A stretch of DNA of 64,000 bases from Minisyncoccia bacterium. Lineage in GTDB: Bacteria > Patescibacteriota > Minisyncoccia > Phycocordibacterales > GWA1-40-21. Under the pieces are notes generated by a model. The model made no database searches, was not told where the DNA came from, and was given only the letters and a program-made list of their open reading frames with translations. How positions within the stretch are numbered: the first letter of the stretch is position 1; each line of letters begins with the position of its first letter. Both the position numbers and the translations under genes were made by a program. The stretch is taken from NCBI GenBank assembly GCA_049695975.1, contig JBAVTE010000009.1, forward strand, positions 4,459 through 68,458, written 5' to 3'. Below, piece by piece: positions 1-64,000 of this stretch.

Positions 1-1
1 A

Positions 2-1543
2 GGTAAACTTCAAGAAATTTTTGGGAAAAAAGGTGACAATACAGCCGAAATGAAATCCATTCTTTCTGAAAAAGGTTTTGATTCCATGTTTGATGTTGCC
101 GTAGAAAATGAAGCTAAACAAGTAGATGCAAACTCAAGACTAATCTGGCAAGAAGAAATCAAAAAAAGAAAAGATCTTCGTAATACTCTGACTTTCACTA
201 TCGACCCAAAAACAGCAAAAGATTTCGACGACGCTATTTCATTTAATAAACTTTCTGATGACAAATTTGAAATAGGTATTCATATTGCAGATGTTTCATT
301 TTATGTGAGAGAAAATACAAAAATGGACAAAGAGGCAAGAAAAAGAGGTTTTTCCGTTTATTTGCCAGATAGAACTATTCCGATGCTTCCTTCAATACTT
401 TCAGACAATCTTTGTAGTTTAAACGAAAGTGAAGAAAAAATGGCCTATTCTGCGATATTTGAACTTGATAAAAACGGAAAGATTCTTTCTAGGTGGTTTG
501 GAAAAACAGTCATAAAATCGGCAAAAAGATTTTCCTATGAAAGTGCCCAAGATGTTTTAAACAAAAAAAGTGGCGAGCATTTTTATGAGCTTGATACTTT
601 GAATAAAATAGCAAAAAAACTTCAAGCTGAGAAAATTCAAAAAGGTGCAGTTGATTTTGAACATGAAGAAATCGAATTTGAAATGGACGGAAACGGAAAA
701 GTTTTATTTATTCACAAAAAAGTCCGTCTTGATACACACAAGCTTGTAGAAGAATATATGCTTCTAGCAAATAGAGAAGTAGCAAATTTTTTGTACAAGA
801 CAATAAAGACAAAGGGTTTTGATTTTTCTCCAATTTTCAGAATTCACGATATACCAGATAGAGAGAAGATCGCAGATCTTTCCCTTTTTGTCCACGCTCT
901 TGGTCACACCTTACCTATAAATAAAAACGGCGGGATTACTGGTAGAGATTTGCAAATACTATTTAAAAAAATAGAAGGAAAAGATGAAGAAGCACTTATC
1001 AAAACGACTGCAATCCGCTCAATGTCAAAAGCTATTTACTCAACCAAAAATATCGGCCACTTTGGACTTGCATTTGAATACTACACGCACTTCACTTCCC
1101 CTATCAGAAGATACCCAGATCTTTGCATTCATAGAATTTTAGAAAAAGTAATCAATAAAGAAAACCTAACAAAAAACGAATGGGATAATTATGAAAAAAT
1201 TGCGAGTGAAAGCAGTCAGAATGAAATTCGTGCAACTGAAGCAGAAAGAGAAGCCAAAAAATTAAAACAGATAGAATTCATATCGGCCAAAATTGGTCAA
1301 ACTTTTGACGGTATTATTACTGGCGTCACGGAATGGGGTATCTATGTAGAAGAAAAAGAAACAAAAACAGAAGGAATGGTAAAACTTTCAAGTATTGGTA
1401 ATGACTATTATGTTTTAGATAAAAAGAAGTACGCCATCATAGGACAAAAGACAAAAAATAAATTTGCTCTTGGAGACAAAGTAAAAATAAAATTAGTTAA
1501 TGCAGATACAGACAAAAAGACGGTGGATTATAAAATAATATAA
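2..1543 (+). CDS. rnr: RNase R / RNase II-family 3'-5' exoribonuclease (RNB domain plus C-terminal S1-like domain); 5'-partial at window edge
   Basis: RNB active-site signature HFGLAFEYYTHFTSPIRRYPDLCIHR; C-terminal S1-like segment GQTFDGIITGVTEWGIYVEE; frame stays open back to nt 2, so the N-terminus lies outside the window. Confidence 0.85.
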   Translation, partial: GKLQEIFGKKGDNTAEMKSILSEKGFDSMFDVAVENEAKQVDANSRLIWQEEIKKRKDLRNTLTFTIDPKTAKDFDDAISFNKLSDDKFEIGIHIADVSFYVRENTKMDKEARKRGFSVYLPDRTIPMLPSILSDNLCSLNESEEKMAYSAIFELDKNGKILSRWFGKTVIKSAKRFSYESAQDVLNKKSGEHFYELDTLNKIAKKLQAEKIQKGAVDFEHEEIEFEMDGNGKVLFIHKKVRLDTHKLVEEYMLLANREVANFLYKTIKTKGFDFSPIFRIHDIPDREKIADLSLFVHALGHTLPINKNGGITGRDLQILFKKIEGKDEEALIKTTAIRSMSKAIYSTKNIGHFGLAFEYYTHFTSPIRRYPDLCIHRILEKVINKENLTKNEWDNYEKIASESSQNEIRATEAEREAKKLKQIEFISAKIGQTFDGIITGVTEWGIYVEEKETKTEGMVKLSSIGNDYYVLDKKKYAIIGQKTKNKFALGDKVKIKLVNADTDKKTVDYKII

Positions 1544-1559
1544 AAATCATCAAAATAAA

Positions 1560-3842
1560 CTATTTTGCCACCGCAACAGCCTCGTCAAATTGAATAGAGA
1601 GAAGTTTAGATACACCGTCAGAACCCATTGTCACTCCATAGATGACGCCAGCACGAGACATTGTCTCTCTATTGTGTGTGATAAGAATAAGTTGAGAATA
1701 TTTGGCAAGGCTTTCTATCATATCTCCATATCTTCTAGAATTGGCTTCATCGAGAGCAGCATCTGTTTCATCCAAAATAATAAATGGTGGAGGATTGACC
1801 TGTGATACGGCAAAAATAAGTGCAATGGAAGTAAGAGCTCTTTCACCACCAGAAAGCATCATAAGCCCTTTGATTTTTTTCTTTGGTAAATTGACTTCAA
1901 TATCAAGCCCTTCTTTTTCTTCAATCTCTTCTTCAGCAATTTCTTCACCCCCATCTTCCGGCAAAAGTTCCACATCAGATTTACGCTTCTTTTGCTCCTT
2001 CACCACAGAAAGCGAAGCTGTTCCCCCGCCAAACATCTGACTGAAAAATTCTTGAAATTGAATATTGATTTTTTGAACACCAATTTTAAATTCTACTGTG
2101 ATTTTTTCATCAAGTTCTTTAATCAGATTTTTCAATGCTTCGGAAGATTTGAAAAGGTCTTCGAGTTCTCGTGCCAAAAATCCATCTCTTTCTGTAGTTT
2201 CTTTGTATTCCTTTACAATATCATCTCCACCAGCAACCCCAGCATCTTCAAGACGGATTTTAATCTTTTCCATCGCTCTCTTTCTTTCAAATTGGGCTTC
2301 CCTACCTTCTTTTATTATTTCATCTTGAGAAAGTGGTGTACCATCTTCCTTTATAGGCCAAAAATCCTTGAAATGTAGTGCGGATGATCCAACAAGAATT
2401 CCTGCTTCCTGAAATTCTCTTTTGAGTTCTTCCTCATCTCTTCTAAGATTTTCTTCCCTTGTTTTTAAAGCTGATAAAACATTTCTCAATTCGTTTTGTT
2501 CAGCAATAATTCTAAAAACTGCTTTTTCTGCATCTCTATTTGAATCTTTTTCTTTTTCTATTTCATTTTTTACCATCACATACTCCTCAGAAAGCTCCGC
2601 TTCTTTCTGTTTTGAAATCTTCAATGCTTCTTCGTGTGCTCTCTTTTGATTTTCTAAATTTTTAACTTCATCTTTCAAATCATTTATTGATCCATCATCT
2701 TCATTTGAATGTCTTTTTATAAAATCTGTAAATGAATCTTTCACAAAATGAAAGAATTTTTTGATTTTTGAAATATCGTCTGAATTTTCGACCTCCTTCA
2801 TTTCGAGATCTATGATTTTATACAAATTTTCTACAGAAGTCATCTCTACTTTTCTATCTTTTAATGAATTTGCTTCATCTTCTTGTTTTTTTATAATTCT
2901 TATAATGGAAAAAATTTCTCCTTCAACACGGCCAATATCTCTCATTAAACTGTCCTTTACTTGCCTCACGCCTTTCAATTTTTCTTCAATGTCAATAATC
3001 TTTCCACTTTTTTCGTCTTTTGACTCCGACTTTGCTAAAACACTTTTTGCTTTAGAAAGCTCAGCCTCCAGATTTTTCATTTTTTCTTCTGGATTTGCCC
3101 TACTATCTAAAATATTTATTTTCTCAAAATTAATGTATTCTTCCTCTCTTCTAAAATAATCATGGTACATAGAACAAAGTTTTTCTTTCATTAAAATCAA
3201 ACTTTCTATCTTTTCTACCTGCTTTTTCAAAAACTTTATATGCGGAGCAATTTCCCTCCTCAATGATTCAATCTGTTTTATATTTTCATCTGTTTTTACA
3301 AGCTTTCTAGAACTTTCTTCTTTTTTATATTGAAAAATTTTTAGACCAAGAGCATCTTCTATCATTTCTCTTCTTTCTTTTATATTTGCATTAAGAATTT
3401 TGTCCGCCTCGCCCTGAGAAATAATTTGATAGCCTGAAGCACCGATATTTGCATTTGCTAAAAGTTCAATGATATCTTTCAATCGCACTTGGCTACCGTT
3501 TATATAATATTCACTGGAAGAATCTCTGTTTACAACTCTTTCAATAACAACTTCATCAAAATCCACATTCAAAATTCTCTGTGTATTATTGAGAACAAGT
3601 TTCACTCCAGCACGATTTGCCCTTCCTGCATCTTTACCACCATTAAATATCAAATCCTCAGCTCTTTTACCTCGAAGAGATTTGATAGACTGTTCACCAA
3701 GTGCAAATCGAAATGACTCAGCAACATTTGACTTACCAGAACCGTTTGGACCAACAATAGCAGAAATAGGCGTATTAAAATTTAAAACACTTCTTTTATT
3801 GAATGATTTAAACCCAGCAATTTCAATTGATTTAAGATACAT
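1560..3842 (-). CDS. smc: SMC-family chromosome condensation ATPase, unusually compact (760 aa)
   Basis: N-terminal head FKSFNKRSVLNFNTPISAIVGPNGSGKSNV (Walker A); long K/E-rich coiled coil; C-terminal head with ABC signature LSGGERALTSIALIFAV and Walker B FIILDETDAALD; pre-head SMC motif region RLEDAGVAGGDDIVKEYKE; rnc-X-smc gene order. Confidence 0.8.
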   Translation of the reverse strand: MYLKSIEIAGFKSFNKRSVLNFNTPISAIVGPNGSGKSNVAESFRFALGEQSIKSLRGKRAEDLIFNGGKDAGRANRAGVKLVLNNTQRILNVDFDEVVIERVVNRDSSSEYYINGSQVRLKDIIELLANANIGASGYQIISQGEADKILNANIKERREMIEDALGLKIFQYKKEESSRKLVKTDENIKQIESLRREIAPHIKFLKKQVEKIESLILMKEKLCSMYHDYFRREEEYINFEKINILDSRANPEEKMKNLEAELSKAKSVLAKSESKDEKSGKIIDIEEKLKGVRQVKDSLMRDIGRVEGEIFSIIRIIKKQEDEANSLKDRKVEMTSVENLYKIIDLEMKEVENSDDISKIKKFFHFVKDSFTDFIKRHSNEDDGSINDLKDEVKNLENQKRAHEEALKISKQKEAELSEEYVMVKNEIEKEKDSNRDAEKAVFRIIAEQNELRNVLSALKTREENLRRDEEELKREFQEAGILVGSSALHFKDFWPIKEDGTPLSQDEIIKEGREAQFERKRAMEKIKIRLEDAGVAGGDDIVKEYKETTERDGFLARELEDLFKSSEALKNLIKELDEKITVEFKIGVQKINIQFQEFFSQMFGGGTASLSVVKEQKKRKSDVELLPEDGGEEIAEEEIEEKEGLDIEVNLPKKKIKGLMMLSGGERALTSIALIFAVSQVNPPPFIILDETDAALDEANSRRYGDMIESLAKYSQLILITHNRETMSRAGVIYGVTMGSDGVSKLLSIQFDEAVAVAK

Positions 3843-3851
3843 TTTTCTTCT

Positions 3852-4208
3852 TTATTCCGTTAATTCATTTATTAACTTTTCTATATCACCATCTGGAGTA
3901 TCAAGTTCCATCATATCAGGAGATGTATTAGGAATACTATCTTTTAAAATATACCAAAGTACAAAATCATTGGGTTGAAGTCCCTTTGATTTAATTTGTT
4001 CCTCCAATGTTTTAATTTTTTGATTATTAAATACATCAAATTTATTTGTCATGGTATTTGCTACTTCCCCACTATCGTCCACATCATTTAAAAGTTTTGT
4101 ATGCAAAAGATCTATCTTAAGTTTGATTTCAATAATTTTATCATTTCTTAAAATCTCTTCTGATTCTTCTTTTTGTCCTTCTATTATGTTTTGTTGATCA
4201 AAATTCAT
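3852..4208 (-). CDS. hypothetical small acidic protein inserted between rnc and smc
   Basis: 118-aa ORF, ATG start, tightly packed (8 nt from rnc stop, 10 nt from smc start); no recognisable motif. Confidence 0.4.
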   Translation of the reverse strand: MNFDQQNIIEGQKEESEEILRNDKIIEIKLKIDLLHTKLLNDVDDSGEVANTMTNKFDVFNNQKIKTLEEQIKSKGLQPNDFVLWYILKDSIPNTSPDMMELDTPDGDIEKLINELTE

Positions 4209-4215
4209 ACTTAAA

Positions 4216-4911
4216 TTATTTACCCCAACACTTTTTTACAAGCGCTGTCTTTGCTGCTTCTTGTTCTGCTTCTTGCTTTGATTTACCTGTTCCAATAGAA
4301 ATCAACTCCTTATCTAAGTATACTCCAACTGTGAAAATTTTGTCATGATCCGGTCCTTCTTCTTTTATTGTTTTATAAGACGGGGTAATGTTTTCATTTT
4401 CTTGGGAAGCCTCCTGAAAATTACTTTTTGCGTCCATCCAAGCCTTTTCTGCCACAATATTGTCTATCAGATGAAAAATATTATTAGAAATAAAATATTT
4501 GGCAATTTCATAACCTTGATCAATAAAAATTGCACCGATAAGTGCCTCTATTGTATTTGCCAAAATAATCTGTCTTGCCCTACCAGTGTCTTTTGTCTCA
4601 CCTTTTGATAATAAAAGAAAATCATTCATTTTTATTTTTGAAGCTGCACTAGACATTGTTTCTGCATTTACAAGAGCAGCACGATAAGATGTAAGATCCC
4701 CTTCATTTTCATCAATGTATTTATTATATAAATATTCAGTAACGATAAGCTCGAGTACAGCATCACCCAAAAATTCTAAGCGCTCATTATGCACAAGCTC
4801 TGAATCTTTGTGTTCATTCAAATATGACCTGTGAGTAAAGGCCTGTTTTAATAAATTTTTATTTTTAAAATTTATTCCTATTATTTCCTCAAATTCTTTA
4901 AAATTTTTCAT
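4216..4911 (-). CDS. rnc: ribonuclease III
   Basis: RNase III signature HNERLEFLGDAVLELIV; C-terminal dsRBD-like KxxAxxxAA region (KQEAEQEAAKTAL). Confidence 0.9.
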   Translation of the reverse strand: MKNFKEFEEIIGINFKNKNLLKQAFTHRSYLNEHKDSELVHNERLEFLGDAVLELIVTEYLYNKYIDENEGDLTSYRAALVNAETMSSAASKIKMNDFLLLSKGETKDTGRARQIILANTIEALIGAIFIDQGYEIAKYFISNNIFHLIDNIVAEKAWMDAKSNFQEASQENENITPSYKTIKEEGPDHDKIFTVGVYLDKELISIGTGKSKQEAEQEAAKTALVKKCWGK

Positions 4912-4919
4912 TATAATTT

Positions 4920-5831
4920 TTATTTTATTTCTACAACAGGACGACTTCCTAAAATAGAAATCGCTTTTGTAATGATTGGTAAGATATCATTATAAAAATT
5001 GAGACTTTGAATTTCTGAAAGTTTAAACCATTTTGCATCGTCCAACCCCCCACTTGAACCAAGCTTCAAATCCTGCATGTTAGAATTGGCAAGAAAATAT
5101 TTTACCTGTTTACGTATTTTACCTTCTTCTGGATGATTGGCTATATATTCATTTGATTGTAATTCATCTTCGATTATCACATCAAGTCCAAGCTCTTCTT
5201 TGATTTCCCTCAAAAGACCATCCTTTAAGGATTCATCTTTTTCAAGTCGGCCCTTTGACAAAGTCCATCTACCAAAAACATCGTGAACAAAAGCAAGATA
5301 AATATCGTTATCTTTTTTGCCATAAACAACAGCTCCAACTAAAATTTTTATTGGCATTTGTTCGTATGGCCGATCCTTATTATCTTTTTTAGTTGTTTCG
5401 TTTTTACCTGGCTCTCCAAGCTCTTTATAAATAGTACCCAAAACTCCATTTACAAATCCGCCACTCTTGTCTCCACTAAAAGTCTTGGCAATTTCTATTG
5501 ATTCATTTATTGCAACTTTTGCCGGAACTTCTTTTCTATCAGAAAAAAGAAGCTCATAAAGTCCCATTCTTAAAATATTTCTATCTACAATGGAAATTTT
5601 ATCTATTGGCCAATCAGGTGCAGCCTTGCAAATAATGTTATCAAGGTCAGATTTCTTTCCTAAAATACCAAAAAGTAAAGTAGTAGCAAAAGATAGGTCG
5701 TCGGCGCCACCACCAAATTCGATGATATTTCTTTTGAGAGACAAAAGAGAGACATCCTTAGAAAAACCCCGAAAATCACTTTCGAATGCTGTTTGAAGAA
5801 CTATTGATCTTGCAAGGTGCCTGTTTGCCAT
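4920..5831 (-). CDS. nusB: NusB antitermination domain fused to a C-terminal NUDIX hydrolase domain
   Basis: N-terminal ~140 aa match NusB (VPAKVAINESIEIAKTFSGDKSGGFVNGVLGTIYK); C-terminal ~150 aa carry a complete Nudix box GRLEKDESLKDGLLREIKEELGL (GX5EX7REUXEEXGU). Confidence 0.75.
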   Translation of the reverse strand: MANRHLARSIVLQTAFESDFRGFSKDVSLLSLKRNIIEFGGGADDLSFATTLLFGILGKKSDLDNIICKAAPDWPIDKISIVDRNILRMGLYELLFSDRKEVPAKVAINESIEIAKTFSGDKSGGFVNGVLGTIYKELGEPGKNETTKKDNKDRPYEQMPIKILVGAVVYGKKDNDIYLAFVHDVFGRWTLSKGRLEKDESLKDGLLREIKEELGLDVIIEDELQSNEYIANHPEEGKIRKQVKYFLANSNMQDLKLGSSGGLDDAKWFKLSEIQSLNFYNDILPIITKAISILGSRPVVEIK

Positions 5832-5898
5832 ATTTTTCTCGTCCGTCCGCCTATGGCGGATTAGGATAAAAATGTTAAAAAACTAAAATCAAACAAAA

Positions 5899-6150
5899 CT
5901 ATTTGACGGCTACTGCTTTATCTTCTTTTTTTGCTTTTACTACTTTTTTGCCTTTTGTTATTTTTTTAAAAGATTTAACTTCTGAAACAATAACTTCTTT
6001 TCCGTTGTATTTTCCACAATTACCACAAACCCTGTGATTGAGTCGTGCTTTTCCACAACCCGGACACTTCGTCAAAGACACACCTTTCAAGGCATGATGA
6101 GATCTTGTGCTTCCCCTCTGGGATCTATTGTGTCGCATTCTATTTACCAT
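5899..6150 (-). CDS. rpmF: 50S ribosomal protein L32 with lysine-rich C-terminal extension
   Basis: RSHHALKGVSLTKCPGCGKARLNHRVCGNCGKYNGKEVI matches the L32 zinc-ribbon core; ~25-aa K-rich tail. Confidence 0.8.
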   Translation of the reverse strand: MVNRMRHNRSQRGSTRSHHALKGVSLTKCPGCGKARLNHRVCGNCGKYNGKEVIVSEVKSFKKITKGKKVVKAKKEDKAVAVK

Positions 6151-6199
6151 AATAGAACCACTATAGCGTATTCAAGAAAAAAAAGCAACAATTTTGTAT

Positions 6200-6231
6200 A
6201 TAAAAAGACCGCCACTCGCAAGTGGCGATCT
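6200..6231 (-). terminator. Rho-independent terminator downstream of the NUDIX gene (minus strand)
   Basis: GC hairpin (CGCCACT-CGCA-AGTGGCG) followed on the minus strand by a T-run (CTTTTTATAT). Confidence 0.5.
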
Positions 6232-6248
6232 TGTCAAAAAAATAAAGA

Positions 6249-6743
6249 TCAACTCTTTATATTTGGATTAGGAAACCGTTGCAAAAGTTCTGAATAGACT
6301 GACAAAAACCTTTGATCTTTGGCCAACTCTACCAGTATCGCACCGAAGGCACCGTGCTGACCATGATAGAGTTTGTCCGCGAACTCTCGAATAGGCAACC
6401 ACCGTGCAATAATATACGAAATAGTTACATCATTACAGAAAATATTTTCCTCAAACTTAGATATTCGGTCTGGACCAAATCCGGGAATCACTCTGGTCGC
6501 CAAGTAGAAATATTGAGTAAGATTCTTAAAAATGACAACGTGAACCAAATAACTATCCACGATACGTGTTCCACCAGTTTCTTCAAAAACCTCTCGTCGC
6601 ATTGTCTCTTCAGGTGTTTCTTTACATATTGCCATACCCCCAGGCATTTTCACATTCAGAGGAAATCGAGTATCAGTAACACACAAAACCATCAAATCAG
6701 ATTTATAACTACCAAGAATAAAACAAGCAGAGAAACTTTTCAT
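6249..6743 (-). CDS. NUDIX hydrolase (stand-alone)
   Basis: Nudix box GGMAICKETPEETMRREVFEETGG. Confidence 0.7.
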   Translation of the reverse strand: MKSFSACFILGSYKSDLMVLCVTDTRFPLNVKMPGGMAICKETPEETMRREVFEETGGTRIVDSYLVHVVIFKNLTQYFYLATRVIPGFGPDRISKFEENIFCNDVTISYIIARWLPIREFADKLYHGQHGAFGAILVELAKDQRFLSVYSELLQRFPNPNIKS

Positions 6744-6860
6744 AACAAATCTCCTAAAATTCTAAATTTAATTGTCAAAAAATTTCCATCTGGAAATCTC
6801 AACTCTTATCCGTATATAATAATACACCCAAAAGTATTAAATGTTTAATATTATTTCTAA

Positions 6861-7511
6861 TTAGACCATCTTTTTCAAAAAACATTTTCTGTGCTCTTTA
6901 CAAATTCCATACTTTTTTATTTTTTCATAATGTTTTTTTGTGCCATAGCCCTTGTGAACTTCAAAACAATAATTTGGATATTTTTTTGCCAATCTACACA
7001 TTAGAGTATCTCTTGAGACTTTCGCTACAATAGATGCAAAAGCTATTACCCTTTCTTTTTCATCTCCTTTTATAATTGTCTTTTGATTTTTGTATTTATC
7101 TGGAGCTTTTAATCCCCCGTCAAGAAGTATTTGGCAGTTTTTTGGATTTAATTTTAATTTTTCTAAGGTTTTTTCCAAGGCTTTTTTAATTGCAGGAACT
7201 ATACCTATTTTATCTATTGTTCTTGAGCTTTCAAAAGAAACTGCATAGTTTACTTTTTTATTTTTCTTTAGTTCTTTTAATTTACAAAAATTTTCTTCTC
7301 TTTCTGTGAACTTTAATTTTTTTGAATCTTTTATCTTTCCAAAATTTTTTGCATTGAAATCTATAGGCATAACAAATGCACATACAGTGACTGGCCCAGC
7401 TAGAGGTCCTCTCCCCACTTCATCTATTCCTACAACAAACTTTATTACATTTTGCAACTTTTTATTTATCATTTTTTGAAGTATGATTACTAATACTATC
7501 ATTATGTCCAA
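6861..7511 (-). CDS. rnhB: ribonuclease HII
   Basis: VVGIDEVGRGPLAGPVTVCAFVM (RNase HII DEVGRG motif); the ORF-track start is TTG, the biological start is probably the ATG at 7502 or 7472. Confidence 0.85.
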   Translation of the reverse strand: MDIMIVLVIILQKMINKKLQNVIKFVVGIDEVGRGPLAGPVTVCAFVMPIDFNAKNFGKIKDSKKLKFTEREENFCKLKELKKNKKVNYAVSFESSRTIDKIGIVPAIKKALEKTLEKLKLNPKNCQILLDGGLKAPDKYKNQKTIIKGDEKERVIAFASIVAKVSRDTLMCRLAKKYPNYCFEVHKGYGTKKHYEKIKKYGICKEHRKCFLKKMV

Positions 7512-10500
7512 ATTTATTCATTTACACACGCATAGTCACTATTCTCTCCTAAATGCTTTGCCTAAAATTCCTGAGCTTATTAAACAAGCAAAAAAATTTG
7601 AAATGTCAGCTCTCGCACTCACAGACGCTGGCAATATGTATGGAGCAATTGAGTTTTATCAGTCCTGCAAAAAAAATGATGTGAAGCCGATTATCGGAGT
7701 GGACTTTTACGTAGCAAATCGAGGGAGATTCGACAAACAAGGAGGTATAGATAATCGCCGAACACGCTTAGTTCTTATCGCTAAAAATAATAATGGGTAC
7801 AAAAATCTTATCAAACTTGTTACTGATTCATACTTTGAGGGTTTCTATTATAAACCCAGAATAGATAAAGAACTTATTGAAAAATATAAAGACGATTTGA
7901 TTTGTATAATGCCACACTTTTCTGGAGAAACTTCTTTTGCTTTGAAAAACAGCGATACTGAAAAAGCTAAAAACTTGGTAGATTGGTACAAAAAAATATA
8001 TGGCGATAATTTTTTTCTTGAGATTACACATCATCCAGAAATAGAAGGTCAGATTGAATTAAAAGAAAAAATTAAAAAACTTGCAAAAGACTCTGGTGCA
8101 AACCTAGTGGCGGGACAAGATGTTTACTATCTCAATCCTGAAGATAAACAAGCCAGAGACACTCTCGTGCAAGTAAATTCCCATTCTGATTTTGGAGATA
8201 GAGAACAAAAAGAAGGGGTTGATAATTTTTCATTTATTTCTTCTGAAAAAGCCATAGAATATTTCAAAGACGAACCAGAAGCTTTGGAAAATACTGAAAA
8301 AATAGCAGAAATGTGCAATGTAGAAATTGTTTTAGGAAAAGACGCTTGGGTATTTCCAAAATTTATTGTGGAAAGCGGCCTATCAAATGATGAAGAACTA
8401 AAAAGAATAGCGTACGAAGGAATAGAAAAAAGAGGTCTGACTCGTTCAAAAGAAGTTGTGGACAGACTTGAATATGAACTTGAGGTTATAAAAAATAAAG
8501 GTTATCCCCAATATTTTCTTGTCGTTCACGACCTCTTAAAATATGCCGACGAACATGGAATTTTTACAAACATCAGAGGCTCAGTCGCAGGCTCACTTGT
8601 CACATATCTTACAAAAATTACAAAAGTTGATCCTCTTCTATACAAACTTCCGTTTGAAAGATTTCTAAATCCAGAAAGACCTTCAGCGCCAGATATTGAT
8701 ATGGACTTTGCTGATAATAGAAGAGATGAAGTTATTGATTATGTGAGATCAAAATATGGCAAAGACAATGTCGCACAAATTGGTACCTTCGGAACAATGA
8801 TGGCCAGAGGCTCTGTACGTGACGTGGCTCGCGCTATGGGTTTTCCCCTTCCACTTGCCGATAAAATAGCAAAACTTATTCCTCTCGGTGCACAAGGCTT
8901 CCCTATGACAATCGACAAAGCGCTTGTTGATGTACCAGAATTAAAAAAAATATATGATGAAGATAAAGATGCAAAAACGATTATCGATATGGCAAAAAAA
9001 ATTGAAGGATGTGCGAGACACATTTCTGTTCACGCGGCAGGAGTTGTCATTGCACCAAGTTCTCTTCTAAACTATGTTCCACTCCAATATGATCCAAAAG
9101 GCGAAGGAAAAATTATCACACAATACGATATGCATGCTGTCGGTGAAGATGGCGTAGGACTTTTGAAATTTGACTTTCTCGGAATTAAAAATCTTTCTAT
9201 CCTTGCAGATGCTGTAGACCGAGTCAAAAAAATTGAAAATATAGATTTGGATATAGAAGCAATTCCTCTTGATGATTCCAAAACTTTTGAGATGCTAGCC
9301 CGTGGTGAAACGATCGGTTTATTCCAACTCAATGGTTCAGGATTAACAAAGTTTTTGAAAGATCTAAAGCCTACCACCATTCACGATATCAATGCTATGG
9401 TTGCTCTTTACCGTCCTGGTCCTTTGGAGTCAATCCCCCAATATATTGAACGAAAACACAATCCTGCTCTTATCAAATATTTGGACCCAAGACTCAAAGA
9501 TATTTTGGACCAATCTTACGGAGTTATCACCTATCAAGACGACGTCATGCTTACGGCCATTAAACTTGCAGGATATTCATGGCTTGAAGCTGACAAACTC
9601 AGAAAAGCCATGGGAAAAAAGATCCCAGCAGAAATGCAGGCACAAAAAGATAAGCTACTTAAAGGTTTCATTGCAAATGGGCTTTCCGAAAAAAAAGCGG
9701 ACACACTTTGGAAACTTATTGAACCATTTGCAGCTTACGGTTTCAACAAGGCTCATGCTGCAAGTTATGGAAGGGTCGCATATCAAACTTCATATATGAA
9801 AGCCAACTTTCCTGCGATATATATGTCTGCAGTATTAACTGCCGACTCTGGTGATGTAGAAAAAATAGGTGAATTTATTGCCGAGTGTAAAAAAATGGGT
9901 ATCCCCGTACTTCCGCCATCTGTAAATGAAAGTTTTAGCGCATTTACTGTCGTAAAAACTCATGGAGCTAGTCCACATTCTACAGGACCTGACAGAGACA
10001 AAATTAGATTTGGACTTACAACCATTAAAAACTTTGGGGAAGGAATTTCAAAAATTATAGTTCATGATAGAAAAGCCAAAGGAAAATTTAAATCTCTCTC
10101 TGATTTTCTCGAAAGGATCATTGATAGAAACATGAACAAAAAATCTCTTGAGGCTCTTATAAAAACAGGGGCTTTGGATGAATTCGGCGAAAGGGGTCAA
10201 ATGCTCGCTAATATTGAAAATCTTTTGAAATACAACAAAGAAGTAAGTCAAAAAGATCAAAATCAAGATTCCCTTTTTGGAGTATTTGATGGATCTACTG
10301 GTGAAATTGCAAAAGAAGCTTTTATATTAGAACCTGCCCCTGAGGCCACTATGAAAGATAAACTCCTTTGGGAAAAAGATTTACTTGGACTCTATGTTTC
10401 TGGACACCCTCTTGATAAATATAAAACTATATTAGACAAGCAACAAATAAATATTAAAAAAATAAAAGAAGAAACAGAATCAGTTAAAAAAATTATTAAC

Positions 10501-10746
10501 GGCGGAAAACCCATAGGCGGAATCATAGAAGAAGTGAGAGAAATAATGACAAAAAATAACGACCCAATGGCTTTTATAAAAATAGCTGATTTCACTGGTT
10601 CAATAGAGGCAGTAGTTTTTCCTAAAACATATCTTCAATACAAAAACGCAATAATAGTAGATAAATGTATCGCGTCTGTTTGTAAAATATCAGAAAGAAA
10701 TGGAGAAGTAAGTTTAATTATAGAAAGATTAAAAGTTTTGGAATAA
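7483..10746 (+). CDS. dnaE: DNA polymerase III alpha subunit
   Basis: N-terminal PHP domain FIHLHTHSHYSLLNALPKI...ALTDAGNMYG; polymerase core and OB-fold region; likely start at M8 (nt 7504, MSKFIHLHTHS). Confidence 0.9.
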   Translation: MITNTIIMSKFIHLHTHSHYSLLNALPKIPELIKQAKKFEMSALALTDAGNMYGAIEFYQSCKKNDVKPIIGVDFYVANRGRFDKQGGIDNRRTRLVLIAKNNNGYKNLIKLVTDSYFEGFYYKPRIDKELIEKYKDDLICIMPHFSGETSFALKNSDTEKAKNLVDWYKKIYGDNFFLEITHHPEIEGQIELKEKIKKLAKDSGANLVAGQDVYYLNPEDKQARDTLVQVNSHSDFGDREQKEGVDNFSFISSEKAIEYFKDEPEALENTEKIAEMCNVEIVLGKDAWVFPKFIVESGLSNDEELKRIAYEGIEKRGLTRSKEVVDRLEYELEVIKNKGYPQYFLVVHDLLKYADEHGIFTNIRGSVAGSLVTYLTKITKVDPLLYKLPFERFLNPERPSAPDIDMDFADNRRDEVIDYVRSKYGKDNVAQIGTFGTMMARGSVRDVARAMGFPLPLADKIAKLIPLGAQGFPMTIDKALVDVPELKKIYDEDKDAKTIIDMAKKIEGCARHISVHAAGVVIAPSSLLNYVPLQYDPKGEGKIITQYDMHAVGEDGVGLLKFDFLGIKNLSILADAVDRVKKIENIDLDIEAIPLDDSKTFEMLARGETIGLFQLNGSGLTKFLKDLKPTTIHDINAMVALYRPGPLESIPQYIERKHNPALIKYLDPRLKDILDQSYGVITYQDDVMLTAIKLAGYSWLEADKLRKAMGKKIPAEMQAQKDKLLKGFIANGLSEKKADTLWKLIEPFAAYGFNKAHAASYGRVAYQTSYMKANFPAIYMSAVLTADSGDVEKIGEFIAECKKMGIPVLPPSVNESFSAFTVVKTHGASPHSTGPDRDKIRFGLTTIKNFGEGISKIIVHDRKAKGKFKSLSDFLERIIDRNMNKKSLEALIKTGALDEFGERGQMLANIENLLKYNKEVSQKDQNQDSLFGVFDGSTGEIAKEAFILEPAPEATMKDKLLWEKDLLGLYVSGHPLDKYKTILDKQQINIKKIKEETESVKKIINGGKPIGGIIEEVREIMTKNNDPMAFIKIADFTGSIEAVVFPKTYLQYKNAIIVDKCIASVCKISERNGEVSLIIERLKVLE

Positions 10747-10753
10747 AATATTC

Positions 10754-10793
10754 AAAAAAAAGACCGTTAGTCGCAAATATGCAACTAACGGTC
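10754..10793 (-). terminator. Rho-independent terminator after the FG-GAP/PKD surface-protein gene
   Basis: 9-bp stem GACCGTTAG/CTAACGGTC followed on the minus strand by T8. Confidence 0.6.
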
Positions 10794-10807
10794 CTTGAGA
10801 ATACAGT

Positions 10808-11815
10808 TCACTGATGTCCATAAATGGACAATGTACCAGGAACCGCAACGTCGTTCGTAACACTGTAATAATAGCTCGTAGTCATGGTCCATTCTTGCGA
10901 CCATGAGTAACCACCATCTGTTGATATTGATATCTCAAACGATCCATTGAAATCCCAACTTTTTTGTTGGCCTAAACCAATGGACTTTTGTACATCATTT
11001 ACCACACACACCAACACATACGAAGAATTATTTGTAACAACAACCTCCGTAGGAAGGGCAACAACTGTAGTACTACAGGAGGCACTAATCGTCTGGCTAC
11101 CCGAAGTCACTGTGACGGTCGCAGTCTTCTGACCAGAACTTGAATAGGTTTTGGAAACATTTGGAGAGTTTCCAATCAAACCATCTGTCCCTGACCAAGA
11201 GTACGTATAACTACCCAATCCACCAGAAGCTGAAACGCTCCAAGTAATCGGTTCCCCCACATTTGCAGTCGCCGGTGTTACCGAACAAGCAATAGTAAGC
11301 GGAGGAGGATTTGTGGTCGTACCCTCGTTTGTGAGATACAGATACCACATTCCGAGAGATTCGTTATAAACCGCGATATCTGTTTTTCCATCACCATCAT
11401 AGTCTGCCATGATAGGCTCATATCCAGGACCTCCGAATCCTCCCGAAATAAGAGAATAATTATTCCCAGACAATAATATCTGCCATTCTCCTGTTGTCTG
11501 ATTATAGATAATGGGATCTGTTTTCCCATCGTTATCAAAATCTCCAGACACAGGTTGGAATCCTAAACCTCCAAAGGTTAATTCTTTCATTTGATAACCG
11601 TCTGAAGACGTGAGGACTCTCCACGATCCTGTTTGTCTATTGTAGACCGCGATGTCTGTTTTTCCATCACCATCATAGTCACCTAAAACGGACTGGAGTC
11701 CCGAACCTCCAAACTGCCCTTGCAGGATGACAGGTGCTGAACCCACCGTGGTGACACCAATCGTGGCGACAAATATGACCAACAAAAACCCGAACACTAA
11801 ACTATTTAGTTTCAT
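10808..11815 (-). CDS. secreted surface protein: signal peptide, 3-4 FG-GAP/VCBS-like repeats (DYDGDGKTDIAVYN), one PKD-like domain, C-terminal domain of unknown function
   Basis: Start taken at ATG 11815 (MKLNSLVFGFLLVIFVA signal peptide; ORF-track start 11857 is TTG); repeats DYDGDGKTDIAVYN / DFDNDGKTDPIIYN / DYDGDGKTDIAVYN; PKD-like SVTPATANVGEPITWSVSASGGLGSYTYSWSGTDG paralogous to the repeats in 44215..45621. Confidence 0.6.
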   Translation of the reverse strand: MKLNSLVFGFLLVIFVATIGVTTVGSAPVILQGQFGGSGLQSVLGDYDGDGKTDIAVYNRQTGSWRVLTSSDGYQMKELTFGGLGFQPVSGDFDNDGKTDPIIYNQTTGEWQILLSGNNYSLISGGFGGPGYEPIMADYDGDGKTDIAVYNESLGMWYLYLTNEGTTTNPPPLTIACSVTPATANVGEPITWSVSASGGLGSYTYSWSGTDGLIGNSPNVSKTYSSSGQKTATVTVTSGSQTISASCSTTVVALPTEVVVTNNSSYVLVCVVNDVQKSIGLGQQKSWDFNGSFEISISTDGGYSWSQEWTMTTSYYYSVTNDVAVPGTLSIYGHQ

Positions 11816-11924
11816 TTTCTTTCCCTTTCTTTTTGAAACAACGTGTGATTTCCCCAAACAGATGTTAGAACTTCTCCTTTCCTATTTTAAAGTTAAAGAA
11901 CAATTTATGTCTATACTAACAAAT

Positions 11925-12135
11925 AATTAAATACTTGTCAAGTGGCTGGACCAGTACGACACATTTGACATATTAAACTCAATTGACTATCATAAATGTA
12001 CAGAAATTGTGTGGCAACCAACCACAAAAAATACGATTTCTTTATCAAAGAGTTGAAAGTCGGGTGGAACCGCGATAATATTGAGTCGCCCCGACAAAAA
12101 ACGAAAATTCGTTTTTTGTCGGGGCGATTTTTGTT
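11925..12135 (+). promoter_or_regulatory. T-box riboswitch leader (tRNA-sensing attenuator) upstream of thrS
   Basis: Conserved T-box sequence AAAGTCGGGTGGAACCGCG at ~12057-12075; immediately followed by a ~20-bp perfect terminator stem GTCGCCCCGACAAAAAACGAA/TTCGTTTTTTGTCGGGGCGA plus T-run (12083-12131); ACC (Thr) triplets in the upstream stem region; 5' boundary is approximate. Confidence 0.5.
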
Positions 12136-12162
12136 CCAATTATTAGACTAAATATTAAAAAA

Positions 12163-13902
12163 ATGGAAAATGAAAAATTGATGAAAATAAGGCACTCACT
12201 CGCCCACTTACTCGGAGGAGCTGTAAAAGAAATCTGGCCAGACGCGAAAATCGCCACAGGACCCGCAATAGATAATGGCTTTTACTATGACTTTGATTTT
12301 GCAACTCCAATCGTAGAAAAAGACCTTGGAAAAATTGAACAGAAAATGCGTGAACTAACAAAGAAAGTAAAATCTTTTGATAAAGCTGAAATTTCAGACA
12401 CAGAAGCAAAAAAACTTTTCGCGGGAAATCCTTACAAACTGGAACTTATAGACGAATACACAAAAGACAGTCAAACACTTACAACATATACTTCTGGAGA
12501 CTTTACAGATCTTTGTGCTGGGCCTCATGTGGAAAGTATGAATGAAATAAAAAATAGCGCTTTTAAACTTGAAAGAATTGCTGGAGCGTATTGGAAAGGT
12601 GACGAAAAAAACAAAATGCTTACAAGAATTTATGGTTTAGCTTTTTCTTCAAAAGAAGAACTCTCTGCATACGAAACACAACAAGAAGAAGCTAGAAAAA
12701 GAGATCACAGAAAACTCGGAAAAGAATTAAAATTATTTACAATTTCCGACCTCGTAGGTGCAGGACTCCCTCTCATGCAACCAAAAGGAATGATAATTAG
12801 AAAAGAGATAGAAGATTATCTATGGGATTTACACAAAGGTAAGGGTTATGACCGAGTTTGGACTCCACATATCACAAAGAAGGGATTGTATGAGACCTCT
12901 GGCCACGCTGCTAAGTTTGGTGAAGAACTTTTTAGAGTAAAAGGTGGGGATGAAGAATTCTTTATGAAGCCCATGAACTGTCCACATCATATGCAAATAT
13001 TCTGTGATAATAAATTTTCATATAGAGATATGCCCGTCCGATATTTCGAACCAGCGACTGTTTATAGATATGAAAAAGCCGGACAACTGTCAGGACTTAC
13101 GAGAGTCAGATCTATTACTCAAGATGATGGACATTTGTTTTGCAGAGTATCCCAAATATCCGACGAAGTCAGTACAATAGTTGAAATTATAAAAGAGTTT
13201 TATACGACAATGAATATGATGAATGGATATTGGGTGAGGTTTTCAGTTCGCGGAGATGACAAAAGTAAATATCTTGGAACTGATGATGTTTGGAACAAAG
13301 CAGAGGAAGCTTTGGAAAAAGCAGCCAAAGAAAACGGATTAAATTACAAAAGAATAGAAGGTGAGGCAGCATTTTACGGACCCAAACTAGATTTTATGTT
13401 CAAAGACGCTATCGGTAGAGAGTGGCAACTTGCTACCATACAATGTGATTTCAACTTACCAGAAAGATTTGACCTTTCTTTTGTGAATGAAAAAGGAGAA
13501 AAAGAAAGACCTGTAGTAATACACAGGGCAATATCCGGATCTCTGGAAAGATTTATGGGAGTTATGATAGAACACTACGCTGGCAACTTCCCTCTCTGGC
13601 TTTCACCAATGCAAATTAAAGTAATCCCCGTTAGAGAAAACCATAACGAAGAAGCAAAAAAGATTTCAGATGAATTAAAAAAAGGAGGATTTAGAGTAGA
13701 CTTTGATGACAGTGATGGGAATATGGGGAAAAAAGTTAGAGATGCAAAAAATAACAGAGTTCCTTATACAGTCATCATCGGTGATAAAGATATCTCCGCA
13801 AAAGTTATTACTGTAGAAAATAGAGATAGGGGAAGTCTTGGACAAATGACTTTAGAAAAATTTGTGGAAATGATGATTAAAGAAAAAGAAGAGAAAAAAT
13901 AA
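12163..13902 (+). CDS. thrS: threonyl-tRNA synthetase (lacks N-terminal TGS domain)
   Basis: Class II core with ThrRS zinc-site motif FMKPMNCPHHMQIF; anticodon-binding C-terminal domain; N-terminus starts in the second additional domain. Confidence 0.9.
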   Translation: MENEKLMKIRHSLAHLLGGAVKEIWPDAKIATGPAIDNGFYYDFDFATPIVEKDLGKIEQKMRELTKKVKSFDKAEISDTEAKKLFAGNPYKLELIDEYTKDSQTLTTYTSGDFTDLCAGPHVESMNEIKNSAFKLERIAGAYWKGDEKNKMLTRIYGLAFSSKEELSAYETQQEEARKRDHRKLGKELKLFTISDLVGAGLPLMQPKGMIIRKEIEDYLWDLHKGKGYDRVWTPHITKKGLYETSGHAAKFGEELFRVKGGDEEFFMKPMNCPHHMQIFCDNKFSYRDMPVRYFEPATVYRYEKAGQLSGLTRVRSITQDDGHLFCRVSQISDEVSTIVEIIKEFYTTMNMMNGYWVRFSVRGDDKSKYLGTDDVWNKAEEALEKAAKENGLNYKRIEGEAAFYGPKLDFMFKDAIGREWQLATIQCDFNLPERFDLSFVNEKGEKERPVVIHRAISGSLERFMGVMIEHYAGNFPLWLSPMQIKVIPVRENHNEEAKKISDELKKGGFRVDFDDSDGNMGKKVRDAKNNRVPYTVIIGDKDISAKVITVENRDRGSLGQMTLEKFVEMMIKEKEEKK

Positions 13903-13938
13903 AACCCCTTTCGGAGGCTTAATTTTGTAGATAGATCT

Positions 13939-14139
13939 TTAGATTCTACCTACATGAAAATGATTTGGCATTAGGCAATATGATAGGATACGCATATCTA
14001 TTAAATCCCGAGCTTCCTTTATTAGAGATTCAAAGTGCCGATATGATGCATTATTTTTAAAAAGACAAACACGTCCATTTGTACGATTAATGACATGATA
14101 GACAATATTTCCAACAGATACACGATTAATTCTAGGCAT
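13939..14139 (-). mobile_element. truncated IS200/IS605-family (Y1 HUH, RAYT-like) transposase; N-terminal 66-aa remnant (pseudogene)
   Basis: YHVINRTNGRVCLF ... SYCLMPNHFHV matches the YHVxxRxNxRxxIF and AYCLMPNHxH (HUH) motifs of IS200-like/REP-associated tyrosine transposases; stop follows immediately after the HUH motif and the catalytic Tyr region is missing. Confidence 0.55.
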
Positions 14140-14235
14140 GCAAAATGTTATAACACATATTTAAAGGATAAATTGGACTTATCCCCATTATCATTATCTA
14201 CATTATCCCAGAGCTTCTTCTCCGGAGCCTAAAAA

Positions 14236-14262
14236 TCAAAAAGACCCCGAATAGGGTCTAAT
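14236..14262 (-). terminator. terminator hairpin directly downstream of tRNA-Asn
   Basis: On the minus strand AGACCC-loop-GGGTCT followed by TTTTT, beginning 10 nt after the tRNA 3' end. Confidence 0.5.
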
Positions 14263-14270
14263 GATTTTTA

Positions 14271-14344
14271 GGCTCCGGAGGTAGGGATCGAACCTACGAC
14301 CAATCGCTTAACAGGCGATCGCTCTACCGCTGAGCTACTCCGGA
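14271..14344 (-). tRNA. tRNA-Asn (anticodon GTT)
   Basis: Hand-folded cloverleaf: acceptor TCCGGAG/CTCCGGA, D-arm GCTC-AGCGGTA-GAGC, anticodon arm ATCGC-CTGTTAA-GCGAT (anticodon GTT), T-arm GTAGG-TTCGATC-CCTAC, discriminator G then CC. Confidence 0.85.
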
Positions 14345-14568
14345 ATACAATCTATCAATTCAAGAGTAGCTCGCGGAACCGCTGGTCACAAATATTTTTC
14401 TGCTGAAAAAATTCGCGACCCCAACTCGCACCGACATGCTCCGTCTTTGAAATGCTTCGATTACTCGCATTTCAACTACTCTGGAATCTTTTTGTTGAAT
14501 AAAATCCAACATTAAGATACTAACAAAAAATGATGGAAAAGTGAAGAGCTATATAGTATAATTTATGT

Positions 14569-14847
14569 ATGGGATTCTTTTTTCCAGATTCAAAAAATAA
14601 AATATCAAAAAGCGAGTTTAAAGAACTTCGGGGACATCTTTCCGGAAATGATTTTTCGCATGATGAAATAGATAAAATTGAAAGTATTTTTAATGCTGAT
14701 CTAAATGAAGAAAGAGAAAATGACTCTGGAATAGATGAATGGGAAATGAAAAGAAGTCTGGAATGGATGAGGAGCCATTTGGACGAGCATCATATCTCCG
14801 AAAAAAAGATAGAAATACTAGAAAGAAAAATGAAGGAATTTTTATAG
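14569..14847 (+). CDS. hypothetical small acidic protein
   Basis: 92-aa ORF in an otherwise non-coding gap; no motif; coding status uncertain. Confidence 0.3.
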   Translation: MGFFFPDSKNKISKSEFKELRGHLSGNDFSHDEIDKIESIFNADLNEERENDSGIDEWEMKRSLEWMRSHLDEHHISEKKIEILERKMKEFL

Positions 14848-14852
14848 AAAAA

Positions 14853-16037
14853 TTAAAAGCCTAAAACTCTAATTGTATCTCTTGTTATTTGTTCCATTTC
14901 ATCCGTTTTTAAAACCAATACAGAAACCTTAGAATCTATCGCTGAGATGTCTACATCTACTCCCTCGCTTTTATTATTTATTTCAATATTGATCTTAATT
15001 CCTAGGATTTCTAAATCTCTGCAAATCTTTTCCCTCATAACAAAAGATCTCTCCCCCACCGTTGCTGTAAAGACTATAGCATCAAGTCCTCCAAGTGCCA
15101 CAAAATACGAGCCGATACATTTTTGCAATCTATAAACATACATATCAAGTGCAAGCTTTGCTCGCAGGTCACTTTCTTTTTCAAGCCTAATCAAGTCTCT
15201 TACATCAGAACTTTTTCCACTCACCCCAAGAAGTCCACACTTTTTATTTAAATAATCCTTTAACTTTTTTCCTTTTATTCCCAATTTGTCCGAAACAAAT
15301 GCTACAGTTCCCGGGTCAATATCCCCCCCTCTTGTCGCCATCATTACACCTTCAAGAGGCGTAAAACCCATTGAGTTTTCAATACTTCTGCCGTTTTTTA
15401 TTGCAGTTACACTCACTCCGCTTCCTATGTGACATACGATTAATTTTGAAGGGATAGTCCTATTTTCTGTTTTCAATTTATTTAATATTGATTCTATAGA
15501 AATGCCATGATAACCATATTTTTTTATATGATATTTTTGTGTATCCTCAAAAGGCAAACCATAATAACTCGCTCTATCGGGAAGTGTGTTATGAAAATCA
15601 CTATCGGATACACCGACAATTGGAACATTTTTGAAAATTTTATTTAACCGCAAAATTTCATCATAAGTTGGCAAAAGATGAAGAGGTGCATCATCTAGAA
15701 TATTTTTTATTTCTTTTATATATTTTTTATCAATAATCTTATCATCCTGAAAATATTCTCCAGGTGCAACAATTCTTATCCCGATTCCCGATATCTCTTC
15801 TCTGCCGGAAATAATTCCAACTGTTTTAAAAAGAGATAATGCGTAATTTAATGAATCTTCAAATTCTTTTTCTGTAATACATTTGGTGTCTTTTTTATTA
15901 TCAATATAGAGAGTCCTCACATAATTACACCCTCTCTCTGGCTTTTCCAAATGCAAAAAAGCCAAACTTTTTTCTTTTGTATAAATGGCGTATTTTTCCG
16001 ACGCACTACCTCTATTTACAATTAAATATTTTTTCAT
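14853..16037 (-). CDS. ackA: acetate kinase
   Basis: N-terminal LIVNRGSASEKYAIY (acetate/propionate kinase signature 1); VCHIGSGVSVTAIKNGRSIENSMGFTPLEGVMMATRGGDIDPG (signature 2). Confidence 0.9.
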   Translation of the reverse strand: MKKYLIVNRGSASEKYAIYTKEKSLAFLHLEKPERGCNYVRTLYIDNKKDTKCITEKEFEDSLNYALSLFKTVGIISGREEISGIGIRIVAPGEYFQDDKIIDKKYIKEIKNILDDAPLHLLPTYDEILRLNKIFKNVPIVGVSDSDFHNTLPDRASYYGLPFEDTQKYHIKKYGYHGISIESILNKLKTENRTIPSKLIVCHIGSGVSVTAIKNGRSIENSMGFTPLEGVMMATRGGDIDPGTVAFVSDKLGIKGKKLKDYLNKKCGLLGVSGKSSDVRDLIRLEKESDLRAKLALDMYVYRLQKCIGSYFVALGGLDAIVFTATVGERSFVMREKICRDLEILGIKINIEINNKSEGVDVDISAIDSKVSVLVLKTDEMEQITRDTIRVLGF

Positions 16038-16044
16038 TAATAAG

Positions 16045-18501
16045 CTATTTTTTAAATGAAATAAATTTCCAATTTAAAATCTCTTCCGGATCATCACCGA
16101 CGCGCATAATATAGTCTTTGTGATCCTTTATTTTATTCTGATAAATCAAAACAAGTCTGTTGGCTTTTTCTTCATCAATCACTCCGTTCTTCGCTACTTT
16201 TTCTATTGCCTCAATAAACAGATTATAACGATCGGTTTTGTTCCTAATATGTAAGTCGAGAGGTGTAGTGGTAGATCCGCTTTCCATGTAACCATGAACA
16301 GAGATTCTACCTAAAGCATTTACAAAACGAAAGAGGGTTTGCTCCAAAGTGTCTGGGTAACCATGAAAATTAAAAATCACTGGTTTATCCTTGGTAAAAT
16401 ATCTTTCAAAATCAATCTCGGAAATTTTATCATCGTGACCAACAGTGTTCGGTGAAAGTTCTACAACATTTACAAAACGTACTTTGACTTCTGGTGCTTC
16501 TTTTTTCAGAAGGTCGATCGCTGCGAGAGCTTCTTTGACCAAATACTGACCACAACCACCGAAGACTATGTCTGGGTTTTCATCACTTGCAAAGTCCCAA
16601 ATAGAAATACCATCTTCTACTTCCCTTTTGGCTTCTTCAAAAGACAGCCAAATAGGTTCAAGGGTTTTCTCAACTATCATTACGTTGATTTCATTTTTTG
16701 AAGCAAGACATTTTTCGGTGATGAGAACAGCTTCGTTTGCATCTGCGGGAAAATAAATATTAATAAAATCGTGATTTTTATTTAGAAGTTCATCCATGAA
16801 GCTTGGGTTCTGATGAGAAAAACCATTGTGCTCCTGACGCCAGCCAGTAGAAGTCAAAATATAATTAAAAGACGGTACATCTCCACGCCACTCTGTCTTT
16901 CGTGCAATCTTCAAAAACTTGCTATACTGATCTGCCATACTAGACACAATAGGAATAAAAGCTTCATAAGATGCAAAAATAGAAAATCGTCCTGTCAAAA
17001 CATATCCTTGGGCCAAACCTTGAAGAGAGTTTTCAGATAACATTTCTATGATTCGTCCATCTCGTGACATATCTTTATCCCATTCTTCAAGCTTACCTGC
17101 AAAAGCTCTTTTGGTTTCTTTGAACATATCTTGCAAACGGTTTGAGTAAGTTTCGTCCGGAGAAAAAAGTCGGAAATTTCTTTGCTCTTTATTTAATTTT
17201 ACAACTTCAGCTAGATACTCGCCATTTTTTGCCATAGCTCCTACTGAGACAGTACCGGCATTTTCTATTTTTGTTTCAAAATTAGCATTATCAGGCAAAA
17301 TCAAATCTCGATTATGATCACCCTTCTTGATACCAAAAGCAATTTGATTGTCACCCATTCGCAAACCTTCTTTTGGCACATTATCTAAAATATCTTTTGC
17401 AAAACCATTTTGTGAATCAAAAAGTTCCTCAAACTTATATGAATGTAACCATTTCTCTACTAATTTTAATTGATACTTGTCTGTTTTGGTCTCCTTGCCT
17501 ACAACTTGATGTGAAAGACAATTTCCTTCGATTTTATCTCCACTCCCCTCAATTTTATAACCTTTTAGATATTTGATACCAGTCCAGCCCTTTGGCGTCT
17601 TCATAATAATCATCGGGAATCTAAAATAATCTTCGAGCTTTCTTTCTGGATTTTCTCTCGCTTCTTTTTGAATAGCTCTGATTCTAGCATAAGCTTCATC
17701 AAGGGCTTTGACCATTTTCTCATAGACTTTATCGTTGTGTCCTTCTACGATTATGGGTTCATAACCATAACCCTTAAATAAAGATTTTAAATCAGAGTTA
17801 CTCATTCGGCCAAAAATTGTAGGACCGGAAATTTTGTAACCATTTAAATGTAAAATCGGTAAAACTGCACCGTTTTTTACGGGATCAATAAATTTGGACA
17901 AATGCCATGATGTAGCGAGTGCGGCGGTCTCGGCTTCCCCATCGCCAACAAGACATGTAACGATCAAATCTGGATTATCTAGCACTGCACCATAAGAAGT
18001 AGAAAGTGAATATCCGAGTTCTCCGCCCTCAAGAATCACGCCCGGGGTCATGGGGCTTGAGTGACTAGGAAAACCATATGGCCAGCTGAAATTTTTGGTA
18101 ATATATGAAATACCATCTTCATTTAACTTTGCATCTATATAATATTTACCAAGAGTCCCCTCGAGAAAAACATTGGATTGAATAGCAGGAAAACCATGTC
18201 CAGGACCAAGGACAAACATCATATTTGCTTCTGTTTTTATAATTAAATTGTTTAGACACGCATAAACAAAATTTATTCCAGGACAAGTTCCCCAATGGCC
18301 GAGTAGACGAGACTTTATATCATCAAAAACGAGTTTGTCTTTCAATAAAAAATTATTTTGTAAATAAATTTGACCTACTGATAAATAATTGGCTGCACGA
18401 ACATATTTTTTTATTCTTTCAATTTCTTTTTGCATGCCTGCCATTATATCAAAGATTAAGAAAAAAATGAAAAGCCAACTACAATACCTTTTATTTTTCA
18501 A
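16045..18501 (-). CDS. xfp: xylulose-5-phosphate/fructose-6-phosphate phosphoketolase
   Basis: GHWGTCPGINFVYACLN and EGGELGYSLSTSYGAVLDNPDLIVTCLVGDGEAET phosphoketolase/TPP signatures; ORF-track start is TTG, the likely start is the ATG ~57 nt downstream (MAGMQKEIERIKKYVRAANYLSVGQIYL). Confidence 0.9.
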   Translation of the reverse strand: MKNKRYCSWLFIFFLIFDIMAGMQKEIERIKKYVRAANYLSVGQIYLQNNFLLKDKLVFDDIKSRLLGHWGTCPGINFVYACLNNLIIKTEANMMFVLGPGHGFPAIQSNVFLEGTLGKYYIDAKLNEDGISYITKNFSWPYGFPSHSSPMTPGVILEGGELGYSLSTSYGAVLDNPDLIVTCLVGDGEAETAALATSWHLSKFIDPVKNGAVLPILHLNGYKISGPTIFGRMSNSDLKSLFKGYGYEPIIVEGHNDKVYEKMVKALDEAYARIRAIQKEARENPERKLEDYFRFPMIIMKTPKGWTGIKYLKGYKIEGSGDKIEGNCLSHQVVGKETKTDKYQLKLVEKWLHSYKFEELFDSQNGFAKDILDNVPKEGLRMGDNQIAFGIKKGDHNRDLILPDNANFETKIENAGTVSVGAMAKNGEYLAEVVKLNKEQRNFRLFSPDETYSNRLQDMFKETKRAFAGKLEEWDKDMSRDGRIIEMLSENSLQGLAQGYVLTGRFSIFASYEAFIPIVSSMADQYSKFLKIARKTEWRGDVPSFNYILTSTGWRQEHNGFSHQNPSFMDELLNKNHDFINIYFPADANEAVLITEKCLASKNEINVMIVEKTLEPIWLSFEEAKREVEDGISIWDFASDENPDIVFGGCGQYLVKEALAAIDLLKKEAPEVKVRFVNVVELSPNTVGHDDKISEIDFERYFTKDKPVIFNFHGYPDTLEQTLFRFVNALGRISVHGYMESGSTTTPLDLHIRNKTDRYNLFIEAIEKVAKNGVIDEEKANRLVLIYQNKIKDHKDYIMRVGDDPEEILNWKFISFKK

Positions 18502-18520
18502 AAGTGTTATTATATTAGAT

Positions 18521-19099
18521 ATGACATTAAAAAGATTAGACGCAAAAAATTTACAAAAGAATACAGAAAATGTGACAGGACTTCACCCCGAGATAGTTGG
18601 CGATTTCAATGACATAAAAGGAGATGTTTCCAAAATAAGAGGAAATATAACTATTCACAAAATAAAAGGTGATGTTTCAAATATAGCTGGCGACATTAGC
18701 GGGCTTTCTGGCGATGTTAGCAATATTCTTGGTGATGTAACAAATATAAAAGGTGATATGACAAACCTTAGCGGAGATATGAGTGACCTTTCTGCAGACT
18801 TTAGTTCTACTATAGGTGATGTCTCAAATATCAGTGGTTCTGTCAAAAATATCAGAGGCAATGTCAGTAAAATTGAAGGAGATGTATCAAATATTCTCGG
18901 AAATGTTTCAAACATCAAAGGTGATGTTACAAACCTTGTAGGCAATGTAACAAACATAAAAGGTTATGTCAGTAATATCAGAGGCAATGTTACAAATGTT
19001 TCTGGAGATGTCACAAACATCTACGGCGATGTCACTGGGGTTGAAGGAGACACGACAGGTATGTCTGGCAATATTGAGGAGTTATTAAAAATTAAGTAA
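18521..19099 (+). CDS. heptapeptide-repeat protein (~20 tandem G-[DN]-V-[ST]-N-[IL]-x heptads), no signal peptide, unknown function
   Basis: Start taken at the ATG at 18521 (the longer TTG ORF overlaps xfp); protein is GDVSNIA GDISGLS GDVSNIL GDVTNIK GDMTNLS ... GDVTNIY GDVTGVE; hydrophobics at heptad positions a/d. Confidence 0.6.
   Translation: MTLKRLDAKNLQKNTENVTGLHPEIVGDFNDIKGDVSKIRGNITIHKIKGDVSNIAGDISGLSGDVSNILGDVTNIKGDMTNLSGDMSDLSADFSSTIGDVSNISGSVKNIRGNVSKIEGDVSNILGNVSNIKGDVTNLVGNVTNIKGYVSNIRGNVTNVSGDVTNIYGDVTGVEGDTTGMSGNIEELLKIK
18599..19061 (+). repeat. in-frame 21-bp tandem repeat array (~20 degenerate copies) encoding the heptad repeats
   Basis: Units such as ggtgatgtttcaaatatagct / ggcgatgttagcaatattctt / ggtgatgtaacaaatataaaa; copies differ mainly at synonymous positions. 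Confidence 0.7.
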
Positions 19100-19234
19100 A
19101 AGATAGTGTGTTAAGAAAAGTCTTTAATATTTTAACTAAGCCTACTGATCCACTTTAGAAACATGAGTTTCTAAAATTAATTGTTAACCTATTCCTTTTT
19201 AATTAAAAATATGCTTTAATAGAAACTCGGATAT

Positions 19235-19251
19235 GCGCTTCGGCGCTTTTT
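19235..19251 (+). terminator. small UUCG-tetraloop hairpin plus T-run (possible terminator of the repeat-protein gene)
   Basis: GCGC-TTCG-GCGC followed by TTTTT; stem is only 4 bp, so this is weak. Confidence 0.3.
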
Positions 19252-19256
19252 ATTAT

Positions 19257-19291
19257 CCAGCCCAATTTTTTGCGGCAAAAAATTGGGCTGG
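19257..19291 (+). promoter_or_regulatory. perfect 15-bp-stem hairpin in the typA leader that overlaps the presumptive ribosome-binding region
   Basis: CCAGCCCAATTTTTT-GCGGC-AAAAAATTGGGCTGG ends 14 nt before the typA ATG; the 3' arm contains the GGG/GGGAAA purine tract. Confidence 0.4.
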
Positions 19292-19305
19292 GAAAACATA
19301 TAATT

Positions 19306-21108
19306 ATGGAAATCAGAAACATAGCAATTATCGCCCACGTGGACCACGGAAAGACCACACTTACAGATGCTCTCATGAAGCAAAGTGGTGTTAATATGGA
19401 AGGCCTTACCATGGACTCAAACTCTCTAGAACAAGAGCGTGGTATTACTATTTATGCCAAAAATACTTCTGTTTTCTACAAAGGCACAAAAATAAATATT
19501 GTAGATACTCCCGGGCACGCTGACTTCGGCTCTGAAGTTGAACGAGTTATCAAGTCAATTGACTCTGTCATTCTCGTCGTGGACGCTCAAGAAGGTCCAA
19601 TGCCTCAAACAAAATTTGTATTAAAAAAATCATTAGAAATTGGGCTTAAGCCTATCGTTGTAATAAATAAAATAGACAAGTCAGCAGCAAGACCCGAAGA
19701 AGCTCACGAAAAAGTGTTGGAGCTCTTTATGGAACTCGGGGCAAACAACGAACAGCTCGATTTTCAAATTATTTATGCTATCGGAAGAAATGGTGTTGCA
19801 ATGAAAAATCTTGGTGATGAACAAAAAGATCTTACTCCCCTTCTCGATTGTATTTTAGAAAATGTTAAACCAGCAGAAAATAAAGAGGATGAACCTCTAA
19901 AAGCTCAGATTTTTAATCTTGCTTACGACAACTTCCTCGGACGACTTGCTATTGCAAGAATTTACGAAGGTAAAATAAAAGATGGTCAAACTATTTTTAC
20001 AAAAACACCAGACGGAAAAACCAAAAAATTTCGCATTACCAAACTTTACACTTTCAATGGAATGACCAAAGAAGCAGTAGAAGAAGCACCTTGTGGAGAT
20101 ATTGTAATGGTTGCAGGAATTTCAGATGCATTTATCGGAGAAACAATTGTAGAAAATAATGAGCAAATTCCCCTCCCTTCTATTCCAATAGATGAGCCAA
20201 CTATTTCTCTAAACTTTTTAGTCAATGATTCCCCTTTTGCAGGAAGAGAAGGCAAATTTGTAACAGGACGACAAATACGAGAAAGACTAGAAAAAGAACT
20301 CGAAGTAAATGTTGGACTAAAAATCGATTTCAGTTCCGAACCACTTTTGGTCTACGGACGAGGTGAGCTTCACATTGCTATCCTTCTTGAAAATATGAGA
20401 AGAGAAGGTTATGAACTTCAAGTCTCTCAACCACAAGCAATCTCAAAAGAAGAAAATGGTGTAAAAACAGAACCATTTGAAGAAGTGACGATAGATGTAC
20501 CTGAAGAATATTCTGGAAATGTGATAGATAAAATAGGTAGGAGAAAAGGAATAATGACCGAAATGAAACAAAAAGAAGGACACTGCCGAATAATATTTGA
20601 TGTACCTACTAGAGGTCTTCTCGGATACCGCGGACAGTTTGTAGTAGATACTAGAGGTGAAGGAATTCTCTGTTCTAGATTTGTCGGATTTAAACCTTAT
20701 GCTGGAGAAATACGAAAACAAGAATATGGTTCTATGACTTCCATGGCTTCTGGAAAAGCTTTGGCATTTTCACTATGGAATTTACAAGAAAGAGGTTCTA
20801 TTTACATTGACCCAGCAACTGAGGTCTATGAGGGAATGGTCATTGGAAATGTTACAAAAGGTGATGAAATGGATGTAAATCCAACAAAAGGAAAGGCTCT
20901 TACAAATATGAGAAAAACTAGTTCAGACGAAGCGATATATCTTACTCCACCACTTCGTCTTGATATTGAAAGAGGCCTTGAAATTATGAGACACGATGAA
21001 CTTTTAGAAATTACACCAAAAAATGTAAGACTTAGAAAAAAGAACCTTACCGATGTTGAGAGAAAAAGAAATGAAAGAAGTCAGACAAAGAAGTTGAATG
21101 ATTTATAA
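19306..21108 (+). CDS. typA: translational GTPase TypA/BipA with K/R-rich C-terminal tail
   Basis: [23 protein letters not shown] (G1), [15 protein letters not shown] (G3), NKIDK (G4); five-domain EF-G-like layout; the upstream TTG (19270) ORF-track start lies inside the leader hairpin and is rejected. Confidence 0.9.
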
Positions 21109-21111
21109 AAC

Positions 21112-21147
21112 AAAAAAACACCCACAGAAAGTGGGTGTTTTTTGTTT
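21112..21147. terminator. bidirectional Rho-independent terminator between typA and the convergent RRM gene
   Basis: AACACCCAC-AGAAA-GTGGGTGTT flanked by A-run and T-run. Confidence 0.6.
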
Positions 21148-21160
21148 TGAGAAGAAGATA

Positions 21161-21457
21161 TTATCTTCCTCCTCTGTAACCTCCTCTATCTCCTCTGTCT
21201 TGTCTTGGTTCGAGTGGCTTTGCTTCATTGACGATAAGCTTTCTTCCATCCATTTCAACACCGTTAAGTGTTTGAATAGCTGTATCAGCTTCATTATCAT
21301 TAGTCATAGACACAAAACCGAAACCTCTGGATCGACCAGTCATCTTATCCATGATGATATTGGCGGATTCAACGGCTCCAACTTTTGAGAAGTAGTCCTT
21401 CAAAGATGCATCTGTTGCACCGTATGAAAGGTTACCTATATATAATTTCTTTGCCAT
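21161..21457 (-). CDS. RRM-type (RNP-1/RNP-2) RNA-binding protein with Gly/Arg-rich C-terminus
   Basis: RNP-2 LYIGNL and RNP-1 RGFGFVSM motifs; C-terminal RQDRGDRGGYRGGR. Confidence 0.8.
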   Translation of the reverse strand: MAKKLYIGNLSYGATDASLKDYFSKVGAVESANIIMDKMTGRSRGFGFVSMTNDNEADTAIQTLNGVEMDGRKLIVNEAKPLEPRQDRGDRGGYRGGR

Positions 21458-21643
21458 TTGTTTGAGCTTGAAATATTCTACTAAATTCGCAGAACGACCT
21501 GTCTCAAACGGCTAAGAAAACTTAAACCTACGAGAACTTGTACTGCATAAATAGTATAGCACATATCAATAAATAATGCAAGTCAAGATGTTGATAATAA
21601 GATAACTTGTGAAAATAGCATATTTTGTATAGAATTAACATAA

Positions 21644-22960
21644 ATGTCAGAAAAAAGTAAAAATGTAAGTACAGAGCCGTATAAAGGAGTAAGGGATTTT
21701 TATCCTACCGATATGGCAGTGCAAAATTACATATTTAAAGTAATGAAAGAAACAGTTGAAGGTTTTGGTTATTCTGAATACGGAGCGTCTGTACTTGAGC
21801 CAGCAGATCTTTACAAAGCAAAATCTGGAGAAGAAATTGTAAATGAGCAAACGTACACATTTACAGACAAAGGTGACCGCGAGGTCTCTCTCCGCCCAGA
21901 AATGACTCCGACAGTTGCAAGAATGATTGCAGGAAAACTTAAAGAGCTTGCCATACCTTTACGATGGTATTCCATTCCAAATCTTTTTCGCTATGAAAAA
22001 CCACAGAGAGGACGCACTCGTGAACATTGGCAACTCAATGTAGATATTTTTGGCGTAAAATCCATTGAAGCAGAAGTAGAGGTTATTTCCATTGCTTCAC
22101 AGGTTCTGAAAAATTTTGGACTCAAAGATTCCAATTTTGAAATTAGAATAAATAGTCGAAAAATAATTAACTACATTTTAAAAGATCTTTTTTCTTTACA
22201 TGAAAATACCATACAAAAAGTTTCTAAGCTCATAGACAAGAAAGATAAGATGAAAGATGGAGAGTTTACGAAAGCTATAGAAGAAATGATCCCTGAAAGA
22301 AGCTCCGAATTTATCACCCTCATCAATTCTAAAAACTTTGAAGAATTTATTTCTCATCTGCCACAAACTGCCGAAGAAAATGAGGGTGTTAAAGAAATCA
22401 AAAAACTCATTGGACGACTTGAGGAAATTGGTATTACAAATGCAGTATTCTGCCAGGCTCTGATGCGTGGTTTTGACTATTATACCGGAATTGTATTTGA
22501 AGTGTATGATACAAACCCCGACAACAGACGATCTGTCTTTGGAGGCGGAAGATATGATGATTTGCTGGATATTTTTGACAAAGAGAAAGTTCCGGCCTGC
22601 GGATTTGGTGCAGGTGATGTGATTATCAGAGATATTTTGGAGACATATGGTTTAATGCCGAAGTTCCCTGCTCCAGCAGACATTTACATTTGTGTTATGA
22701 ACGAGACTTCAATCGGCTTTGCCCAAGATCTAGCCCAATCTCTACGAGAAAGGAAAATCAGAACTTCTGTTGATTTTTCATTCCGAAAAGTAGGAGACCA
22801 AATAAAATACGCCGATAAAAATAAAATTCCTTTTGTTATCTGTATCGGCGAAGAAGAAGTTAAAACCGGTAAATTTAAAGTCAAAAATCTTTCAACAGGT
22901 GAACAAACAGAATTTGACGATTTAGAAATGGAAAAAGTCCAAAAAATAGTTAGAAATTAA
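21644..22960 (+). CDS. hisS: histidyl-tRNA synthetase
   Basis: Class II motifs; HisRS-specific LRPEMTPTVARM and GGGRYDDL motifs; anticodon-binding C-terminal domain. Confidence 0.9.
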   Translation: MSEKSKNVSTEPYKGVRDFYPTDMAVQNYIFKVMKETVEGFGYSEYGASVLEPADLYKAKSGEEIVNEQTYTFTDKGDREVSLRPEMTPTVARMIAGKLKELAIPLRWYSIPNLFRYEKPQRGRTREHWQLNVDIFGVKSIEAEVEVISIASQVLKNFGLKDSNFEIRINSRKIINYILKDLFSLHENTIQKVSKLIDKKDKMKDGEFTKAIEEMIPERSSEFITLINSKNFEEFISHLPQTAEENEGVKEIKKLIGRLEEIGITNAVFCQALMRGFDYYTGIVFEVYDTNPDNRRSVFGGGRYDDLLDIFDKEKVPACGFGAGDVIIRDILETYGLMPKFPAPADIYICVMNETSIGFAQDLAQSLRERKIRTSVDFSFRKVGDQIKYADKNKIPFVICIGEEEVKTGKFKVKNLSTGEQTEFDDLEMEKVQKIVRN

Positions 22961-23048
22961 TTGATCATAATTGCGAGGTGATTTCGGACAAAGCAATCTA
23001 AAAGTAGAACCAGATTGCTTCAAGATTACCACCAAAAAAACAAACAAA

Positions 23049-23630
23049 ATGCTTAAAATAGTATTTGACCTCGAAACAAGTAATATTTTTGATGATATAG
23101 CTAGTAATGATCCGTCTTTGCTTGATATGTCTGTATGCTGTATTTATAACTATGAAACTGATGAGTATTCTAGCTTTACAAAAGAACAGCTCAAAGACCT
23201 TTGGCCTATTATTGAAAAAGCTGATGTCCTTATTGGATACAATTCCGATCATTTTGATATTCCCCTTCTTGGTAAATATTACTCTGGAGATCTAACCAAA
23301 ATAAAAAGTGTGGATATAATGAAAGATATTAAGAAATCCTTAGGAAGAAGAATCAAACTCGATACTATTGCAGAAGCGACTCTCGGCAAAAATAAAATCG
23401 GTCACGGAATAGAAGCGACCATCTGGTGGAAAAATGGCGAGTACGAAAAAGTGATTGAATATTGCAAAGAAGATGTCAAAATCACAAAAGAAATTTACGA
23501 ATATGCTCTCAAAAATGGTATTTTAAAATACAAAGACAAAGACGGTGGAGAAATAAAAGAAATTAAGATAGACACTTCAAACTGGGAAAAGAAAAATGAG
23601 TCAATAATTACCCATACTTTGTTTGGATAA
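23049..23630 (+). CDS. DEDDy-type 3'-5' exonuclease (RNase D / PolA-exo-like fold)
   Basis: Exo I VFDLETSN, Exo II YNSDHFDIPLL, Exo III YCKEDVKITKEIY; start taken at the ATG at 23049 (MLKIVFDLE). Confidence 0.6.
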   Translation: MLKIVFDLETSNIFDDIASNDPSLLDMSVCCIYNYETDEYSSFTKEQLKDLWPIIEKADVLIGYNSDHFDIPLLGKYYSGDLTKIKSVDIMKDIKKSLGRRIKLDTIAEATLGKNKIGHGIEATIWWKNGEYEKVIEYCKEDVKITKEIYEYALKNGILKYKDKDGGEIKEIKIDTSNWEKKNESIITHTLFG

Positions 23631-23632
23631 TA

Positions 23633-24505
23633 TTACAATAAAATCAAAATCAGAATTGCTAATATAACACGATAATACACAAAGACATTTAACTTATGGC
23701 TTTTGAGGAACCTAAGCAGATAGTGGACAACAACGAGTCCAGTGACAAATGCAACAAGCGAACCAACGAGGAGCGGTAGGCCAAGCCCACCGAGCTCATG
23801 CGAATGAATAAGTTCAAAAAGTTTTAGAAGGCCAGAGCCGATGATGATGGGTATTGAAAGTAAAAAGGAAAAACGCGCTGCCTGCTCTCTGGTCAGACCC
23901 ATAAAAAGTCCGCCGGAAATGGTAGCACCCGATCGAGAAAAACCGGGAAGAAGCGAGAGGCATTGAAAAAAACCGATAGCAATTCCCTTTTTAATTGTTA
24001 AAGAAGACTGGATTGCTCCGTCTTCGCTTGCAATGACGGGAGAAGTAGAGAGAACAGATAAATGTTTTGAATAAAGTTCTGCGAGGTACATTACAATACT
24101 TCCAGCAATAAGAACATATGCTACGAGGTGTAAATTTCGAAAAATTGTATCCATTTGTTTTTGTAAAAGAAGTCCGCCGACAACCGCGGGGATTGTACCT
24201 AAGATAATTGCCAAAATTAAAGTTCTGGATTGCTTCGTTTCACTCTCAATAACAGAAGGGATGGACCCCGATCTTCGTCGAAATGTCAAAAAAGAGAAAA
24301 AAGTTTTTATTAAATTCCAAATATCTTTCCAAAAATATACTACAAGGGCAAGTCCTGTCGCAAGCTGAAGCACTGCATCAAAAGATAAATCAAAATTAGT
24401 CTTCATCCCCAAAATATCTCTAATTAGTATTAAGTGTCCCGAAGAAGAAATCGGCAAAAACTCTGTAATTCCCTCAGTAAATCCTAAAATTATTAAATCT
24501 AACAT
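23633..24505 (-). CDS. uppP: undecaprenyl-diphosphate phosphatase
   Basis: N-terminal GFTEGITEFLPISSSGHLIL and C-terminal PGFSRSGATISGGLFMGL BacA/UppP motifs; 8 predicted TM helices. Confidence 0.9.
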   Translation of the reverse strand: MLDLIILGFTEGITEFLPISSSGHLILIRDILGMKTNFDLSFDAVLQLATGLALVVYFWKDIWNLIKTFFSFLTFRRRSGSIPSVIESETKQSRTLILAIILGTIPAVVGGLLLQKQMDTIFRNLHLVAYVLIAGSIVMYLAELYSKHLSVLSTSPVIASEDGAIQSSLTIKKGIAIGFFQCLSLLPGFSRSGATISGGLFMGLTREQAARFSFLLSIPIIIGSGLLKLFELIHSHELGGLGLPLLVGSLVAFVTGLVVVHYLLRFLKSHKLNVFVYYRVILAILILILL

Positions 24506-24576
24506 AAAAACATTATAGCATTATTTGTGTTATATGATAGAATGTGATTATTATAAATTAATAAAGGTAAAAAAAT

Positions 24577-25332
24577 ATGAATAAATATTTAACACCAATA
24601 GCAATAGTGATAGTTGGAATATTGATTGCCGGATCGATTTTTCTTACAAGTAAAATCAAAACAAATACCCCAGTAGACACCAATATATCACCCGCAGTTT
24701 CTGTAGTCACACCTGTAAATGAAAAAGATCACATACTAGGCAATCCTCAAGCAAGTATTGTTGTCGTAGAATATGGTGATACAGAATGTCCTCCTTGTAA
24801 AATGTTCCATACAGTTATGAATCAAGTAATAGATAATTATGGAAAAACAGGACAGGTTGCTTGGGTCTTCAGACACTCTCCAATCGTTGGTTTGCATTCA
24901 AAAGCCCCAAAAGAAGCCGAGGCTACAGAATGTGCCACACTCCTCGGTGGAAAAGATATGTTTTGGAAATATATAGATCAAATCTACACAATCACTCCTG
25001 GAAATAATGGTTTGGATCCAGCAGAACTTCCAAAAATTGCGACCTCTTTAGGCCTTGATGTCACAAAGTTTAATACTTGTCTTTCATCTGGTTCACAAAA
25101 ATCAATAGTGGATCAGGATTTGGCTGATGCACTAAAAATTACAGGTGGACAATTGGGCACCCCACATATAGAAATGATATTAAAGAATGCTCTTACAAAT
25201 GAAAAAGTTACAGACATCGGAACAAACTTTGGAAACAGCATAAATATTGGATCCGACCGAAAACACATTAGTTTTGGTGGTGCTTATCCATATGATGCAT
25301 TTAAGTTTCTTATAGATCTTATATTAAAGTAA
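24577..25332 (+). CDS. membrane-anchored DsbA-like thiol:disulfide oxidoreductase (thioredoxin fold, CPPC)
   Basis: N-terminal TM helix; VVEYGDTECPPCKMFH active-site motif. Confidence 0.75.
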   Translation: MNKYLTPIAIVIVGILIAGSIFLTSKIKTNTPVDTNISPAVSVVTPVNEKDHILGNPQASIVVVEYGDTECPPCKMFHTVMNQVIDNYGKTGQVAWVFRHSPIVGLHSKAPKEAEATECATLLGGKDMFWKYIDQIYTITPGNNGLDPAELPKIATSLGLDVTKFNTCLSSGSQKSIVDQDLADALKITGGQLGTPHIEMILKNALTNEKVTDIGTNFGNSINIGSDRKHISFGGAYPYDAFKFLIDLILK

Positions 25333-25333
25333 A

Positions 25334-28300
25334 CTATATTTTTCCTTCTATCAAATCATCGACAAACCGCTGAGAACCTTTTGTATCTTTAGAATATTTA
25401 GAAACATCAGGAAAATCTAGATTTATAATTTTGTTATAGATAACTGTAATGAGTTTCTTTAGTTTTTCTACTTTTTCGTCTTCTATAATCAAATTTAAAT
25501 CAAAAATTTTTCCATTTTTAGGTTCAATAAATTGCAAAACTCCACTTTTTACTTTGCCCTTTCTGCCAAACTCTCTTGAACCCTCCAAAAGGAGTTTGTA
25601 ATAAATGATTTGTCTTTCATATTTTATTGCTTTTGCTTTTTCATAATCGCTTCCACTAGTCCATGACAAAAGAGGTTTGCCTGTTTTATAATCGCAAACT
25701 TTGTATTCCCCACTATTTTCTTCCATAATCCTATCTATTTTTCCAGACAAATGTGCACCACCAAGCATCACCCCTTGATCTTTAAAATTAAATTCAATAA
25801 TGTCCTTAGGACTGAACCCGTCTTTTTTATTTTTCAGAAATTTATCAAGATCGTCTTGTCCTTTTTCCAAATTTTTTTCAAAATCCTTTGGCGACATTCT
25901 TTCTTTTATAAGAAAATATTTGAACCAAGAAAGTGTTTCAGGAATTTCAGCCATCCTACCTTCCTTTTTAAGAAAAAGAGAAAATTTCTCGAGGGTATGG
26001 TGAATGGCCGAACCATATGAACTGCTGGTATTTTTTGCTTGCGGAAAACGCAAAAGATTTTGTTCCAAAAAATACTGAGGCCCTCCCTTTTCTACATCAA
26101 GAAAATTATTTAAATGAGTGATAGGCATTTCATAGTCAGTCAGTAATGATTTCAAAAGTTTTTCTTCAGAACCAACAAATGGTGGAGTATGATATTGCAA
26201 CCAAGAAGCAGTAAGTACCTCGTGTGCATCCGGCAAAACTTCATCATCAATACTTTCACTTTCAAAATATATTTTCTTCAAAATTTCTTTTTTCATCACA
26301 TCTTCTTCCCCATTTTCCGCAATCAAAAATCTCAGTTTATCTGACGAATCTCCATCTTCTTTTATAAGATATGAGGTCATATACAAAAATCTCTTTGCAC
26401 GAGTGAGTGCAACATAAAATAGCCTAAGCTGATCATCCTCTGTATCTCCTGCCGGCTCTATTGGCAGATTTGCAGGCAACACTATCTTATTCGGGATACC
26501 TCCTCGAGCCCAAATATCATCCTGACAAGATAAAACAAAGACTGTCTCAAACTCTAGCCCCTTGGCCTTGTGGGCAGTCAAAAGGTTCACGGCATTATCA
26601 AGCTTTGCAAAAGGACTCTGATCATTCAAAGAAATATCATTCTGATCGTGCAAATCCACAAACTCCACAAGATCTTTGATAGAAAGAATTTCTCCACTTT
26701 TGTACTCCCGAAGAGCTCCCACAAAAACCCTAAGACTGGAAAGAAAAGATAGGTACTCAGCACGTGCGTGATTGAACTTTTCTTTATTAAAATAAAATTC
26801 TCGAAATGGACTTTCAAATTTGGTTTGGGTGGACGAATTTTTTGCCGCAAAAAATTCGTCATTATCATCATCTTCATTTTCTTCAGTCAAGGGTAAATGT
26901 GCGCCAATAATATCATCGAGTATCTTCTCTAGAGGTTCAGATTGTGACCGCACCCCCAAATCAATAAAAAATTTGGCAATATTTTTTATATTATTATTTT
27001 TGTGATCAAGCATAGTCTCAAGCCAATTTTTTTCTGGATAATTTTTCCTAGCATTCAAGGAAACCTGCCAAATGTCTTCCCTATTAATCTGCCAAAAAGG
27101 AAAACTTAATATTTGTGGCATAAATTCATCTGCTTCATCTTTGTGCTTGTCGATTAAAGATGATAGAAAACGAGCAATAATAATAATTTGTGCAATATGT
27201 GGTTCTTTAAAAACATTTTGTTCTCTTTCATATCTTATAGGTACTTTAGCTCCACGGAGGTATGGAACAAGTGTCTCAAGCTGTTTGTGTTTCCTCGCTA
27301 TAACTGCGATTTCTTCTGGTTTTGCGCCGGCATCTATTTTCTTTTTTATCTCTCTTGAAATAAAATGATATTCGTGAGCAACAGTTTTAAATTCTTTGTG
27401 AATAATATTTCCTTTTTTGATTTCTTTGTTTGAAGCTATAAGATTCTTTTCTATTTCTGGTAAAAGCTTTTCAAGTCGCTCTTCACCTTTTCTTATGATA
27501 TGCGAAGCAATATCTAAAATATCTTGCGATGAACGATAATTTTTAGTCATTGTCACTATTTCTACATCTCTAAAAATCTTTTTAAAATTTAAAATATTTG
27601 AAAGTTCGGCTCCTTGAAATTTGTACACTGCCTGATCATCATCTCCCACAGCCATAATGTTTGGCTTACCTTCATTTACAGGCGCGTCAGAAATAAGTAA
27701 CAAAAGTCGCATTTGTGCTTCGTTGGTATCTTGAAATTCATCCACCAAAATGTATTGATACTGCTCTTGGATTTCATATCGTAAACTTGGATTTTCCTCA
27801 AGAGCTTTCAAAACATCGAGGATCATATCATCAAAATCATAATAGCCTTTTTCGTGCATTGTCTTCCTATATTTGGCATAAATATCTCCTACTGCAAGTA
27901 GTTTTTCTATATTTACCGAGTCCTTAAAAATACTTCCGCCTTCATCATCTTTTTTCATCCATTTTTGCTTCCATGCAGAAAGTGGAGTTGCCTTGCCAAG
28001 GTCATTTGCTTCTTCAAGAGCAATCTTCAATGAATCTCTGATTGAACTAAAAAGCGAATTGACAAAATATGCTATTGAAAAACCTTTTTCTGATTTCAAA
28101 GCCAAAGTATTTAATTTTTCTAAAACCTCTGACACATTTCCTAAACTTTCCTTCCCTATTCTTTCGGAAAAAACGGGGGTCAAAATTTTATCAATTTCCA
28201 TCAATGATTTCTTATTGTGCTCTAAAATAGAGTGAAATTCATCCGGTGTGAGACCTGCCTTTTTCAAATACCCTATAACATTCAAAACACTTTTCAAATA

Positions 28301-28738
28301 TACAAAACCCTGTTCCGGATGATATGAACTAAGTAAATGATTGTGAGGTAGGTTTTCAAAAAGTTCTTCCAAAACCTGCACCTGTGTGAGAGAATCTGCA
28401 GACGAAAAAAAAGCTCCGCTATAAAAATACTGTGGATACTTTTGAATTATTTCCACGCAAAAATTATGAAAAGTGTGTATTGCCACTCGATATGCTTCAG
28501 AGCCTATGAGCGAAGCCAATCTTTTACGCATATTCAATGTCGCCGATTCCGTAAAAGTAAGACACAAAATATTTGAAGCCCTAGTATCTGTATCTTTCAA
28601 AATCTTTCCTACTCTCAAACTCAAAATTTCTGTTTTTCCCGATCCGGGACCAGCTATAACAAGAAGAGGACCGTCTATTTTATCCACAGCCATTTTTTGT
28701 TCCCTGTTTAGTGCTTTATATCTTTCGTCAAAATTCAC
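25334..28738 (-). CDS. AddA/RecB-like helicase-nuclease (UvrD-type SF1 helicase with C-terminal PD-(D/E)XK nuclease domain)
   Basis: N-terminal GPLLVIAGPGSGKTEIL (Walker A), UvrD-like motifs through ~aa 750; C-terminal nuclease motif GKIDRIMEENSGEYKVCDYKTGK. Confidence 0.8.
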   Translation of the reverse strand: MNFDERYKALNREQKMAVDKIDGPLLVIAGPGSGKTEILSLRVGKILKDTDTRASNILCLTFTESATLNMRKRLASLIGSEAYRVAIHTFHNFCVEIIQKYPQYFYSGAFFSSADSLTQVQVLEELFENLPHNHLLSSYHPEQGFVYLKSVLNVIGYLKKAGLTPDEFHSILEHNKKSLMEIDKILTPVFSERIGKESLGNVSEVLEKLNTLALKSEKGFSIAYFVNSLFSSIRDSLKIALEEANDLGKATPLSAWKQKWMKKDDEGGSIFKDSVNIEKLLAVGDIYAKYRKTMHEKGYYDFDDMILDVLKALEENPSLRYEIQEQYQYILVDEFQDTNEAQMRLLLLISDAPVNEGKPNIMAVGDDDQAVYKFQGAELSNILNFKKIFRDVEIVTMTKNYRSSQDILDIASHIIRKGEERLEKLLPEIEKNLIASNKEIKKGNIIHKEFKTVAHEYHFISREIKKKIDAGAKPEEIAVIARKHKQLETLVPYLRGAKVPIRYEREQNVFKEPHIAQIIIIARFLSSLIDKHKDEADEFMPQILSFPFWQINREDIWQVSLNARKNYPEKNWLETMLDHKNNNIKNIAKFFIDLGVRSQSEPLEKILDDIIGAHLPLTEENEDDDNDEFFAAKNSSTQTKFESPFREFYFNKEKFNHARAEYLSFLSSLRVFVGALREYKSGEILSIKDLVEFVDLHDQNDISLNDQSPFAKLDNAVNLLTAHKAKGLEFETVFVLSCQDDIWARGGIPNKIVLPANLPIEPAGDTEDDQLRLFYVALTRAKRFLYMTSYLIKEDGDSSDKLRFLIAENGEEDVMKKEILKKIYFESESIDDEVLPDAHEVLTASWLQYHTPPFVGSEEKLLKSLLTDYEMPITHLNNFLDVEKGGPQYFLEQNLLRFPQAKNTSSSYGSAIHHTLEKFSLFLKKEGRMAEIPETLSWFKYFLIKERMSPKDFEKNLEKGQDDLDKFLKNKKDGFSPKDIIEFNFKDQGVMLGGAHLSGKIDRIMEENSGEYKVCDYKTGKPLLSWTSGSDYEKAKAIKYERQIIYYKLLLEGSREFGRKGKVKSGVLQFIEPKNGKIFDLNLIIEDEKVEKLKKLITVIYNKIINLDFPDVSKYSKDTKGSQRFVDDLIEGKI

Positions 28739-28768
28739 TGGTCTATTTTATCATACATCTCACCCTTT

Positions 28769-29167
28769 TTATCTATTAATATAAGTGACGGTAAGCTGTA
28801 AAACTGTTGCAAAAGAAACCCACAATAAATATGGTATTTGCACATAAGTAATCCACTTGGCATAAGGAAAAATAGCGATCATGAGCCAAATAAGTGTACC
28901 GAGGACAAGAACAATATCTATACCTGCAAGTATATTGTTTTGTAGACCAAACTGAATAGGCGTAAAAGCAAAATTAAAAATTAAATTTAAGATAAAGGGC
29001 AAAAGAATAATAAAAGGAATTTGTTTTTGAAAAAACATAATAAATGCTTTTCCAAAAGAAATCGCTATTAAAATATAAAGAAATGTCCATACTGGACCAA
29101 AAAGCCAGCTTGGTGGCGCCCATGATGGTTTGATAAGAGTTTGGTACCAAGAGGATGCGTTGTTCAT
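28769..29167 (-). CDS. tspO: TspO/MBR-family tryptophan-rich membrane protein (short form)
   Basis: WYQTLIKPSWAPPSWLFGPVWTFLYILIAISFG matches the TspO N-terminal signature; 4-5 TM helices in 132 aa. Confidence 0.6.
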   Translation of the reverse strand: MNNASSWYQTLIKPSWAPPSWLFGPVWTFLYILIAISFGKAFIMFFQKQIPFIILLPFILNLIFNFAFTPIQFGLQNNILAGIDIVLVLGTLIWLMIAIFPYAKWITYVQIPYLLWVSFATVLQLTVTYINR

Positions 29168-29309
29168 AATATATATTAATTAGCTAATAATCAAAATTAT
29201 ATCATTTTAAATAATTTTAGACAAAAAATTTATCTCCTGAAAGTTTGTTTTTTCTAAAAATTTTGTTGTTTTTTTGCTTACTACGCTAAATCGTTCAGAA
29301 AGACTATAT

Positions 29310-30530
29310 TTAATAACTCTGCAATCTATTTATTTTGTCGTGAACACGGATTTTTTCGTGGGCTTTGGCTTCAATTTGTCGAATTCTTTCTCGAGTGACG
29401 CCAAATTCCTTTCCTACCTCTTCAAGTGTGTGCGTAATGCCATCTACAAGTCCATGTCGCATTTCTAAAATTTTTCTTTCTTTGAGAGATAAATCACCGA
29501 GAATTTCTTTGACCTGATCGCCTAAAATTCTTCTAGAAGAATCTTGGTCGGGAGAAAGTATTTTATCATCTGCAACGAAATCTCCGAGAGTGGACTTGCC
29601 GTCATCACTGTCTTCTCCGATAGGTGTCTCGAGAGACACAGTATCTTGGTCAATTTTTTCTATTATATAAACTTTTTCCACTTCTATACCCATTTCAGTT
29701 GCTATTTCTTCTGGCATTGGGTCTCTACCTAGATCTTGTGAAAGTCGTCTGAAAACCTGTTTATATTTTGCAATCGTCTCCACCATATGCACTGGCACAC
29801 GGATAGTTCTAGACTGATCTGCAAGAGCTCTCGTAATAGCCTGCCTTATCCACCAAGTTGCATAAGTAGAAAACTTGTAACCTTTTGTCCAATCAAATTT
29901 ATCAACGGCTTTGAAAAGACCGAGATTACCTTCTTGAATAAGATCAAGAAGGGTAAGATCGGCACTTCTTCCTACGTATTTCTTTGCGATGGAAACAACT
30001 AGACGCAGGTTTGCTTTTGCAAGAAGATTTTTTGCTTCTTCATCGCCGTTTTGTATTTTTCTCGCCAAATCTTTTTCCATTGAAGCATTGATAAGTGGAT
30101 ACTGACCAATTTCTTTAAGATAAATTTGAATAGAATCATATGAAGGATCCAATTTTCTTCCTCCATAAACTTTTTTATTTGCATTTTCATCTTCAAATTC
30201 AAGCATACCTCCTCCCTCCAAAACATCTATGGAAGCCGAACTAAGTCTCACATAAAGTTCATTAAGAAAAATAATATTTTCCTCAATTTTAGGAAATTCA
30301 CGGAGAATTTCGTCGTAAGTTATGAAACCTCTCTCCTTACCTTTAGTGAGGAGCTTCAATAGGCGTGATTCCATATCTTTCTGCTTCAAAGTCATTTTTG
30401 ATGTCTTTTTTACAACCTTTTTAGCAAAAACACTCTTTTTTACAACAGATTTTTTCTTTGATATTTTTGTAACTTTCTTTACAACCTTTTTTACTTTTTT
30501 TATTTTCTTATTTATTTTATTTTTTTTCAT
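29310..30530 (-). CDS. rpoD: primary RNA polymerase sigma-70 factor with lysine-rich N-terminal extension
   Basis: Region 2 [29 protein letters not shown], region 4.2 [23 protein letters not shown]; N-terminal ~45 aa of KKV/KKS repeats; directly downstream of dnaG. Confidence 0.9.
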
Positions 30531-30562
30531 ATTATTTTTTAATTAAGTCTTTGACGTACCAT

Positions 30563-32311
30563 TCAAGGACTGATTTTTAAATTGTTAAGTATTTTTGAAA
30601 CATCATTAAATCTTTTTGCGAGTGAAAGTTGTTTATCCTTTTCGTCTGTTTTTTCGGCCTTTTTTATTTCCATAATTATTTCTGAAAGTTCTTTTTTATA
30701 TTCTTCTTCTTTAATCCCTTTCAAAAGTCCGGAAAATTCTGACTTCAGTTTATCATCTGAAAAGCCCAAATAATAGCTTTCCGCTTCAAATACCAATTCA
30801 TTTTTCAAATTTTCATCTAAAATTTTACTTTTTTCCAAAAAACCTACACCCAAAAACTTTTTAATTTCATCCTGAAAGAAGGTTGATAGATTTTCTTTCA
30901 GATTATTGGATTCTATCATTAAAATCATTCCTACTGCTTTTCTTTCTAAAGAGTTTATTTTAATTATTTTATTATATTCGCTCGCTTCTTTTTGTTCTAT
31001 ATTTTTTATATTATCTCCATCCGAAATTACAACTTTAACTTTTTTCAAATCTTCCCAAAGTGCCTCTTCTTTGATTCCTGTTTTATCGCTAATCTTCCCG
31101 ATATATTGGGATTTTTCTATACTGCTATCCACGAGAGACACATATGGCAAAACTTTTTCTCTCACAGCAATTCCAAGTTTTCTATCATCCAGTTTTTCGG
31201 CCAAAATTTTATTAAGCAAGAAATCAATAATATTAAGAGCATTCTTCAAAATAATTTTCCAATCTTCCTTACCTGTTTCACTCTTTCCATTTAGACCTTT
31301 CAAAATCAAATCCGCTGGGTCAAATCCATCAGGAATCTGAGCAATTTTTACTTCCATCTGTGCAGATACTGCGAGCATCCATGCTCTTTCAGCAGCTTTT
31401 GCACCGGCACTATCAGAATCAAAAGCCATGATTACCCTATTTGACATTCTTTTCAAAATTTCTAAGTGATCGAGGGTAAGAGCCGTCCCTGAAGATGCAA
31501 CTGTGTTTGTAAAACCAGCTTGCTGACACATTAGTAAGTCCATTTGGCCCTCGACAAGGACCGCGTAGTCAAATTTTCTTATCGCTTGCTTTGCAATATG
31601 AAATCCGTAAAGTGTTTTTGATTTGTTGAAAAGCGGTGTTTCGGGACTGTTGAGATATTTTGGAGTATTTTCATCCTTGGATAAGGTCCTGCCAGAATAG
31701 GCGATAATTCTGCCAGCTGTATCAAAAATAGGAAACATTATTCTGCCTCGGAATCTGTCATAAAATCCTTTATCACCTTTTTTGATAAGACCTGCTCTTT
31801 CCATTTCTTCATCTGTAAAGCCTTTGCCTTTCAAATATTCGGAAACCTTATGCCATTCGTCATTTGCATAGCCTATCTGCCAATCTTTAATTGTTTTTTC
31901 TGTGAGTCCCCTCTTTTTCAAATATTCTTGCGGTATTGTTTCTTTCTGTAGACAATCAACAAAAAACTTTGTTGATTCTTCTAGAAGTGTAAAAAGTCGA
32001 TCTTTCTTTTCTACTTTCCCTGGCTCATATTGCTCAAGCTCCACCCCAGCTCTTTCTGCAAGAATTTTAAGAGCTCCCATAAAATCAATCCCTTCAAACT
32101 CCTGGACAAAACTAAAAATGTCACCCTTTGCATTGCATCCAAAACAATAATAACTTCCCCTATCTGGTGATACGAAAAAAGATGGCGTCTTTTCATTATG
32201 AAAAGGACACTTTGCTTTGAGGTTGTTGCCGGCTCTATCCAACTTTAGATAGGAACCAACAACATCCACAATACTCAATCTCTCTTTTATTTTTTCTACA
32301 GATGTGGACAT
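30563..32311 (-). CDS. dnaG: DNA primase
   Basis: CHC2 zinc finger CPFHNEKTPSFFVSPDRGSYYCFGC; TOPRIM VLVEGQMDLL ... FDSDSAG. Confidence 0.9.
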   Translation of the reverse strand: MSTSVEKIKERLSIVDVVGSYLKLDRAGNNLKAKCPFHNEKTPSFFVSPDRGSYYCFGCNAKGDIFSFVQEFEGIDFMGALKILAERAGVELEQYEPGKVEKKDRLFTLLEESTKFFVDCLQKETIPQEYLKKRGLTEKTIKDWQIGYANDEWHKVSEYLKGKGFTDEEMERAGLIKKGDKGFYDRFRGRIMFPIFDTAGRIIAYSGRTLSKDENTPKYLNSPETPLFNKSKTLYGFHIAKQAIRKFDYAVLVEGQMDLLMCQQAGFTNTVASSGTALTLDHLEILKRMSNRVIMAFDSDSAGAKAAERAWMLAVSAQMEVKIAQIPDGFDPADLILKGLNGKSETGKEDWKIILKNALNIIDFLLNKILAEKLDDRKLGIAVREKVLPYVSLVDSSIEKSQYIGKISDKTGIKEEALWEDLKKVKVVISDGDNIKNIEQKEASEYNKIIKINSLERKAVGMILMIESNNLKENLSTFFQDEIKKFLGVGFLEKSKILDENLKNELVFEAESYYLGFSDDKLKSEFSGLLKGIKEEEYKKELSEIIMEIKKAEKTDEKDKQLSLAKRFNDVSKILNNLKISP

Positions 32312-32322
32312 TTAAACGAAAA

Positions 32323-33063
32323 TTAATTTGTAAATTTGAAGGTTCCTAATATTTTCTCAAGATCCTTATGATCTTGAACATTGTAATCAAGCTGATAGAT
32401 GTTTCCATTTTTAATAGTAAAATCATCCCCGAGAATATAATCTGGACCAACAGGATATATTTCTTTCCATTTGATTTCTACCCAACGAATATTATTAACA
32501 TCTCTATACTCACGAGATAATACAGAACAGTTTTTACTTAAAAAGTTATCTACATATTTATCCAAACTAATATTTTGTTCCAACTTTCCAACCGTAATTA
32601 ATAAATTAATACCAAATTCCTTTGACGCTAGAGAAGGGTGAATTTCTAAATAAAGATTAGGTATGGATGCTTTATTAATTGTAAACTCATAACTGTAAGG
32701 ATATCTTATTTCAAATCCATATTGAGTATTTGTATATGTTTTCCAATTTGCAAATTCGTCTGTTGTGGTTGCAATAGAAGTTGCCTCGCATTTTTCTTCC
32801 CAAACTCTCAAACATTTATTTTTTGCTCCACACCAAGAATACCCAGCAGAGCCAATACAGCCGTGGGCATCACGGTCACCACCAACGATGGTTGAGGTTG
32901 CAGTTGTAGTCGCGGTGATGTTTGCAGGAGCAACTGCTTTATTTATTTTGTAGACATAGACACCAAAAGCTATTGCAAACAGTGCAACGATTGCAATAAT
33001 AAGAGGAATTACGAAACCTTTTTGATAATTCATAGTGTTGGTCGAATTTTTTGAGTTGCTCAA
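32323..33063 (-). CDS. membrane-anchored hypothetical protein with a small Cys-rich extracellular motif
   Basis: Single N-terminal TM (FVIPLIIAIVALFAIAFGVYV), Thr-rich linker, HGCIGSAGYSWCGAKNKCLRVWEEKCE (4 Cys). Confidence 0.4.
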   Translation of the reverse strand: MSNSKNSTNTMNYQKGFVIPLIIAIVALFAIAFGVYVYKINKAVAPANITATTTATSTIVGGDRDAHGCIGSAGYSWCGAKNKCLRVWEEKCEATSIATTTDEFANWKTYTNTQYGFEIRYPYSYEFTINKASIPNLYLEIHPSLASKEFGINLLITVGKLEQNISLDKYVDNFLSKNCSVLSREYRDVNNIRWVEIKWKEIYPVGPDYILGDDFTIKNGNIYQLDYNVQDHKDLEKILGTFKFTN

Positions 33064-33105
33064 AAAATTCGACTTTATTAGATTAATAAACTAATAAACC
33101 CAAAA

Positions 33106-36100
33106 TTACCTGTCGTTGTCTCTGTCGTCAAATTTGTATTTGTCTTTTACACCTTGAATAAGGTCAAACTTTTTACTTCCTGGGAAACCTGTACCAGCTG
33201 GAATAATTCTTCCTATGATAACATTTTCTTTGAGACCGGTGAGCCTATCCACAGTTCCTTTTACTGAAGCATTGATCAAGACTCTAACTGTCCATTGGAA
33301 TGAAGCTGCTGACAAGAAACTTCTTCTGGAAAGTGCTGATTCTGTGATACCCATCACAACAGCTTTGACTTTAATTTCTTCACCTTTTTTGACTTTTATA
33401 TTTTTATTTTCTTCAAGAAGATCAAGTTCGTCTATCACTTCATTCACAGTCAATTCTGAAGAACCAGCATCTGTAACGATCATCTTTGAAAACATTTGCT
33501 TAACAATAATTTCAATATGCTTTCTCGATACTGCTTCACCTTGAAGTTCGTATGGCTTACTAACCTCTGTAATAATATAATTCATAGCAGCTTCTCTTCC
33601 AGCAAACTCAAATATTTCATCAATGTCGGCAGAACCATCTGTCAAAAGCTGACCTTTGACAATCTTATCACCCATTTTCACAAGTGGAACTCTCTTTGGA
33701 TTAAATATAAATTCTATTTCTCCTGATTTCTTAGATTTACCTTTATCTTCAATTTCTGGAATAACAGTAATAATTTTTTCTTTTCCAAAATCTTTCACGG
33801 AAGATACAAGACCATTTACAGTAGAGACTACAGCAGGATTCTTTGGTCTTCTTTTTTCAAAGATTTCTTCAACCCTAGGCAAACCGGAAGTAATATCTCC
33901 ACCGACAGATGCAGTACCTCCGGCGTGGAATGTTCTCATAGTAAGCTGAGTTCCAGGTTCACCAATAGCTTGAGCTGCGACTGTTCCCACTGCTTCACCG
34001 ACATCTATTGTTTCACTTCTTCCAAGATCCATTCCATAACATTTGACACAAATCCCGTGAAGTGTCTTGCAAGTAAGTGGTGATCTCACAAAAACTTTGG
34101 GTCCCCCTTCTTGATCTATTTTTTGAGCATCATCCTTTGAAACGAGGTGATCTTTTTTGAATAATACATTTCCATCTTTATCTACCACATCCTGAGCGAG
34201 AAATCTTCCTCTCACATTTTTAGCAATAGATGGGCCTGACTCTTCACCCACTTTTTTACTAATACAAATATATTCTTTTGTTCCACAATCAACCTCCTTA
34301 ATAAGAATATCTTGCGCTACATCAAAAAGTCTTCTGGTAAGATATCCAGCTTTTGCAGTATTTAAGGCAGTATCGGAAAGTCCTTTTCTAGAACCGTGAG
34401 TAGTAATGAAGTATTCGATTGGAGTCAATCCTTCTTTTGCAGAACTAATGACTGGAAATTCAATAGTTTCTCCTGCTGTATTTTGAATCAAACCCTTCAT
34501 ACCAACCATCTGTGTGAGAGATCCAAGAGAACCTCTAGCACCTGACTTCCACATATCATAGACGGAACCATTTTGATCAAGAGAGCTTGGAATCAGTTTT
34601 TCAAGTTCACTTTTTGCTCCATGCCAAATCTCAATATTTTTTCTAATTCTTTCTTCTTCTGCAAGTAATCCTTCACTAAATTCAGCATAAACATCTTCGC
34701 TTTTTTGTTTTGCAATTTTTATAATTTCATCTTTTTCTTTAGGAACAAAAACATCATCTAGACCCCAAGTAGTACCAGAATGTGTAGCGTATTTGAATCC
34801 AAATGTTTTTATTTTATCAAGTATAACCCCAACTTTATTTGGGCCATGTTTATTTATAAGTTCATCAATAATTCTTGTTAATTGTTTCTTGTCAATTTCC
34901 TTATTAACAAAAGGATAATCGGCAGGTAAAATGCTATTGAAAAGTAATCTACCGACAGAAGTTTCCATCAATTCCCCATTGAAACCTGCGTACTTTGCTT
35001 TTTCTGTAGGCAAAACTTTTACAAGAGAACGAATACTTATCGCTTCAAAATCAAAGCAAGTAATAGCCGAATTTGGAGATGAAAAATATTTTCCTTCACC
35101 TTTTTCCCCAGGAATAATTTTTGTCATCCAATAACATCCAAGTACAATATCGAGAAGCTTGGCGGATATAGTAGGATCACCATTTCCTGGTTTCAAAATA
35201 TTTTTGTCAGCTGCCATTATTTCTCTTGCTTCTGTCTGTGCTTCTTCTCCGAGTGGCAAGTGAACTGACATTGTGTCTCCATCGAAGTCTGCGTTGAAAG
35301 CAGTACAAACGAGAGGATGAACTTGAATAGCATTTCCTTCAATAAGAATAGGTCTAAATGCCTGAATACCAAGTCGGTGGAGAGTCGGTGCTCGGTTCAA
35401 AAGAACATATTTACCTTTTATTGCCTCTTCAAGAATTGCCCAAACTTCTGGAATACCATCATCTATAAGTTTACCTGCCCCACGAATATTGTAGGCGAGT
35501 TCTTTTTTCAAAAGTTCAGAAATAACAAAAGGTCTGAAAAGTTCAAGAGCTATGTGCTTTGGTAAACCACATTGATCTAGAGCAAGCTCTGGACCAACGA
35601 CAATAACAGACCTAGCAGAATAATCGACTCTTTTACCAAGAAGGTTCAATCTAAACAACCCTCTTTTACCTTTCAAATTATCAGCGAGAGATTTCAAAGG
35701 TCTTTTCTGCATGGAAGTCATAGCAGAAAGAGCTGAATTTCCATGTCTAATAGAATTATCTATAAGAGCATCCACTGCTTCTTGCAAAATTCTTTTTTCA
35801 TTTCTCAAAATAACATCGGGTGCGTGAATTTCTTTTAATTTGAGCAATCTATTATTTCTATTTATAACTCTTCTGTACAAATCATTTACATCTGAAGTCG
35901 CAAATCTTCCACCATCAAGAGGAACCATCGGACGAAGCGCTGGTGGTATCACAGGGATTGTGGTCAAAAACATCCACTCTGGTCTCACGCGAGAAGCAAC
36001 CATAGATTTAATCAGGGTAATTCTTTTGTTTAATTTTTCAGCTTCTATAGTACTTGCTTTTTCAAGATCAGCCAAAAGATTTTTGAGAAGTAAATTCAAA

Positions 36101-36807
36101 TCAACTTTCTTCAATATTTCATAAATTGCTTCTCCACCAATTCCAGCTTCAAACATTGCTCCGTACTTCACCGAAAACTTATGGAACATTGCTTCATCAA
36201 GCACAAGACCTTGCCTAATGCTTTCTACTTCTTTTTTTGCATTTACTGCAAGATCTTTGATTGCTTCTTTTGTCTTTTCATCTTGAGCTGCTTTTACTTT
36301 TGATTTAAATTCTGAATCAATTTCTTTCAAGATTCTTTCTCTCTCACTTTCCACGGTTTTTGTAACAATATATCCAGCAAAATAAACGACTTTTTCCAAA
36401 TCATTCATTCCCATTCCAAGAATCAGACCGAGTCTTGAAGGCATACCTCTCAAAAACCAGATGTGCGATACAGGAGTTGCAAGCTCTATATGTCCCATTC
36501 TTTCCCTCCTCACGATTGACCTTGTAATTTCTACTCCGCACTTTTCACAAACGATTCCTTTATATCTAATACCTCTGTATTTTCCACAATAACATTCGTA
36601 ATCTTTATCAGGACCAAATATTTTTTCATCAAAAAGTCCGCCTCTTTCACTTCTTTGTGTTCTGTAATTTATAGTTTCAGGTCTTGTCACTTCACCGAAA
36701 GACCACTCTTTGATTCGAAGAGGAGAAGCAACCTTGATAGAAATTGCATTGAAGTCGTTTGTATTTTGTTTATTTATTCTCATGTTTTTAAAATTAATTA
36801 TTATCAA
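33106..36807 (-). CDS. rpoC: DNA-directed RNA polymerase beta' subunit
   Basis: Zinc-binding CYCGKYRGIRYKGIVCEKCG, catalytic NADFDGD, trigger loop and clamp regions. Confidence 0.95.
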   Translation of the reverse strand: MIIINFKNMRINKQNTNDFNAISIKVASPLRIKEWSFGEVTRPETINYRTQRSERGGLFDEKIFGPDKDYECYCGKYRGIRYKGIVCEKCGVEITRSIVRRERMGHIELATPVSHIWFLRGMPSRLGLILGMGMNDLEKVVYFAGYIVTKTVESERERILKEIDSEFKSKVKAAQDEKTKEAIKDLAVNAKKEVESIRQGLVLDEAMFHKFSVKYGAMFEAGIGGEAIYEILKKVDLNLLLKNLLADLEKASTIEAEKLNKRITLIKSMVASRVRPEWMFLTTIPVIPPALRPMVPLDGGRFATSDVNDLYRRVINRNNRLLKLKEIHAPDVILRNEKRILQEAVDALIDNSIRHGNSALSAMTSMQKRPLKSLADNLKGKRGLFRLNLLGKRVDYSARSVIVVGPELALDQCGLPKHIALELFRPFVISELLKKELAYNIRGAGKLIDDGIPEVWAILEEAIKGKYVLLNRAPTLHRLGIQAFRPILIEGNAIQVHPLVCTAFNADFDGDTMSVHLPLGEEAQTEAREIMAADKNILKPGNGDPTISAKLLDIVLGCYWMTKIIPGEKGEGKYFSSPNSAITCFDFEAISIRSLVKVLPTEKAKYAGFNGELMETSVGRLLFNSILPADYPFVNKEIDKKQLTRIIDELINKHGPNKVGVILDKIKTFGFKYATHSGTTWGLDDVFVPKEKDEIIKIAKQKSEDVYAEFSEGLLAEEERIRKNIEIWHGAKSELEKLIPSSLDQNGSVYDMWKSGARGSLGSLTQMVGMKGLIQNTAGETIEFPVISSAKEGLTPIEYFITTHGSRKGLSDTALNTAKAGYLTRRLFDVAQDILIKEVDCGTKEYICISKKVGEESGPSIAKNVRGRFLAQDVVDKDGNVLFKKDHLVSKDDAQKIDQEGGPKVFVRSPLTCKTLHGICVKCYGMDLGRSETIDVGEAVGTVAAQAIGEPGTQLTMRTFHAGGTASVGGDITSGLPRVEEIFEKRRPKNPAVVSTVNGLVSSVKDFGKEKIITVIPEIEDKGKSKKSGEIEFIFNPKRVPLVKMGDKIVKGQLLTDGSADIDEIFEFAGREAAMNYIITEVSKPYELQGEAVSRKHIEIIVKQMFSKMIVTDAGSSELTVNEVIDELDLLEENKNIKVKKGEEIKVKAVVMGITESALSRRSFLSAASFQWTVRVLINASVKGTVDRLTGLKENVIIGRIIPAGTGFPGSKKFDLIQGVKDKYKFDDRDNDR

Positions 36808-39800
36808 GATTCTCTTCTTCTTTTTTCAGCTCTATATCTAGAGCAAGACCTTTAAGGCTATTCAAAAGCACATTAAACGAGGCAGGTAGACCTGGTTCCT
36901 TCATTCTTTCTCCTTTTACAATAGAATCAAATGCAAGAGACCTTCCGACAATATCGTCTGATTTGATAGTAAGCATTTCTCTAAGTGTATAGGCAGCTCC
37001 ATATCCAAGAAGTGCCCAGACCTCCATTTCTCCGAATCTCTGACCTCCGCCTTGTGATCTTCCTCCGAGTGGCTGTTGTGTAATCATGGAGTATGGACCG
37101 ATAGATCTCATGTGAATCTTGTCTTCAACTTCATGGTGAAGTTTCAAAATATACATATATCCAACTGCAATTTCTTGTTCAAATGACTCACCCGTCCTTC
37201 CGTCTAAGAGTTTCATTTTTCCACTTGCATTAAATCCAGCTTTCACTAATTCTTCTTTTATTTCGTCATCAGTAGCTCCAGCAAAAGGTGGTACGATGGC
37301 CTGATAATTAAGTGTGTTTGCAGCAAGACCAAGATGCAACTCAAGAATTTGTCCGAGGTTCATACGCGAAGGAACACCAAGCGGTGTAAGAATGATATCG
37401 ATAGGAGTTCCATCTTCCATAAATGGCATATCTTCCTCTGGCATTATTTTTGAAATAACACCTTTGTTTCCGTGCCTTCCTGCAAGTTTATCACCGACTG
37501 AAACATTTCTCACCTGAGCAATCTCAATGTGAATTCTTTTTATAATTCCTGAATCAAGCTTATCTCCAAGTTCTCTAGAAAAAACTTTAACGGAAATAAT
37601 TCTTCCTCTTTTTCCTCCTTCAAGCCTCTTTGAAGTATCTTTAACATCTCTTGCTTTTTCTCCGAAAATAGATCTGAGAAGTCTCTCTTCTGGGGTTAGC
37701 TGTGTCTCACCTTTTGGTGTGATCTTACCAACAAGTATATCGCCAGACATTACTTCTGCTCCTACGCGGATAATACCATCTTCATCGAGATTTTTTAATT
37801 TTGATTCACCAACGTTCGGAATATCATGAGTGGTGATTTCTGGACCAAGTTTTGTGTCACGGACATTTACAATAAATTCCTCAATATGCACAGATGTAAA
37901 TTTACTATCTTTTACAATCCTTTCTGAAAGAATGATGGCATCTTCATAGTTTGCTCCAAACCATGTCATAAAAGCGACAAGACCATTTTGACCAACTGCC
38001 ATTTCTCCATTAACAGAAGAAGATGTATCCGCGAGTAATGTACCCTTCTTAATTTTTTCACCCAGTGAAACTGCGGGTCTCTGATGAAAAGCGGTCAAAC
38101 TGTTTGTTTTTGAGAAAGTTACAAGTTTATATTCTTTTTCTTTTCCTTTACTATTTTTAATTATTACTTTATTTGCATCTACACAACTCACAATACCTTC
38201 TTCCTCTGCATAGATAATTCTTCCTGTATATTTTGCGACTTCACCTTCAATACCAGTAGCTACAAGTGGTGCTTCTGGAATAATACAAGGCACCGCTTGC
38301 TTCTGCATGTTGCAACCCATCAAAGCTCTATTAGCATCATCGTGGTTTAAGAATGGAATCATTGATGGCGCAATAGAAAACGCCTGATTTGTAGCAATAT
38401 CTATATAATCCACATCCTCTCTTTTACAAATTTGTGGTTTTCCATTCAGACGAACTTCAACTTCATAATTTGTGATTTTTCCTTTTTCATCATACTTCTG
38501 AGCCGCATGAGCGATCTTATAATTTTCTTCTTCAAATGCATTGAAATATTTTATTTCATCCGTAATAAAACCATTTTCAACTTTTGCATAAGGTGTTTCA
38601 ATCATTCCAAATTCATTTATTCTAGCGTAAATAGATAATCTTAAAATAAGACCAATATTTTGACCTTCTGGTGTATGGATTGGACAAACTCTACCGTAGT
38701 GTGACGGATGAACGTCTCTCACTTCGAATCCTGCTCTTTCTCGAGTAAGTCCGCCTGGGCCGAGGGCAGATAGAGTTCTTAATTGCTCTATTTCCTGTAA
38801 AATATTTTCCTGTTGCATAAACTGAGAAAGTTGGTTCGTCGCAAAAAATTCTTTTATTCTTGCTTGAAGAGGCCTTGGAGAAATAAACTGCACAGGCATA
38901 GAAATACTGGGATCTATAGTAGACATTCTGTCTTGAATGTTTCTCTTCATTTGAGTCATTCCTATTCTCATTTTTGCCTGAAGAAGTTCTCCGACTGATC
39001 TAACACGGCGAGAACCCAAGTGATCTATATCGTCTTCTACTGCATCTGGATCACCATTTTGCTTTGTAATGTATTTTATTGTTGTAACAATATCATCTAT
39101 TGTAATATTCTTTTGCTCAAGAGATTTTTCATCCATCGGCTTTCCAAATCTTTTGTTAAATTTAAACCTACCAACTTTAGAAATGTCATACCTCTCGGCA
39201 TTAAAAATAGAATTTATAAAACCCTTTGCATTATCCACTGCAGCAAGATCACCGTCTCGAAGTTTTTTGTATATTTCAATATATGCTTCGTCCTGAGTTT
39301 TAACATGATCCTTCTCCATAGAAGTCATCATCACTTTTTTTGATTCCTCATCGTCATTAAAAAAAGCAAGTATTTCTTTGTCATCTTTTGCACCGAGAAC
39401 TCTCAAAAGAGAGATCACAGAAAATTTTCTTTTTTTATCAATTTTTACATATATTGATCCATCTGCTTCAGACTCTATTTCTATCCAAGCTCCTCTTGAT
39501 GGAATTATTTTTGCACCAAAATAATTTTTCCCTTTGCTTTCATTTGTTGTAAAGAAAATACCATAAGATCTGGCAAGTTGTGGAACAATAACTCTCTCTA
39601 TTCCATTTATAATAAAAGTACCATGACCTGTCATCATAGGAATTTCTGATAGGAATATTTCCTGCTCTTTTACTGTTCCTAAGGTTTTATTTTTTAATAT
39701 AACTTTTGCTTTAAAAGATGCTTCGTAAGAAATTTTTCTATCTTTTGCATGATATTCATCATATTTAGGTTTTTCTATAGAAAAACCACCAAATGACAAT

Positions 39801-39994
39801 TCAAATTTCTTATCAGCATAATCTTTTATTGGAGAAAACTCCTTGAGTACTTCTTTGAGCCCTGTTTCCAGAAAACGGACGTATGATTCTGTTTGATGTT
39901 CCACAAGATTTGGAATTAACACCAAAGGTTTCTTGAATTTACCAAAATATTTCTTCGTAGTTTTACCTCCAGTTATAAAAGAAGCTTGATTCAT
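36794..39994 (-). CDS. rpoB: DNA-directed RNA polymerase beta subunit (compact, 1066 aa)
   Basis: Conserved beta-subunit regions including the rifampicin-cluster region (FGEMEVWAL, GGQRFGEME); 14-nt overlap with rpoC. Confidence 0.95.
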   Translation of the reverse strand: MNQASFITGGKTTKKYFGKFKKPLVLIPNLVEHQTESYVRFLETGLKEVLKEFSPIKDYADKKFELSFGGFSIEKPKYDEYHAKDRKISYEASFKAKVILKNKTLGTVKEQEIFLSEIPMMTGHGTFIINGIERVIVPQLARSYGIFFTTNESKGKNYFGAKIIPSRGAWIEIESEADGSIYVKIDKKRKFSVISLLRVLGAKDDKEILAFFNDDEESKKVMMTSMEKDHVKTQDEAYIEIYKKLRDGDLAAVDNAKGFINSIFNAERYDISKVGRFKFNKRFGKPMDEKSLEQKNITIDDIVTTIKYITKQNGDPDAVEDDIDHLGSRRVRSVGELLQAKMRIGMTQMKRNIQDRMSTIDPSISMPVQFISPRPLQARIKEFFATNQLSQFMQQENILQEIEQLRTLSALGPGGLTRERAGFEVRDVHPSHYGRVCPIHTPEGQNIGLILRLSIYARINEFGMIETPYAKVENGFITDEIKYFNAFEEENYKIAHAAQKYDEKGKITNYEVEVRLNGKPQICKREDVDYIDIATNQAFSIAPSMIPFLNHDDANRALMGCNMQKQAVPCIIPEAPLVATGIEGEVAKYTGRIIYAEEEGIVSCVDANKVIIKNSKGKEKEYKLVTFSKTNSLTAFHQRPAVSLGEKIKKGTLLADTSSSVNGEMAVGQNGLVAFMTWFGANYEDAIILSERIVKDSKFTSVHIEEFIVNVRDTKLGPEITTHDIPNVGESKLKNLDEDGIIRVGAEVMSGDILVGKITPKGETQLTPEERLLRSIFGEKARDVKDTSKRLEGGKRGRIISVKVFSRELGDKLDSGIIKRIHIEIAQVRNVSVGDKLAGRHGNKGVISKIMPEEDMPFMEDGTPIDIILTPLGVPSRMNLGQILELHLGLAANTLNYQAIVPPFAGATDDEIKEELVKAGFNASGKMKLLDGRTGESFEQEIAVGYMYILKLHHEVEDKIHMRSIGPYSMITQQPLGGRSQGGGQRFGEMEVWALLGYGAAYTLREMLTIKSDDIVGRSLAFDSIVKGERMKEPGLPASFNVLLNSLKGLALDIELKKEEENLDNN

Positions 39995-40242
39995 TTTATT
40001 TTATAAAATTAATAATTAATAATTAACAAAATACTAAAAAATAAATAAAGACAAAAAATCACCCTTTACGCCCAAAGGTGCATTTAATCCTATATTTATT
40101 ATTGTTTTTTTTTAAGCAAGATATTAATCTACTTAATAGAGACAAGCTTCCATCAGTAACTCATTCTTACTAAAGCTGTTGATAGGCTACACGAAAGTAG
40201 AAAAAATGTCAATGTTGATAACTTTTATACAGTTCGCACACA

Positions 40243-41910
40243 TCATGACATGATCTTCCGCACAAACAATCTTACAATACGAATTTCCTCAAAGGAATAG
40301 TCAGCACCGAGTTTATTTTTAATGGGTGACAAGAGAAAATCACGATTGTCACCATAAAGGTCCTTGAAAGTGGAATATATTTTAGTAAATTTTGCATTTG
40401 GAACTTCTGCTTTCAATTTTGAAATGTCAAAATCAGAATCTTTCGCTAAAATCTTTTCTATATTTGAAATAACTGAATCTACTTTTACATTTTTTAATTT
40501 TGCAATTTCTTTTATTGAAAGTCCCCCTTCTATCATTGCTTTGACTTTGTCCGATGCGGAAACTTTTCTTTTTTTAATTTTGATTGAACCTGCGATGGGC
40601 GAAATTTTTTCCAAAAATTTCGCCTGCTTTTCTTTGATTTCACTTTCATCAAGCGACTCGAGAAACTTTACATCAATTTCTGACCTTTTGCGAAACATCT
40701 CGTCATACTCGAGAACTTCATCATTCACACAAAGGGCCATGTCGTTCATTCCGAGCAAATTGAGGCCTTCTAGAGACCTCACACGGGAAAGGGCCACATA
40801 TCCCATACCTTTTTCAAAAGATCTCGAAAGGTCGACTTCCACGGCATCCAAGCTCATCCCCTGACTTTTATGCACCGTAATAGCCCAAGCTAGACGAATC
40901 GGAAACTGTTCTATCACAGCTTTTGTCTTTCCTTCCTCTTCTATTTTCCAAGTTGCAACTTCAACATCTATCACTTTACCAGACACAGTCATCACTCGAG
41001 GATGTCCGTATTTACAGTCAATGATTTTACCAAGAGTTCCATTTGCATATCCTGCCTCAGCATTATTTTTTACAAATATTACTTTGGCACCAATTTTTAA
41101 TTTCAAAATTTCTGGAGCAAGGCAACTTTTTTTCAGAGAATCAAGAAGCGGTTTTCTCCCCTTCTCTTCCATATTGAAAACAAATGTCTGACCAGAAATT
41201 TTTGCGAGCTCAGCTTCATTTATTGAATCTACATTTATATTATGTGTATGAAGTCGTGTCGGCTCAATATTTTGTATAGTTTTTTTATTATATCTTTCTC
41301 GTAAAATAAGTAATGTGTCCTCGCTCACACAATTTCCGCGAATGTCATTTAAAACTTTCAAAAAGTTTTGGTCCTTCTGTCTGTGTTGCTCATCGAGATA
41401 ACAAATTCTCATATTCAAATCTTTCCAAGCAGATGATTTATAAGAAAAATGTGATTCCCTCTCCCCCATTCGGGAAACTGGAGGAAGCTGAAAAAAATCA
41501 CCACAAAGTATGACCTGCATTCCACCAAAAGGAGCATTTACTCTGCGAAGTCGCCGAGCTACATTGTCCACAAGATCAAGCCGAGAATGATGAAGCATTG
41601 AGATCTCATCTATGACAAGTACATCTGTGTTTTTCAATCTGTCATAAATATATTTTTTACTTTCTAAATCTTCAAGATCATAAAGTGTAAGATCGTCTTT
41701 TATTCCGATTCCAGACCAAGAATGAATAGTGGAACCGCCAATGTGTGTCGCTGCGATTCCTGTAGAAGCCGTCACTCCCACTTCCACACCTTTATTTTTT
41801 AGGAAATTAATATACTCATTTAAAAGATGTGTCTTTCCGCTTCCGGCAGCACCAGTAATGTAGCAATTGTATCCCATCTTCAAAATTTCCAGCGCTTGCT
41901 TTTGAGTCAT
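40243..41910 (-). CDS. Pif1/RecD-family SF1B helicase with C-terminal helix-turn-helix extension
   Basis: Walker A CYITGAAGSGKTHLL, Walker B VLVIDEISML, Pif1-like motifs (QLPPV, VHKSQG); C-terminal GLSIKEIAKLKNVKVDSVISNIEKI HTH. Confidence 0.75.
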   Translation of the reverse strand: MTQKQALEILKMGYNCYITGAAGSGKTHLLNEYINFLKNKGVEVGVTASTGIAATHIGGSTIHSWSGIGIKDDLTLYDLEDLESKKYIYDRLKNTDVLVIDEISMLHHSRLDLVDNVARRLRRVNAPFGGMQVILCGDFFQLPPVSRMGERESHFSYKSSAWKDLNMRICYLDEQHRQKDQNFLKVLNDIRGNCVSEDTLLILRERYNKKTIQNIEPTRLHTHNINVDSINEAELAKISGQTFVFNMEEKGRKPLLDSLKKSCLAPEILKLKIGAKVIFVKNNAEAGYANGTLGKIIDCKYGHPRVMTVSGKVIDVEVATWKIEEEGKTKAVIEQFPIRLAWAITVHKSQGMSLDAVEVDLSRSFEKGMGYVALSRVRSLEGLNLLGMNDMALCVNDEVLEYDEMFRKRSEIDVKFLESLDESEIKEKQAKFLEKISPIAGSIKIKKRKVSASDKVKAMIEGGLSIKEIAKLKNVKVDSVISNIEKILAKDSDFDISKLKAEVPNAKFTKIYSTFKDLYGDNRDFLLSPIKNKLGADYSFEEIRIVRLFVRKIMS

Positions 41911-41942
41911 GTAAATATCTTAACACAGAAATTTAAAAAACT

Positions 41943-42620
41943 TTAAAAAGTTTTTCTCCATGCATCTATCTCCTTATGATTTCCTGAAAGTAGTACTTTT
42001 GGAACTCTATATTTTTTGCCTTTATATTTTAAAATTTCTGGACGAGTATAAACTTCACTACTTGAAATACGTTCTTCTTCTCGAGAAGAAAAATTACCAA
42101 GAACACCTTCTGTTTGTCTTGCTATACAATCTATCACAATCATCGCCGGCAATTCCCCACCAGTCAAAACAAAATTTCCTACGGAAATTTTATCTGTTTT
42201 ATAAATTTTATTTATCCTCTCGTCTATCCCTTCATACCTGCCACAAATGATAATAATGTCAGAATACTTTTCCACACTTTCCTTCGCATATTGCGTATCA
42301 AAAAGTTTACCGTCTGGAACAAGAAAAATTATTTTCGTTTTTGCTTTTTTATTTTTCTTTATTTTAGAAAGTGCCTTTTCTATGGCTTTTACCACAGGCT
42401 CCGCTTGCATTACCATGCCCGGACCTCCTCCATAAGGAATATCATCCACTCTTTTATATGGCTTATCTTTTCTGGCCTGTATTTTAGTCACCTTCGCAAA
42501 ATCTCGTGGATTATAAAAATCTACCTTCAAAAGTTTATTTTTTATCGCCCGTGCCAAAATAGATTCAGCCAAATATGAGCTAAATGATTCTGGAAAAAGT
42601 GTAATGATATGAAATTGCAT
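41943..42620 (-). CDS. trmD: tRNA (guanine37-N1)-methyltransferase
   Basis: MQFHIITLFPESF start typical of TrmD; SPOUT-knot motifs IPYGGGPGMVM and GRYEGIDERI; the longer ORF-track form (start 42758) would add a 46-aa hydrophobic extension. Confidence 0.85.
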   Translation of the reverse strand: MQFHIITLFPESFSSYLAESILARAIKNKLLKVDFYNPRDFAKVTKIQARKDKPYKRVDDIPYGGGPGMVMQAEPVVKAIEKALSKIKKNKKAKTKIIFLVPDGKLFDTQYAKESVEKYSDIIIICGRYEGIDERINKIYKTDKISVGNFVLTGGELPAMIVIDCIARQTEGVLGNFSSREEERISSSEVYTRPEILKYKGKKYRVPKVLLSGNHKEIDAWRKTF

Positions 42621-42954
42621 AAATGTAAAATACAACAAAAATAGAAAAATAGCAAAAAATAAAAACAAAGGACCTTTTGAACGATTTAGCGTAGCAAGCA
42701 GAAAATCAACAAAATTTTTAGAAAAACGAAATTCCTGTAGCAAAGTACTTTTGAACATCCTTGGGAGGAGCGGTCTGGCGACGGACAGAGAAAATTTTTA
42801 GCAAAAAATTTTCGTGATGGGCAAAAGTATTTTGTGGAGGGAATTTTGTTTTTCTAAAAATTTTGTATAATTTTCTAGATTGCGAAGCTATTAGTGAGAA
42901 ATGTCCTTTGTTTTTATTTTTTGCTATTTTTTAAATTCTTAGATTAACAAAAAC

Positions 42955-42986
42955 AAAACCACCTATAAAAGTGGTTTTGTTTTTTA
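42955..42986. terminator. hairpin terminator between the KH-protein gene and trmD
   Basis: AAAACCAC-loop-GTGGTTTT 8-bp stem flanked by T-runs on both strands. Confidence 0.45.
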
Positions 42987-42998
42987 GACTAAACTAAT

Positions 42999-43331
42999 TT
43001 AGAACTTTAGATCTGCCATTGCCTCATCTACTGTCTTTGAGGTTTTCATTTCTGGTCTAACACTGGTTTCTGGCCTAGTGCTTCCTTCTGGCTCGTTGAT
43101 CTTCAAGTTTACTCTTGAGTTGTTTTTCATTCCTACAACTCGAAGAAGTGTTCTGATGGCTTTGGCTGTATTACCGAGTCTTCCAATGACCTTGCCCATA
43201 TCGGCATTGTCCACTGTAAGAGTAAGTAAAACACCCATCTCATCCACAGTCCTTGTGATAACCACTTTTTCAGGTACATCAACAAGCGCTTTTACAACAT
43301 ACTCGAGAAACTTTACATCGTTTTCTGTCAT
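42999..43331 (-). CDS. KH-domain RNA-binding protein (YlqC/UPF0109-like) between rpsP and trmD
   Basis: VVKALVDVPEKVVITRT...MGKVIGRLGNTAKAIRTLL (KH GXXG loop); conserved rpsP-KH-(rimM)-trmD context. Confidence 0.75.
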   Translation of the reverse strand: MTENDVKFLEYVVKALVDVPEKVVITRTVDEMGVLLTLTVDNADMGKVIGRLGNTAKAIRTLLRVVGMKNNSRVNLKINEPEGSTRPETSVRPEMKTSKTVDEAMADLKF

Positions 43332-43546
43332 TATTTTGTGAAAATTAATTTTTCTTTCATGCAGTAGTTTCGACCGGAATAATTTATTAAATACTGCCTA
43401 AAAAAATAATAGCATAAAAATAAAAATCAAACAACAAAAGCACTTTGCTACAAGGACTTCTTTTTGAAACCTTAAATAAACAAAAAGCCACACAAGATTA
43501 TTCTTTTTCTGAACGCAAAAAAAGTACAATCTCGTGTGGCTTTAGT

Positions 43547-43948
43547 TTATGCTTTTACTTCTTCTTTAGGTGTTTCAACTTTTACTTCTTCAACTGGTTT
43601 TTCCGCCTTTACTTCTGCTTTTGGAGTATTCTTTGCGGCCTCTTCTGCTTCCTTGGCTTTATTAGCATTAATAATTTTATTTTTTGGTAAAACGTTTATT
43701 TTCTTACCAGCAATAATTTTTTGTTCAATAAGAAAATTCCTAACAGTTGCAGAAAGTTGAACGCCTTTTGAAATCCAATGTTTTACTTTTTCACCATCTA
43801 CAGTACATATTCCTTTTCCTCGAGCATCATAAGAACCAAGCACTTCAAGATATCTTCCGCTCTTTGTGCTGTTCTTCGAATCTGTAAGCACAATCCTAAA
43901 AGTCGGCTCATGTACTCTTCCAACCCTTTGTAATCTAATTATTAACAT
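43547..43948 (-). CDS. rpsP: 30S ribosomal protein S16 with Ala/Lys/Glu-rich C-terminal extension
   Basis: MLIIRLQRVGRVHEPTFRIVLTDSKNSTKSGRYLEVLGSYD matches S16; start taken at the ATG at 43948; ~45-aa AKE-rich tail. Confidence 0.85.
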   Translation of the reverse strand: MLIIRLQRVGRVHEPTFRIVLTDSKNSTKSGRYLEVLGSYDARGKGICTVDGEKVKHWISKGVQLSATVRNFLIEQKIIAGKKINVLPKNKIINANKAKEAEEAAKNTPKAEVKAEKPVEEVKVETPKEEVKA

Positions 43949-44159
43949 AAAAGATATACTAAACAAAAAAGAGATAAAAGTCAAACCCATCTGGTAATTC
44001 CACTCATAAAACTACTCTTGATTTAGTATTAAAAAATCCTTTTGATTTATATAAAAAGCATTATCCTCCTGTATCTTATTGCTAAAAAACAAAAATACAA
44101 AGATTACTTTTCTAAATAACCTAAATATAAGCGAGCGGTTACAACGTACCTTTCCTAGC

Positions 44160-44191
44160 AAAAAACAGCCCTTATATGGAGCTGTTTTTTG
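44160..44191. terminator. hairpin terminator 20 nt downstream of the PKD-repeat protein gene
   Basis: AACAGC-loop-GCTGTT stem followed by TTTTTT (plus strand) and preceded by AAAAA (T-run on minus strand). Confidence 0.45.
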
Positions 44192-44214
44192 ACTGCACGA
44201 ATTTTCAATAATAT

Positions 44215-45621
44215 TTACAAATCCTTTTCCCCTATTGCAATCCATTCGTGAGATGCGATGTTCTGAGTTTTTCTAGCAACTGAAATTATTTCCTTTGTAG
44301 CAATATCAATTCTTCCATTATGAAGTAAACAATTCTTTGCAATGTTTTTTACGGCAACAGATGAGATGATTGCATTATTTTCTCTAGCACAATCTTCCAC
44401 TGCGCAAATCGCTCTCTCATAAATTTCATTATGAGAAATAATAGATGTTTTTTCATTATCAATCTGCGTGTTAATAAAATTTGTTTCATTATTTTTAATA
44501 CCTTCTTCTACAGAAATATTTTTGGTTTGAATTTTTGCTTTTCTATTCTGTAAAATATATGCCATACCTGCACTCCAGATAGAAAGTCCGAGGACAAAAA
44601 ACCACAAACTATCAATATCACCGAGACCAGTGTAAGGCACCTCACTAAGGTATACAGAAGTGAGACTTGGACTTGTGTAAGCCAAGACTTGGCCCACACC
44701 TACTGAACAAGTTCTAGAAATACTATCCCCACCAGAAGAGATAGTGACTGTCATTGTCTTTGCGCCAGGCGATCCATAAGTTTTCAAAACAGAATATCCA
44801 TAACCTGTAGCTCCATCACTACCGTACCAACTTAAATTGTATGAACCATTTCCACCAGATGGATAGGCATTCCAAACTATTTGATCTCCCACTTTTCCGT
44901 TTGAAGGTACACCTTCGCAATATCCAGACAAGGAATTACTATAATAAACAGCTGGACCTCCTCCTCCACTACAGTTTGATGTACAAACAACAGGATTATT
45001 TCCGCCTGAAGTAGTCACTGTGGCACTACAATTTGCAGTTGCACTTTGAGTTCCTGAAGTCACCGTAATAGTTGCTGTTTTTGTACCAATTGAAGAATAT
45101 GCCAAAGATGCTGTACTCGCAGTACCAGAAAGTGAATCTGAGCCTGACCATGAATATGTATAGTTCCCTGTTCCTCCACTTGCAACAGAGCTCCAATTTA
45201 CTGAATTACCTGTCTGAATGTTTGATGGATTTGCAGAACAAGAGGCAGTGAGAGTTGATGGTGGAGGTGTGGTTGTGACATTGGCACTACAATTTGCAGT
45301 TGCACTTTGAGTTCCTGAAATTACAGTGACTGTTCCAATTTTTATTCCAGTAGAAGAATATGATTTTGAAATAGAAGAATTTGAACCAGACAAGCTGTCT
45401 GTACCAGTCCAAGAATATGAATATGAACCTGTGCCACCCAAAGCATTTGCATTCCATGCTACTGAATCACCAACAATTGCAGATGATGGATTTGCAGAAC
45501 AAGTTGGAAGATTCATAGCCTCAGCTTTACTTGTAGAAAAAATTAATACACCAAAAATGATCCCAATTATAGTTGGAATCAAACAAATTTTATGTATTGA
45601 AGATGTATAGTTTTTTTTCAT
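44215..45621 (-). CDS. type-I membrane surface protein: signal/anchor, three Ser/Thr-rich PKD-like repeats, Thr/Pro linkers, C-terminal TM helix and ~110-aa cytoplasmic tail
   Basis: Start at the ATG at 45621 (MKKNYTSS, hydrophobic N-terminus); repeats CSANPSSAIVGDSVAWNANALGGTGSYSYSWTGTDSLSG x3 (PKD-like WxxGDG core); TM LWFFVLGLSIWSAGMAYIL near the C-terminus. Confidence 0.6.
   Translation of the reverse strand: MKKNYTSSIHKICLIPTIIGIIFGVLIFSTSKAEAMNLPTCSANPSSAIVGDSVAWNANALGGTGSYSYSWTGTDSLSGSNSSISKSYSSTGIKIGTVTVISGTQSATANCSANVTTTPPPSTLTASCSANPSNIQTGNSVNWSSVASGGTGNYTYSWSGSDSLSGTASTASLAYSSIGTKTATITVTSGTQSATANCSATVTTSGGNNPVVCTSNCSGGGGPAVYYSNSLSGYCEGVPSNGKVGDQIVWNAYPSGGNGSYNLSWYGSDGATGYGYSVLKTYGSPGAKTMTVTISSGGDSISRTCSVGVGQVLAYTSPSLTSVYLSEVPYTGLGDIDSLWFFVLGLSIWSAGMAYILQNRKAKIQTKNISVEEGIKNNETNFINTQIDNEKTSIISHNEIYERAICAVEDCARENNAIISSVAVKNIAKNCLLHNGRIDIATKEIISVARKTQNIASHEWIAIGEKDL
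44690..45441 (-). repeat. three tandem ~240-bp intragenic repeats encoding the PKD-like domains
   Basis: Recurrent DNA segments, e.g. gcactacaatttgcagttgcactttgagttcctgaag appears twice (~45010 and ~45290). Confidence 0.55.
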
Positions 45622-46111
45622 AACAAATAATAAATAATCTGCAGGCAGACATAATTGTGTGACAAAATATAGAGACAATTTCTCACTAATTTTAATGAAA
45701 AGAAGACAAAAAAAACGATTGAATTTAAACTTAAAAATGATTGAGCTTTCGAATCAAAAAAGAACATTAAAATTAAAAGAGAACATTACTGCTATAGAGT
45801 GTATCATATGCCACAAAAATGTCAAGCCTAAAAAACTAATTGCATATTATATTAAATAGAAATATCTAAAATTTTGTAAAATTTAATCATATTAATCTAC
45901 GAAAAAGACTGCCTTATCAATTGATAATTTATAAAGGACATTTACTATTCTAAAAGACAGAGTATGAATGTCCTTTAGAATATATGCCTTAAATTATAAC
46001 AAATTGAGACGTTGAACATTCAAATTGTTTTGGTTCTCGAGACTGCCTTGCATAAGAAGGTCGACACTTATAGAACCACGACCAAAAACGAACGGGATTA
46101 CTACTGTTTGA

Positions 46112-46149
46112 TAACAACAAAAAATGCAAAACCCCGCCGAAGCGGGGCC
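46112..46149 (-). terminator. GC-rich Rho-independent terminator ~100 nt downstream of the Wzy_C/TPR gene
   Basis: CCCCGC-CGAA-GCGGGG hairpin; on the minus strand followed by TTTTGCATTTTTTGTTG. Confidence 0.55.
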
Positions 46150-46237
46150 TTACATAGACATTCGTTTGGGCTAACTAATTGCTAGCACTCACCTTAGTAT
46201 CTTTGCATATTTTAGAAAAATTGCAAGCATTTTTAAA

Positions 46238-48442
46238 CTATTTGAAAGGATTTATTCCTTTATAAATAGAGTTTATCATCCCTTCTATTTTTTCCGTCAT
46301 ACTTGGATTTATTTTTTCTGCTCTTTTCAACAAATCAACTGTAGTAGAAATAATCCCTTTATCATAATACCCTTTTGCAACCGCCATATATGATGAAGAA
46401 ATTCTTGAGTCGCTTGTAGTTGCATTTCCCCAAAGTGCATCAAAAGTTTTTTGATCTTGAGCAAAGATAAGAGATACACCATAAATTATTTTTGTTTCAG
46501 GATAGTTTTGTTCTAGATCATATGACTCTTTTGCCTCTTTCAATACATTATCTATTTGACCCAAGTTAAGATATGCGTTTACAAGTTGAGTTCTAAAGGC
46601 CTGCTTATTTGGAGAAAGTTCTTTTGCTTTTAAGAGATATGTTAATGCTTGATTAAAATCTCCTAAATTAACTAGAAAAATTCCAAAAAATTCTTGATAT
46701 CTTGCATCGTTTGGATAAGTAATAACCTGTGTTTTTATTTGAGTATAAGCTAAGTCAACAAATTTAGTTTTTAAATCCTGACTTGCTACTGTACCTCGAT
46801 ATACAGAAGGAGCAATTTCGAGCAATCTTTCTCTAACTTCTGCTTTTCCTAAAAATCCATTGGAAACAGCTTCTTTGAAGAAATTCAAACTAAGATCAGG
46901 ATATTTACTCTGTGTTTGTACAGCTAAAATCAAATTATGATTTGTATGAATTGGTTTATAATTTACAAAATATAAACTAGCAAAAAGTGCAATAACGACG
47001 ACAGGCGCTATCATATAAGCTACAGCCTCATTATTCTTGCCTGTCTCATCCATCCACTCAGATATTTTTTGCATGTAAGTCCCTTGCTCTCCCTTCTCCC
47101 TTCTAGAATAAATATGAATGATTGCAAAAACTGTAAAGAACAAGAACAAACTTATATTATTATCGAACACAAATAAACTCTGGAAAAAATATCCCGCGAG
47201 TAGTCCTGTAATAACTGACTTCTCTATGATAGACAAAATGCTTGCCTTTCTCCATAGCTCATATAGACATGCGAGATAAAGTCCAAGATAAAATAATAAC
47301 CCCAGAAACCCTCCGGCAACAAGCATATCGAGAGGCATATTGTGCGCCCTATCAAACCATTGCTCTTGATAATACATTTTTGGATCATAAAATTTGTTGA
47401 AAGCATAATTAAAATTTTCTTGACCCCATCCTAAAATCGGTCTCTCCATTGCACCTTTTATAGCCATTGGCCAAACGAGCTGTCTCGCTTGACCGTTTAG
47501 ATCAGTCAAAGAAACAGACAATAATCTCTGCAAGGAACCGTGACTTTTTATATAACTAGAATCCAAAATATTTTGAGTAATTTTACCAAGTCCAGTCTGC
47601 TGATAAGGAGCTGTGTCTCTAAAAATAAATGCTGAATAAGTAAAACCGAAAATAAACATCACAGCAAATATAACAACAGAAGTTTTCCTCACAAAAACAT
47701 TTTTCTTCTCGAAAATTGTAATAAGGAGAGCAGAGATCAATAGGCCAACACCCAATCCCAAAATAACCCCTCTTGAAGTGTTATAAACAAGATATGTAAA
47801 CATACCCCCTAAACATAAGTAAATATAAAATAACCAATTCGAAAAAAGTTTCTTAAGGACGATTCCCTGTTCAGTCAAGCATTTTACCAAGACATCTCTG
47901 TACAAAAGAACCAAAATAAAGAAGAAGTTGAAAAGAAAATAAACGGAGAGATAAATAGGGTTACCAAGTGGGCCGGATACTCGATAAATACCATTCGTGA
48001 TATCTACGAATGACATAATACTCATAATGAAGCTCAAGAAAACCGAGGTTCTCAAAAACCAGGACAAAAAATCATTCTTGATGACAGAAGCAAAAACAAC
48101 AAAATACATTAAAAGATGTATAAGTGTCACCCATCCGTCCATTCGTTCAAAGTTACTCCACAGAGATTTTGCAGGAGCCACACCAAATATATCTGCAAGG
48201 AACATTACTGAAACAAAAAGAAACGCAATCAAAGCCACCCAGGAAAACTTTAGTCTGCTTTCCTTATCCTTGAAAATAAGGATAAGCCAGAGAGCAAAAA
48301 CAATTTCTATAATAATGCGAAGTGTAAATGCCTTACCGACTATGTATGGAAAATACATTCCGTTTGTCACGATAAATGGTACAAGAAGCAATGCAAAAAG
48401 ACCTGTAATAACCGTTACTTTCAATAATTGTTTGATAGTCAT
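46238..48442 (-). CDS. polytopic membrane protein with O-antigen-ligase/Wzy_C domain and C-terminal periplasmic TPR repeats (candidate glycan polymerase or O-oligosaccharyltransferase)
   Basis: >10 predicted TM helices; Wzy_C-type motif RAHNMPLDMLVAGGFLGLLFY after a large external loop; C-terminal ~250 aa TPR-like (LTYLLKAKELSPNKQAFRTQLVNAYLNLGQ). Confidence 0.6.
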   Translation of the reverse strand: MTIKQLLKVTVITGLFALLLVPFIVTNGMYFPYIVGKAFTLRIIIEIVFALWLILIFKDKESRLKFSWVALIAFLFVSVMFLADIFGVAPAKSLWSNFERMDGWVTLIHLLMYFVVFASVIKNDFLSWFLRTSVFLSFIMSIMSFVDITNGIYRVSGPLGNPIYLSVYFLFNFFFILVLLYRDVLVKCLTEQGIVLKKLFSNWLFYIYLCLGGMFTYLVYNTSRGVILGLGVGLLISALLITIFEKKNVFVRKTSVVIFAVMFIFGFTYSAFIFRDTAPYQQTGLGKITQNILDSSYIKSHGSLQRLLSVSLTDLNGQARQLVWPMAIKGAMERPILGWGQENFNYAFNKFYDPKMYYQEQWFDRAHNMPLDMLVAGGFLGLLFYLGLYLACLYELWRKASILSIIEKSVITGLLAGYFFQSLFVFDNNISLFLFFTVFAIIHIYSRREKGEQGTYMQKISEWMDETGKNNEAVAYMIAPVVVIALFASLYFVNYKPIHTNHNLILAVQTQSKYPDLSLNFFKEAVSNGFLGKAEVRERLLEIAPSVYRGTVASQDLKTKFVDLAYTQIKTQVITYPNDARYQEFFGIFLVNLGDFNQALTYLLKAKELSPNKQAFRTQLVNAYLNLGQIDNVLKEAKESYDLEQNYPETKIIYGVSLIFAQDQKTFDALWGNATTSDSRISSSYMAVAKGYYDKGIISTTVDLLKRAEKINPSMTEKIEGMINSIYKGINPFK

Positions 48443-48773
48443 ATTTTAAAAAACTTGTCCCGTAATAAGTTATATCTTACTACTGGTATTATTAGTAATA
48501 TCAATAATCTATAATAAAAAACTTTCAAAAGCTAGTGCAAGTGGCATTATAACACAGAAAATTAATGACAGAAAAGATTAATTTTAAAAACGTGGGTGTG
48601 AGTTCCATCTGCAATATGTCGAAAAGTCGCATAGACAAAGGATGGCGGAACAATGCAAGTATGGAGTGGTGGAAAACAAACAAGATCTCCATTATACATA
48701 GATGAATGTTTAGATCGAAAAACAAGTAAAAAAAGTGACGTTTCAATATAAAGGTGATAAAATATCCTAAATT

Positions 48774-50120
48774 ATGGAAATCGACAATAAAGAGCAGATC
48801 AATGCAACTGTCCTTGACTATTTTACCAACTGGCAAACTTTTTGGTTTTATATAAAAGAAAAGATACAACACCCCGGTGTGCAAAAACATGGAAAAAATA
48901 TGGGGTGGATGTTCACGACAAAGATTACAAGTATGGCGATTTCATTTATCGCAACAGCGTATATAGCAAGGCATCTTGGTCCGATGAATTATGGAGAACT
49001 CAGCTATGCTATGAGCTTTGTGGGACTTTTTGGTTTTATAGCAGTTCTCGGTATAGATCAAATACTATATAGAGATCTTATAAAATACCCTGAAAAAAGA
49101 AACGAATACATGGGGACAGCACTAACTGTGAGAATAATAGCTTCCATAATTGCAGTAATGGTTTGTACATTAGGTGCTTTTATTTTTTCACCAAGAGATG
49201 TTTCTTTATTCTTAATTTTTATTATTAGTTTAACTTTTATATTTAGCTCTTTTCAATTATTGAGTTATGAATTTCAAGCAGAAATAAAATCAAAATATCC
49301 TTCTATCATTTCTTTGGTAATTGTATTGATCTTAAATATATTAAAAATAATAGTAATTTTTAATAGTAAAGGTGTTATATATCTTGCTGGAATCGTCCTG
49401 CTTGAACCCATACTTTATTCTATCGGCTTCTTATATTTTAGAATAAAAAAGTTTGGAACAATTAAATATTGGAGATTTGATAAAAATATTGCGATTTCAA
49501 TTTTAAAAGATTCATCCCCTCTTATTTTTTCATCAGTCTTCCTTGCAATATATGCCCGAATAGATCAAGTTATGATAAAAAATATGATGGATGCGGGTTC
49601 CGTCGGACTCTACAGTTCTGCAGTTACAGTCTCAGAAGTTTGGTATTTTATTCCAAATATAATTGTCTCAGCTCTATTTCCTGCAATCATAAATGCAAAA
49701 TTAACTTCAGACGGACTCTATAAAAATAGATTGAAAAAATTAACCTCACTTTTGTTTGTGTTTTCTTTAATAGCTTCAATTTTTACATCAATTTTTGCCC
49801 CAATAATAATAAAGATACTTTATGGATCTGCTTTCATAGGCGGTATAACAGTCCTACAGATATATGTGTGGTCTCTCGCCGGAACTTCATTAAGTAACTT
49901 AATAATGAATTATTTAGTAGCCCAAAATTACAGAAGGATTTCACTTTTAATAAATATTTTGCCGATGATTATAAATGTTATTTTAAATATAATCTGGATA
50001 CCAAAATACGGTATAATTGGAGCTGCATTAGCGACACTCATTTCATATTCTATTGGTCCTTTTGTCTTATTACTTTTTAAAAAAACAAGAAGTGAAATAT
50101 TAGAAATAATCAAAGCATAA
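48774..50120 (+). CDS. Wzx-like polysaccharide flippase (MOP/PST superfamily)
   Basis: 448 aa, ~12-14 TM helices, PST-family layout; divergently transcribed from the Wzy_C gene. Confidence 0.6.
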   Translation: MEIDNKEQINATVLDYFTNWQTFWFYIKEKIQHPGVQKHGKNMGWMFTTKITSMAISFIATAYIARHLGPMNYGELSYAMSFVGLFGFIAVLGIDQILYRDLIKYPEKRNEYMGTALTVRIIASIIAVMVCTLGAFIFSPRDVSLFLIFIISLTFIFSSFQLLSYEFQAEIKSKYPSIISLVIVLILNILKIIVIFNSKGVIYLAGIVLLEPILYSIGFLYFRIKKFGTIKYWRFDKNIAISILKDSSPLIFSSVFLAIYARIDQVMIKNMMDAGSVGLYSSAVTVSEVWYFIPNIIVSALFPAIINAKLTSDGLYKNRLKKLTSLLFVFSLIASIFTSIFAPIIIKILYGSAFIGGITVLQIYVWSLAGTSLSNLIMNYLVAQNYRRISLLINILPMIINVILNIIWIPKYGIIGAALATLISYSIGPFVLLLFKKTRSEILEIIKA

Positions 50121-50121
50121 T

Positions 50122-51042
50122 ATGTTTAAAATAAAAGAAAGGACAGATAATTTACGTTTTAAAATATACTATAATTCCTTGTTCAAAATAAAAGTCTGGA
50201 CAACAAGAAAAGTGGTGAAATTGTTTAAATTAGGAAGACATACTAGTTATCCATTTATAACTGGGGATAGTTTCCGAGCTTTGGCCCAGCACATTTTTGA
50301 TGAATCATCTGATATTGATTGTCCGTCAGTTATGCATAGTGATATTGTATTTGTACGGACAGATTTTTTGCATACTTTTTTTAAAAAAATACATATAAAA
50401 ATTATTAATCCTTATATTTTAATATCCCATAATGCTGACAATAACATAGACTCTCAATATGAAAAATATATCGATGATAAAATTATCCACTGGTTTGCAC
50501 AGAATCTTTTAATAGACAATAAAAAAATAACTCCTATACCGATAGGGATAACCCTTAGATTTTATGACAAAAAAAATACAACCGCAGAATTAATTAAAAA
50601 ATATCGAAATAAAATAGGTCGTATTTTAAAAATATTTTTTGGATTTTATGGAAATACCAACAAAAAGAGGTTGGGAATCGTAAATGACCTTAGGAAATGT
50701 TCTGTGTGTGTTGAATGTAAGGATTTTTTGGAAAAAGATAAGTACTATGATCAAGTTTCAAATTATGTTTTCAACGCATCACCTATCGGAAATGGGATAG
50801 ACTGTATTCGCACATGGGAATCATTATATTTAGGAACTATTCCCGTGGTTGAAAGAAGTGTGTCAACTGGATATTGGAAAAATATCGGTATTCCCCTACT
50901 TCTCGTTGATTCTTGGAAAGATTTAGAGAATGTCAGAGAAGATTGGCTTAAAAAAGAATATGAAGATATAAAAAATAAAATTGGTTCGGAAGCAATTTAT
51001 ATGGATTATTGGATAAAAGAAGTCATAAAATATAAAAATTAA
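50122..51042 (+). CDS. hypothetical protein in the glycan cluster (possible glycosyltransferase of unassigned family)
   Basis: No canonical motif recognised; tight operonic packing (2-nt gap to the upstream gene, 1-nt gap to the downstream gene). Confidence 0.3.
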   Translation: MFKIKERTDNLRFKIYYNSLFKIKVWTTRKVVKLFKLGRHTSYPFITGDSFRALAQHIFDESSDIDCPSVMHSDIVFVRTDFLHTFFKKIHIKIINPYILISHNADNNIDSQYEKYIDDKIIHWFAQNLLIDNKKITPIPIGITLRFYDKKNTTAELIKKYRNKIGRILKIFFGFYGNTNKKRLGIVNDLRKCSVCVECKDFLEKDKYYDQVSNYVFNASPIGNGIDCIRTWESLYLGTIPVVERSVSTGYWKNIGIPLLLVDSWKDLENVREDWLKKEYEDIKNKIGSEAIYMDYWIKEVIKYKN

Positions 51043-51043
51043 A

Positions 51044-51928
51044 ATGAATTATTCAATAGGAGTCGTCACATATCACGCCAGATTTGAAAAATATTTCATT
51101 CCTCTCATCAAGAAATTGACTGCTATATTTCCTGATAAGGAAATCATATGCGTAATCAATGGACATCCAGATAGAACATTGCAAATCAATTATTTAAATA
51201 ATATTACTGCTTTTTTGTCGAAATTTTCGAATGTTCGTTATTTGACTTATGATACAAATCAATCTTTATCTAAATGCTGGAATCAAATAATAATACTTTC
51301 TCAAACAGAGAAAGTTATTATTATAAATGACGACACTCAAGTAACAGACCTCTTCCGCCAAGAATTTGAAACAAAAGTTTTAGACATACCATTTTCAATT
51401 ATGAATGCCAGCTGGAGTCATTTTCTTACTTCCAAAGAAATTGTTAAAAAAGTTGGATGGTTTGATGAACGTCTCTTGGGAGTTGGGTACGAGGACGCAG
51501 ATTATGGACTAAGAATGGCAATGCTAGGCATCCCTATGACAAATACTATTTGTTTGGGACTCAATAATTATGTAGCTGGCCAAGAAAATCCTGGATGGAA
51601 AAATATTTCCCAAAAAATTAATGCATCAAAATATACATTAGTAAATTTTGAATTTTTTAAAACAAAATGGGTTACTATGGATATAAACCCAGAAATCAAA
51701 CCAGAAAATTTCAAACATAAATTACAATGGAATGATACTCTGTGTTTATTCTCTCCAAAGACAAATGAACCTACCCCTATATTTTACGATTTCAGTTGTC
51801 TTGATTATAAAATAAAAACAAGCTTTAGTTCTCTGCCTTATATTGAAAATAATTTCAAAATTACAATGCAAAAAGTATTCTTTGCATTCAAACAATTACT
51901 TAAGAAAATATATAGAAAAATGTTATAG
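51044..51928 (+). CDS. GT2/GT7-like glycosyltransferase with galactosyltransferase-type GxGxEDxDxxxR motif
   Basis: VIIINDDTQV (DxD-like) and LGVGYEDADYGLRM, which resembles the beta-1,4-galactosyltransferase C-terminal motif (WGWGGEDDD). Confidence 0.45.
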   Translation: MNYSIGVVTYHARFEKYFIPLIKKLTAIFPDKEIICVINGHPDRTLQINYLNNITAFLSKFSNVRYLTYDTNQSLSKCWNQIIILSQTEKVIIINDDTQVTDLFRQEFETKVLDIPFSIMNASWSHFLTSKEIVKKVGWFDERLLGVGYEDADYGLRMAMLGIPMTNTICLGLNNYVAGQENPGWKNISQKINASKYTLVNFEFFKTKWVTMDINPEIKPENFKHKLQWNDTLCLFSPKTNEPTPIFYDFSCLDYKIKTSFSSLPYIENNFKITMQKVFFAFKQLLKKIYRKML

Positions 51929-51934
51929 CACCAG

Positions 51935-52942
51935 CTATTTTTGAATCCAAAAACTTGGTAATTTTTTTGTAATTTCAATATTTTCAAATTCTTTACTGGA
52001 TTGAACACCCACCTTCCTGGCCCAATCAAACATTTTCTTGAGACCTTCGGATAAAAGAATCCTCTTCGGCCTGTTTGATAAAAGTCTATTTAATTTGTCG
52101 TGAGTACTATATGCATGCTTGACTTCATTTCTAGTTTCAAGATGTTTTCTTTGGATTGGTTTACCATTAGCCTTTTCAAGTTCATCTGTCATTTGATTAA
52201 TTGTGCAAGGAACATCTCCTCCAACATTTATAATTTGACTATAAAACGATTTATTCTCGACAGAGTGAGCAATGATTGGGGCAACATCATCAATATATGA
52301 AAATGCTCTGGATTGTTCCCCGTCCCCATAGATAGTTACTGGCTCATCTTTCATTATTTTGTTCATAAAAATACCGATAACATTTCTATATTTATCACCA
52401 ATATTTTGTCTTGGTCCGTAAACATTATGAGGTCTAAATATGACATAATCCATTCCAAACATCTCATTGGCCGCTTTTAAATCAAGTTCAATTGCATACT
52501 TGGCCACACCATACGGATCACAAGGCGAAGGAATCATATCTTCTGAAAATGGAGGTTTGCCATGACCATATACGGCCATTGAAGAAGTAAACACAAAACA
52601 TTTTACTCCATATTTAATAGATGCATTAATCAGATTGACACTGCCCATAAGATTATTTTCATAATTAAACTTACGAATAAAATGACTCAAACCTTCTGCG
52701 GCATAAGCAGCTAAATGATATACATATGAAAATTTGTGTTCAGCAAAAAGTTTTTCTACAAGAGTGGCGTCAGTAATTGACCCATTAATAAATAAAATAC
52801 CTGGCGAGATATTGCTTTCAAAACCTCCCGATAAATCGTCTAAGACAACGACAGAATGACCCATTTTCAAAAGTTCATCCGCAACATGAGAACCAATAAA
52901 ACCTGCACCACCAGTCACTAATATTTTTTCTGATTTATTCAT
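51935..52942 (-). CDS. NAD-dependent nucleotide-sugar epimerase/dehydratase (extended SDR; GalE/UXS-like)
   Basis: ILVTGGAGFIGSHVADELL Rossmann motif, catalytic YxxxK (YGVAKY), YGDGEQSRAF motif; start taken at the ATG at 52942. Confidence 0.8.
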   Translation of the reverse strand: MNKSEKILVTGGAGFIGSHVADELLKMGHSVVVLDDLSGGFESNISPGILFINGSITDATLVEKLFAEHKFSYVYHLAAYAAEGLSHFIRKFNYENNLMGSVNLINASIKYGVKCFVFTSSMAVYGHGKPPFSEDMIPSPCDPYGVAKYAIELDLKAANEMFGMDYVIFRPHNVYGPRQNIGDKYRNVIGIFMNKIMKDEPVTIYGDGEQSRAFSYIDDVAPIIAHSVENKSFYSQIINVGGDVPCTINQMTDELEKANGKPIQRKHLETRNEVKHAYSTHDKLNRLLSNRPKRILLSEGLKKMFDWARKVGVQSSKEFENIEITKKLPSFWIQK

Positions 52943-53048
52943 AACATTAAATATTATACACATTCATAATTATTTTGCACCATATTTATATTATGTTGAA
53001 AAATATACAAAAATTGATATAATATCAAGTAATTAATATAATAAAATT

Positions 53049-53921
53049 ATGAAATACTTAGTATTGGGATCGGCTGGTCAGATAGGTTCGACACTTGTCA
53101 AAAAAATTAAAGAAAATAAAAAAGATGAGGTTTTTGAATTCGATATAGAAAATAATCCGTCTCAGGACCTTAGAATTTATAATAACAAGCTACTAGATAA
53201 AATAATAAAAAAATCGGATTTTATCTTCTTTTTGGCTTTTGATGTTGGAGGATCAAGATATTTAAAAACATACCAAGATACTTATGATTTTGTATCAAAC
53301 AACATTAAAATTGTAGACAGGACTTTTGATGCATTGAAAAAACACAATAAACCATTTATCTTTGCCTCAAGTCAAATGGCAAATATGTCTTATTCAAGTT
53401 ACGGTCTCCTCAAATCAGTCGGAGAAAAAAATACTGAGATTTTAGGTGGACTTGTGGTTAAATTTTGGAATGTTTATGGCTTAGAGCATGATAAAAATAA
53501 ATTTCATGTTATTACTGACCTTATTATCAGAGCATCAACAACTGGTAAAATAAATCTTTTAACTGACGGTACTGAGGAAAGACAACTCCTTTTTACTGAT
53601 GATTGTGCCGAGTGTTTAATAGAATTATCAAAAAAATACAAGAATATACCAAGAAATAAACAACTGCATATCACAAATTTCAAATGGCACACCATTCTCG
53701 ATGTAGCAAACATTATTTCAAAACATTTTCCTGGTTCTAAAATAAAACCAAGTAAACAAATAGATACAGTTCAAAAAAACAAAAAAAATGAACCGGACTC
53801 ATATATTCTTAGCTATTGGAAACCAAAAACTAAACTTGAGGATGGTATTGCTTATATAATAAAAGAGATGAAAGCACATCCTGAAAAATATCCGGGTATG
53901 TCCTCAAAAAAAATCCTATAA
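53049..53921 (+). CDS. NAD(P)-binding epimerase/reductase-like protein (divergent extended SDR)
   Basis: MKYLVLGSAGQIGSTLVKKI Rossmann-type N-terminus; SSQMANMSYSSYGLLK region suggestive of a catalytic S...YxxxK triad; low similarity beyond the fold. Confidence 0.5.
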   Translation: MKYLVLGSAGQIGSTLVKKIKENKKDEVFEFDIENNPSQDLRIYNNKLLDKIIKKSDFIFFLAFDVGGSRYLKTYQDTYDFVSNNIKIVDRTFDALKKHNKPFIFASSQMANMSYSSYGLLKSVGEKNTEILGGLVVKFWNVYGLEHDKNKFHVITDLIIRASTTGKINLLTDGTEERQLLFTDDCAECLIELSKKYKNIPRNKQLHITNFKWHTILDVANIISKHFPGSKIKPSKQIDTVQKNKKNEPDSYILSYWKPKTKLEDGIAYIIKEMKAHPEKYPGMSSKKIL

Positions 53922-53945
53922 TACAGTGTTATTTTTATAATTAAT

Positions 53946-54896
53946 ATGAAAACAATCGTACTCATACCCATTAAAAATGAGGAATGGATTTTGGAGCAGA
54001 CTCTAAATAATATTTCACCGTATGTGGATGAAGTTATAATTGCAGATCAAAAATCAACAGACAAAAGTTTAGAAATCTGTAAGAAATTTTCTAATGTAAA
54101 AGTGATTGATAACCCTTATGAAGGACACAGCAATAAAGTCCGATGGTTACTTCTCGAGGAAGCCAGGAAAATCGGCAAAAATAATTTGATTGTCTGTATT
54201 GATGCCGATGAGATGATTTCACCAATGGGTTTAGAAGAAATTAAAAAACTTATCTCAGAAGGTAAGGCCACTAAGGGAGATGTATTTAAATTAAAATGGA
54301 TACAATTATGGAAAAATACTAAGGAGTATAGAGATGATGGGGTTTGGAAGGATAATTATAAAGATGTTGCTTTTATTGATAACGAAGAAATCAATGAATA
54401 CAAAAGAGATTTTGTTGTAAACGACCACACTTCTAGAGTCCCAGATACAAACATAAATAAAGAAATATCAATTTCCTATCCCCTACTTCATTTTCACTTT
54501 GTGGCTTGGAAAAGAACTGAAATGAAACAGGCTTGGTATAGGTGTTCTGAACTTATTGCTGGTTTAAGAAATGCAAAAAGAATTAATAACACTTATAGAG
54601 TAACCCTCGAACCTAAAAATATTAAACTTCTTTCTATACAAAAAGAATGGGTAGATGGATTGACTCTGACACAAAACATGGAAAAAGCTTCGAGTGATTG
54701 GCATCTGAAAGAAATTTTAGGGTTTTTCGATAAATATGGAATTAAATTTTTTGAGCAATTACAGATTTGGAATATTGACGAATTGCATAATGAATTTGTA
54801 AAAAAAGTTGGACGAGAACCAATAAGTAGAGTTTATCCCAGTTGGTTAGTTGCCTTGAACGAAATTAAAAACAAGATTAGAAATTTTCGCCCATAA
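53946..54896 (+). CDS. glycosyltransferase, GT2-like (GT-A fold)
   Basis: IVLIPIKNEEWILEQTLNNI ... EVIIADQKSTDKS ... VCIDADE (DxD) layout. Confidence 0.55.
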   Translation: MKTIVLIPIKNEEWILEQTLNNISPYVDEVIIADQKSTDKSLEICKKFSNVKVIDNPYEGHSNKVRWLLLEEARKIGKNNLIVCIDADEMISPMGLEEIKKLISEGKATKGDVFKLKWIQLWKNTKEYRDDGVWKDNYKDVAFIDNEEINEYKRDFVVNDHTSRVPDTNINKEISISYPLLHFHFVAWKRTEMKQAWYRCSELIAGLRNAKRINNTYRVTLEPKNIKLLSIQKEWVDGLTLTQNMEKASSDWHLKEILGFFDKYGIKFFEQLQIWNIDELHNEFVKKVGREPISRVYPSWLVALNEIKNKIRNFRP

Positions 54897-54898
54897 AT

Positions 54899-55834
54899 AT
54901 GGAAAAAACATTTAAACAAATTGTGATAGACAAATTAAGAAACATTATTCCATTGTCATTTAGAAAAAAAATTGGGCCTTTTTTTGCTTACATAACCTAC
55001 ATATTTAATATCTATATATTAAAAAACAAAAAACAACCAAAAGTATTGTCGATCATAGAAACTATTGATTTAATAAATAAAATGAATCTTTCTGTCATAC
55101 GATTTGGCGATGGGGAAATGTCTCTAATGGATGGTGTTGATTTAGCTTTTCAAAAATACGATTCGGGACTTGCCCAAAGACTCGTTACTATTTTGCAGAC
55201 AAAATCAGACAAATTATTGATTTGCATTCCTGGAATTTGGAAAAATATAAACAGTTTCAACAAAAGAGATTTTTGGTTTTTTATGCATCATCTTTTTAGA
55301 TATAGACACACTTGGCTAAATTTATTATCTAGTGATCAGATTTATGGTAATACTTTTGTGACTCGTCCCTATTTAACATTCAAAGACAAATCTAAAAGCG
55401 GATATACTTTTGATAAAATATTATCTATTTGGAAAGAAAAAGATATAGTATTAATCGAGGGTGAAAAAAGTCGACTAGGTGTAGGCAATGATCTGTTTAA
55501 TAATGTAAAATCATTCAAAAGAATACTGTGTCCGTCTGAAAACGCTTTCTCAAAATATAATGAAATAAAAGCAGAAGCGGTAAAAATTGATAAAAATAAA
55601 TTAATTTTAATTTCTCTCGGTCCGACTGCCAAAGTGTTGGCTTTTGACTTATTTTTATTAGGATATAGAGTAGTTGATATTGGCCACATAGATATGGAGT
55701 ATGAAATGTTTTTGAAAAAGGAAACAAAAATTATAAAGGTCAGATACAAATATTTCAATGAAATAAGTGAAAGAAATCCTGAAGAATATAATGACAAAAA
55801 ATATCTCGATCAAATAATTACTAAAATAATATGA
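54899..55834 (+). CDS. GT-D-type glycosyltransferase (DUF1792-like)
   Basis: VIRFGDGEMSLMDGVDLAFQ resembles the RFGDGE (DxE metal site) signature recalled for the DUF1792/GT-D family. Confidence 0.45.
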   Translation: MEKTFKQIVIDKLRNIIPLSFRKKIGPFFAYITYIFNIYILKNKKQPKVLSIIETIDLINKMNLSVIRFGDGEMSLMDGVDLAFQKYDSGLAQRLVTILQTKSDKLLICIPGIWKNINSFNKRDFWFFMHHLFRYRHTWLNLLSSDQIYGNTFVTRPYLTFKDKSKSGYTFDKILSIWKEKDIVLIEGEKSRLGVGNDLFNNVKSFKRILCPSENAFSKYNEIKAEAVKIDKNKLILISLGPTAKVLAFDLFLLGYRVVDIGHIDMEYEMFLKKETKIIKVRYKYFNEISERNPEEYNDKKYLDQIITKII

Positions 55835-56895
55835 AAAAAATCAAAGTAAAATATTGTAAATACGACAAATTTGATGAAAATACTCCCCTGACCTATAATT
55901 ATTTCATACATAATATACTCAAAAAATATTATGATGTAGAAGTGTCAGACAACCCAGACTATGTATTTTATCATGAATCAACGTATGATTATTTGAAATA
56001 TAATTGTATTAGAATATTCTATACAGCTGAAAATGTCAGCCCAAATTTTAATCTTTGCGATTATGCTATTAGTAATGACTATATAAATTTTGAAGATAGA
56101 CATTATCGACTAGCATCTTACCTTGTCGCGACTTTTTATCAAAAAAAGGAGTTGGAATTAGCCAAAGATATTGATATAACAAAACCAAAAATTTTTACAA
56201 AAGAAGACCTTGCTAAAAAAACTGATTTTTGTAGTTTTGTTTATTCGAACTATCTCGCCGATGAAAGGAGAAAAATTCTTTTTGATAAAATTTACGCGTA
56301 CAAAAAAGTAGATGCCGGTGGTAAATATCTCAATAATATTGGAGGTCCTACCGACAATAAATTAGGATTTGAAATGAAACACAAATTTTCAATGGCTATC
56401 GAAAATTCCTCTCGTAATGGATATACAACAGATAGAATTGTTTGTTCTTTTATGGCAAATACTATACCAATATATTGGGGTAATCCAGAAATCGGGCGTG
56501 AATTTAATACTAAACGCTTCATAAACTGTCATGACTATAAAACATTCGATGAAGCAGTGGAAAGGGTAAAAGAAATAGATAATAATGATGAGCTTTACTT
56601 AAAAATAATAAATGAACCATTATTTGCAGAAGATTATAGTTTTGAAAAAGCTACGAATGGCCTTGAAAAATTTTTAAGAAATATCTTTGATCAACCAATT
56701 GAAAATGCATCCCGTCGAACCATAAATATGGCGCGATCTGTAAAAATGGAAAAAAATGAAAAAATTATCGAAAGATATACAAAAAAACAGGCAAAAATAA
56801 AAAAACTTTTGGCCAAATTATATCAACCATTCAAGAAAATCAAATCGTTAGAAAATTTTAAAGAAAATTATTTTAGAAAAAAAATATTAAAATGA
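55831..56895 (+). CDS. alpha-(1,3/4)-fucosyltransferase, family GT10 (Helicobacter FutA-like)
   Basis: HKFSMAIENSSRNGYTTDRIVCSFMANTIPIYWGNPEIGREFNTKRFINCHDYKTFDEA matches the FucT motifs YKFNLCFENS..GYVTEKI...TIPIYWG...FVNVHDF. Confidence 0.8.
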   Translation: MKKIKVKYCKYDKFDENTPLTYNYFIHNILKKYYDVEVSDNPDYVFYHESTYDYLKYNCIRIFYTAENVSPNFNLCDYAISNDYINFEDRHYRLASYLVATFYQKKELELAKDIDITKPKIFTKEDLAKKTDFCSFVYSNYLADERRKILFDKIYAYKKVDAGGKYLNNIGGPTDNKLGFEMKHKFSMAIENSSRNGYTTDRIVCSFMANTIPIYWGNPEIGREFNTKRFINCHDYKTFDEAVERVKEIDNNDELYLKIINEPLFAEDYSFEKATNGLEKFLRNIFDQPIENASRRTINMARSVKMEKNEKIIERYTKKQAKIKKLLAKLYQPFKKIKSLENFKENYFRKKILK

Positions 56896-58100
56896 TAGAG
56901 ATACATACGCCCAAAGTTGAAAAGCAAAGATATCCATATTTAGATGCCATGCGAGGAATTGCTATTTTGCTCGTGATTATGTATCACACAACTATTTTTA
57001 TGATTCACAGTACCCCGAATATTCTCTACAGAATATCTGGAGAAGGGGCACGCGGGGTTCAAATCTTTTATATTGTGAGTGCACTTACTTTATGCATGAG
57101 TCTTTCTGCCAGTTTTTTCACTGGAAAAAGACTGGAACAAATCAAGTTTTGGATCAGAAGATTTTTTAGAATTGCACCTGCCTTCTATTTTGTAATAATA
57201 ATTTCCACCGTAATAGGAGTACTGTTCCCTCTTTGGAAAAGCATGCTTTATTTGGATATCAACTCAATTAGTGTTATTTCTGCAATTACTTTCACAAATA
57301 ATTTTTTACCTGAATATATTAACAGTGTCATCCCTGGCCAATGGTCAGTCGCTATTGAAATGTTTTTCTATCTTACAGTACCACTATTTTTCTTAAGAAT
57401 AAAAAGTCTTTCCTCAGCAAAAAAATACTTCTTTTTATTTTTTGGTTTTGCATGTTTAATTGAATTACTTCTTCCTATGTTTCTCCCAGCAATTGCTAGT
57501 GAAAATACCAAAATTTTCCTTTTCTATACTATCCCTATCCAACTTCCAACTTTTTTACTTGGTTTTATTGCTTTTTTTATGCTACGGGAAAATGAACATA
57601 AACCATTTTGGATGCTAAAAGAATTTACTTCACTCTTATTAATAGTATCTGCCAGCGAAATAATTTTTCTTGCTCTTAGATATTTTATTTTTCATAACAT
57701 TGATATATCATTAATTACTCCAAGAGTATATATTGAATCAGTATTGTTTCTAGGGCTAGTATTACTTCTTGCAAAAGGATATGTTTCTTTTTTGCAAAAT
57801 AAAGTATTTCAATACATTGGAAAAATCAGTTACAGTATTTATTTAGTTCAGTTTATAGCCTTTTTTATTATCACAAAAAATAGCATATATCCAATAGTTG
57901 CTTCCTACTTTCATAATGGTGTGGAAGAATATATTTTTCTTTCTGTTGCAACCATACTTCTTTGTGTTGGGATATCTTCTCTTACATTCAAATACATTGA
58001 AACCCCTGGTCAAAAATTAGGAAATTATATTTACAAAAAAGTAGCAGAAAGATACAATCGCCCATCCTCACAAAGCGATAATATTACCAAAACACCATAA
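56892..58100 (+). CDS. membrane acyltransferase family 3 (O-acetyltransferase, OatA/WecH-like)
   Basis: LDAMRGIAILLVIMYHT N-terminal motif; 10-11 TM helices. Confidence 0.75.
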   Translation: MIEIHTPKVEKQRYPYLDAMRGIAILLVIMYHTTIFMIHSTPNILYRISGEGARGVQIFYIVSALTLCMSLSASFFTGKRLEQIKFWIRRFFRIAPAFYFVIIISTVIGVLFPLWKSMLYLDINSISVISAITFTNNFLPEYINSVIPGQWSVAIEMFFYLTVPLFFLRIKSLSSAKKYFFLFFGFACLIELLLPMFLPAIASENTKIFLFYTIPIQLPTFLLGFIAFFMLRENEHKPFWMLKEFTSLLLIVSASEIIFLALRYFIFHNIDISLITPRVYIESVLFLGLVLLLAKGYVSFLQNKVFQYIGKISYSIYLVQFIAFFIITKNSIYPIVASYFHNGVEEYIFLSVATILLCVGISSLTFKYIETPGQKLGNYIYKKVAERYNRPSSQSDNITKTP

Positions 58101-59048
58101 ATGATTACAATATTTACAGAAAATTCAATAGAGGAACCTGTGATTTCTTTTATTAAAAGATATTTAAGAGCATTAAAAAAAATTGCACTTGGAAAAAGTT
58201 TCTCATTAAAATATGGTGGACATTATGCTGTTACCCGAAGTTTACTTGTAGGTTTAGATAAATTACAAGTAAACTATAATTACAACCCCACAAAAATAGA
58301 CGACCTTAATAAAATAGTCCTAGTTCTCAGCAATATCCGAGCTTTAAAGACAGCAATCAAGCTAAAACAAAATGGCAAAATAAAGAAACTTTTTGCAGGA
58401 CCAAATATCATAAACGATCCAGCTGATGAAAAAGAATTATTAAGTTCAAAAGAGATAGATAAGTTCATTGTGAATAGTGACTGGACAAAGGAACTCTACG
58501 GGATTGCTGTTCCAGAATTAATAAACAAATTATCAATCTGGCCAGCTGGAGTAGATGAAGAATACTGGTCACCTAAACCAGAGCAAAAGAACAAGAAAGC
58601 ACTTGTCTATTGGAAAAATGGAACGAGAGATTTCTATCAGTCAGTCGTGAATATTTTGACAGAAAATGGCTGGAAAATATCAACAATAAAGTATGGCAAA
58701 TATAAAGAAAAAGAATTTAATAAAAAATTATCAGATGTATCAATATCTATTTTTCTAAGTAATTGGGAAAGCCAAGGGCTGGCGTTAGCCGAATCGTGGG
58801 CTATGGATATACCTACCCTCGTCTTCAATCCAAAAACTATTTATGAAAAATATCAAGTCGAAACTTCATCAAGTCCATACCTCTCAAAGGATACTGGGTA
58901 TGATTGGAAAGATATAAATGAGTTGAATTATTTATTGAAAAATGAGAATCTTATGGATATACATCCTAGAAAATGGCTTCTAGAAAATATGACAGACAAA
59001 ATATGTGCGCAGAAATTACTTAACATAATATATGAAAAAACTAATTAA
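58101..59048 (+). CDS. GT-B glycosyltransferase (GT4-like)
   Basis: C-terminal EX7E-type motif region NWESQGLALAESWAMDIPTLVF. Confidence 0.5.
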   Translation: MITIFTENSIEEPVISFIKRYLRALKKIALGKSFSLKYGGHYAVTRSLLVGLDKLQVNYNYNPTKIDDLNKIVLVLSNIRALKTAIKLKQNGKIKKLFAGPNIINDPADEKELLSSKEIDKFIVNSDWTKELYGIAVPELINKLSIWPAGVDEEYWSPKPEQKNKKALVYWKNGTRDFYQSVVNILTENGWKISTIKYGKYKEKEFNKKLSDVSISIFLSNWESQGLALAESWAMDIPTLVFNPKTIYEKYQVETSSSPYLSKDTGYDWKDINELNYLLKNENLMDIHPRKWLLENMTDKICAQKLLNIIYEKTN

Positions 59049-59748
59049 AAAAATGATAGGGGTTATTCTGTCCCCTTTTGTGTTAAAAGATTTCCTTCAT
59101 TACAAAAAATTGGATAAAGAAAAGAGATTCAGAAACAATCTTTTTGATTTTTTCCCATGCGTCTTTGACAAAACTATTAAAACAAATTTTGATGCACACT
59201 ACATATATCATACATCTTGGGCCGCAAGAAAAGTAAAAGAAATCAATCCGAAAAAACACACTGATATATCTTCTAGTTTGTATTTTTCTGGAATTTTATC
59301 TGCATTTATACCAGTAGATTTTTATGATTATAGGCCAGCAGAACTTAACCTCTCCCAACTTAAAAGTGGTCATGTAGATCTCGTAAAGTTACCTTTTACA
59401 GACAATAGTATCTATTCTTTGTCATGTATGCACACCATAGAACATATTGGCCTCGGTAGGTATGGAGATCCCATAGATCCTGAAGGTGATCTAAAAGCTA
59501 TAAATGAAATAAAAAGAGTGTTAGCAAAAGAAGGTTCCCTTCTCTTCGTAGTACCAATTGGTAATCCTAAAATTGAATATAATGCACATAGAATATATTC
59601 GTATGATCAAGTATTGTCATATTTTCAAAAATTAAAATTAAAAGAATTTAGTTTGATTACTGATAGTGGAAAATTTATGTATAATAGTACAAAAGAAGAG
59701 GCTGATAAACAATCATATGGCTGTGGATGTTTTTGGTTTATTAAATAA
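59032..59748 (+). CDS. putative SAM-dependent methyltransferase (DUF268-like)
   Basis: VDLVKLPFTDNSIYSLSCMHTIEHIGLGRYGDPIDPEGD ... RVLAKEGSLLFVVPIG resembles the methyltransferase post-I/II region and the GLGRYGDP motif recalled for DUF268. Confidence 0.45.
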   Translation: MKKLIKKMIGVILSPFVLKDFLHYKKLDKEKRFRNNLFDFFPCVFDKTIKTNFDAHYIYHTSWAARKVKEINPKKHTDISSSLYFSGILSAFIPVDFYDYRPAELNLSQLKSGHVDLVKLPFTDNSIYSLSCMHTIEHIGLGRYGDPIDPEGDLKAINEIKRVLAKEGSLLFVVPIGNPKIEYNAHRIYSYDQVLSYFQKLKLKEFSLITDSGKFMYNSTKEEADKQSYGCGCFWFIK

Positions 59749-59759
59749 TAATTGATAAA

Positions 59760-60626
59760 ATGTTGATTGTAAAAATAAAAGCAGGACTAGGAAACCAGAT
59801 GTTTCAATATGCATTTGGTAGAGCGTTGTCTCTCGAACGTAAAGAACCTTTGTTCTTAGATACTTTCTACTACAAAAATCAGCCCGAGCGAGACGCGAAA
59901 AGAGAATATATCCTTGATAAATTTAATATAGAAGCCAATTATGCATCGGAAGAGATGTATAAAAAATATAATTCAAAATTAGAAGTTTTTTTCAGAAAAT
60001 TATACCGAAGAATAAAGAAAGTGGAAGAATATACTTATTATCCTTCTTTCATGAAATCAAAAGCCTCTTATTTTGAAGGATATTGGGCAAATCAAAAATA
60101 TTTTTTAAAGTATGAAAATATTATTCGTAAAGAATTATCCTTAAAAAATCCTTTCGGTGATTCCGCTAAAAAAATAGATATACAAATGTCTGATTGTCTA
60201 TCAAAGGGCGAGATCCCTGTATCAATCCATATCCGTAGAGGTGATTTTGTATCTAACCCACATTCCGCTGCGTATAATGGGTTACTCGGAATTCCCCACT
60301 ATGAAAAAGCTGTGGAACTTTTGATGTCTAAATATTTCAAAAACATATCTGTGTTTATTTTTTCCGACGATATCGCTTGGGTAAAAGAAAATTTAAAATT
60401 ACCTTGCCCAATGTATTTTGTATCAAATAGTGACATTAAAGATTATGAAGAAATAATTTTGATGAGTGAATGTAAACATCACGTCCTCGCAAATTCAACT
60501 TTTTCTTGGTGGGGTGCGTGGCTCAATCCCAATCATGATAAAATTGTTATAGTTCCCAAACAATGGATTGCCAAAAAAACCACAGAGGAAATTGATTTAA
60601 TACCAAAAGAATGGATAACAATATAA
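59760..60626 (+). CDS. alpha-(1,2)-fucosyltransferase, family GT11 (FutC-like)
   Basis: N-terminal KAGLGNQMFQYAFGRAL (GT11 motif I), VSIHIRRGDFV (motif II), HVLANSTFSWWGAWLN (motif IV). Confidence 0.85.
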   Translation: MLIVKIKAGLGNQMFQYAFGRALSLERKEPLFLDTFYYKNQPERDAKREYILDKFNIEANYASEEMYKKYNSKLEVFFRKLYRRIKKVEEYTYYPSFMKSKASYFEGYWANQKYFLKYENIIRKELSLKNPFGDSAKKIDIQMSDCLSKGEIPVSIHIRRGDFVSNPHSAAYNGLLGIPHYEKAVELLMSKYFKNISVFIFSDDIAWVKENLKLPCPMYFVSNSDIKDYEEIILMSECKHHVLANSTFSWWGAWLNPNHDKIVIVPKQWIAKKTTEEIDLIPKEWITI

Positions 60627-61384
60627 AAACAAAAGTAAGCATAGTTATAATAACAAGAAATAGAGCAATTTTTATTATTAAAGCTATTCAAAGTGTTTTA
60701 GATCAGACTTTATATAATTGGGAACTTTTGATTGGTGATGATGATTCTAAAGATGATACAGAAAAAATCGTCAGAGAATTTTCAAACAAAGACAACAGAA
60801 TAAAATATTTTAAAAACTCCCCTGCCTTGGGTATATCAAAAAACAGAAACAAAGCACTCTCTCTTGTTACTGGAAAATATATCTCAATTCTTGACAGTGA
60901 TGACTCATGGATAGACAAAGAAAAAATACAAACGCAGTTTAGTTTTCTAGAAAATAATCCTGATTATGTTTTAATTGGTTCTAATATAAAAGTTATAGAT
61001 GAAAAAAATAACTTTATAAGAAATACTGATTTTTCAACTGAAGATGCAGATATAAGAAAAAAAATACTTATTACAAATCAAATCCCCCATTCAAGTGTAA
61101 TGTATAGAAAAGATATTGCAGAAAAGGTAGGTAGATATAATGAAAATCTTTCTTGTGATGAAGACTTAGATTTATTTTTAAGATTAGGTCTCCTTGGTAA
61201 GATGAAAAATCTAACCGAAATTACTACTTCTTACACCAAACATTCGAAAGGATTTTCTCAACAGCAAAAGATATCTATGGCATGGAATCATTTCATTATA
61301 ATATTGCGAAATTTTGGAAAATACCCAAACTGGTTTATAGCTATTGTTTGGGCAAAATTTAGAATTTTAAAAAACTTATTTTAA
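60611..61384 (+). CDS. glycosyltransferase family 2
   Basis: VSIVIITRNRAIFIIKAIQSVLDQTLYNWELLIGDDDSKDDTEKIV and ILDSDDSW (DxD). Confidence 0.75.
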   Translation: MDNNIKTKVSIVIITRNRAIFIIKAIQSVLDQTLYNWELLIGDDDSKDDTEKIVREFSNKDNRIKYFKNSPALGISKNRNKALSLVTGKYISILDSDDSWIDKEKIQTQFSFLENNPDYVLIGSNIKVIDEKNNFIRNTDFSTEDADIRKKILITNQIPHSSVMYRKDIAEKVGRYNENLSCDEDLDLFLRLGLLGKMKNLTEITTSYTKHSKGFSQQQKISMAWNHFIIILRNFGKYPNWFIAIVWAKFRILKNLF

Positions 61385-62796
61385 TTTAATTTCTTTATTA
61401 TTTTTATAAATTGTTCACCTCTATCAAATTCATTTGCAAACATTCCAAATGAGGCAAAAGCTGGGCTAAATAAAATAATATCACCTTTCTTGGAAAGTTT
61501 AAAAGCGGTTAGAACGGCCGATTTTAGCGTGAAAACTTCGTGAAAATCTGCTACTTTTTCTCTCAAAATTTCTCTGACCTTATCACTTCCGGTACCCGGC
61601 AAAAGAACGACAGTTTTTGCGTATTTTGCTACAAACTCAGTTAGTCTGGTCATATCTATGTTTTTATCCGCTCCACCCATAATAAGCACTATTTTAGGGC
61701 TTTTAGGACTATTTTGATCTTCCGAAAGACCTTTCAAACCTGATAGAGTAGCGTCTGGGGTAGTAGCACAAGTATCGTTGTATATTTTCACTCCTTTTAC
61801 TTTCTTAACAAATTCCAAACGGCCTTCTATTCCGTAATAACTTTCTACTCCGAGTTTAATTATTTTTTCTGGAACTTTGATTTTCTTGCATAATTCAATA
61901 GCGACGGAAACATTACCAAGATTATGTTCCCCAGGGATCTTTATATCGTATTTTTTTGCATTACTATTTTTTGTAATTATTATTTTACTTTTTATTTTAT
62001 CTTTATATTTTTTTAAAATTATTCGAAATACATCTTCACCAAGCACGAGAAAATCATCTTTTTTCTGATGCAAAAAAATCTGTGCTTTGTCCTCAAGGTA
62101 TGCATCCAAATTTCCTTTATAATAGTTTAAGTGGTCAGGCATAAAAGTGGTAACCCCAGCGTATCTCGGACTAATACCGAGTTTTCCCATACTTTCGAGT
62201 TGCCAAGAATCAAGTTCCATCACTACTATATCTCCACGCTTTACTTCATCGAGCATCGCAAGTGTGGATACCCCTTTTATATTTCCGCCGAGAAAAACTT
62301 TCTGTCTTCTCTTAAGAACCAAGGACTCACCTTCCAAAGCTAAGGAGAGACCTTGGTTCTTAACTTCGATCCTCCTTAAGGCAAGACTTTGTTTTTTAAG
62401 AATATGAAAAATGAGATGAGTCGTGGTCGACTTTCCTCTTGTACCCGTAATTCCTAAAATGGTTCCCTGCGTAAGCTGTGCAAAAAGTGCAGTACCCTGT
62501 GTGACAAGTGATCCACTTTTCCTTGCAGTTTCAAGATAAATAGAATCTCTCGGAGCATTCGGCGCATGTAAAACAATATCTCTACCTTTAAAATCATTTA
62601 CTGAATGCCCGCCCAGATGATATGTAATATTTTTATATTTTTTTAATGCACCAACACTTATAGCAAGCTCTTTCTCAGTTTTCAAATCAGTAACAATAAT
62701 CTCCGCACCTTTTTGTGCAAGATAAACCACATCCCCAAGTGCCCTACCAAGAAGTCCTAACCCCATCACTGTAATCTTTTTATTTTTAAAATCCAT
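61381..62796 (-). CDS. murD: UDP-N-acetylmuramoylalanine--D-glutamate ligase
   Basis: N-terminal KKITVMGLGLLGRALGDV; ATP site GITGTRGKSTTTHLI; NDTCATTPDATLSGL (MurD NDSKATN region); C-terminal FSPAFASFGMFANEFDRGEQF. Confidence 0.85.
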   Translation of the reverse strand: MDFKNKKITVMGLGLLGRALGDVVYLAQKGAEIIVTDLKTEKELAISVGALKKYKNITYHLGGHSVNDFKGRDIVLHAPNAPRDSIYLETARKSGSLVTQGTALFAQLTQGTILGITGTRGKSTTTHLIFHILKKQSLALRRIEVKNQGLSLALEGESLVLKRRQKVFLGGNIKGVSTLAMLDEVKRGDIVVMELDSWQLESMGKLGISPRYAGVTTFMPDHLNYYKGNLDAYLEDKAQIFLHQKKDDFLVLGEDVFRIILKKYKDKIKSKIIITKNSNAKKYDIKIPGEHNLGNVSVAIELCKKIKVPEKIIKLGVESYYGIEGRLEFVKKVKGVKIYNDTCATTPDATLSGLKGLSEDQNSPKSPKIVLIMGGADKNIDMTRLTEFVAKYAKTVVLLPGTGSDKVREILREKVADFHEVFTLKSAVLTAFKLSKKGDIILFSPAFASFGMFANEFDRGEQFIKIIKKLN

Positions 62797-64000
62797 TTAT
62801 TCTTTAAGTTTTTCCACACGTAGCATATCACGCAATTCTTTTTCAGGAATTTCTTTTATTGGTGGTTTTTGTTCTAACTTTATCTCAGGTTTTTTATCTA
62901 TCTCACTTTTATTTTGATGAAGATTCGCATTGTTATTATCTGGAATTTTTGATCCAAGTACGGCCTCGATTGCAGATTTTAAATCAGAAATATTTTTAGG
63001 TTTATTTATTTCTAATTCTCCATGTTGTTTTCTTTCACTTTCAAAGGTAGATGGGCAGATTCCTGTCTTCCCAGGAATAAAAGATGGGTGTGAAGATGAC
63101 AAATCAGAATTTGTCACTTTTTTTACCATTTCCTTTAATGGCAAAAATCCTTCGCCATCTTCTTCTGTATCATCTATCAAAGGCGGTTTTTGAAAAACCG
63201 GTCTACTATGCTGAATCGGCAAAACAGGTTTTTCCTGAGCTTGTGGCTTTTGAAAAATCGGCTTCGCTTCATGATTTGGTAAAATAGGTTTTTGTTCAGT
63301 TTTTGGAACAAATTCTTTTTTGGGTAACACTTTTTCTAAAACTGGCAAACTCTTCGCTGAAACAGGATCTGGTTCCACCACTGAAATCGGTGAAACTTTC
63401 GAAGGCGGGAAAGATTTCGACTGTGCTACCAGCTTGTGATCAGAAGCAAACCATTTTTTTATTGAATCTTCTACCATAGCTCGTGGGTGTGCAAACTGTC
63501 TCCTGGATTCTTCTATGATTTCTCTTTTATATGATATCACTGGTTCTGGATATGGTGGAAGTGTCGCTCCAGAAAAAGGAGTGGAAGAAGCCCCGTCGAT
63601 CATCAGCTTCAAATAAATTTGGAATATACCGAGGTTTACCAAATCCTCGGCGGTAAACTGTGGAGCAAACTCTTTTTCAAGTACTTCTGCATCAAAGGCA
63701 CCGACTCGAAACGTAATCATTGTGCCGACGTTACCAAAGACAGCGGCGCGCACTTCCTCTGGCATCTGCTCGATATACTGGTGGGTAATAGTAAGATTGA
63801 GTTTGTATTTTCTTGCTTCCGAAAGAATATTTGCAAATGATTCATTTGCAAAAGATTGAAATTCATCGACATATAGATAAAAATTTGGAAGTTTTTTCAA
63901 CTCTTTCTCCTGAATATCTGCACGACTCATTGCAGCAAGATAAATTTTGGTTACAAGCATACTTCCGAGAAGCATTGCGTTTGATTCCCCCACTCTTCCT
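62797..64000 (-). CDS. C-terminal part of an FtsK/HerA/TraD-superfamily P-loop ATPase with long Pro/Lys-rich low-complexity tail; N-terminus outside window
   Basis: FYLYVDEFQSF (Walker B-like), ARKYKLNLTITHQ and NVGTMITFRVGAFDAEVL resemble the FtsK/T4CP RKYGxxLxxATQ and NIPTRIAFxV motifs; frame is open to the window edge. Confidence 0.45.
   Translation of the reverse strand, partial: GRVGESNAMLLGSMLVTKIYLAAMSRADIQEKELKKLPNFYLYVDEFQSFANESFANILSEARKYKLNLTITHQYIEQMPEEVRAAVFGNVGTMITFRVGAFDAEVLEKEFAPQFTAEDLVNLGIFQIYLKLMIDGASSTPFSGATLPPYPEPVISYKREIIEESRRQFAHPRAMVEDSIKKWFASDHKLVAQSKSFPPSKVSPISVVEPDPVSAKSLPVLEKVLPKKEFVPKTEQKPILPNHEAKPIFQKPQAQEKPVLPIQHSRPVFQKPPLIDDTEEDGEGFLPLKEMVKKVTNSDLSSSHPSFIPGKTGICPSTFESERKQHGELEINKPKNISDLKSAIEAVLGSKIPDNNNANLHQNKSEIDKKPEIKLEQKPPIKEIPEKELRDMLRVEKLKE

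What the first reader, a model, noticed from the sequence alone, without database searches (positions are those of the whole stretch)
4920..5831. NusB fused to a NUDIX hydrolase domain in the rnc-smc neighbourhood, with a second NUDIX gene 0.4 kb away
The N-terminal half is an unmistakable NusB (AINESIEIAKTFSGDKSGGFVNGVL). The C-terminal half carries a complete Nudix box (GRLEKDESLKDGLLREIKEELGL). NusB normally acts with NusE in the antitermination complex on nascent rRNA. Nudix enzymes of the RppH/NudC type remove 5' pyrophosphate or NAD caps from RNA. A covalent NusB-Nudix fusion would place a potential RNA 5'-end-processing activity on the elongation complex. A second stand-alone Nudix gene (6249..6743) follows rpmF.
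Basis: partly seen in the sequence, partly recalled or inferred. Interest (0 to 1): 0.55.

Follow-up and report, generated by a model that had tools for sequence, protein, structure and literature searches.

The report
NusB fused to Ap4A-hydrolase-type Nudix domain
In a large group of tiny uncultivated bacteria (Paceibacteria), the transcription antitermination factor NusB permanently carries a second domain of the Ap4A-hydrolase/NUDT2 kind, whose nucleotide pocket never varies but whose catalytic residue is often lost; nobody has described this pairing, and it hints at a link between antitermination and RNA 5'-end or alarmone chemistry.

Summary
Window 4920-5831 (- strand) is one uninterrupted 303-aa ORF with a NusB domain (aa 7-136) and a NUDIX domain (aa 165-282) carrying a canonical Nudix box. 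It is not a frameshift artefact: all 120 best protein clusters and at least 45 species-level genomes encode the same ~300-aa fusion (43-100% identity), always between rpmF and rnc, where unfused relatives have a plain nusB. The Nudix half is not RppH- or NudC-like. By profile and fold it belongs to the Ap4A/Ap6A hydrolase branch (Aquifex aq_158, Ndx1, CT771, human NUDT2). NUDT2 does dephosphorylate 5'-ppp RNA, so an RNA 5'-end role remains plausible. However, the nucleotide pocket (K193, Y229, Y280) is invariant in 46 of 46 species, while the metal-binding Glu E209 (NUDT2 E58; E58A is inactive) is kept in only 29 of 46 and changed at least 10 times. Ligand binding is therefore the conserved property; hydrolysis is likely in this window's copy but dispensable elsewhere. 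The "second Nudix gene" is an unrelated orphan with its own terminator and is not a conserved partner. No paper found describes the architecture. Function is untested.

The parts
4920..5831 (-). nusB-Nudix fusion gene (303 aa plus stop)
   Evidence: Single ORF. Identical to NCBI 'MAG: transcription antitermination factor NusB [Minisyncoccia bacterium]' (P0001).
5418..5831 (-). NusB domain, aa 1-138
   Evidence: PF01029 102.6 bits; TIGR01951 110.3 bits, above the 88.35 cut-off. All-helical model matching T. maritima NusB and Aquifex NusB in the NusB-NusE-BoxA complex, TM 0.83-0.88. 32 invariant residues across 46 species, including the N-terminal R4, H5 and R8.
5355..5417 (-). Linker, aa 139-159, starting with the GEPGK motif
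   Evidence: pLDDT below 50 for aa 141-149. GEPGK(D/E) is also present in unfused Patescibacterial NusB, where K/E-rich disordered tails follow it.
4944..5354 (-). Nudix domain of the Ap4A-hydrolase/NUDT2 type, aa 160-296
   Evidence: PF00293 46.6 bits. Foldseek: Aquifex Ap4A hydrolase 3i7u TM 0.87-0.88, Ndx1, CT771, C. elegans Ap4A hydrolase. Profile against PDB: the top 8 sequences are all Ap4A/Ap6A hydrolases, E 1e-13 to 1e-10.
5184..5252 (-). Nudix box, aa 194-216: GRLEKDESLKDGLLREIKEELGL
   Evidence: Canonical in the window copy. Across 46 species: E200 44, R208 45, E209 29, E212 40, E213 45.
5899..6150 (-). rpmF (ribosomal protein L32), upstream gene of the conserved rpmF-nusB-rnc block
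   Evidence: PF01783 51.1 bits. Found upstream of nusB in nearly all 80 related loci.
4216..4911 (-). rnc (RNase III), starting 8 nt downstream of the fusion gene's stop
   Evidence: PF14622, PF00636 and dsrm. Found downstream of nusB in fused and unfused loci alike. No terminator-like site between the two genes.
6249..6743 (-). Second, stand-alone Nudix gene (164 aa); not part of the system
   Evidence: PF00293 31 bits. Only a self hit in the 5.8-billion-cluster database. PDB matches marginal, E >= 0.02. Weak counterparts in only 3 of 80 loci.
6205..6232 (-). Intrinsic-terminator-like hairpin (12-bp stem plus T-run) separating the second Nudix gene from rpmF
   Evidence: It is the only strong terminator-like site in 1400-7700.

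Best explanation
Shown: this is the orthologous, housekeeping-position nusB of a Paceibacteria (Patescibacteria/CPR) lineage, extended at its C-terminus by a flexible linker and a Nudix domain of the NUDT2/Ap4A-hydrolase branch. The pocket residues that in human Ap4A hydrolase hold the alpha-phosphate and sandwich the adenine ring are invariant across the family.

Inferred: the Nudix module recognises a purine nucleotide linked to a polyphosphate. Candidates are a free dinucleoside polyphosphate (Ap4A-type alarmone) or, the option I favour, the 5'-terminal pppN / Np4-cap of an RNA. Because the module is covalently tied to NusB, this recognition happens where NusB acts, on BoxA-type leader RNA held at the elongating RNA polymerase.

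In the window's protein all canonical metal-binding and catalytic box residues are present, so it most likely also hydrolyses the ligand (ppp/Np4 to monophosphate). That would prepare the 5' end of NusB-bound transcripts for 5'-end-dependent processing alongside the co-transcribed RNase III. In the lineages that have lost the metal-binding Glu, the module would bind but not turn over, or turn over only slowly.
For: Fusion and orthology: Pfam and NCBIfam scores. 120 of 120 top clusters carry both domains. 45 species-level genomes have a 286-311-aa fusion at 43-73% identity. rpmF-nusB-rnc order is identical in fused and unfused genomes, and no Nudix relative lies within 6 kb of unfused nusB. There is no second nusB in the window.

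Subfamily: Foldseek TM 0.87-0.88 to Aquifex Ap4A hydrolase, then Rv2985, Ndx1, CT771 and C. elegans Ap4A hydrolase. With a profile, the top 8 PDB sequences are all Ap4A/Ap6A hydrolases, including human NUDT2.

Pocket: K193, Y229 and Y280 align to NUDT2 K42, Y82 and F128. Those residues bind the P1 phosphate and stack the adenine (PMC4734340). They are invariant 46 of 46 here.

RNA precedent: NUDT2 trims PPP-RNA to P-RNA, and E58A abolishes this (PMC8616924). NpnN caps exist on bacterial RNA and are removed by Nudix RppH (PMC7044304, PMC8833179).

Catalytic competence of this copy: full GX5EX7REUXEEXGU box. E200, R208, E212 and E213 are 87-98% conserved family-wide.

Operon: 8-nt gap to rnc with no terminator between.
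Against: No activity, RNA-binding or NusE-binding data exist. The metal-binding Glu E209 (NUDT2 E58) is replaced by K, A, I or G in 17 of 46 species, with at least 10 independent changes, and ranks only 72nd of 137 Nudix positions in conservation. A subclade (11 of 120 close relatives) carries a triple change, D..E..RG..EK. So hydrolysis is not what selection maintains everywhere.

The Nudix half is acidic (mean net charge -6.4, pI 5.2), unlike an extended RNA-binding surface. The inter-domain geometry is not predicted with confidence (pTM 0.55, disordered linker). No NusB substitution is diagnostic of the fused state, so there is no sequence sign of a fixed inter-domain interface. The window has no rRNA operon, so BoxA proximity to a 5' end could not be examined.
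Confidence: 0.4

Rival explanations
1. Ligand-sensing, essentially non-catalytic module. The Nudix half works like the Nudix domains of NrtR and AraR regulators: it binds a small nucleotide (an Ap4A-type alarmone or an ADP-ribose-like metabolite) and thereby modulates NusB's antitermination activity. Any hydrolysis serves only to reset the signal.
For: The pocket is invariant but the metal Glu has been lost repeatedly. The Nudix domains of NrtR (3gz8, rank 4) and AraR (5bs6, rank 12) are among the best fold matches. The Nudix-clan survey states that non-catalytic Nudix domains are typically part of multidomain proteins and bind small molecules (PMC5389931). The domain is acidic. Related modules on RNase E relatives have fully degenerate boxes.
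Against: E200, R208, E212 and E213 remain 87-98% conserved, and 29 of 46 species keep the whole box, which pure binding would not require. Profile similarity to true Ap4A hydrolases (E 1e-13) is much stronger than to AraR. There is no evidence that NusB activity is ligand-regulated in any organism.
Confidence: 0.3
2. Functionally independent housekeeping Ap4A/NpnN hydrolase that became fused to nusB in a reduced genome. It is co-expressed with NusB but not mechanistically coupled to it.
For: Membership in the Ap4A hydrolase branch. A flexible, poorly conserved linker (mean entropy 1.96, against 1.16 for NusB and 1.52 for Nudix; pLDDT below 50). No fusion-specific changes in the NusB half. Stand-alone 140-150-aa relatives exist (P0130, P0144, P0158).
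Against: The fusion is retained without a single split among 45 species-level genomes spanning down to 43% identity. A housekeeping hydrolase would not be expected to lose its metal-binding Glu at least 10 times while keeping its pocket invariant.
Confidence: 0.2
3. Assembly or frameshift artefact joining two separate genes.
For: None found.
Against: The identical architecture appears in 120 independent protein clusters from NCBI, JGI, ENA and Logan assemblies, and in 45 species-representative genomes including closed chromosomes.
Confidence: 0.01

Closest known systems
Bacterial NusB (TIGR01951; e.g. Aquifex NusB in the NusB-NusE-BoxA complex, PDB 3R2C)
   Same: The N-terminal 138 aa score above the equivalog cut-off, have the same all-helical fold (TM 0.88), keep the N-terminal Arg-rich motif, and sit in the same genomic slot as unfused nusB in sister lineages.
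   Different: Carries a ~165-aa C-terminal extension (linker plus Nudix domain). Classical NusB is a single-domain protein of about 140 aa. Sister Patescibacteria instead have short K/E-rich disordered tails.
Asymmetric Ap4A/Ap6A hydrolases of the Nudix family (human NUDT2, C. elegans Ap4A hydrolase, Aquifex aq_158, T. thermophilus Ndx1, Chlamydia CT771)
   Same: These are the best sequence-profile and fold matches. They share the W-T-x-(P/S)-K-G strand before the box, and the P1-phosphate Lys/Tyr and adenine-stacking aromatic pair are conserved. NUDT2 also acts on 5'-ppp RNA.
   Different: Those enzymes are stand-alone, single-domain proteins with a strictly conserved box. Here the domain is fused to NusB and the NUDT2-E58-equivalent Glu varies across the family. 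Identity is only about 20-25%.
RppH (E. coli NudH type; Bdellovibrio BdRppH) and NudC
   Same: Nudix fold. The proposed role in removing 5' pyrophosphate or caps from RNA is analogous.
   Different: Far below the NCBIfam cut-offs for RppH (about 27 vs 118 bits) and NudC (about 17-20 vs 158). BdRppH is only a distant structural match (TM 0.62). No NudC-specific motif or zinc site is visible.
Nudix-domain regulators NrtR and AraR
   Same: Multidomain proteins in which a Nudix fold with relaxed catalytic residues serves as a ligand sensor for a nucleic-acid-binding partner domain. Both rank high among fold matches.
   Different: Their partner domain is a winged-helix DNA binder, not an RNA-binding antitermination factor. 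Their boxes are more thoroughly degenerate.
Dcp2 catalytic Nudix domain
   Same: Significant sequence match (E 3e-7 with the profile). It is an RNA 5'-end-directed Nudix working inside a larger assembly.
   Different: A weaker match than the Ap4A hydrolases. No Box A/Box B regulatory or RNA-binding elements were identified.

Membership tests
NusB (TIGR01951 / PF01029) | Profile score above the curated cut-off | tested here: met
   TIGR01951 110.3 bits against 88.35; PF01029 102.6 against 23.1.
NusB (TIGR01951 / PF01029) | All-alpha NusB fold | tested here: met
   AF2 model with helices through aa 4-138. Foldseek TM 0.83-0.88 to T. maritima, M. tuberculosis and Aquifex NusB.
NusB (TIGR01951 / PF01029) | Orthologous genomic position | tested here: met
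   rpmF-nusB-rnc order is shared by 45 fused and 33 unfused loci.
NusB (TIGR01951 / PF01029) | Binds NusE (S10) and BoxA RNA; supports antitermination | not testable with these tools
   Only indirect evidence: N-terminal R4/H5/R8 and 29 further NusB residues are invariant.
Nudix hydrolase superfamily (PF00293) | Profile score above the cut-off and the alpha/beta/alpha Nudix fold | tested here: met
   46.6 bits against 21.1; TM up to 0.88 to solved Nudix enzymes.
Nudix hydrolase superfamily (PF00293) | Complete Nudix box GX5EX7REUXEEXGU | tested here: met
   Met in the window protein (aa 194-216). Across the family it is met in only 61 of 120 close relatives, and the RE-Glu is present in 29 of 46 species.
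Nudix hydrolase superfamily (PF00293) | Pyrophosphohydrolase activity | not testable with these tools
   Requires an enzyme assay.
Ap4A/NpnN hydrolase branch (NUDT2-like) | Closest relatives by profile and fold are characterised Ap4A/Ap6A hydrolases | tested here: met
   The top 8 PDB sequences are all of this branch (E 1e-13 to 1e-10). The top Foldseek hit is 3i7u.
Ap4A/NpnN hydrolase branch (NUDT2-like) | P1-phosphate Lys and Tyr, and the adenine-stacking Tyr plus Tyr/Phe pair | tested here: met
   K193, Y229 and Y280 align to NUDT2 K42, Y82 and F128 (roles from PMC4734340) and are invariant 46 of 46.
Ap4A/NpnN hydrolase branch (NUDT2-like) | Hydrolysis of Ap4A, or of PPP-RNA | not testable with these tools
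   Requires an enzyme assay.
RppH (NCBIfam NF001936 and related models) | Score above the equivalog cut-off | tested here: not met
   24.8-26.6 bits against a cut-off of 118. BdRppH: E 4e-4, TM 0.62.
NudC (NAD(+) diphosphatase, NF001299) | Score above the cut-off; NudC-specific motif downstream of the box; zinc-binding N-terminal region | tested here: not met
   16.9-19.5 bits against 158. No SQPWPFP-like motif or Cys cluster is visible in the sequence.
NrtR/AraR-type Nudix regulators | Nudix domain fused to a winged-helix DNA-binding domain | tested here: not met
   The partner domain is NusB and no HTH domain was detected. Only the Nudix fold resembles these regulators.

The most novel reading that the evidence does not exclude
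The NusB-Nudix protein is a transcription-coupled reader, and in many lineages also an eraser, of the RNA 5' end or of Np4N alarmones. It would tie rRNA/operon antitermination to the phosphorylation or capping state of the nascent transcript, or to cellular Ap4A levels. This would be the first Nus factor with a built-in nucleotide-sensing or decapping module, and the first co-transcriptional 5'-end surveillance device in bacteria.
Probability: 0.25. Interest if true: 0.8.

Novelty: new variant of a known kind. Interest (0 to 1): 0.5.

Why it matters
NusB is a textbook single-domain factor of the rRNA antitermination complex. The role of Ap4A and of Np4 caps in bacteria, and how RNA 5'-end status is coupled to transcription, are open questions. 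A fusion kept across a whole clade of ultra-small bacteria is a natural "Rosetta stone" linking these processes. It also offers a compact, directly testable protein: wild-type box versus natural E209K/A/I/G variants. On the practical side, public annotation calls these proteins simply "NusB" and hides the second domain.

Tried and rejected
1. Frameshift or assembly artefact: rejected.

2. RppH or NudC identity: rejected on NCBIfam scores and structure ranks.

3. Second Nudix gene as a functional partner: rejected. It is an orphan, sits behind its own terminator and is not syntenic.

4. Split nusB plus adjacent Nudix in unfused relatives: looked for within +/-6 kb in 33 loci and none found.

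5. Counting fusion gains and losses from a NusB-half NJ tree: unresolved. There were 6 state changes on an unsupported tree of a 150-aa domain, and my first attempt lost 15 sequences through an over-strict motif filter.

6. Fusion-specific substitutions in the NusB half, as a sign of an inter-domain interface: none at the 70%/70% thresholds.

7. RNase E-Nudix proteins as guilt-by-fusion support. The architecture is real (a single ORF on a 16.7-kb contig), but it is limited to about 3 clusters and the boxes are fully degenerate. It is therefore only anecdotal.

8. BoxA or rRNA context: the window has no rRNA, only one tRNA, so this was not testable.

9. Literature: five searches found no description of the architecture.

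Full report

Yes. Window 4920-5831 on the minus strand is a single ATG-initiated ORF of 303 codons with no internal stop.
- Pfam finds NusB (PF01029, aa 7-136, 102.6 bits) and NUDIX (PF00293, aa 165-282, 46.6 bits), both far above their curated cut-offs.
- The NCBIfam nusB equivalog model TIGR01951 scores 110.3 bits against a cut-off of 88.35.
- The gene order on the minus strand is rnhB, second Nudix ORF, rpmF, nusB-Nudix, rnc, a 118-aa ORF, smc.
- The window (34% G+C) contains no second nusB and no further Nudix box.

**2. Is it an artefact?**

No.
- The exact protein exists in NCBI as [quoted passage not shown].
- All 120 best clusters in the 5.8-billion-cluster database are proteins of 288-305 aa carrying both Pfam domains, at 67-100% identity, from NCBI, JGI, ENA and Logan assemblies.
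- A scan of one genome per GTDB species returned 45 loci that encode an uninterrupted 286-311-aa fusion at 43-73% identity. The records are labelled Paceibacterota, Nomura-, Vogel-, Niyogi-, Taga-, Giovannoni- and Ryanbacteria and similar, and include closed chromosomes.
- A further 33 loci (Moran-, Yanofsky-, Portnoy-, Sung-, Colwellbacteria and others) encode only a 145-209-aa NusB.

**3. Evolutionary anatomy**

- In both groups the gene lies between rpmF and rnc, usually followed by smc. The fusion gene is therefore the orthologous nusB, not a paralogue.
- None of the unfused loci has a relative of this Nudix domain within 6 kb. The architecture is a domain accretion at the 3' end of nusB, not a merger of two neighbouring genes.
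- Unfused Patescibacterial NusB proteins end in the same "NGVLGT(I/V)Y(R/K)E(I/M)GEPGKD(D/E)" motif and then carry 10-70 residues of K/E-rich low-complexity tail. In the fused lineages the Nudix domain follows that motif instead.
- A neighbour-joining tree of the NusB half alone does not separate fused from unfused cleanly (6 state changes, no support values). How many times the domain was gained or lost is unresolved.
- No substitution in the NusB half is diagnostic of the fused state.
- In the exhaustive search of 1.84 billion 50%-identity representatives, the Nudix half has only 146 relatives at E <= 1e-10. Of the 150 listed, 58 are full or truncated NusB fusions. Most of the rest are short fragments, with a few stand-alone proteins of 140-150 aa.

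**4. What kind of Nudix domain is it?**

- RppH and NudC NCBIfam models score 17-27 bits against cut-offs of 118-158.
- The AlphaFold model (mean pLDDT 81.6; linker aa 141-149 disordered; pTM 0.55) was searched against the PDB. The best matches to the C-terminal half are Aquifex Ap4A hydrolase aq_158 (TM 0.87-0.88, rmsd 2.0 A), M. tuberculosis Rv2985 diadenosine polyphosphatase, the NrtR Nudix domain, T. thermophilus Ap6A hydrolase Ndx1, Chlamydia CT771, and C. elegans Ap4A hydrolase. BdRppH reaches only TM 0.62.
- A profile built from 33 species-level Nudix halves makes this sharper. The eight best PDB sequences are all Ap4A/Ap6A hydrolases: CT771 1e-13, aq_158 3e-13, Ndx1 5e-13, human NUDT2 1e-11, C. 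elegans 1e-10. Then come Rv2985 (3e-9), Dcp2 (3e-7), MutT-like proteins (about 1e-5) and BdRppH (4e-4).
- The N-terminal half matches T. maritima, M. tuberculosis and Aquifex NusB, the last in its complex with NusE and BoxA RNA (TM 0.88).

**5. What is conserved and what is not**

This is the most informative result. According to PMC4734340, in human Ap4A hydrolase Lys42 and Tyr82 hold the P1 phosphate, and the adenine ring is stacked between Tyr82 and Phe128. In the alignment these residues pair with K193, Y229 and Y280 of the window protein.

Across 46 species-level fusions, K193, Y229 and Y280, together with W189, T190, W268 and F269, are invariant, 46 of 46.

The Glu of the box "RE", E209, pairs with NUDT2 E58. 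This is the metal-coordinating residue whose E58A substitution abolishes PPP-RNA dephosphorylation (PMC8616924).
- E209 is Glu in only 29 of 46 species; otherwise it is K (9), A (4), I (3) or G (1).
- It ranks 72nd of 137 Nudix positions in conservation.
- It has changed at least 10 times on the tree.
- Among the 120 close relatives, only 61 have a fully canonical box, and 11 carry a triple change, D..E..RG..EK.

The other box residues are well kept: E200 44/46, R208 45/46, E212 40/46, E213 45/46.

The reading I draw is this. Nucleotide binding is under universal selection. Hydrolysis is probably ancestral and retained in most lineages, including this window's copy, but it has been dispensable repeatedly.

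**6. Mechanism**

Shown: a bona fide NusB, a bona fide NUDT2-type Nudix fold with an intact adenine/alpha-phosphate pocket, permanent covalent linkage through a flexible linker, and tight packing with rnc (8-nt gap, no terminator).

Inferred (confidence about 0.4): the module recognises a purine-nucleotide polyphosphate at the place where NusB works. The most attractive candidate is the pppN or Np4-capped 5' end of the NusB-bound nascent transcript. In box-intact proteins the module would convert it to a monophosphate. Two precedents exist: human NUDT2 trims PPP-RNA to P-RNA (PMC8616924), and NpnN caps on E. coli RNA are removed by Nudix RppH (PMC7044304, PMC8833179).

Rivals:
- **A ligand-sensing, essentially non-catalytic module, as in NrtR and AraR (about 0.3).** For: the pocket-versus-catalysis pattern, the high fold rank of NrtR/AraR, the acidic character of the domain (net charge -6.4), and the general statement that non-catalytic Nudix domains occur in multidomain proteins and bind small molecules (PMC5389931).
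- **A functionally independent Ap4A hydrolase that is merely co-translated (about 0.2).** For: the floppy linker and the absence of fusion-specific changes in NusB. Against: the fusion never splits in 45 species, and the catalytic residue is lost repeatedly.

**7. The second Nudix gene (6249-6743)**

- It is real (PF00293 31 bits; canonical box) but unrelated to the fusion's story.
- Its only database match is itself, and its PDB matches are marginal (DIPP-type, E >= 0.02).
- A 12-bp GC-rich hairpin with a T-run (6232-6205) separates it from rpmF.
- Only 3 of 80 related loci have even a weak counterpart (22-39 bits) at that position.

**8. Side observation bearing on function**

Among the closest non-NusB relatives of the Nudix half are three RNase E/G proteins of 1018-1167 aa, with one to three C-terminal Nudix-like modules (P0233, P0271, P0272). 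P0233 is a single ORF on a 16.7-kb contig in a housekeeping neighbourhood. Their boxes are fully degenerate, and the architecture is confined to a few clusters. It shows that this Nudix lineage has been recruited, non-catalytically, to another RNA-processing protein, but I treat it as anecdotal.

**9. Novelty**

The domain combination is visible in precomputed Pfam annotations, but public records name the protein simply NusB. Five full-text searches found no paper describing a NusB-Nudix protein. These included NusB+Nudix (36 incidental co-mentions), NusB+Patescibacteria, and the Nudix-clan survey, which never mentions NusB.

I rate it a new variant of known kinds: two well-known domains in an undescribed, clade-wide architecture with an unusual conservation pattern. 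Interest is 0.5. It is a solid, testable lead rather than a demonstrated new mechanism.

Noticed in passing
window 6249-6743 (-) and terminator 6205-6232 (-): Stand-alone 164-aa Nudix protein with a canonical box. It has no homologue other than itself in the 5.8-billion-cluster database and is followed by a strong intrinsic-terminator-like hairpin. Very weak counterparts (22-39 bits) occupy the same rnhB-rpmF gap in L003, L004 and L006, suggesting a fast-evolving gene at a fixed position.
   Followed up: yes
loci L048-L080, C-termini of the nusB ORFs: Unfused Patescibacterial NusB proteins all share a GEPGKD(D/E) motif after the NusB fold, followed by 10-70 aa of K/E-rich low-complexity tail. 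That is unusual for NusB, and the tail sits exactly where the Nudix domain is in the fused lineages.
   Followed up: partly
P0233 (locus L081 4001-7225), P0271, P0272: RNase E/G proteins (S1 + RNase_E_G + thioredoxin-like domain) with one to three C-terminal Nudix-like modules whose Nudix boxes are degenerate. This is a rare architecture, seen in only about 3 clusters.
   Followed up: partly
P0263 (1219 aa), P0228 (577 aa), P0223 (379 aa): Other architectures containing this Nudix lineage: HEPN_Swt1 + NB-ARC/STAND NTPase + TPR + NusB + NUDIX (P0263, possibly a merged gene call, or a defence-like protein that has captured NusB-Nudix); an unknown 316-aa N-terminal region + NusB + NUDIX (P0228); and Sigma70_r4 + DnaA_C HTH + NUDIX (P0223).
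   Followed up: no
window 3852-4208 (-): 118-aa acidic ORF between rnc and smc with no Pfam match. Only weak counterparts (22-27 bits) were found in L001 and L003.
   Followed up: no
window 7483-7511: The listed TTG start of rnhB (6861-7511, -) overlaps the ATG start of the divergent dnaE (7483-10746, +) by 29 bp. The true rnhB start is probably a downstream ATG.
   Followed up: no
window 10808-11857 (-): 349-aa ORF with an N-terminal hydrophobic segment and repeated 'GD(Y/F)DGDGKTD' motifs (FG-GAP/VCBS-like by eye), likely a secreted or surface protein.
   Followed up: no
record titles of L003, L004, L027, L054, L058, L061 and others: Many of the MAGs carrying Paceibacteria-type nusB loci are labelled 'Candidatus Saccharibacteria', 'Bdellovibrionales' or 'Flavobacteriaceae' in their record titles. 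This probably reflects mislabelled taxonomy or contaminated bins.
   Followed up: no
window 14273-14344 (-): The only Rfam gathering-threshold hit in the 64-kb window is one tRNA. No rRNA, leader or riboswitch families were detected.
   Followed up: no

What the first reader, a model, noticed from the sequence alone, without database searches (positions are those of the whole stretch)
18521..19099. Protein made of ~20 tandem heptapeptide repeats G-[DN]-V-[ST]-N-[IL]-x (21-bp DNA repeats), no signal peptide
A ~190-aa ORF consists almost entirely of a degenerate heptad with hydrophobics at a/d (V, I/L), Asn at c and Gly-Asp at f/g (e.g. GDVSNIL GDVTNIK GDMTNLS ... GNVTNIK GYVSNIR). The DNA copies are synonymously diverged, so the repeat is maintained by selection on the protein rather than by recent slippage. 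The periodicity suggests an unusual polar coiled coil or fibre (Gly in every heptad is atypical for canonical coiled coils). I do not recognise it as a described repeat family; Hep_Hag heptads are Ala-rich and differ. It lies between xfp and typA, with no secretion signal.
Basis: seen in the sequence. Interest (0 to 1): 0.6.

Follow-up and report, generated by a model that had tools for sequence, protein, structure and literature searches.

The report
Undescribed heptapeptide-repeat protein, conserved in Patescibacteria
This is a real, strongly conserved 192-residue protein of a candidate-phyla-radiation bacterium, built almost entirely from 7-residue G-D-V-S-N-I-x units; it belongs to a large family, shared with uncultivated phages, that none of the protein-family libraries searched describes, and it probably folds as a beta-solenoid rather than a coiled coil.

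Summary
Window 18521-19099 (+) encodes a 192-aa protein with 21 heptads, one conserved 9-residue unit and two capping units. It has no signal peptide and lies between xfp and typA in a Minisyncoccia (Patescibacteria) MAG. The gene is real: dN/dS is 0.04 against a relative, and 11 orthologues at 49-90% identity align without internal gaps, with the same number of units.

It belongs to a large family (about 1,250 50%-identity clusters at E<=1e-10, though that count also includes ordinary heptad coiled coils). The family has no specific model in Pfam, NCBIfam, PHROGs or PADLOC and no solved relative. Many members are small capped proteins in the replication/recombination regions of uncultivated phages.

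The coiled-coil reading is less likely than a beta-solenoid:
- Gly at unit position 1 is nearly invariant, far more conserved than the hydrophobic positions.
- Family arrays are 21% Gly and poor in Ala, Glu, Lys and Gln.
- Pro and 8-residue units occur in homologues.
- Two AlphaFold runs gave 5-residue strands with G-D turns and no helix in the repeats, but at low confidence (pLDDT 60-66).

A trimeric coiled coil is not excluded, because the stalk-like segment of the Hia adhesin (PDB 3emo) carries G-x-V-x-N-L-x heptads. Function is unknown. My guess is a rigid binding platform or mimic, as in pentapeptide-repeat proteins.

The parts
18521..19099 (+). Complete CDS of the repeat protein (192 aa plus stop)
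   Evidence: ORF list and sequence. An identical gene call exists on a Logan contig. dN/dS is 0.041 against the L006 orthologue. Eleven orthologues align without internal gaps.
18521..18577 (+). N-terminal non-repeat segment (residues 1-19), with a predicted short helix at residues 8-15 and the conserved N14-T15
   Evidence: DSSP on both AlphaFold2 models shows helix at residues 8-15. N14 is invariant and T15 nearly so among the orthologues.
18578..18598 (+). N-terminal cap unit GLHPEIV. It is part of the motif NT-x-x-V-T-G-L-H-x-x-I-W-G-D-F, shared with distant relatives
   Evidence: T19, G20, L21, H22, G27, D28 and F29 are invariant among the orthologues. The same motif occurs in P0006, P0068, P0025 and P0027. 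It was the search pattern that recovered the orthologues.
18599..18640 (+). Heptads 1-2 (GDFNDIK, GDVSKIR)
   Evidence: Register.
18641..18667 (+). Conserved 9-residue unit GNITIHKIK (a heptad with two extra residues; the H-K-I is conserved)
   Evidence: It sits at the same place in all 11 orthologues. K47 is invariant; H46 and I48 are nearly so.
18668..19066 (+). 19 uninterrupted heptads (residues 50-182). The unit at residue 92 starts with Ala instead of Gly
   Evidence: Register and codons. Unit-by-unit conservation. TRF periods of 21 and 42 nt.
19067..19096 (+). C-terminal unit plus short predicted helix, GNIEELLKIK (G-x-[IV]-x-[ED]-L-[LIV] in the orthologues)
   Evidence: AlphaFold2 shows helix at residues 185-189. 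Similar ends occur in P0068, P0131 and P0144.
18436..18520 (.). 85-nt divergent intergenic region between xfp and the repeat gene. It presumably holds both promoters; no Shine-Dalgarno motif is obvious
   Evidence: Gene ends. One sigma-70-like match lies at 18456-18485, but the number of such matches is no higher than in shuffled sequence.

Best explanation
The ORF is a genuine, expressed, cytoplasmic protein that is a conserved chromosomal gene of a clade of Patescibacteria (CPR bacteria). It belongs to a large heptapeptide-repeat family with unit G-[DN]-[VCI]-[ST]-x-[IL]-x. That family has no specific model in any of the family libraries searched, and it is shared with uncultivated phages and some archaeal and other contigs.

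Most likely each unit forms one short beta-strand (V-S-x-I-x) followed by a tight G-D turn. The roughly 24 units would then wind into a capped beta-solenoid rod, with two to four units per coil. The closest analogies are the two-unit coil of the grass antifreeze beta-roll and the quadrilateral pentapeptide-repeat helix. The N-terminal helix with the 'TGLH' unit and the C-terminal short helix would act as end caps.

On this reading the small [ST] and large [IL] residues face inward, as positions i-2 and i do in pentapeptide repeats, whose consensus [STAV][DN][LF][STR]G is contained in S-N-I-x-G. The variable positions 5 and 7 would form the exposed surface.

Inferred function, at low confidence: a rigid, mildly acidic binding platform or molecular mimic that acts on other macromolecules. 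This is analogous to pentapeptide-repeat proteins that bind DNA gyrase; the phage copies sit among replication and recombination genes.

What is shown: the gene is real, it is conserved, the unit number is fixed, the family is large, and it is absent from the libraries searched. What is inferred: the fold. What is a guess: the function.
For: The gene is real and constrained.
- dN/dS is 0.041 (dS 1.46; 84 of 108 differences at third codon positions), comparable to typA at 0.023.
- Nine full-length orthologues in Patescibacteria genomes, the L006 relative and the window protein (188-193 aa) align without internal gaps. The same units, including the 9-residue one, are present in all.

The family is large.
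- 40 relatives were found by a word-indexed search.
- A profile search of 1.84 billion cluster representatives found 5,106 hits at E<=1e-3, 1,251 at E<=1e-10 and 102 at E<=1e-30.
- 63 stretches of IMG/VR viral contigs carry an exact double-heptad pattern.
- There is no specific Pfam, NCBIfam, PHROGs or PADLOC family and no solved relative.

Evidence for a beta fold over an alpha fold.
- Gly at position 1 is invariant in 20 of 21 heptad columns of the orthologues (0.04 bits). The hydrophobic positions 3 and 6 have 0.75 and 1.05 bits.
- Family arrays are 20.8% Gly, and position 5 is Gly in 36% of 1,074 heptads. Ala is 2%, Glu 2.3%, Lys 2.4% and Gln 0.8%.
- 8-residue units (3%) and 6-residue units (1%) occur. 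In the 8-residue units the extra residue lies between positions 4 and 6, and Pro is frequent at their positions 4-5.
- Pro occurs at unit position 3 in orthologues L015 and L017 and repeatedly in P0006, which shares the N-terminal cap motif.
- Many members have defined N- and C-terminal cap motifs.
- Two AlphaFold2 runs (39 and 98 sequences) give 5-residue strands, 2-residue G-D gaps and no helix in the repeats.
- The nearest PDB folds to both models are pentapeptide-repeat proteins (AlbG, MfpA, the SV2 luminal domain, Qnr) and tailspike beta-helices.
- There is precedent for roughly 7-residue units giving a 14-15-residue coil: LpAFP (PMC5744647).

Evidence from genomic context.
- Five independent phage contexts are replication, recombination or accessory regions. 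Neighbours include SSB, RecT, DNA polymerase A, HNH/NUMOD4 endonucleases, a SNF2 helicase and a DNA methyltransferase. None is in a virion module.
- The orthologues are acidic (pI 4.6-6.3), and the viral members have a median pI of 4.8.
Against: - Both AlphaFold2 models have low confidence (mean pLDDT 59.5 and 65.6; pTM 0.33-0.36). No structural match is significant (E>=0.1, TM<=0.3).
- The 3/4 spacing of V and I is the classic a/d pattern of an alpha-helical coiled coil. It fits less simply onto an alternating in/out beta-strand.
- The same heptad occurs in the stalk-like regions of trimeric autotransporter adhesins (P0053: GNVTTLQ after DAVNGSQLYATN necks). It also occurs in the solved Hia chain 3emo (GVTNLAGQVNNLEGKVNKV).
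- The best profile hits in the libraries are coiled-coil proteins: phrog_19577 at E=3e-15, P22-type tail needles and fibritin.
- No consistent super-period of 2, 3 or 4 units could be shown.
- Nothing tests the proposed function. Net charge is only mildly negative, and some relatives are basic.
- There is no conserved operon partner.
Confidence: 0.5

Rival explanations
1. It is a trimeric alpha-helical coiled-coil rod, possibly with one beta-layer at the 9-residue unit. V would be at position a, I/L at d, D at g, K/R at e and Gly at f. This is the same heptad used in the stalks of trimeric autotransporter adhesins and in some phage fibres, but here in a soluble cytoplasmic protein of fixed length that acts as a spacer or ruler.
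For: - The hydrophobic spacing is 3/4, with beta-branched V and I as expected for trimer cores.
- D at position 2 and K/R at position 7 are placed for g-e' salt bridges.
- Near-identical heptads occur in the adhesin P0053 after neck motifs, and in the solved Hia chain 3emo. I recall that segment as helical, but this was not checked here.
- phiNIT1 orf378 and phrog_19577 carry S-D-V-S-T-L-K heptads.
- Pfam, PDB and PHROGs hits are all to coiled-coil proteins.
- From my own knowledge (Hartmann et al. 2016, eLife), a two-residue insertion into heptads can be absorbed in trimeric coiled coils as a beta-layer.
Against: - Gly is nearly invariant at a position that should be the least constrained in a coiled coil.
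- Many relatives have two Gly per heptad, and the arrays are poor in Ala, Glu, Lys and Gln.
- Pro occurs at the putative 'a' position in two orthologues, and in several units of P0006 and P0003.
- One-residue insertions recur at a fixed place in the unit.
- AlphaFold2 predicted no helix in the repeats in either run.
- Phage members are not in virion modules.
Confidence: 0.27
2. It is an obligate trimer in which three chains intertwine into a triple-stranded beta-helix, as in the T4 gp5 needle with its V-x-G-x-x-x-x-x repeats. Each heptad would give one strand on one face, and the Gly would make the kink to the next face.
For: - The I-x-G motif recurs at a fixed short period, with Gly invariant.
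- Low monomer AlphaFold2 confidence with extended strands is what an intertwined oligomer would give.
- The resemblance to the gp5 repeat rests on my own knowledge and was not tested here.
Against: - No sequence or fold match to any triple beta-helix protein was found.
- The small phage members have their own N- and C-terminal caps and lie outside tail modules.
- The period is 7 rather than 8.
Confidence: 0.08
3. It is not a functional folded protein. It would be a frame artefact, a decaying low-complexity ORF, or an intrinsically disordered polypeptide without a defined structure.
For: - AlphaFold2 confidence is low.
- No Shine-Dalgarno motif or promoter rises above chance.
- A 100-aa antisense ORF overlaps the array.
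Against: - dN/dS is 0.04, and substitutions are concentrated at third positions of this frame.
- Orthologues at about 50% identity align without internal gaps, with unit-specific conserved residues.
- The start codon is conserved, with stop codons just upstream.
Confidence: 0.03

Closest known systems
Pentapeptide-repeat proteins (MfpA, Qnr, AlbG; Pfam Pentapeptide families)
   Same: - Both are tandem short peptide units with a small residue, D/N, a large aliphatic residue, x and G. S-N-I-x-G of the heptad fits the consensus [STAV][DN][LF][STR]G (consensus from my own knowledge).
- These proteins are the nearest folds to both AlphaFold2 models, though not significantly.
- They are soluble, cytoplasmic and acidic, with no catalytic domain.
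   Different: - The period is 7, not 5, because of two extra residues (D-V).
- There is no Pentapeptide HMM hit.
- The coil geometry is unknown.
- No link to gyrase or to a resistance context was found.
Grass antifreeze beta-roll (LpAFP/LpIBP; Pfam PF21300 LbR_Ice_bind)
   Same: - It is built from roughly 7-residue units ending in Gly (NXVXG/NXVXXG), two per 14-15-residue coil (PMC5744647).
- An aliphatic residue lies two positions before the Gly, as does I/L here.
   Different: - The window protein does not match PF21300. Only atypical low-complexity relatives do (P0085, P0089, P0076).
- Position 3 is hydrophobic (V/C) here and polar there.
- The plant protein is secreted; this one has no signal peptide.
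- No ice-related context is evident.
Coiled-coil stalk heptads of trimeric autotransporter adhesins (Hia 3emo; YadA_stalk-containing proteins such as P0053)
   Same: The heptad G-[DNQK]-V-[TSN]-[NT]-[LI]-x is nearly identical.
   Different: - The window protein has no signal peptide, head or neck motif (DAVNxxQL) or membrane anchor.
- Gly is invariant here.
- Pro and 8-residue units occur in homologues.
- The organism is a Patescibacteria bacterium, and the protein appears cytoplasmic.
phrog_19577 / Bacillus phage phiNIT1 orf378 ('minor head protein' in the baseplate module)
   Same: It is the best library hit (E=3e-15). Its heptads S-D-V-S-T-L-K have the same D-V-S-x-L-K core.
   Different: - It has S/T where this family has an invariant Gly.
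- It is a 378-aa virion protein with a C-terminal globular domain.
- It sits in a structural gene module.
Hep_Hag / YadA-head left-handed parallel beta-roll
   Same: It has a 7/14-residue periodicity and a beta-roll architecture, and Gly in each unit.
   Different: It is Ala- and Gly-rich (N-S-V-A-I-G), with hydrophobic residues two positions apart. It gives no HMM hit and is extracellular and trimeric.

Membership tests
Canonical alpha-helical coiled coil | Heptad pattern with hydrophobic residues at positions a and d | tested here: met
   V at unit position 3 and I/L at position 6 give 3/4 spacing.
Canonical alpha-helical coiled coil | Helix-compatible composition with exposed b, c and f positions free to vary; essentially no Pro or periodic Gly | tested here: not met
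   - Gly at 'f' is invariant in 20 of 21 columns.
- Arrays are 20.8% Gly, with Ala, Glu, Lys and Gln each at 2.4% or less.
- Pro occurs inside the arrays of orthologues and homologues.
Canonical alpha-helical coiled coil | Predicted or observed helical secondary structure | tested here: not met
   There is no helix in the repeats in either AlphaFold2 model. Both models have low confidence.
Trimeric autotransporter adhesin (stalk) | Signal peptide, head/neck motifs (DAVNxxQL, YadA_stalk PF05662) and a C-terminal YadA anchor | tested here: not met
   No such Pfam hits. The N-terminus is hydrophilic, and the protein is only 192 aa with no anchor.
Hep_Hag / YadA head repeats | Match to the Hep_Hag HMM; Ala/Gly-rich N-S-V-A-I-G units | tested here: not met
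   Hep_Hag is absent from the Pfam list at E<=10, of which the best 25 of 31 families were shown. The consensus differs by eye.
Pentapeptide repeat (PF00805 and relatives) | Tandem 5-residue units A(D/N)LXX; HMM match | tested here: not met
   The period is 7 and there is no Pentapeptide hit. Only the sub-motif S-N-I-x-G resembles the consensus.
LbR_Ice_bind (PF21300) | HMM match to the XXNXVXG beta-roll repeats | tested here: not met
   It is not among the window protein's hits. It is matched only by P0085, P0089 and P0076.
Baculo_PEP_C / DUF1664 / LPP / KOW2_Spt5 (Pfam hits just above cut-off) | True homology rather than periodic composition | tested here: inconclusive
   Four unrelated families each score 0.1-1.7 bits above their cut-offs at the same time. 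The same set recurs in all heptad-rich relatives. I read this as compositional or periodic matching.
The undescribed G-D-V-S-x-I-x heptapeptide-repeat family (defined here) | At least 5 tandem units G-[DN]-[VCIA]-[ST]-x-[IL]-x with Gly nearly invariant | tested here: met
   21 heptads in the window protein. Family logo from 1,074 heptads. Orthologue logo.
The undescribed G-D-V-S-x-I-x heptapeptide-repeat family (defined here) | N-terminal cap unit G-[LVI]-H-x-x-[IV]-x-G-D directly before the array | tested here: met
   GLHPEIVGD at residues 20-28. It is invariant in the orthologues and present in both sub-types.
The undescribed G-D-V-S-x-I-x heptapeptide-repeat family (defined here) | C-terminal cap G-[ND]-[VIL]-D-x-C-x-[IL]-T-x-E-[ED]-R-x-x-G-[IV]-x-I-x-x-L-[IV] (phage-type members) | tested here: not met
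   The window protein ends G-N-I-E-E-L-L-K-I-K, a shorter variant shared with P0068, P0131 and P0144. P0025 and P0027 combine the window-type N-terminal cap with the phage-type C-terminal cap.

The most novel reading that the evidence does not exclude
Heptapeptide-repeat proteins would be a third class of short-peptide beta-helix, alongside the pentapeptide and hexapeptide repeats, with a coil geometry not yet seen in any solved structure. They would be a conserved chromosomal component in a clade of Patescibacteria. They would also have been taken up, or donated, by uncultivated phages, which use variable-length copies early in infection as macromolecular mimics or decoys, for example of DNA or of the host protein's partner.
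Probability: 0.3. Interest if true: 0.8.

Novelty: new variant of a known kind. Interest (0 to 1): 0.6.

Why it matters
Short-peptide solenoids such as the pentapeptide, hexapeptide and RTX repeats and the antifreeze rolls are textbook fold classes with defined functions. This family has thousands of members, and none of the libraries searched has a model specific to it. That makes it a sizeable gap in protein annotation and an obvious target for structure determination.

The length of the protein is strictly conserved in CPR bacteria, whose cell biology is almost unknown, which points to a defined structural role. Its recurrence next to replication and recombination genes of uncultivated phages suggests a possible new class of host-interference or mimicry proteins.

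If it instead proves to be a Gly-containing coiled coil, it would still be an unusual, testable case for coiled-coil design rules.

Tried and rejected
- **Library searches.** Pfam, NCBIfam, PHROGs and PADLOC gave only periodic coiled-coil-type or chance hits.
- **PDB sequence and profile searches.** These returned only coiled-coil proteins at weak E-values.
- **Foldseek.** Both models were searched against the PDB and the second also against BFVD; nothing was significant.
- **The search for related loci.** It worked with the narrow alignment A4.
- **Super-period test.** I looked for a solenoid super-period by comparing units at lags 1-7. There is a weak preference for lag 2 at positions 2 and 5, but the signal is dominated by between-protein composition and duplication history. 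I do not use it as evidence.
- **Chou-Fasman propensities.** They differ only slightly from those of real S/T-rich coiled coils.
- **DNA-mimic idea from charge.** The orthologues are acidic, but not extremely so, and some relatives are basic.
- **Synteny.** typA is adjacent in only 4 of 12 loci, another clade has exoIII/xerC-like/rpsO/pnp neighbours, and there is no conserved partner.
- **Ice-binding reading.** Rejected: no PF21300 match, no signal peptide, and homologues in phages.
- **Longer TTG start (18389).** It would add a hydrophobic N-terminus. Rejected, because it overlaps xfp and the orthologues have stop codons just upstream of Met1.
- **Literature.** Three full-text searches for heptapeptide-repeat beta-helices or solenoids found no description.
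- **GenBank phages.** Only one record in 50,697 holds a family member, the uncultured podovirus MW202691, annotated hypothetical.
Full report
**1. The observation**

Window 18521-19099 (+) is an ATG-initiated ORF of 192 codons. Gene calling on an independent Logan contig gives the same ends, with phosphoketolase (xfp, 16045-18435, minus strand) upstream and divergent, and typA (19306-21108) downstream. An exact match of the TypA protein to MGB8815752.1 places the window in a 'Minisyncoccia bacterium' MAG, that is Patescibacteria/CPR.

In register the protein reads as follows:
- residues 1-19: non-repeat;
- residues 20-26: a cap-like unit, GLHPEIV;
- two heptads;
- residues 41-49: a 9-residue unit, GNITIHKIK;
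- nineteen further heptads, one of which begins with Ala;
- the end, GNIEELLKIK.

The DNA copies are old. Mean pairwise identity is 56%, and 39% at third codon positions. Identical residues use different codons in 58% of comparisons. The longest exact internal repeat is 17 nt. TRF sees only 64-76% matches. There is no other array of this kind in the window.

**2. The gene is real and its length is fixed**

A related genome (L006) has the orthologue at the same place. It is 89.5% identical in protein and has the same number of units. dS is 1.46 and dN/dS is 0.041, with 84 of 108 differences at third positions. For typA the ratio is 0.023.

A scan of one genome per GTDB species, using the N-terminal motif, recovered nine further full-length orthologues in Patescibacteria MAGs. 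They are 49-58% identical and 188-193 aa long.

All eleven proteins align without a single internal gap, and the 9-residue unit with its H-K-I sits at the same position in every one. Stop codons lie a few codons upstream of Met1 in the orthologues. This excludes the longer TTG start at 18389, which would have added a hydrophobic N-terminus.

The antisense 100-aa ORF (18655-18957) is a by-product of the codon pattern.

Neighbours are housekeeping genes with no conserved partner. typA is adjacent in four loci. In another clade the neighbours are an exoIII-like gene, a xerC/D-like gene, rpsO, a NYN-domain gene, pnp and cca.

**3. The family**

A word-indexed search found 40 unnamed metagenomic relatives. 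A profile search of 1.84 billion cluster representatives found 5,106 hits at E<=1e-3, 1,251 at E<=1e-10 and 102 at E<=1e-30. Part of the tail consists of ordinary heptad coiled coils and one trimeric autotransporter adhesin. The core is a coherent family.

A logo from 1,074 heptads in 98 proteins reads G | D60 N20 | V60 C11 | S56 T31 | G36 N20 | I48 L42 | variable.

Many members are 90-200 aa and share two cap motifs:
- an N-terminal cap, (Y/F)YYxDGxKIxG(V/I)HxxIxGD;
- a C-terminal cap, G(N/D)(V/I/L)DxCx(I/L)TxE(E/D)RxxG(I/V)xIxxL(I/V).

The window protein has a variant of each: the N-terminal cap NTExVTGLHPEIxGDF and a short C-terminal end G-N-I-E-E-L-L. P0025 and P0027 combine the window-type N-terminal cap with the phage-type C-terminal cap, which ties the sub-types together.

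Contexts of the small members look like phage replication, recombination or accessory regions. Neighbours include SSB, RecT, DNA polymerase A, HNH/NUMOD4 endonucleases, a SNF2 helicase, a methyltransferase and an integrase. No capsid or tail genes are adjacent.

IMG/VR holds 63 stretches with an exact double-heptad pattern. Some contigs carry several loci, or tandem paralogues with 8-40 units. GenBank phages hold only one member, an uncultured podovirus whose units are G-D-C-S-S-L-x.

Pfam, NCBIfam, PHROGs and PADLOC have no model specific to the family. Pfam returns four unrelated coiled-coil-type families, each barely above its cut-off, which is what periodic composition produces. No solved structure is related by sequence. 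Three full-text searches found no description.

**4. Fold: beta-solenoid or coiled coil**

*For a coiled coil.* V and I/L are spaced 3/4. D at position 2 and K/R at position 7 could form g-e' pairs. Near-identical heptads occur in adhesin stalk-like segments, including the solved Hia chain 3emo (GVTNLAGQVNNLEGKVNKV), and in phiNIT1 orf378 (SDVSTLK).

*Against a coiled coil.*
- In the unbiased orthologue alignment, Gly at unit position 1 is invariant in 20 of 21 columns (0.04 bits). The two hydrophobic positions have 0.75 and 1.05 bits, and position 7 has 1.91 bits. Constraint like this is expected for a residue with a turn conformation, not for the most exposed position of a helix.
- Across the family, position 5 is also most often Gly. 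Arrays are 20.8% Gly, with Ala 2%, Glu 2.3%, Lys 2.4% and Gln 0.8%.
- Pro occurs at the would-be 'a' position in two orthologues. It occurs in five units of P0006, a relative that shares the N-terminal cap motif.
- 8-residue units carry their extra residue at a fixed place, between positions 4 and 6, and are often Pro-containing.
- Defined caps at both ends are typical of solenoids.
- Two AlphaFold2 runs (39 and 98 sequences) place 5-residue strands on V-S-x-I-x and gaps on G-D, with no helix in the repeats. The nearest PDB folds are pentapeptide-repeat proteins and tailspike beta-helices.

*Caveats.* Confidence is low (pLDDT 59.5 and 65.6; pTM about 0.35) and no structural match is significant. 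The models therefore show only the kind of structure preferred.

*Relation to known solenoids.* The sub-motif [ST]-N-[IL]-x-G equals the pentapeptide-repeat consensus (my own knowledge). The grass antifreeze protein shows that roughly 7-residue units ending in Gly can build a 14-15-residue coil (PMC5744647). I could not establish how many units make a coil.

My estimates are: beta-solenoid about 0.6, trimeric alpha or alpha/beta coiled coil about 0.27, intertwined triple beta-helix about 0.08.

**5. Function**

Nothing tests function directly. What is known is this:
- The protein is cytoplasmic, with no signal peptide in any orthologue.
- It is mildly acidic: pI 4.6-6.3 in the orthologues and a median of 4.8 in viral members.
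- Its length is strictly fixed in CPR genomes but variable in phages.
- The phage copies lie among DNA-metabolism genes.

The most economical mechanism is a rigid rod whose variable positions 5 and 7 form a binding surface. It would act as a scaffold or as a mimic or decoy, analogous to pentapeptide-repeat proteins. I hold this at about 0.25. A defined-length structural element of the cell is the main alternative.

**6. Novelty and verdict**

This is not a member of Hep_Hag, the adhesin stalks, the pentapeptide repeats or LbR_Ice_bind. The defining features of each were tested and not met.

It is best filed as a new variant of a known kind: a heptapeptide class of short-peptide repeat, probably a solenoid. 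The family has thousands of members and is unannotated in the libraries searched.

The coiled-coil suggestion is the less likely reading but remains open. Interest is 0.6.

Noticed in passing
window 18655-18957 (-): A 100-aa antisense ORF lies inside the repeat array. Similar antisense ORFs exist in four orthologous loci (L012, L014, L016, L019). The substitution pattern shows that selection acts on the + frame, so this ORF is a by-product of the codon periodicity.
   Followed up: partly
window 14853-18435 (-): An acetate kinase and phosphoketolase (ackA-xfp) pair lies directly upstream and divergent. This is a phosphoketolase route to acetate/ATP in a Patescibacteria genome.
   Followed up: no
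window 19225-19256 (+): A short hairpin, GCGC-TTCG-GCGC, followed by TTTTTATTAT lies between the repeat gene and typA. It has only 4 stem pairs, below the terminator scan's threshold. It may be a weak terminator or a typA leader element.
   Followed up: no
window 48000-62000: G+C drops to 29-31%, against about 35% elsewhere, over a run of same-strand ORFs (48774-61384). This may be an acquired or surface-polysaccharide-type cluster. It was not examined.
   Followed up: no
L006 2213-2584 (+) and 3409-3705 (-): The closely related genome has two extra small genes (123 aa and 98 aa) flanking the repeat gene that are absent from the window. The xfp-typA interval is therefore a variable spot.
   Followed up: no
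L005 4085-4486 (MW202691.1); also P0174, P0165, P0056, P0055: In some members unit position 3 is Cys in nearly every heptad (G-D-C-S-x-L-x), giving 12-21 Cys per protein. This might indicate a Cys ladder or metal binding in the core.
   Followed up: no
L026, L040, L044, L027, L084 (IMG/VR contigs): Several large viral contigs carry two or three adjacent paralogues of the repeat protein with different unit numbers. One 115-kb contig (IMGVR_UViG_3300049009_000811) has four separate loci.
   Followed up: partly
L007 (GCA_038881275.1, Candidatus Micrarchaeaceae contig): The archaeal homologue P0005 sits in a run of small, same-strand, unannotated genes that looks like a virus or provirus rather than core archaeal genome.
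   Followed up: no
L021 (CAZHDZ010000042.1, labelled uncultured Gammaproteobacteria): P0006 is a Pro-rich, irregular relative with the same N-terminal TGLH-type motif. It lies among housekeeping genes of a MAG labelled as non-CPR. The taxonomic label and the spread of the family beyond CPR were not checked.
   Followed up: no
P0052 (1305 aa); P0063, P0066, P0067, P0070, P0075 (about 1200-1360 aa): Large proteins carry two or more arrays of the same heptad, separated by long non-repeat regions with no Pfam domain. Their origin and role are unknown.
   Followed up: no

Follow-up and report, generated by a model that had tools for sequence, protein, structure and literature searches.

The Wzy_C/TPR gene on the minus strand of the window (the whole 64-kb stretch of DNA analyzed here) encodes a membrane protein of a large Paceibacteria family. 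The most likely role of this family is to transfer preassembled, lipid-linked sugar chains, made by a neighboring and highly variable glycan cluster, to an acceptor at the cell surface. The enzyme is probably of the ligase type rather than a polymerase. That its acceptor is a protein is a guess, made tentatively, and the full statement, a WaaL/PglL-type transferase acting on secreted or surface proteins, is offered just as cautiously. The original prediction had seen here an O-oligosaccharyltransferase beside its substrate, a Ser/Thr-rich PKD surface protein. Both proteins are as described, and a ligase or oligosaccharyltransferase is supported by the catalytic triad, the fold and gene neighborhoods; the neighboring PKD protein as the substrate is not. 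The enzyme gene and its parts are as follows.

46238..48442, minus strand: Wzy_C/TPR gene, 734 aa, predicted extracytoplasmic en-bloc glycan ligase or oligosaccharyltransferase
46952..48442, minus strand: membrane domain, aa 1–497, 13 TM helices in the AF2 model, N terminus inside
47339..47623, minus strand: large extracytoplasmic loop TM9–TM10, aa 274–368, with GQAR320Q, GWGQxxFNY and QEQWFDRAH367N
47771..47773, minus strand: R224 codon, pairs with E. coli WaaL R215 and PglL R224 (hhalign, codon check, PMC3643930)
47483..47485, minus strand: R320 codon, pairs with WaaL R288 and PglL R298 (hhalign, codon check, PMC3643930)
47342..47344, minus strand: H367 codon, pairs with WaaL H338 and PglL H349, within H-N-x9-G-x2-G (hhalign, codon check)
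46262..46900, minus strand: C-terminal TPR domain, aa 515–727, put outside the cell by TM13 (topology)

Pfam Wzy_C (PF04932) matched the protein at aa 214–386 (E 5.4e-18; 65.6 bits, cutoff 31.7), and the product is deposited as ‘O-antigen ligase family protein [Minisyncoccia bacterium]’. Single-repeat TPR matches in Pfam were under threshold; a complete TPR domain at aa ~515–727 emerges from the family profile and from the AF2 model (pLDDT 91.9, pTM 0.90). The profile matched TPR structures, the best non-designed one being the TPR domain of OGT, and the C-terminal extension is present in nearly all of the best 150 family representatives, each 700–850 aa long. Short loops of the membrane domain carry 12 K+R inside and 3 outside. 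The invariant motifs of the family all map to the outer face, where the TPR domain also lies. No PDB chain was matched by sequence. In Foldseek searches, the membrane domain matched WaaL 7tpg_B with a TM-score (target) of 0.63 over 476 columns, and this was the sole non-TPR structure among the best 50 PDB matches of the model. The fold is thus WaaL-like.

The three loop motifs are invariant columns in an alignment of 80 sequences, and R224, R320 and H367 are invariant in the family. Alignment of the family to E. coli WaaL by hhalign is weak statistically (E ~0.03) and draws its credibility from collinearity and motif spacing: the TM9–TM10 loop corresponds to WaaL’s large periplasmic loop and the H-N-x9-G-x2-G spacing is identical. 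The Arg-Arg-His triad matters for WaaL function, and PglL conserves it (PMC3643930). At the third position, O-antigen ligases carry His whereas related inverting polymerases carry Asp or Glu (PMC10920833). The PglL_A motif (PF15864), a further check on the original prediction, was not found in any of 14 scanned family members, even with the threshold relaxed to E<=10.

The family comprises 3,286 representatives at E<=1e-30 and occurs in hundreds of genomes of Paceibacteria (candidate phyla radiation, CPR), with orthologues 32–77% identical over at least 585 species genomes. A literature search found nothing on this family, nor any biochemical or glycoproteomic evidence for a CPR glycoprotein. 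The adjoining glycan genes were unlike in every relative locus inspected while the orthologue itself was kept. Exporters placed head-to-head with it are of Wzx, Wzm/Wzt or fused-ABC types. In 19 of 77 related loci the gene immediately upstream is of the Polysacc_synt (Wzx) type, and it is divergent in the loci inspected gene by gene. In loci L060 and L082 the orthologue stands head-to-head with Wzm and a Wzt that combines ABC_tran with Wzt_C. In L012 and L055 its partner is a fused ABC exporter, and the next gene is sugar-modifying (putative O-methyltransferase or epimerase/dehydratase); in L005 there are no adjoining glycan genes. The usual downstream neighbors are murB and secA; murB was found in 38 of 62 loci, usually with as much as several hundred bp in between. 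The Wzm/Wzt route completes the glycan in the cytoplasm and requires a ligase but no Wzy; orthologues beside Wzm/Wzt therefore fit a ligase. The ligase reading thus rests on the triad, the WaaL-like fold, a constant family set against varying glycan genes, and the pairing with Wzm/Wzt and fused-ABC exporters.

The window’s own glycan genes diverge from the enzyme gene.

48774..50120, plus strand: Wzx-type (MOP family) flippase, Polysacc_synt E 1.1e-29, divergent from the Wzy_C/TPR gene
50122..61384, plus strand: variable glycan-synthesis cluster, predicted to supply the glycan for transfer
54899..55834, plus strand: GT-D gene, Pfam GT-D E 2.6e-87, NCBIfam TIGR03728 ‘SP_1767 family’ 323 bits, over cutoff

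The cluster encodes an RXYLT1_C-like protein, three GT2 enzymes, GT-D, GT10-like and GT11-like fucosyltransferases, an acyltransferase_3, a DUF268 methyltransferase and two SDR epimerase/dehydratases, one of them on the minus strand. Its G+C is 0.29–0.31, compared with 0.33–0.37 in housekeeping DNA at 8–48 kb, and a murD-like gene flanks it. There is no second multi-pass Wzy-like protein in the cluster. No initiating phosphoglycosyltransferase was found in the 64-kb window, so it is the flippase alone that points to a lipid-linked donor. The GT-D gene had been placed in the same locus as the PKD/Wzy_C pair and taken as a sign of streptococcal-type adhesin glycosylation. The gene is real, but it lies 6.5 kb away on the opposite strand, inside the divergent cluster, and the accessory Sec system and GtfA/B of the streptococcal serine-rich-repeat-protein context are absent from the window. 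GT-D is one of the variable cytoplasmic transferases in a flippase-dependent cluster.

In the proposed mechanism, the enzyme would act at the outer face of the cytoplasmic membrane as an inverting, metal-independent transferase of the WaaL/PglL type. In the cytoplasm, enzymes encoded at 48774..61384 would assemble a glycan linked to undecaprenyl diphosphate, and Wzx would flip it over the membrane. R224 and R320 would then bind the diphosphate, H367 would activate the acceptor, and the entire glycan would be moved in a single step. The extracellular TPR domain, set outside by the 13th helix, may hold or select the acceptor. The enzyme would thereby be a conserved part of the core genome with relaxed donor specificity, serving any glycan island present. 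Secreted or surface proteins are the most likely acceptors, in a general O-glycosylation of the WsfB type, and PKD proteins may count among many targets. A protein acceptor is favored because the TPR domain is extracellular and because WsfB offers a precedent. TPR domains typically bind proteins. They also scaffold polysaccharide export machines (reference cited in PMC2943079), and the domain is therefore no proof of a protein acceptor.

The PKD gene and the region that separates it from the enzyme gene contain the following.

44215..45621, minus strand: PKD surface protein, 468 aa, with signal peptide, three PKD repeats, VPYTG motif, TM helix and 108-aa cytoplasmic tail
46124..46155, minus strand: intrinsic-terminator-like hairpin, 14-bp stem with 7 G-C pairs, T-run
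45798..45825, minus strand: promoter-like site upstream of the PKD gene, TTGACA-16-TACACT with TG extension

PKD_4 matched the ORF at 44215..45678 on the minus strand (E 7.5e-9); the true start is the ATG at 45621 (MKKNY...), which gives a product identical to the deposited protein, and its three PKD repeats are bracketed by Cys. One could suppose a dedicated pair, in which the PKD protein is glycosylated by the oligosaccharyltransferase encoded next to it and adjacency reflects functional coupling as in pilO-pilA and pglL-comP. The two genes are adjacent on the same strand, and among Gram-negative pglL homologues 21 of 31 adjoin their pilin target (PMC3643930). The PKD ectodomain is 33% Ser+Thr, the highest in the window (median 11% over 46 window proteins). 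This composition had been ascribed to both repeats and linkers. However, SGSNSSISKSYSSTG belongs to PKD repeat 1 and occupies a position that homologues conserve, and only the Thr/Pro-rich TTTPPPSTLTAS is a true inter-domain linker; in the PKD family, Ser/Thr richness is conserved in the fold signature and not in linkers. The strong terminator-like hairpin lies ~85 nt past the stop codon of the enzyme gene, and the promoter-like site, the region’s best by consensus match (10/12), would serve the PKD gene separately. Related Wzy_C/TPR genes do not share the PKD neighbor: nothing like the window’s occurs in the 84 related loci, and 120 PKD queries over these loci gave one weak match of 66 residues. 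In a 75%-identical sister genome, the PKD homologue is away from the enzyme, flanked by a sortase gene and thrS. As the PKD neighbor is found in this genome only, it is no mark of a dedicated substrate. The adjacency is put down to a local rearrangement and is no sign of functional pairing, the argument from it is largely refuted, and a dedicated pair is very improbable. The PKD protein is a possible acceptor without being specifically implicated, and no candidate acceptor gene is conserved beside the enzyme across the 84 loci.

Two further readings concern the enzyme itself. It could be the Wzy polymerase of the adjoining Wzx-dependent cluster, joining repeat units into a polymer that another enzyme, e.g. 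one of the LCP family encoded elsewhere, would attach. Some polymerases contain Wzy_C, this is the only Wzy-like multi-pass protein beside the window’s Wzx flippase, and the Wzx-type upstream neighbor in 19 of 77 loci would fit. Polymerases, however, are the most diverse class, since donor and acceptor both vary (PMC10920833), and this family stays constant while glycan genes vary. The invariant His, the conserved family and the Wzm/Wzt pairing, together with the fused-ABC loci and L005, point away from a polymerase, and this role is improbable. Rather unlikely, though less so, is the same ligase chemistry on a non-protein acceptor, either a membrane glycolipid (an LTA- or LPS-like lipoglycan) or peptidoglycan/lipid II (giving a wall-linked polysaccharide), with the TPR domain docking wall-synthesis or export machinery. 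All ligase-type evidence counts equally for it, TacL, the pneumococcal Wzy_C-type LTA ligase, is a glycolipid-acceptor precedent, and TPR export scaffolds are known. The conserved murB neighbor could hint at a cell-wall acceptor, as could the murD-like gene, but given the gaps to murB, this gene order may have no functional meaning. Gram-positive bacteria also have GT121 ligases, and ligation to the wall has been hypothesized there (PMC10920833). Against this reading, genes of the teichoic-acid type (polyol-phosphate or choline pathways) are lacking from the window cluster, and the sole monoderm enzyme that sets a precedent for the Wzy_C plus TPR architecture is predicted to transfer to protein (S-layer review PMC2943079).

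Among known systems, the ligase reading that we prefer has a close counterpart in WaaL (E. coli K-12; Cupriavidus 7TPG; CAZy GT121), with which the enzyme shares Wzy_C, a 12-helix core, the large outer TM9–TM10 loop, the triad with its motif spacing, and conservation while donor glycans vary. Unlike WaaL, it has a 13th helix, a ~215-aa extracellular TPR domain and the additional, family-specific invariant motifs NFERMDGW and FVFDN. Lipid A-core is unlikely as its acceptor, since the host belongs to the CPR and the window shows no LPS genes. The original prediction had reasoned from the lack of LPS to a protein acceptor. TacL-type LTA ligases and TuaE-type polymerases of Firmicutes are also of the Wzy_C family and act on undecaprenyl-diphosphate-linked polymers in bacteria without LPS, so the lack of LPS does not imply a protein: monoderm Wzy_C enzymes also ligate to glycolipid or polymerize wall polymers. 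They have no TPR domain and accompany genes for teichoic or teichuronic acid, none of which were seen in the window. In the eukaryotic TMTC1-4 and OGT, a TPR fused to a glycosyltransferase selects protein substrates. The catalytic domains and donors are unrelated, and this is analogy only; TMTCs modify beta-sandwich cadherin domains, which resemble PKD domains only loosely as targets. The Gram-negative protein O-oligosaccharyltransferases PglL, PilO and PglS share Wzy_C and the same catalytic triad (PMC3643930). Their en-bloc transfer and relaxed glycan specificity are the behavior we infer for the Paceibacteria enzyme, which differs from them in its TPR fusion and in having neither PglL_A nor conserved target-gene adjacency. 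The pathway of WsaB (Geobacillus stearothermophilus) is ABC-transporter dependent and in this resembles L060 and L082. WsaB is a ‘predicted’ oligosaccharyltransferase with its TPR in a separate protein, WsaA, and WsfB of the monoderm Paenibacillus alvei, a ‘predicted’ S-layer O-oligosaccharyltransferase, combines Wzy_C with a C-terminal TPR (PMC2943079). No S-layer gene was seen next to the CPR enzyme. Like WsfB and WsaB, it adjoins a glycan-synthesis cluster, and it shares with WsfB the described architecture, Wzy_C with a C-terminal TPR domain, in a host presumed to be monoderm.

A match to Pfam Wzy_C (PF04932) spans residues 214-386 of the 734-aa product of 46238..48442(-), with an E value of 5.4e-18; at 65.6 bits against a cutoff of 31.7 it lies above the curated threshold, and all 14 family members scanned were matched as well. 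TPR matches at the C terminus were sub-threshold with the single sequence and unambiguous with a family profile, which matched consensus TPR proteins and the TPR domain of OGT. A word-indexed search returned approximately 1,844 proteins at E<=1e-5. The best 120 of these share 38-100% identity with the enzyme, mostly over their full length, and those with an informative organism label nearly all come from Paceibacteria lineages. When a profile of the membrane domain was searched exhaustively, 3,286 cluster representatives were recovered at E<=1e-30. Among the best 150, almost every one is 700-850 aa long, which indicates that the C-terminal extension belongs to the family. With each species represented by a single genome, relatives were present in at least 585 genomes, the best 80 all being Patescibacteria. 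The family is a clade of a known kind of enzyme, uncharacterised and labelled 'O-antigen ligase family protein' in databases. NCBIfam has no matching ligase or polymerase subfamily model, and literature searches on CPR or Patescibacteria with O-antigen ligase or O-glycosylation found nothing relevant and nothing on this enzyme family. What sets the family apart is that Paceibacteria keep it almost universally, in a fixed place beside a variable glycan island.

An alignment of 80 sequences revealed the invariant motifs NFERMDGW (aa 97-104), TSR224G and GQAR320Q, followed by GWGQxxFNYxFNKYYDP, QEQWFDRAH367N-x9-G-x2-G and FVFDN. The full-length AF2 model was confident (pLDDT 91.9, pTM 0.90) and contains 13 TM helices followed by a TPR solenoid, with a 95-residue loop joining TM9 to TM10. 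Short loops carry 12 Lys and Arg residues inside versus 3 outside, consistent with an N-in topology, which would place all of the invariant motifs, like the TPR domain, on the extracellular side. When the model was compared with the PDB by Foldseek, the matches shown were mostly TPR proteins, and the sole non-TPR match was the WaaL O-antigen ligase 7TPG (7tpg_B; TM-score (target) 0.63, 476 columns, E 2.7e-3). In the structural modelling proposed with the original prediction, AF2, Foldseek and topology agree on a WaaL-like fold of many helices that includes a large loop on the extracytoplasmic side. An AF2 model of the membrane domain alone, built from a 14-sequence alignment, reached a pLDDT of only 58 and was kept out of the fold search, and neither the single sequence nor the profile of this domain matched any PDB chain by sequence.

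In WaaL-type chemistry, two Arg residues bind the diphosphate and a His activates the acceptor. Profile-sequence hhalign in local mode (the global-mode alignment was meaningless) aligned R224, R320 and H367 with R215, R288 and H338 of E. coli K-12 WaaL; the match is weak (E ~0.03), collinear over 328 columns, and has the same H-N-x9-G-x2-G spacing in both proteins. These three WaaL residues are functionally important and are also conserved in PglL (PMC3643930). By this alignment, the enzyme would carry the Arg-Arg-His set of the Wzy_C superfamily of O-antigen-ligase-like (CAZy GT121-like) enzymes.

Divergent from the enzyme gene lies a glycan cluster (48774..61384) that begins with a Wzx-type flippase gene and encodes a GT-D, a GT10-like, a GT11-like and three GT2 glycosyltransferases, an acyltransferase_3 and a DUF268 methyltransferase. 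Its G+C content is 0.29-0.31, compared with 0.33-0.37 for the housekeeping DNA at 8-48 kb, and it is flanked by the enzyme gene on one side and a murD-like and TraG-like pair on the other. The gene content suggests that the glycan could be fucosylated, acylated and methylated, and that it is encoded on an exchangeable island. No initiating phosphoglycosyltransferase gene was found in the window. The sister genome, whose enzyme orthologue is 75% identical, has a cluster with a GT4-type gene (Glycos_transf_1), GT2, one GT11 and several methyltransferases; other relatives have GT8/FdtA/DegT sets or different combinations, and in one related locus (L005) adjacent glycan genes are absent altogether. 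The island looks swappable, with the transferase fixed beside it.

The exporter varies as well. The immediate upstream neighbour of the enzyme gene was classified by a Pfam scan of 77 related loci, which was used in place of a single-query tblastn for Wzx that under-detects flippases (7/73 loci).

Immediate upstream neighbours of the enzyme gene in 77 related loci
Wzx-type flippase (Polysacc_synt): 19/77 loci
Fused ABC exporter (ABC_membrane): 5/77 loci
ABC-2 permease (Wzm-like): 4/77 loci
Sugar-nucleotide or modifying enzymes: several more of the 77 loci

An exporter of the lipid-linked-glycan type is thus the immediate neighbour in 28 of the 77 loci. In four related loci the Wzx position is occupied by a different exporter.

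Alternative exporters in the Wzx position
L060 7795..9924: Wzm and Wzt, with the diagnostic Wzt_C domain
L082 7813..9907: Wzm and Wzt, with the diagnostic Wzt_C domain
L012 8080..9867: fused ABC exporter of ~600 aa
L055 8086..9888: fused ABC exporter of ~600 aa

The fused exporter in the latter two loci is followed by a sugar-modifying gene (putative O-methyltransferase or epimerase/dehydratase). Three alternative routes of glycan export therefore occur beside one orthologous transferase.

Two further genes recur at the island. Directly after the window's Wzx gene, 50122..51042 encodes a soluble protein of ~300 aa whose match to RXYLT1_C (ribitol-xylosyltransferase-like) is weak; such a gene also follows Wzx in the sister locus and in L001 (7641..8534), making three genomes whose clusters otherwise differ, and its product may act as a conserved transferase for the first or priming step. 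On the far side of the island, 62797..63993(-) is a TraG/TrwB-like coupling-protein gene (weak TraG-D_C match). A TrwB/T4SS-DNA_transf-like gene is the upstream neighbour in ~5/77 loci, and in L005 it (6270..7997) directly abuts the enzyme gene. The TraG/TrwB-like gene may be an ancestral flank for insertion of the glycan island.

Genes for rpoB/rpoC, dnaG, sigA, trmD, rpsP, dnaE, phosphoketolase and ackA identify the window as housekeeping DNA of a low-G+C bacterium with a small genome. Both proteins of interest are identical to entries of a metagenome-assembled genome labelled 'Minisyncoccia bacterium', so that the organism can be assigned to Patescibacteria (candidate phyla radiation). The PKD ORF, 44215..45678(-), has its true start at 45621, giving a protein of 468 aa with a signal peptide, three PKD repeats, a single TM helix and a 108-aa tail. 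Ser and Thr make up 33% of its ectodomain, for which the coding stretch is 44701..45516, compared with a median of 11% across window proteins. The Pfam match, the family profile and this composition bear out, with corrections, the original description of a Wzy_C/TPR membrane protein beside a Ser/Thr-rich PKD protein. A Cys pair brackets each repeat (aa 41/111, 128/198 and 235/305), and the window also holds a DsbA-like thioredoxin gene at 24577..25332(+); together these suggest disulfide-stabilised extracellular domains.

C-terminal features of the PKD protein
44626..44640 (-): VPYTG, aa 328-332, resembling a sortase sorting signal
44218..44607 (-): TM helix and tail, after the VPYTG motif

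The PKD family ends in a conserved motif, VYLS[EQD][VI]PYTG, then a hydrophobic helix and Lys/Arg residues, an arrangement that resembles a sortase sorting signal. [LIVM]PxTG followed by a hydrophobic stretch is present in 74 of 120 PKD homologues (VPYTG in 48, IPYTG in 15). Unusually, 21 homologues including the window's extend at least 100 residues beyond the motif, with a conserved cytoplasmic tail (EDxARxx...WIAIGEKDL). No sortase gene was found in the window. A second Ser/Thr-rich surface protein, encoded by 10808..11857(-), has 23% Ser+Thr, FG-GAP repeats and a single PKD domain; its gene sits between dnaE and thrS, the site of the sister genome's sortase and PKD-protein genes.

The proposal that the enzyme glycosylates this particular neighbour did not hold up. 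A homologue of the window's PKD ectodomain was found within the flanks of 0/84 related loci, and with 120 diverse PKD-family queries a single one of the 84 matched, weakly and over 66 residues. What is conserved downstream of the enzyme gene, among loci whose flank extends to 4 kb or more, is secA (56/62) and murB (38/62), and in the comparison with loci L001 and L003-L086 the order enzyme-murB-secA is kept across Paceibacteria. In the sister genome the enzyme gene is followed by an epimerase gene, a GT4 gene, murB and secA, whereas the window has the PKD gene, rpsP, a KH-domain gene and trmD (43547..46237), so that synteny is broken directly after the window's enzyme gene. In the sister genome the closest PKD homologue (58% identity) is encoded at another site, with a sortase gene and thrS on either side. 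A terminator-like hairpin (14-bp stem, seven G-C pairs, T-run) stands 3' of the enzyme stop codon and the region's best promoter-like site lies upstream of the PKD gene; by these signals the two genes are predicted to be separate transcription units. Rfam and tRNA scans of the 616-bp spacer found nothing. Adjacency does have a precedent as a clue to the target, 21 of 31 pglL homologues adjoining a pilin gene (PMC3643930), but only where it is conserved, and here it is not. Ser/Thr richness alone was rejected as a sign of glycosylation: the rich stretches, including the one originally read as a linker and acceptor, are conserved core positions of the PKD family. A dedicated enzyme-PKD protein pair is thus highly improbable, and adjacency in a single genome is a misleading clue to the substrate here. 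The PKD protein is plausibly one member of a pool of surface-protein acceptors, with none of the evidence singling it out.

The other half of the proposal, a candidate O-oligosaccharyltransferase, fared better in that the enzyme is very likely of ligase or oligosaccharyltransferase type. The competing view, a Wzy polymerase acting on a repeat unit, would fit a Wzx-led cluster but appears quite unlikely, and three lines of evidence, each independent, point to a ligase or oligosaccharyltransferase instead. Inverting polymerases related to ligases have Asp or Glu where ligases have His (PMC10920833); in this family, His is invariant at the acceptor-activating position in 80 sequences. Polymerases are the most diverse class, since both donor and acceptor vary, and ligases, with a constant acceptor, are less so (PMC10920833). 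A Wzy would be expected to co-vary with its repeat unit and to occur in Wzx/Wzy pathways only, whereas this family is conserved while the clusters vary, and orthologues also have Wzm/Wzt or fused-ABC exporters as neighbours. A chain that leaves by Wzm/Wzt has been finished in the cytoplasm, which gives a Wzy polymerase nothing to do and calls for a ligase.

The acceptor of such a ligase is less clear-cut. A protein acceptor is tentatively favoured on the basis of the extracellular TPR domain and one precedent at the level of architecture, WsfB. However, the PglL_A motif is absent, there is no conserved acceptor gene nearby, and TPR domains also scaffold polysaccharide export. Monoderm Wzy_C enzymes can ligate glycans to a glycolipid or polymerise wall polymers, and a lipid or wall acceptor is somewhat less likely than a protein; peptidoglycan ligation has been hypothesised for GT121 members in Gram-positive bacteria (PMC10920833). 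If the protein acceptor is retained, a broader and distinctly speculative reading can be drawn, namely that one conserved WaaL-like transferase provides universal general protein O-glycosylation in Paceibacteria, and perhaps much of CPR. Its extracellular TPR domain would recognise folded, sortase-anchored beta-sandwich surface proteins including PKD proteins, and strain-specific glycans would come from a swappable low-G+C island via any of three flippase types. Such a system would be a bacterial counterpart of eukaryotic TPR-guided protein glycosylation and would probably help to determine how these episymbionts attach to hosts and evade phages. CPR bacteria require contact with host cells, and their cell surface is barely known experimentally; one conserved family is the probable last step that places hypervariable glycans on it. 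This offers a concrete handle: a single gene that could be expressed, mutated or followed as a marker, with a clear glycoproteomics prediction.

WaaL proper, whose gene belongs to an LPS core locus, uses a lipid A-core acceptor; a scan of the window ORFs of at least 100 aa turned up neither lpx nor waa genes. The PglL family carries the PglL_A motif (PF15864) flanking Wzy_C, whereas the comparison originally suggested detected this motif neither in the window's enzyme, at E<=0.01, nor in any of 14 family members, even at E<=10. PglL genes often adjoin their target gene, whereas enzyme orthologues have a nearby PKD homologue in 0-1/84 loci, and no pilin families were among the top families of upstream neighbours. 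With the streptococcal serine-rich-repeat system the shared feature is the GT-D of the SP_1767 family. That assignment stands, the window gene passing model TIGR03728 at 323 bits against a cutoff of 290.75; its use as support for protein glycosylation does not. The streptococcal enzyme is cytoplasmic, acts on a protein-bound glycan and belongs to an accessory-Sec locus, whereas the gene here is part of a cluster headed by Wzx and is present again in locus L004, where the cluster is otherwise different. No accessory Sec system, GtfA/GtfB or serine-rich-repeat substrate was found among the window ORFs of at least 100 aa scanned. This GT-D counts among the interchangeable cytoplasmic transferases and lends no independent support to protein glycosylation. 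The architectural precedent comes from S-layer systems, although no S-layer gene was identified here. In Paenibacillus alvei the predicted S-layer O-oligosaccharyltransferase, WsfB, is described as combining Wzy_C with a C-terminal TPR domain, and WsaB, its Geobacillus counterpart, has the TPR on a separate partner (PMC2943079). Like these, the enzyme joins Wzy_C to TPR in a presumed monoderm, beside a glycan cluster.
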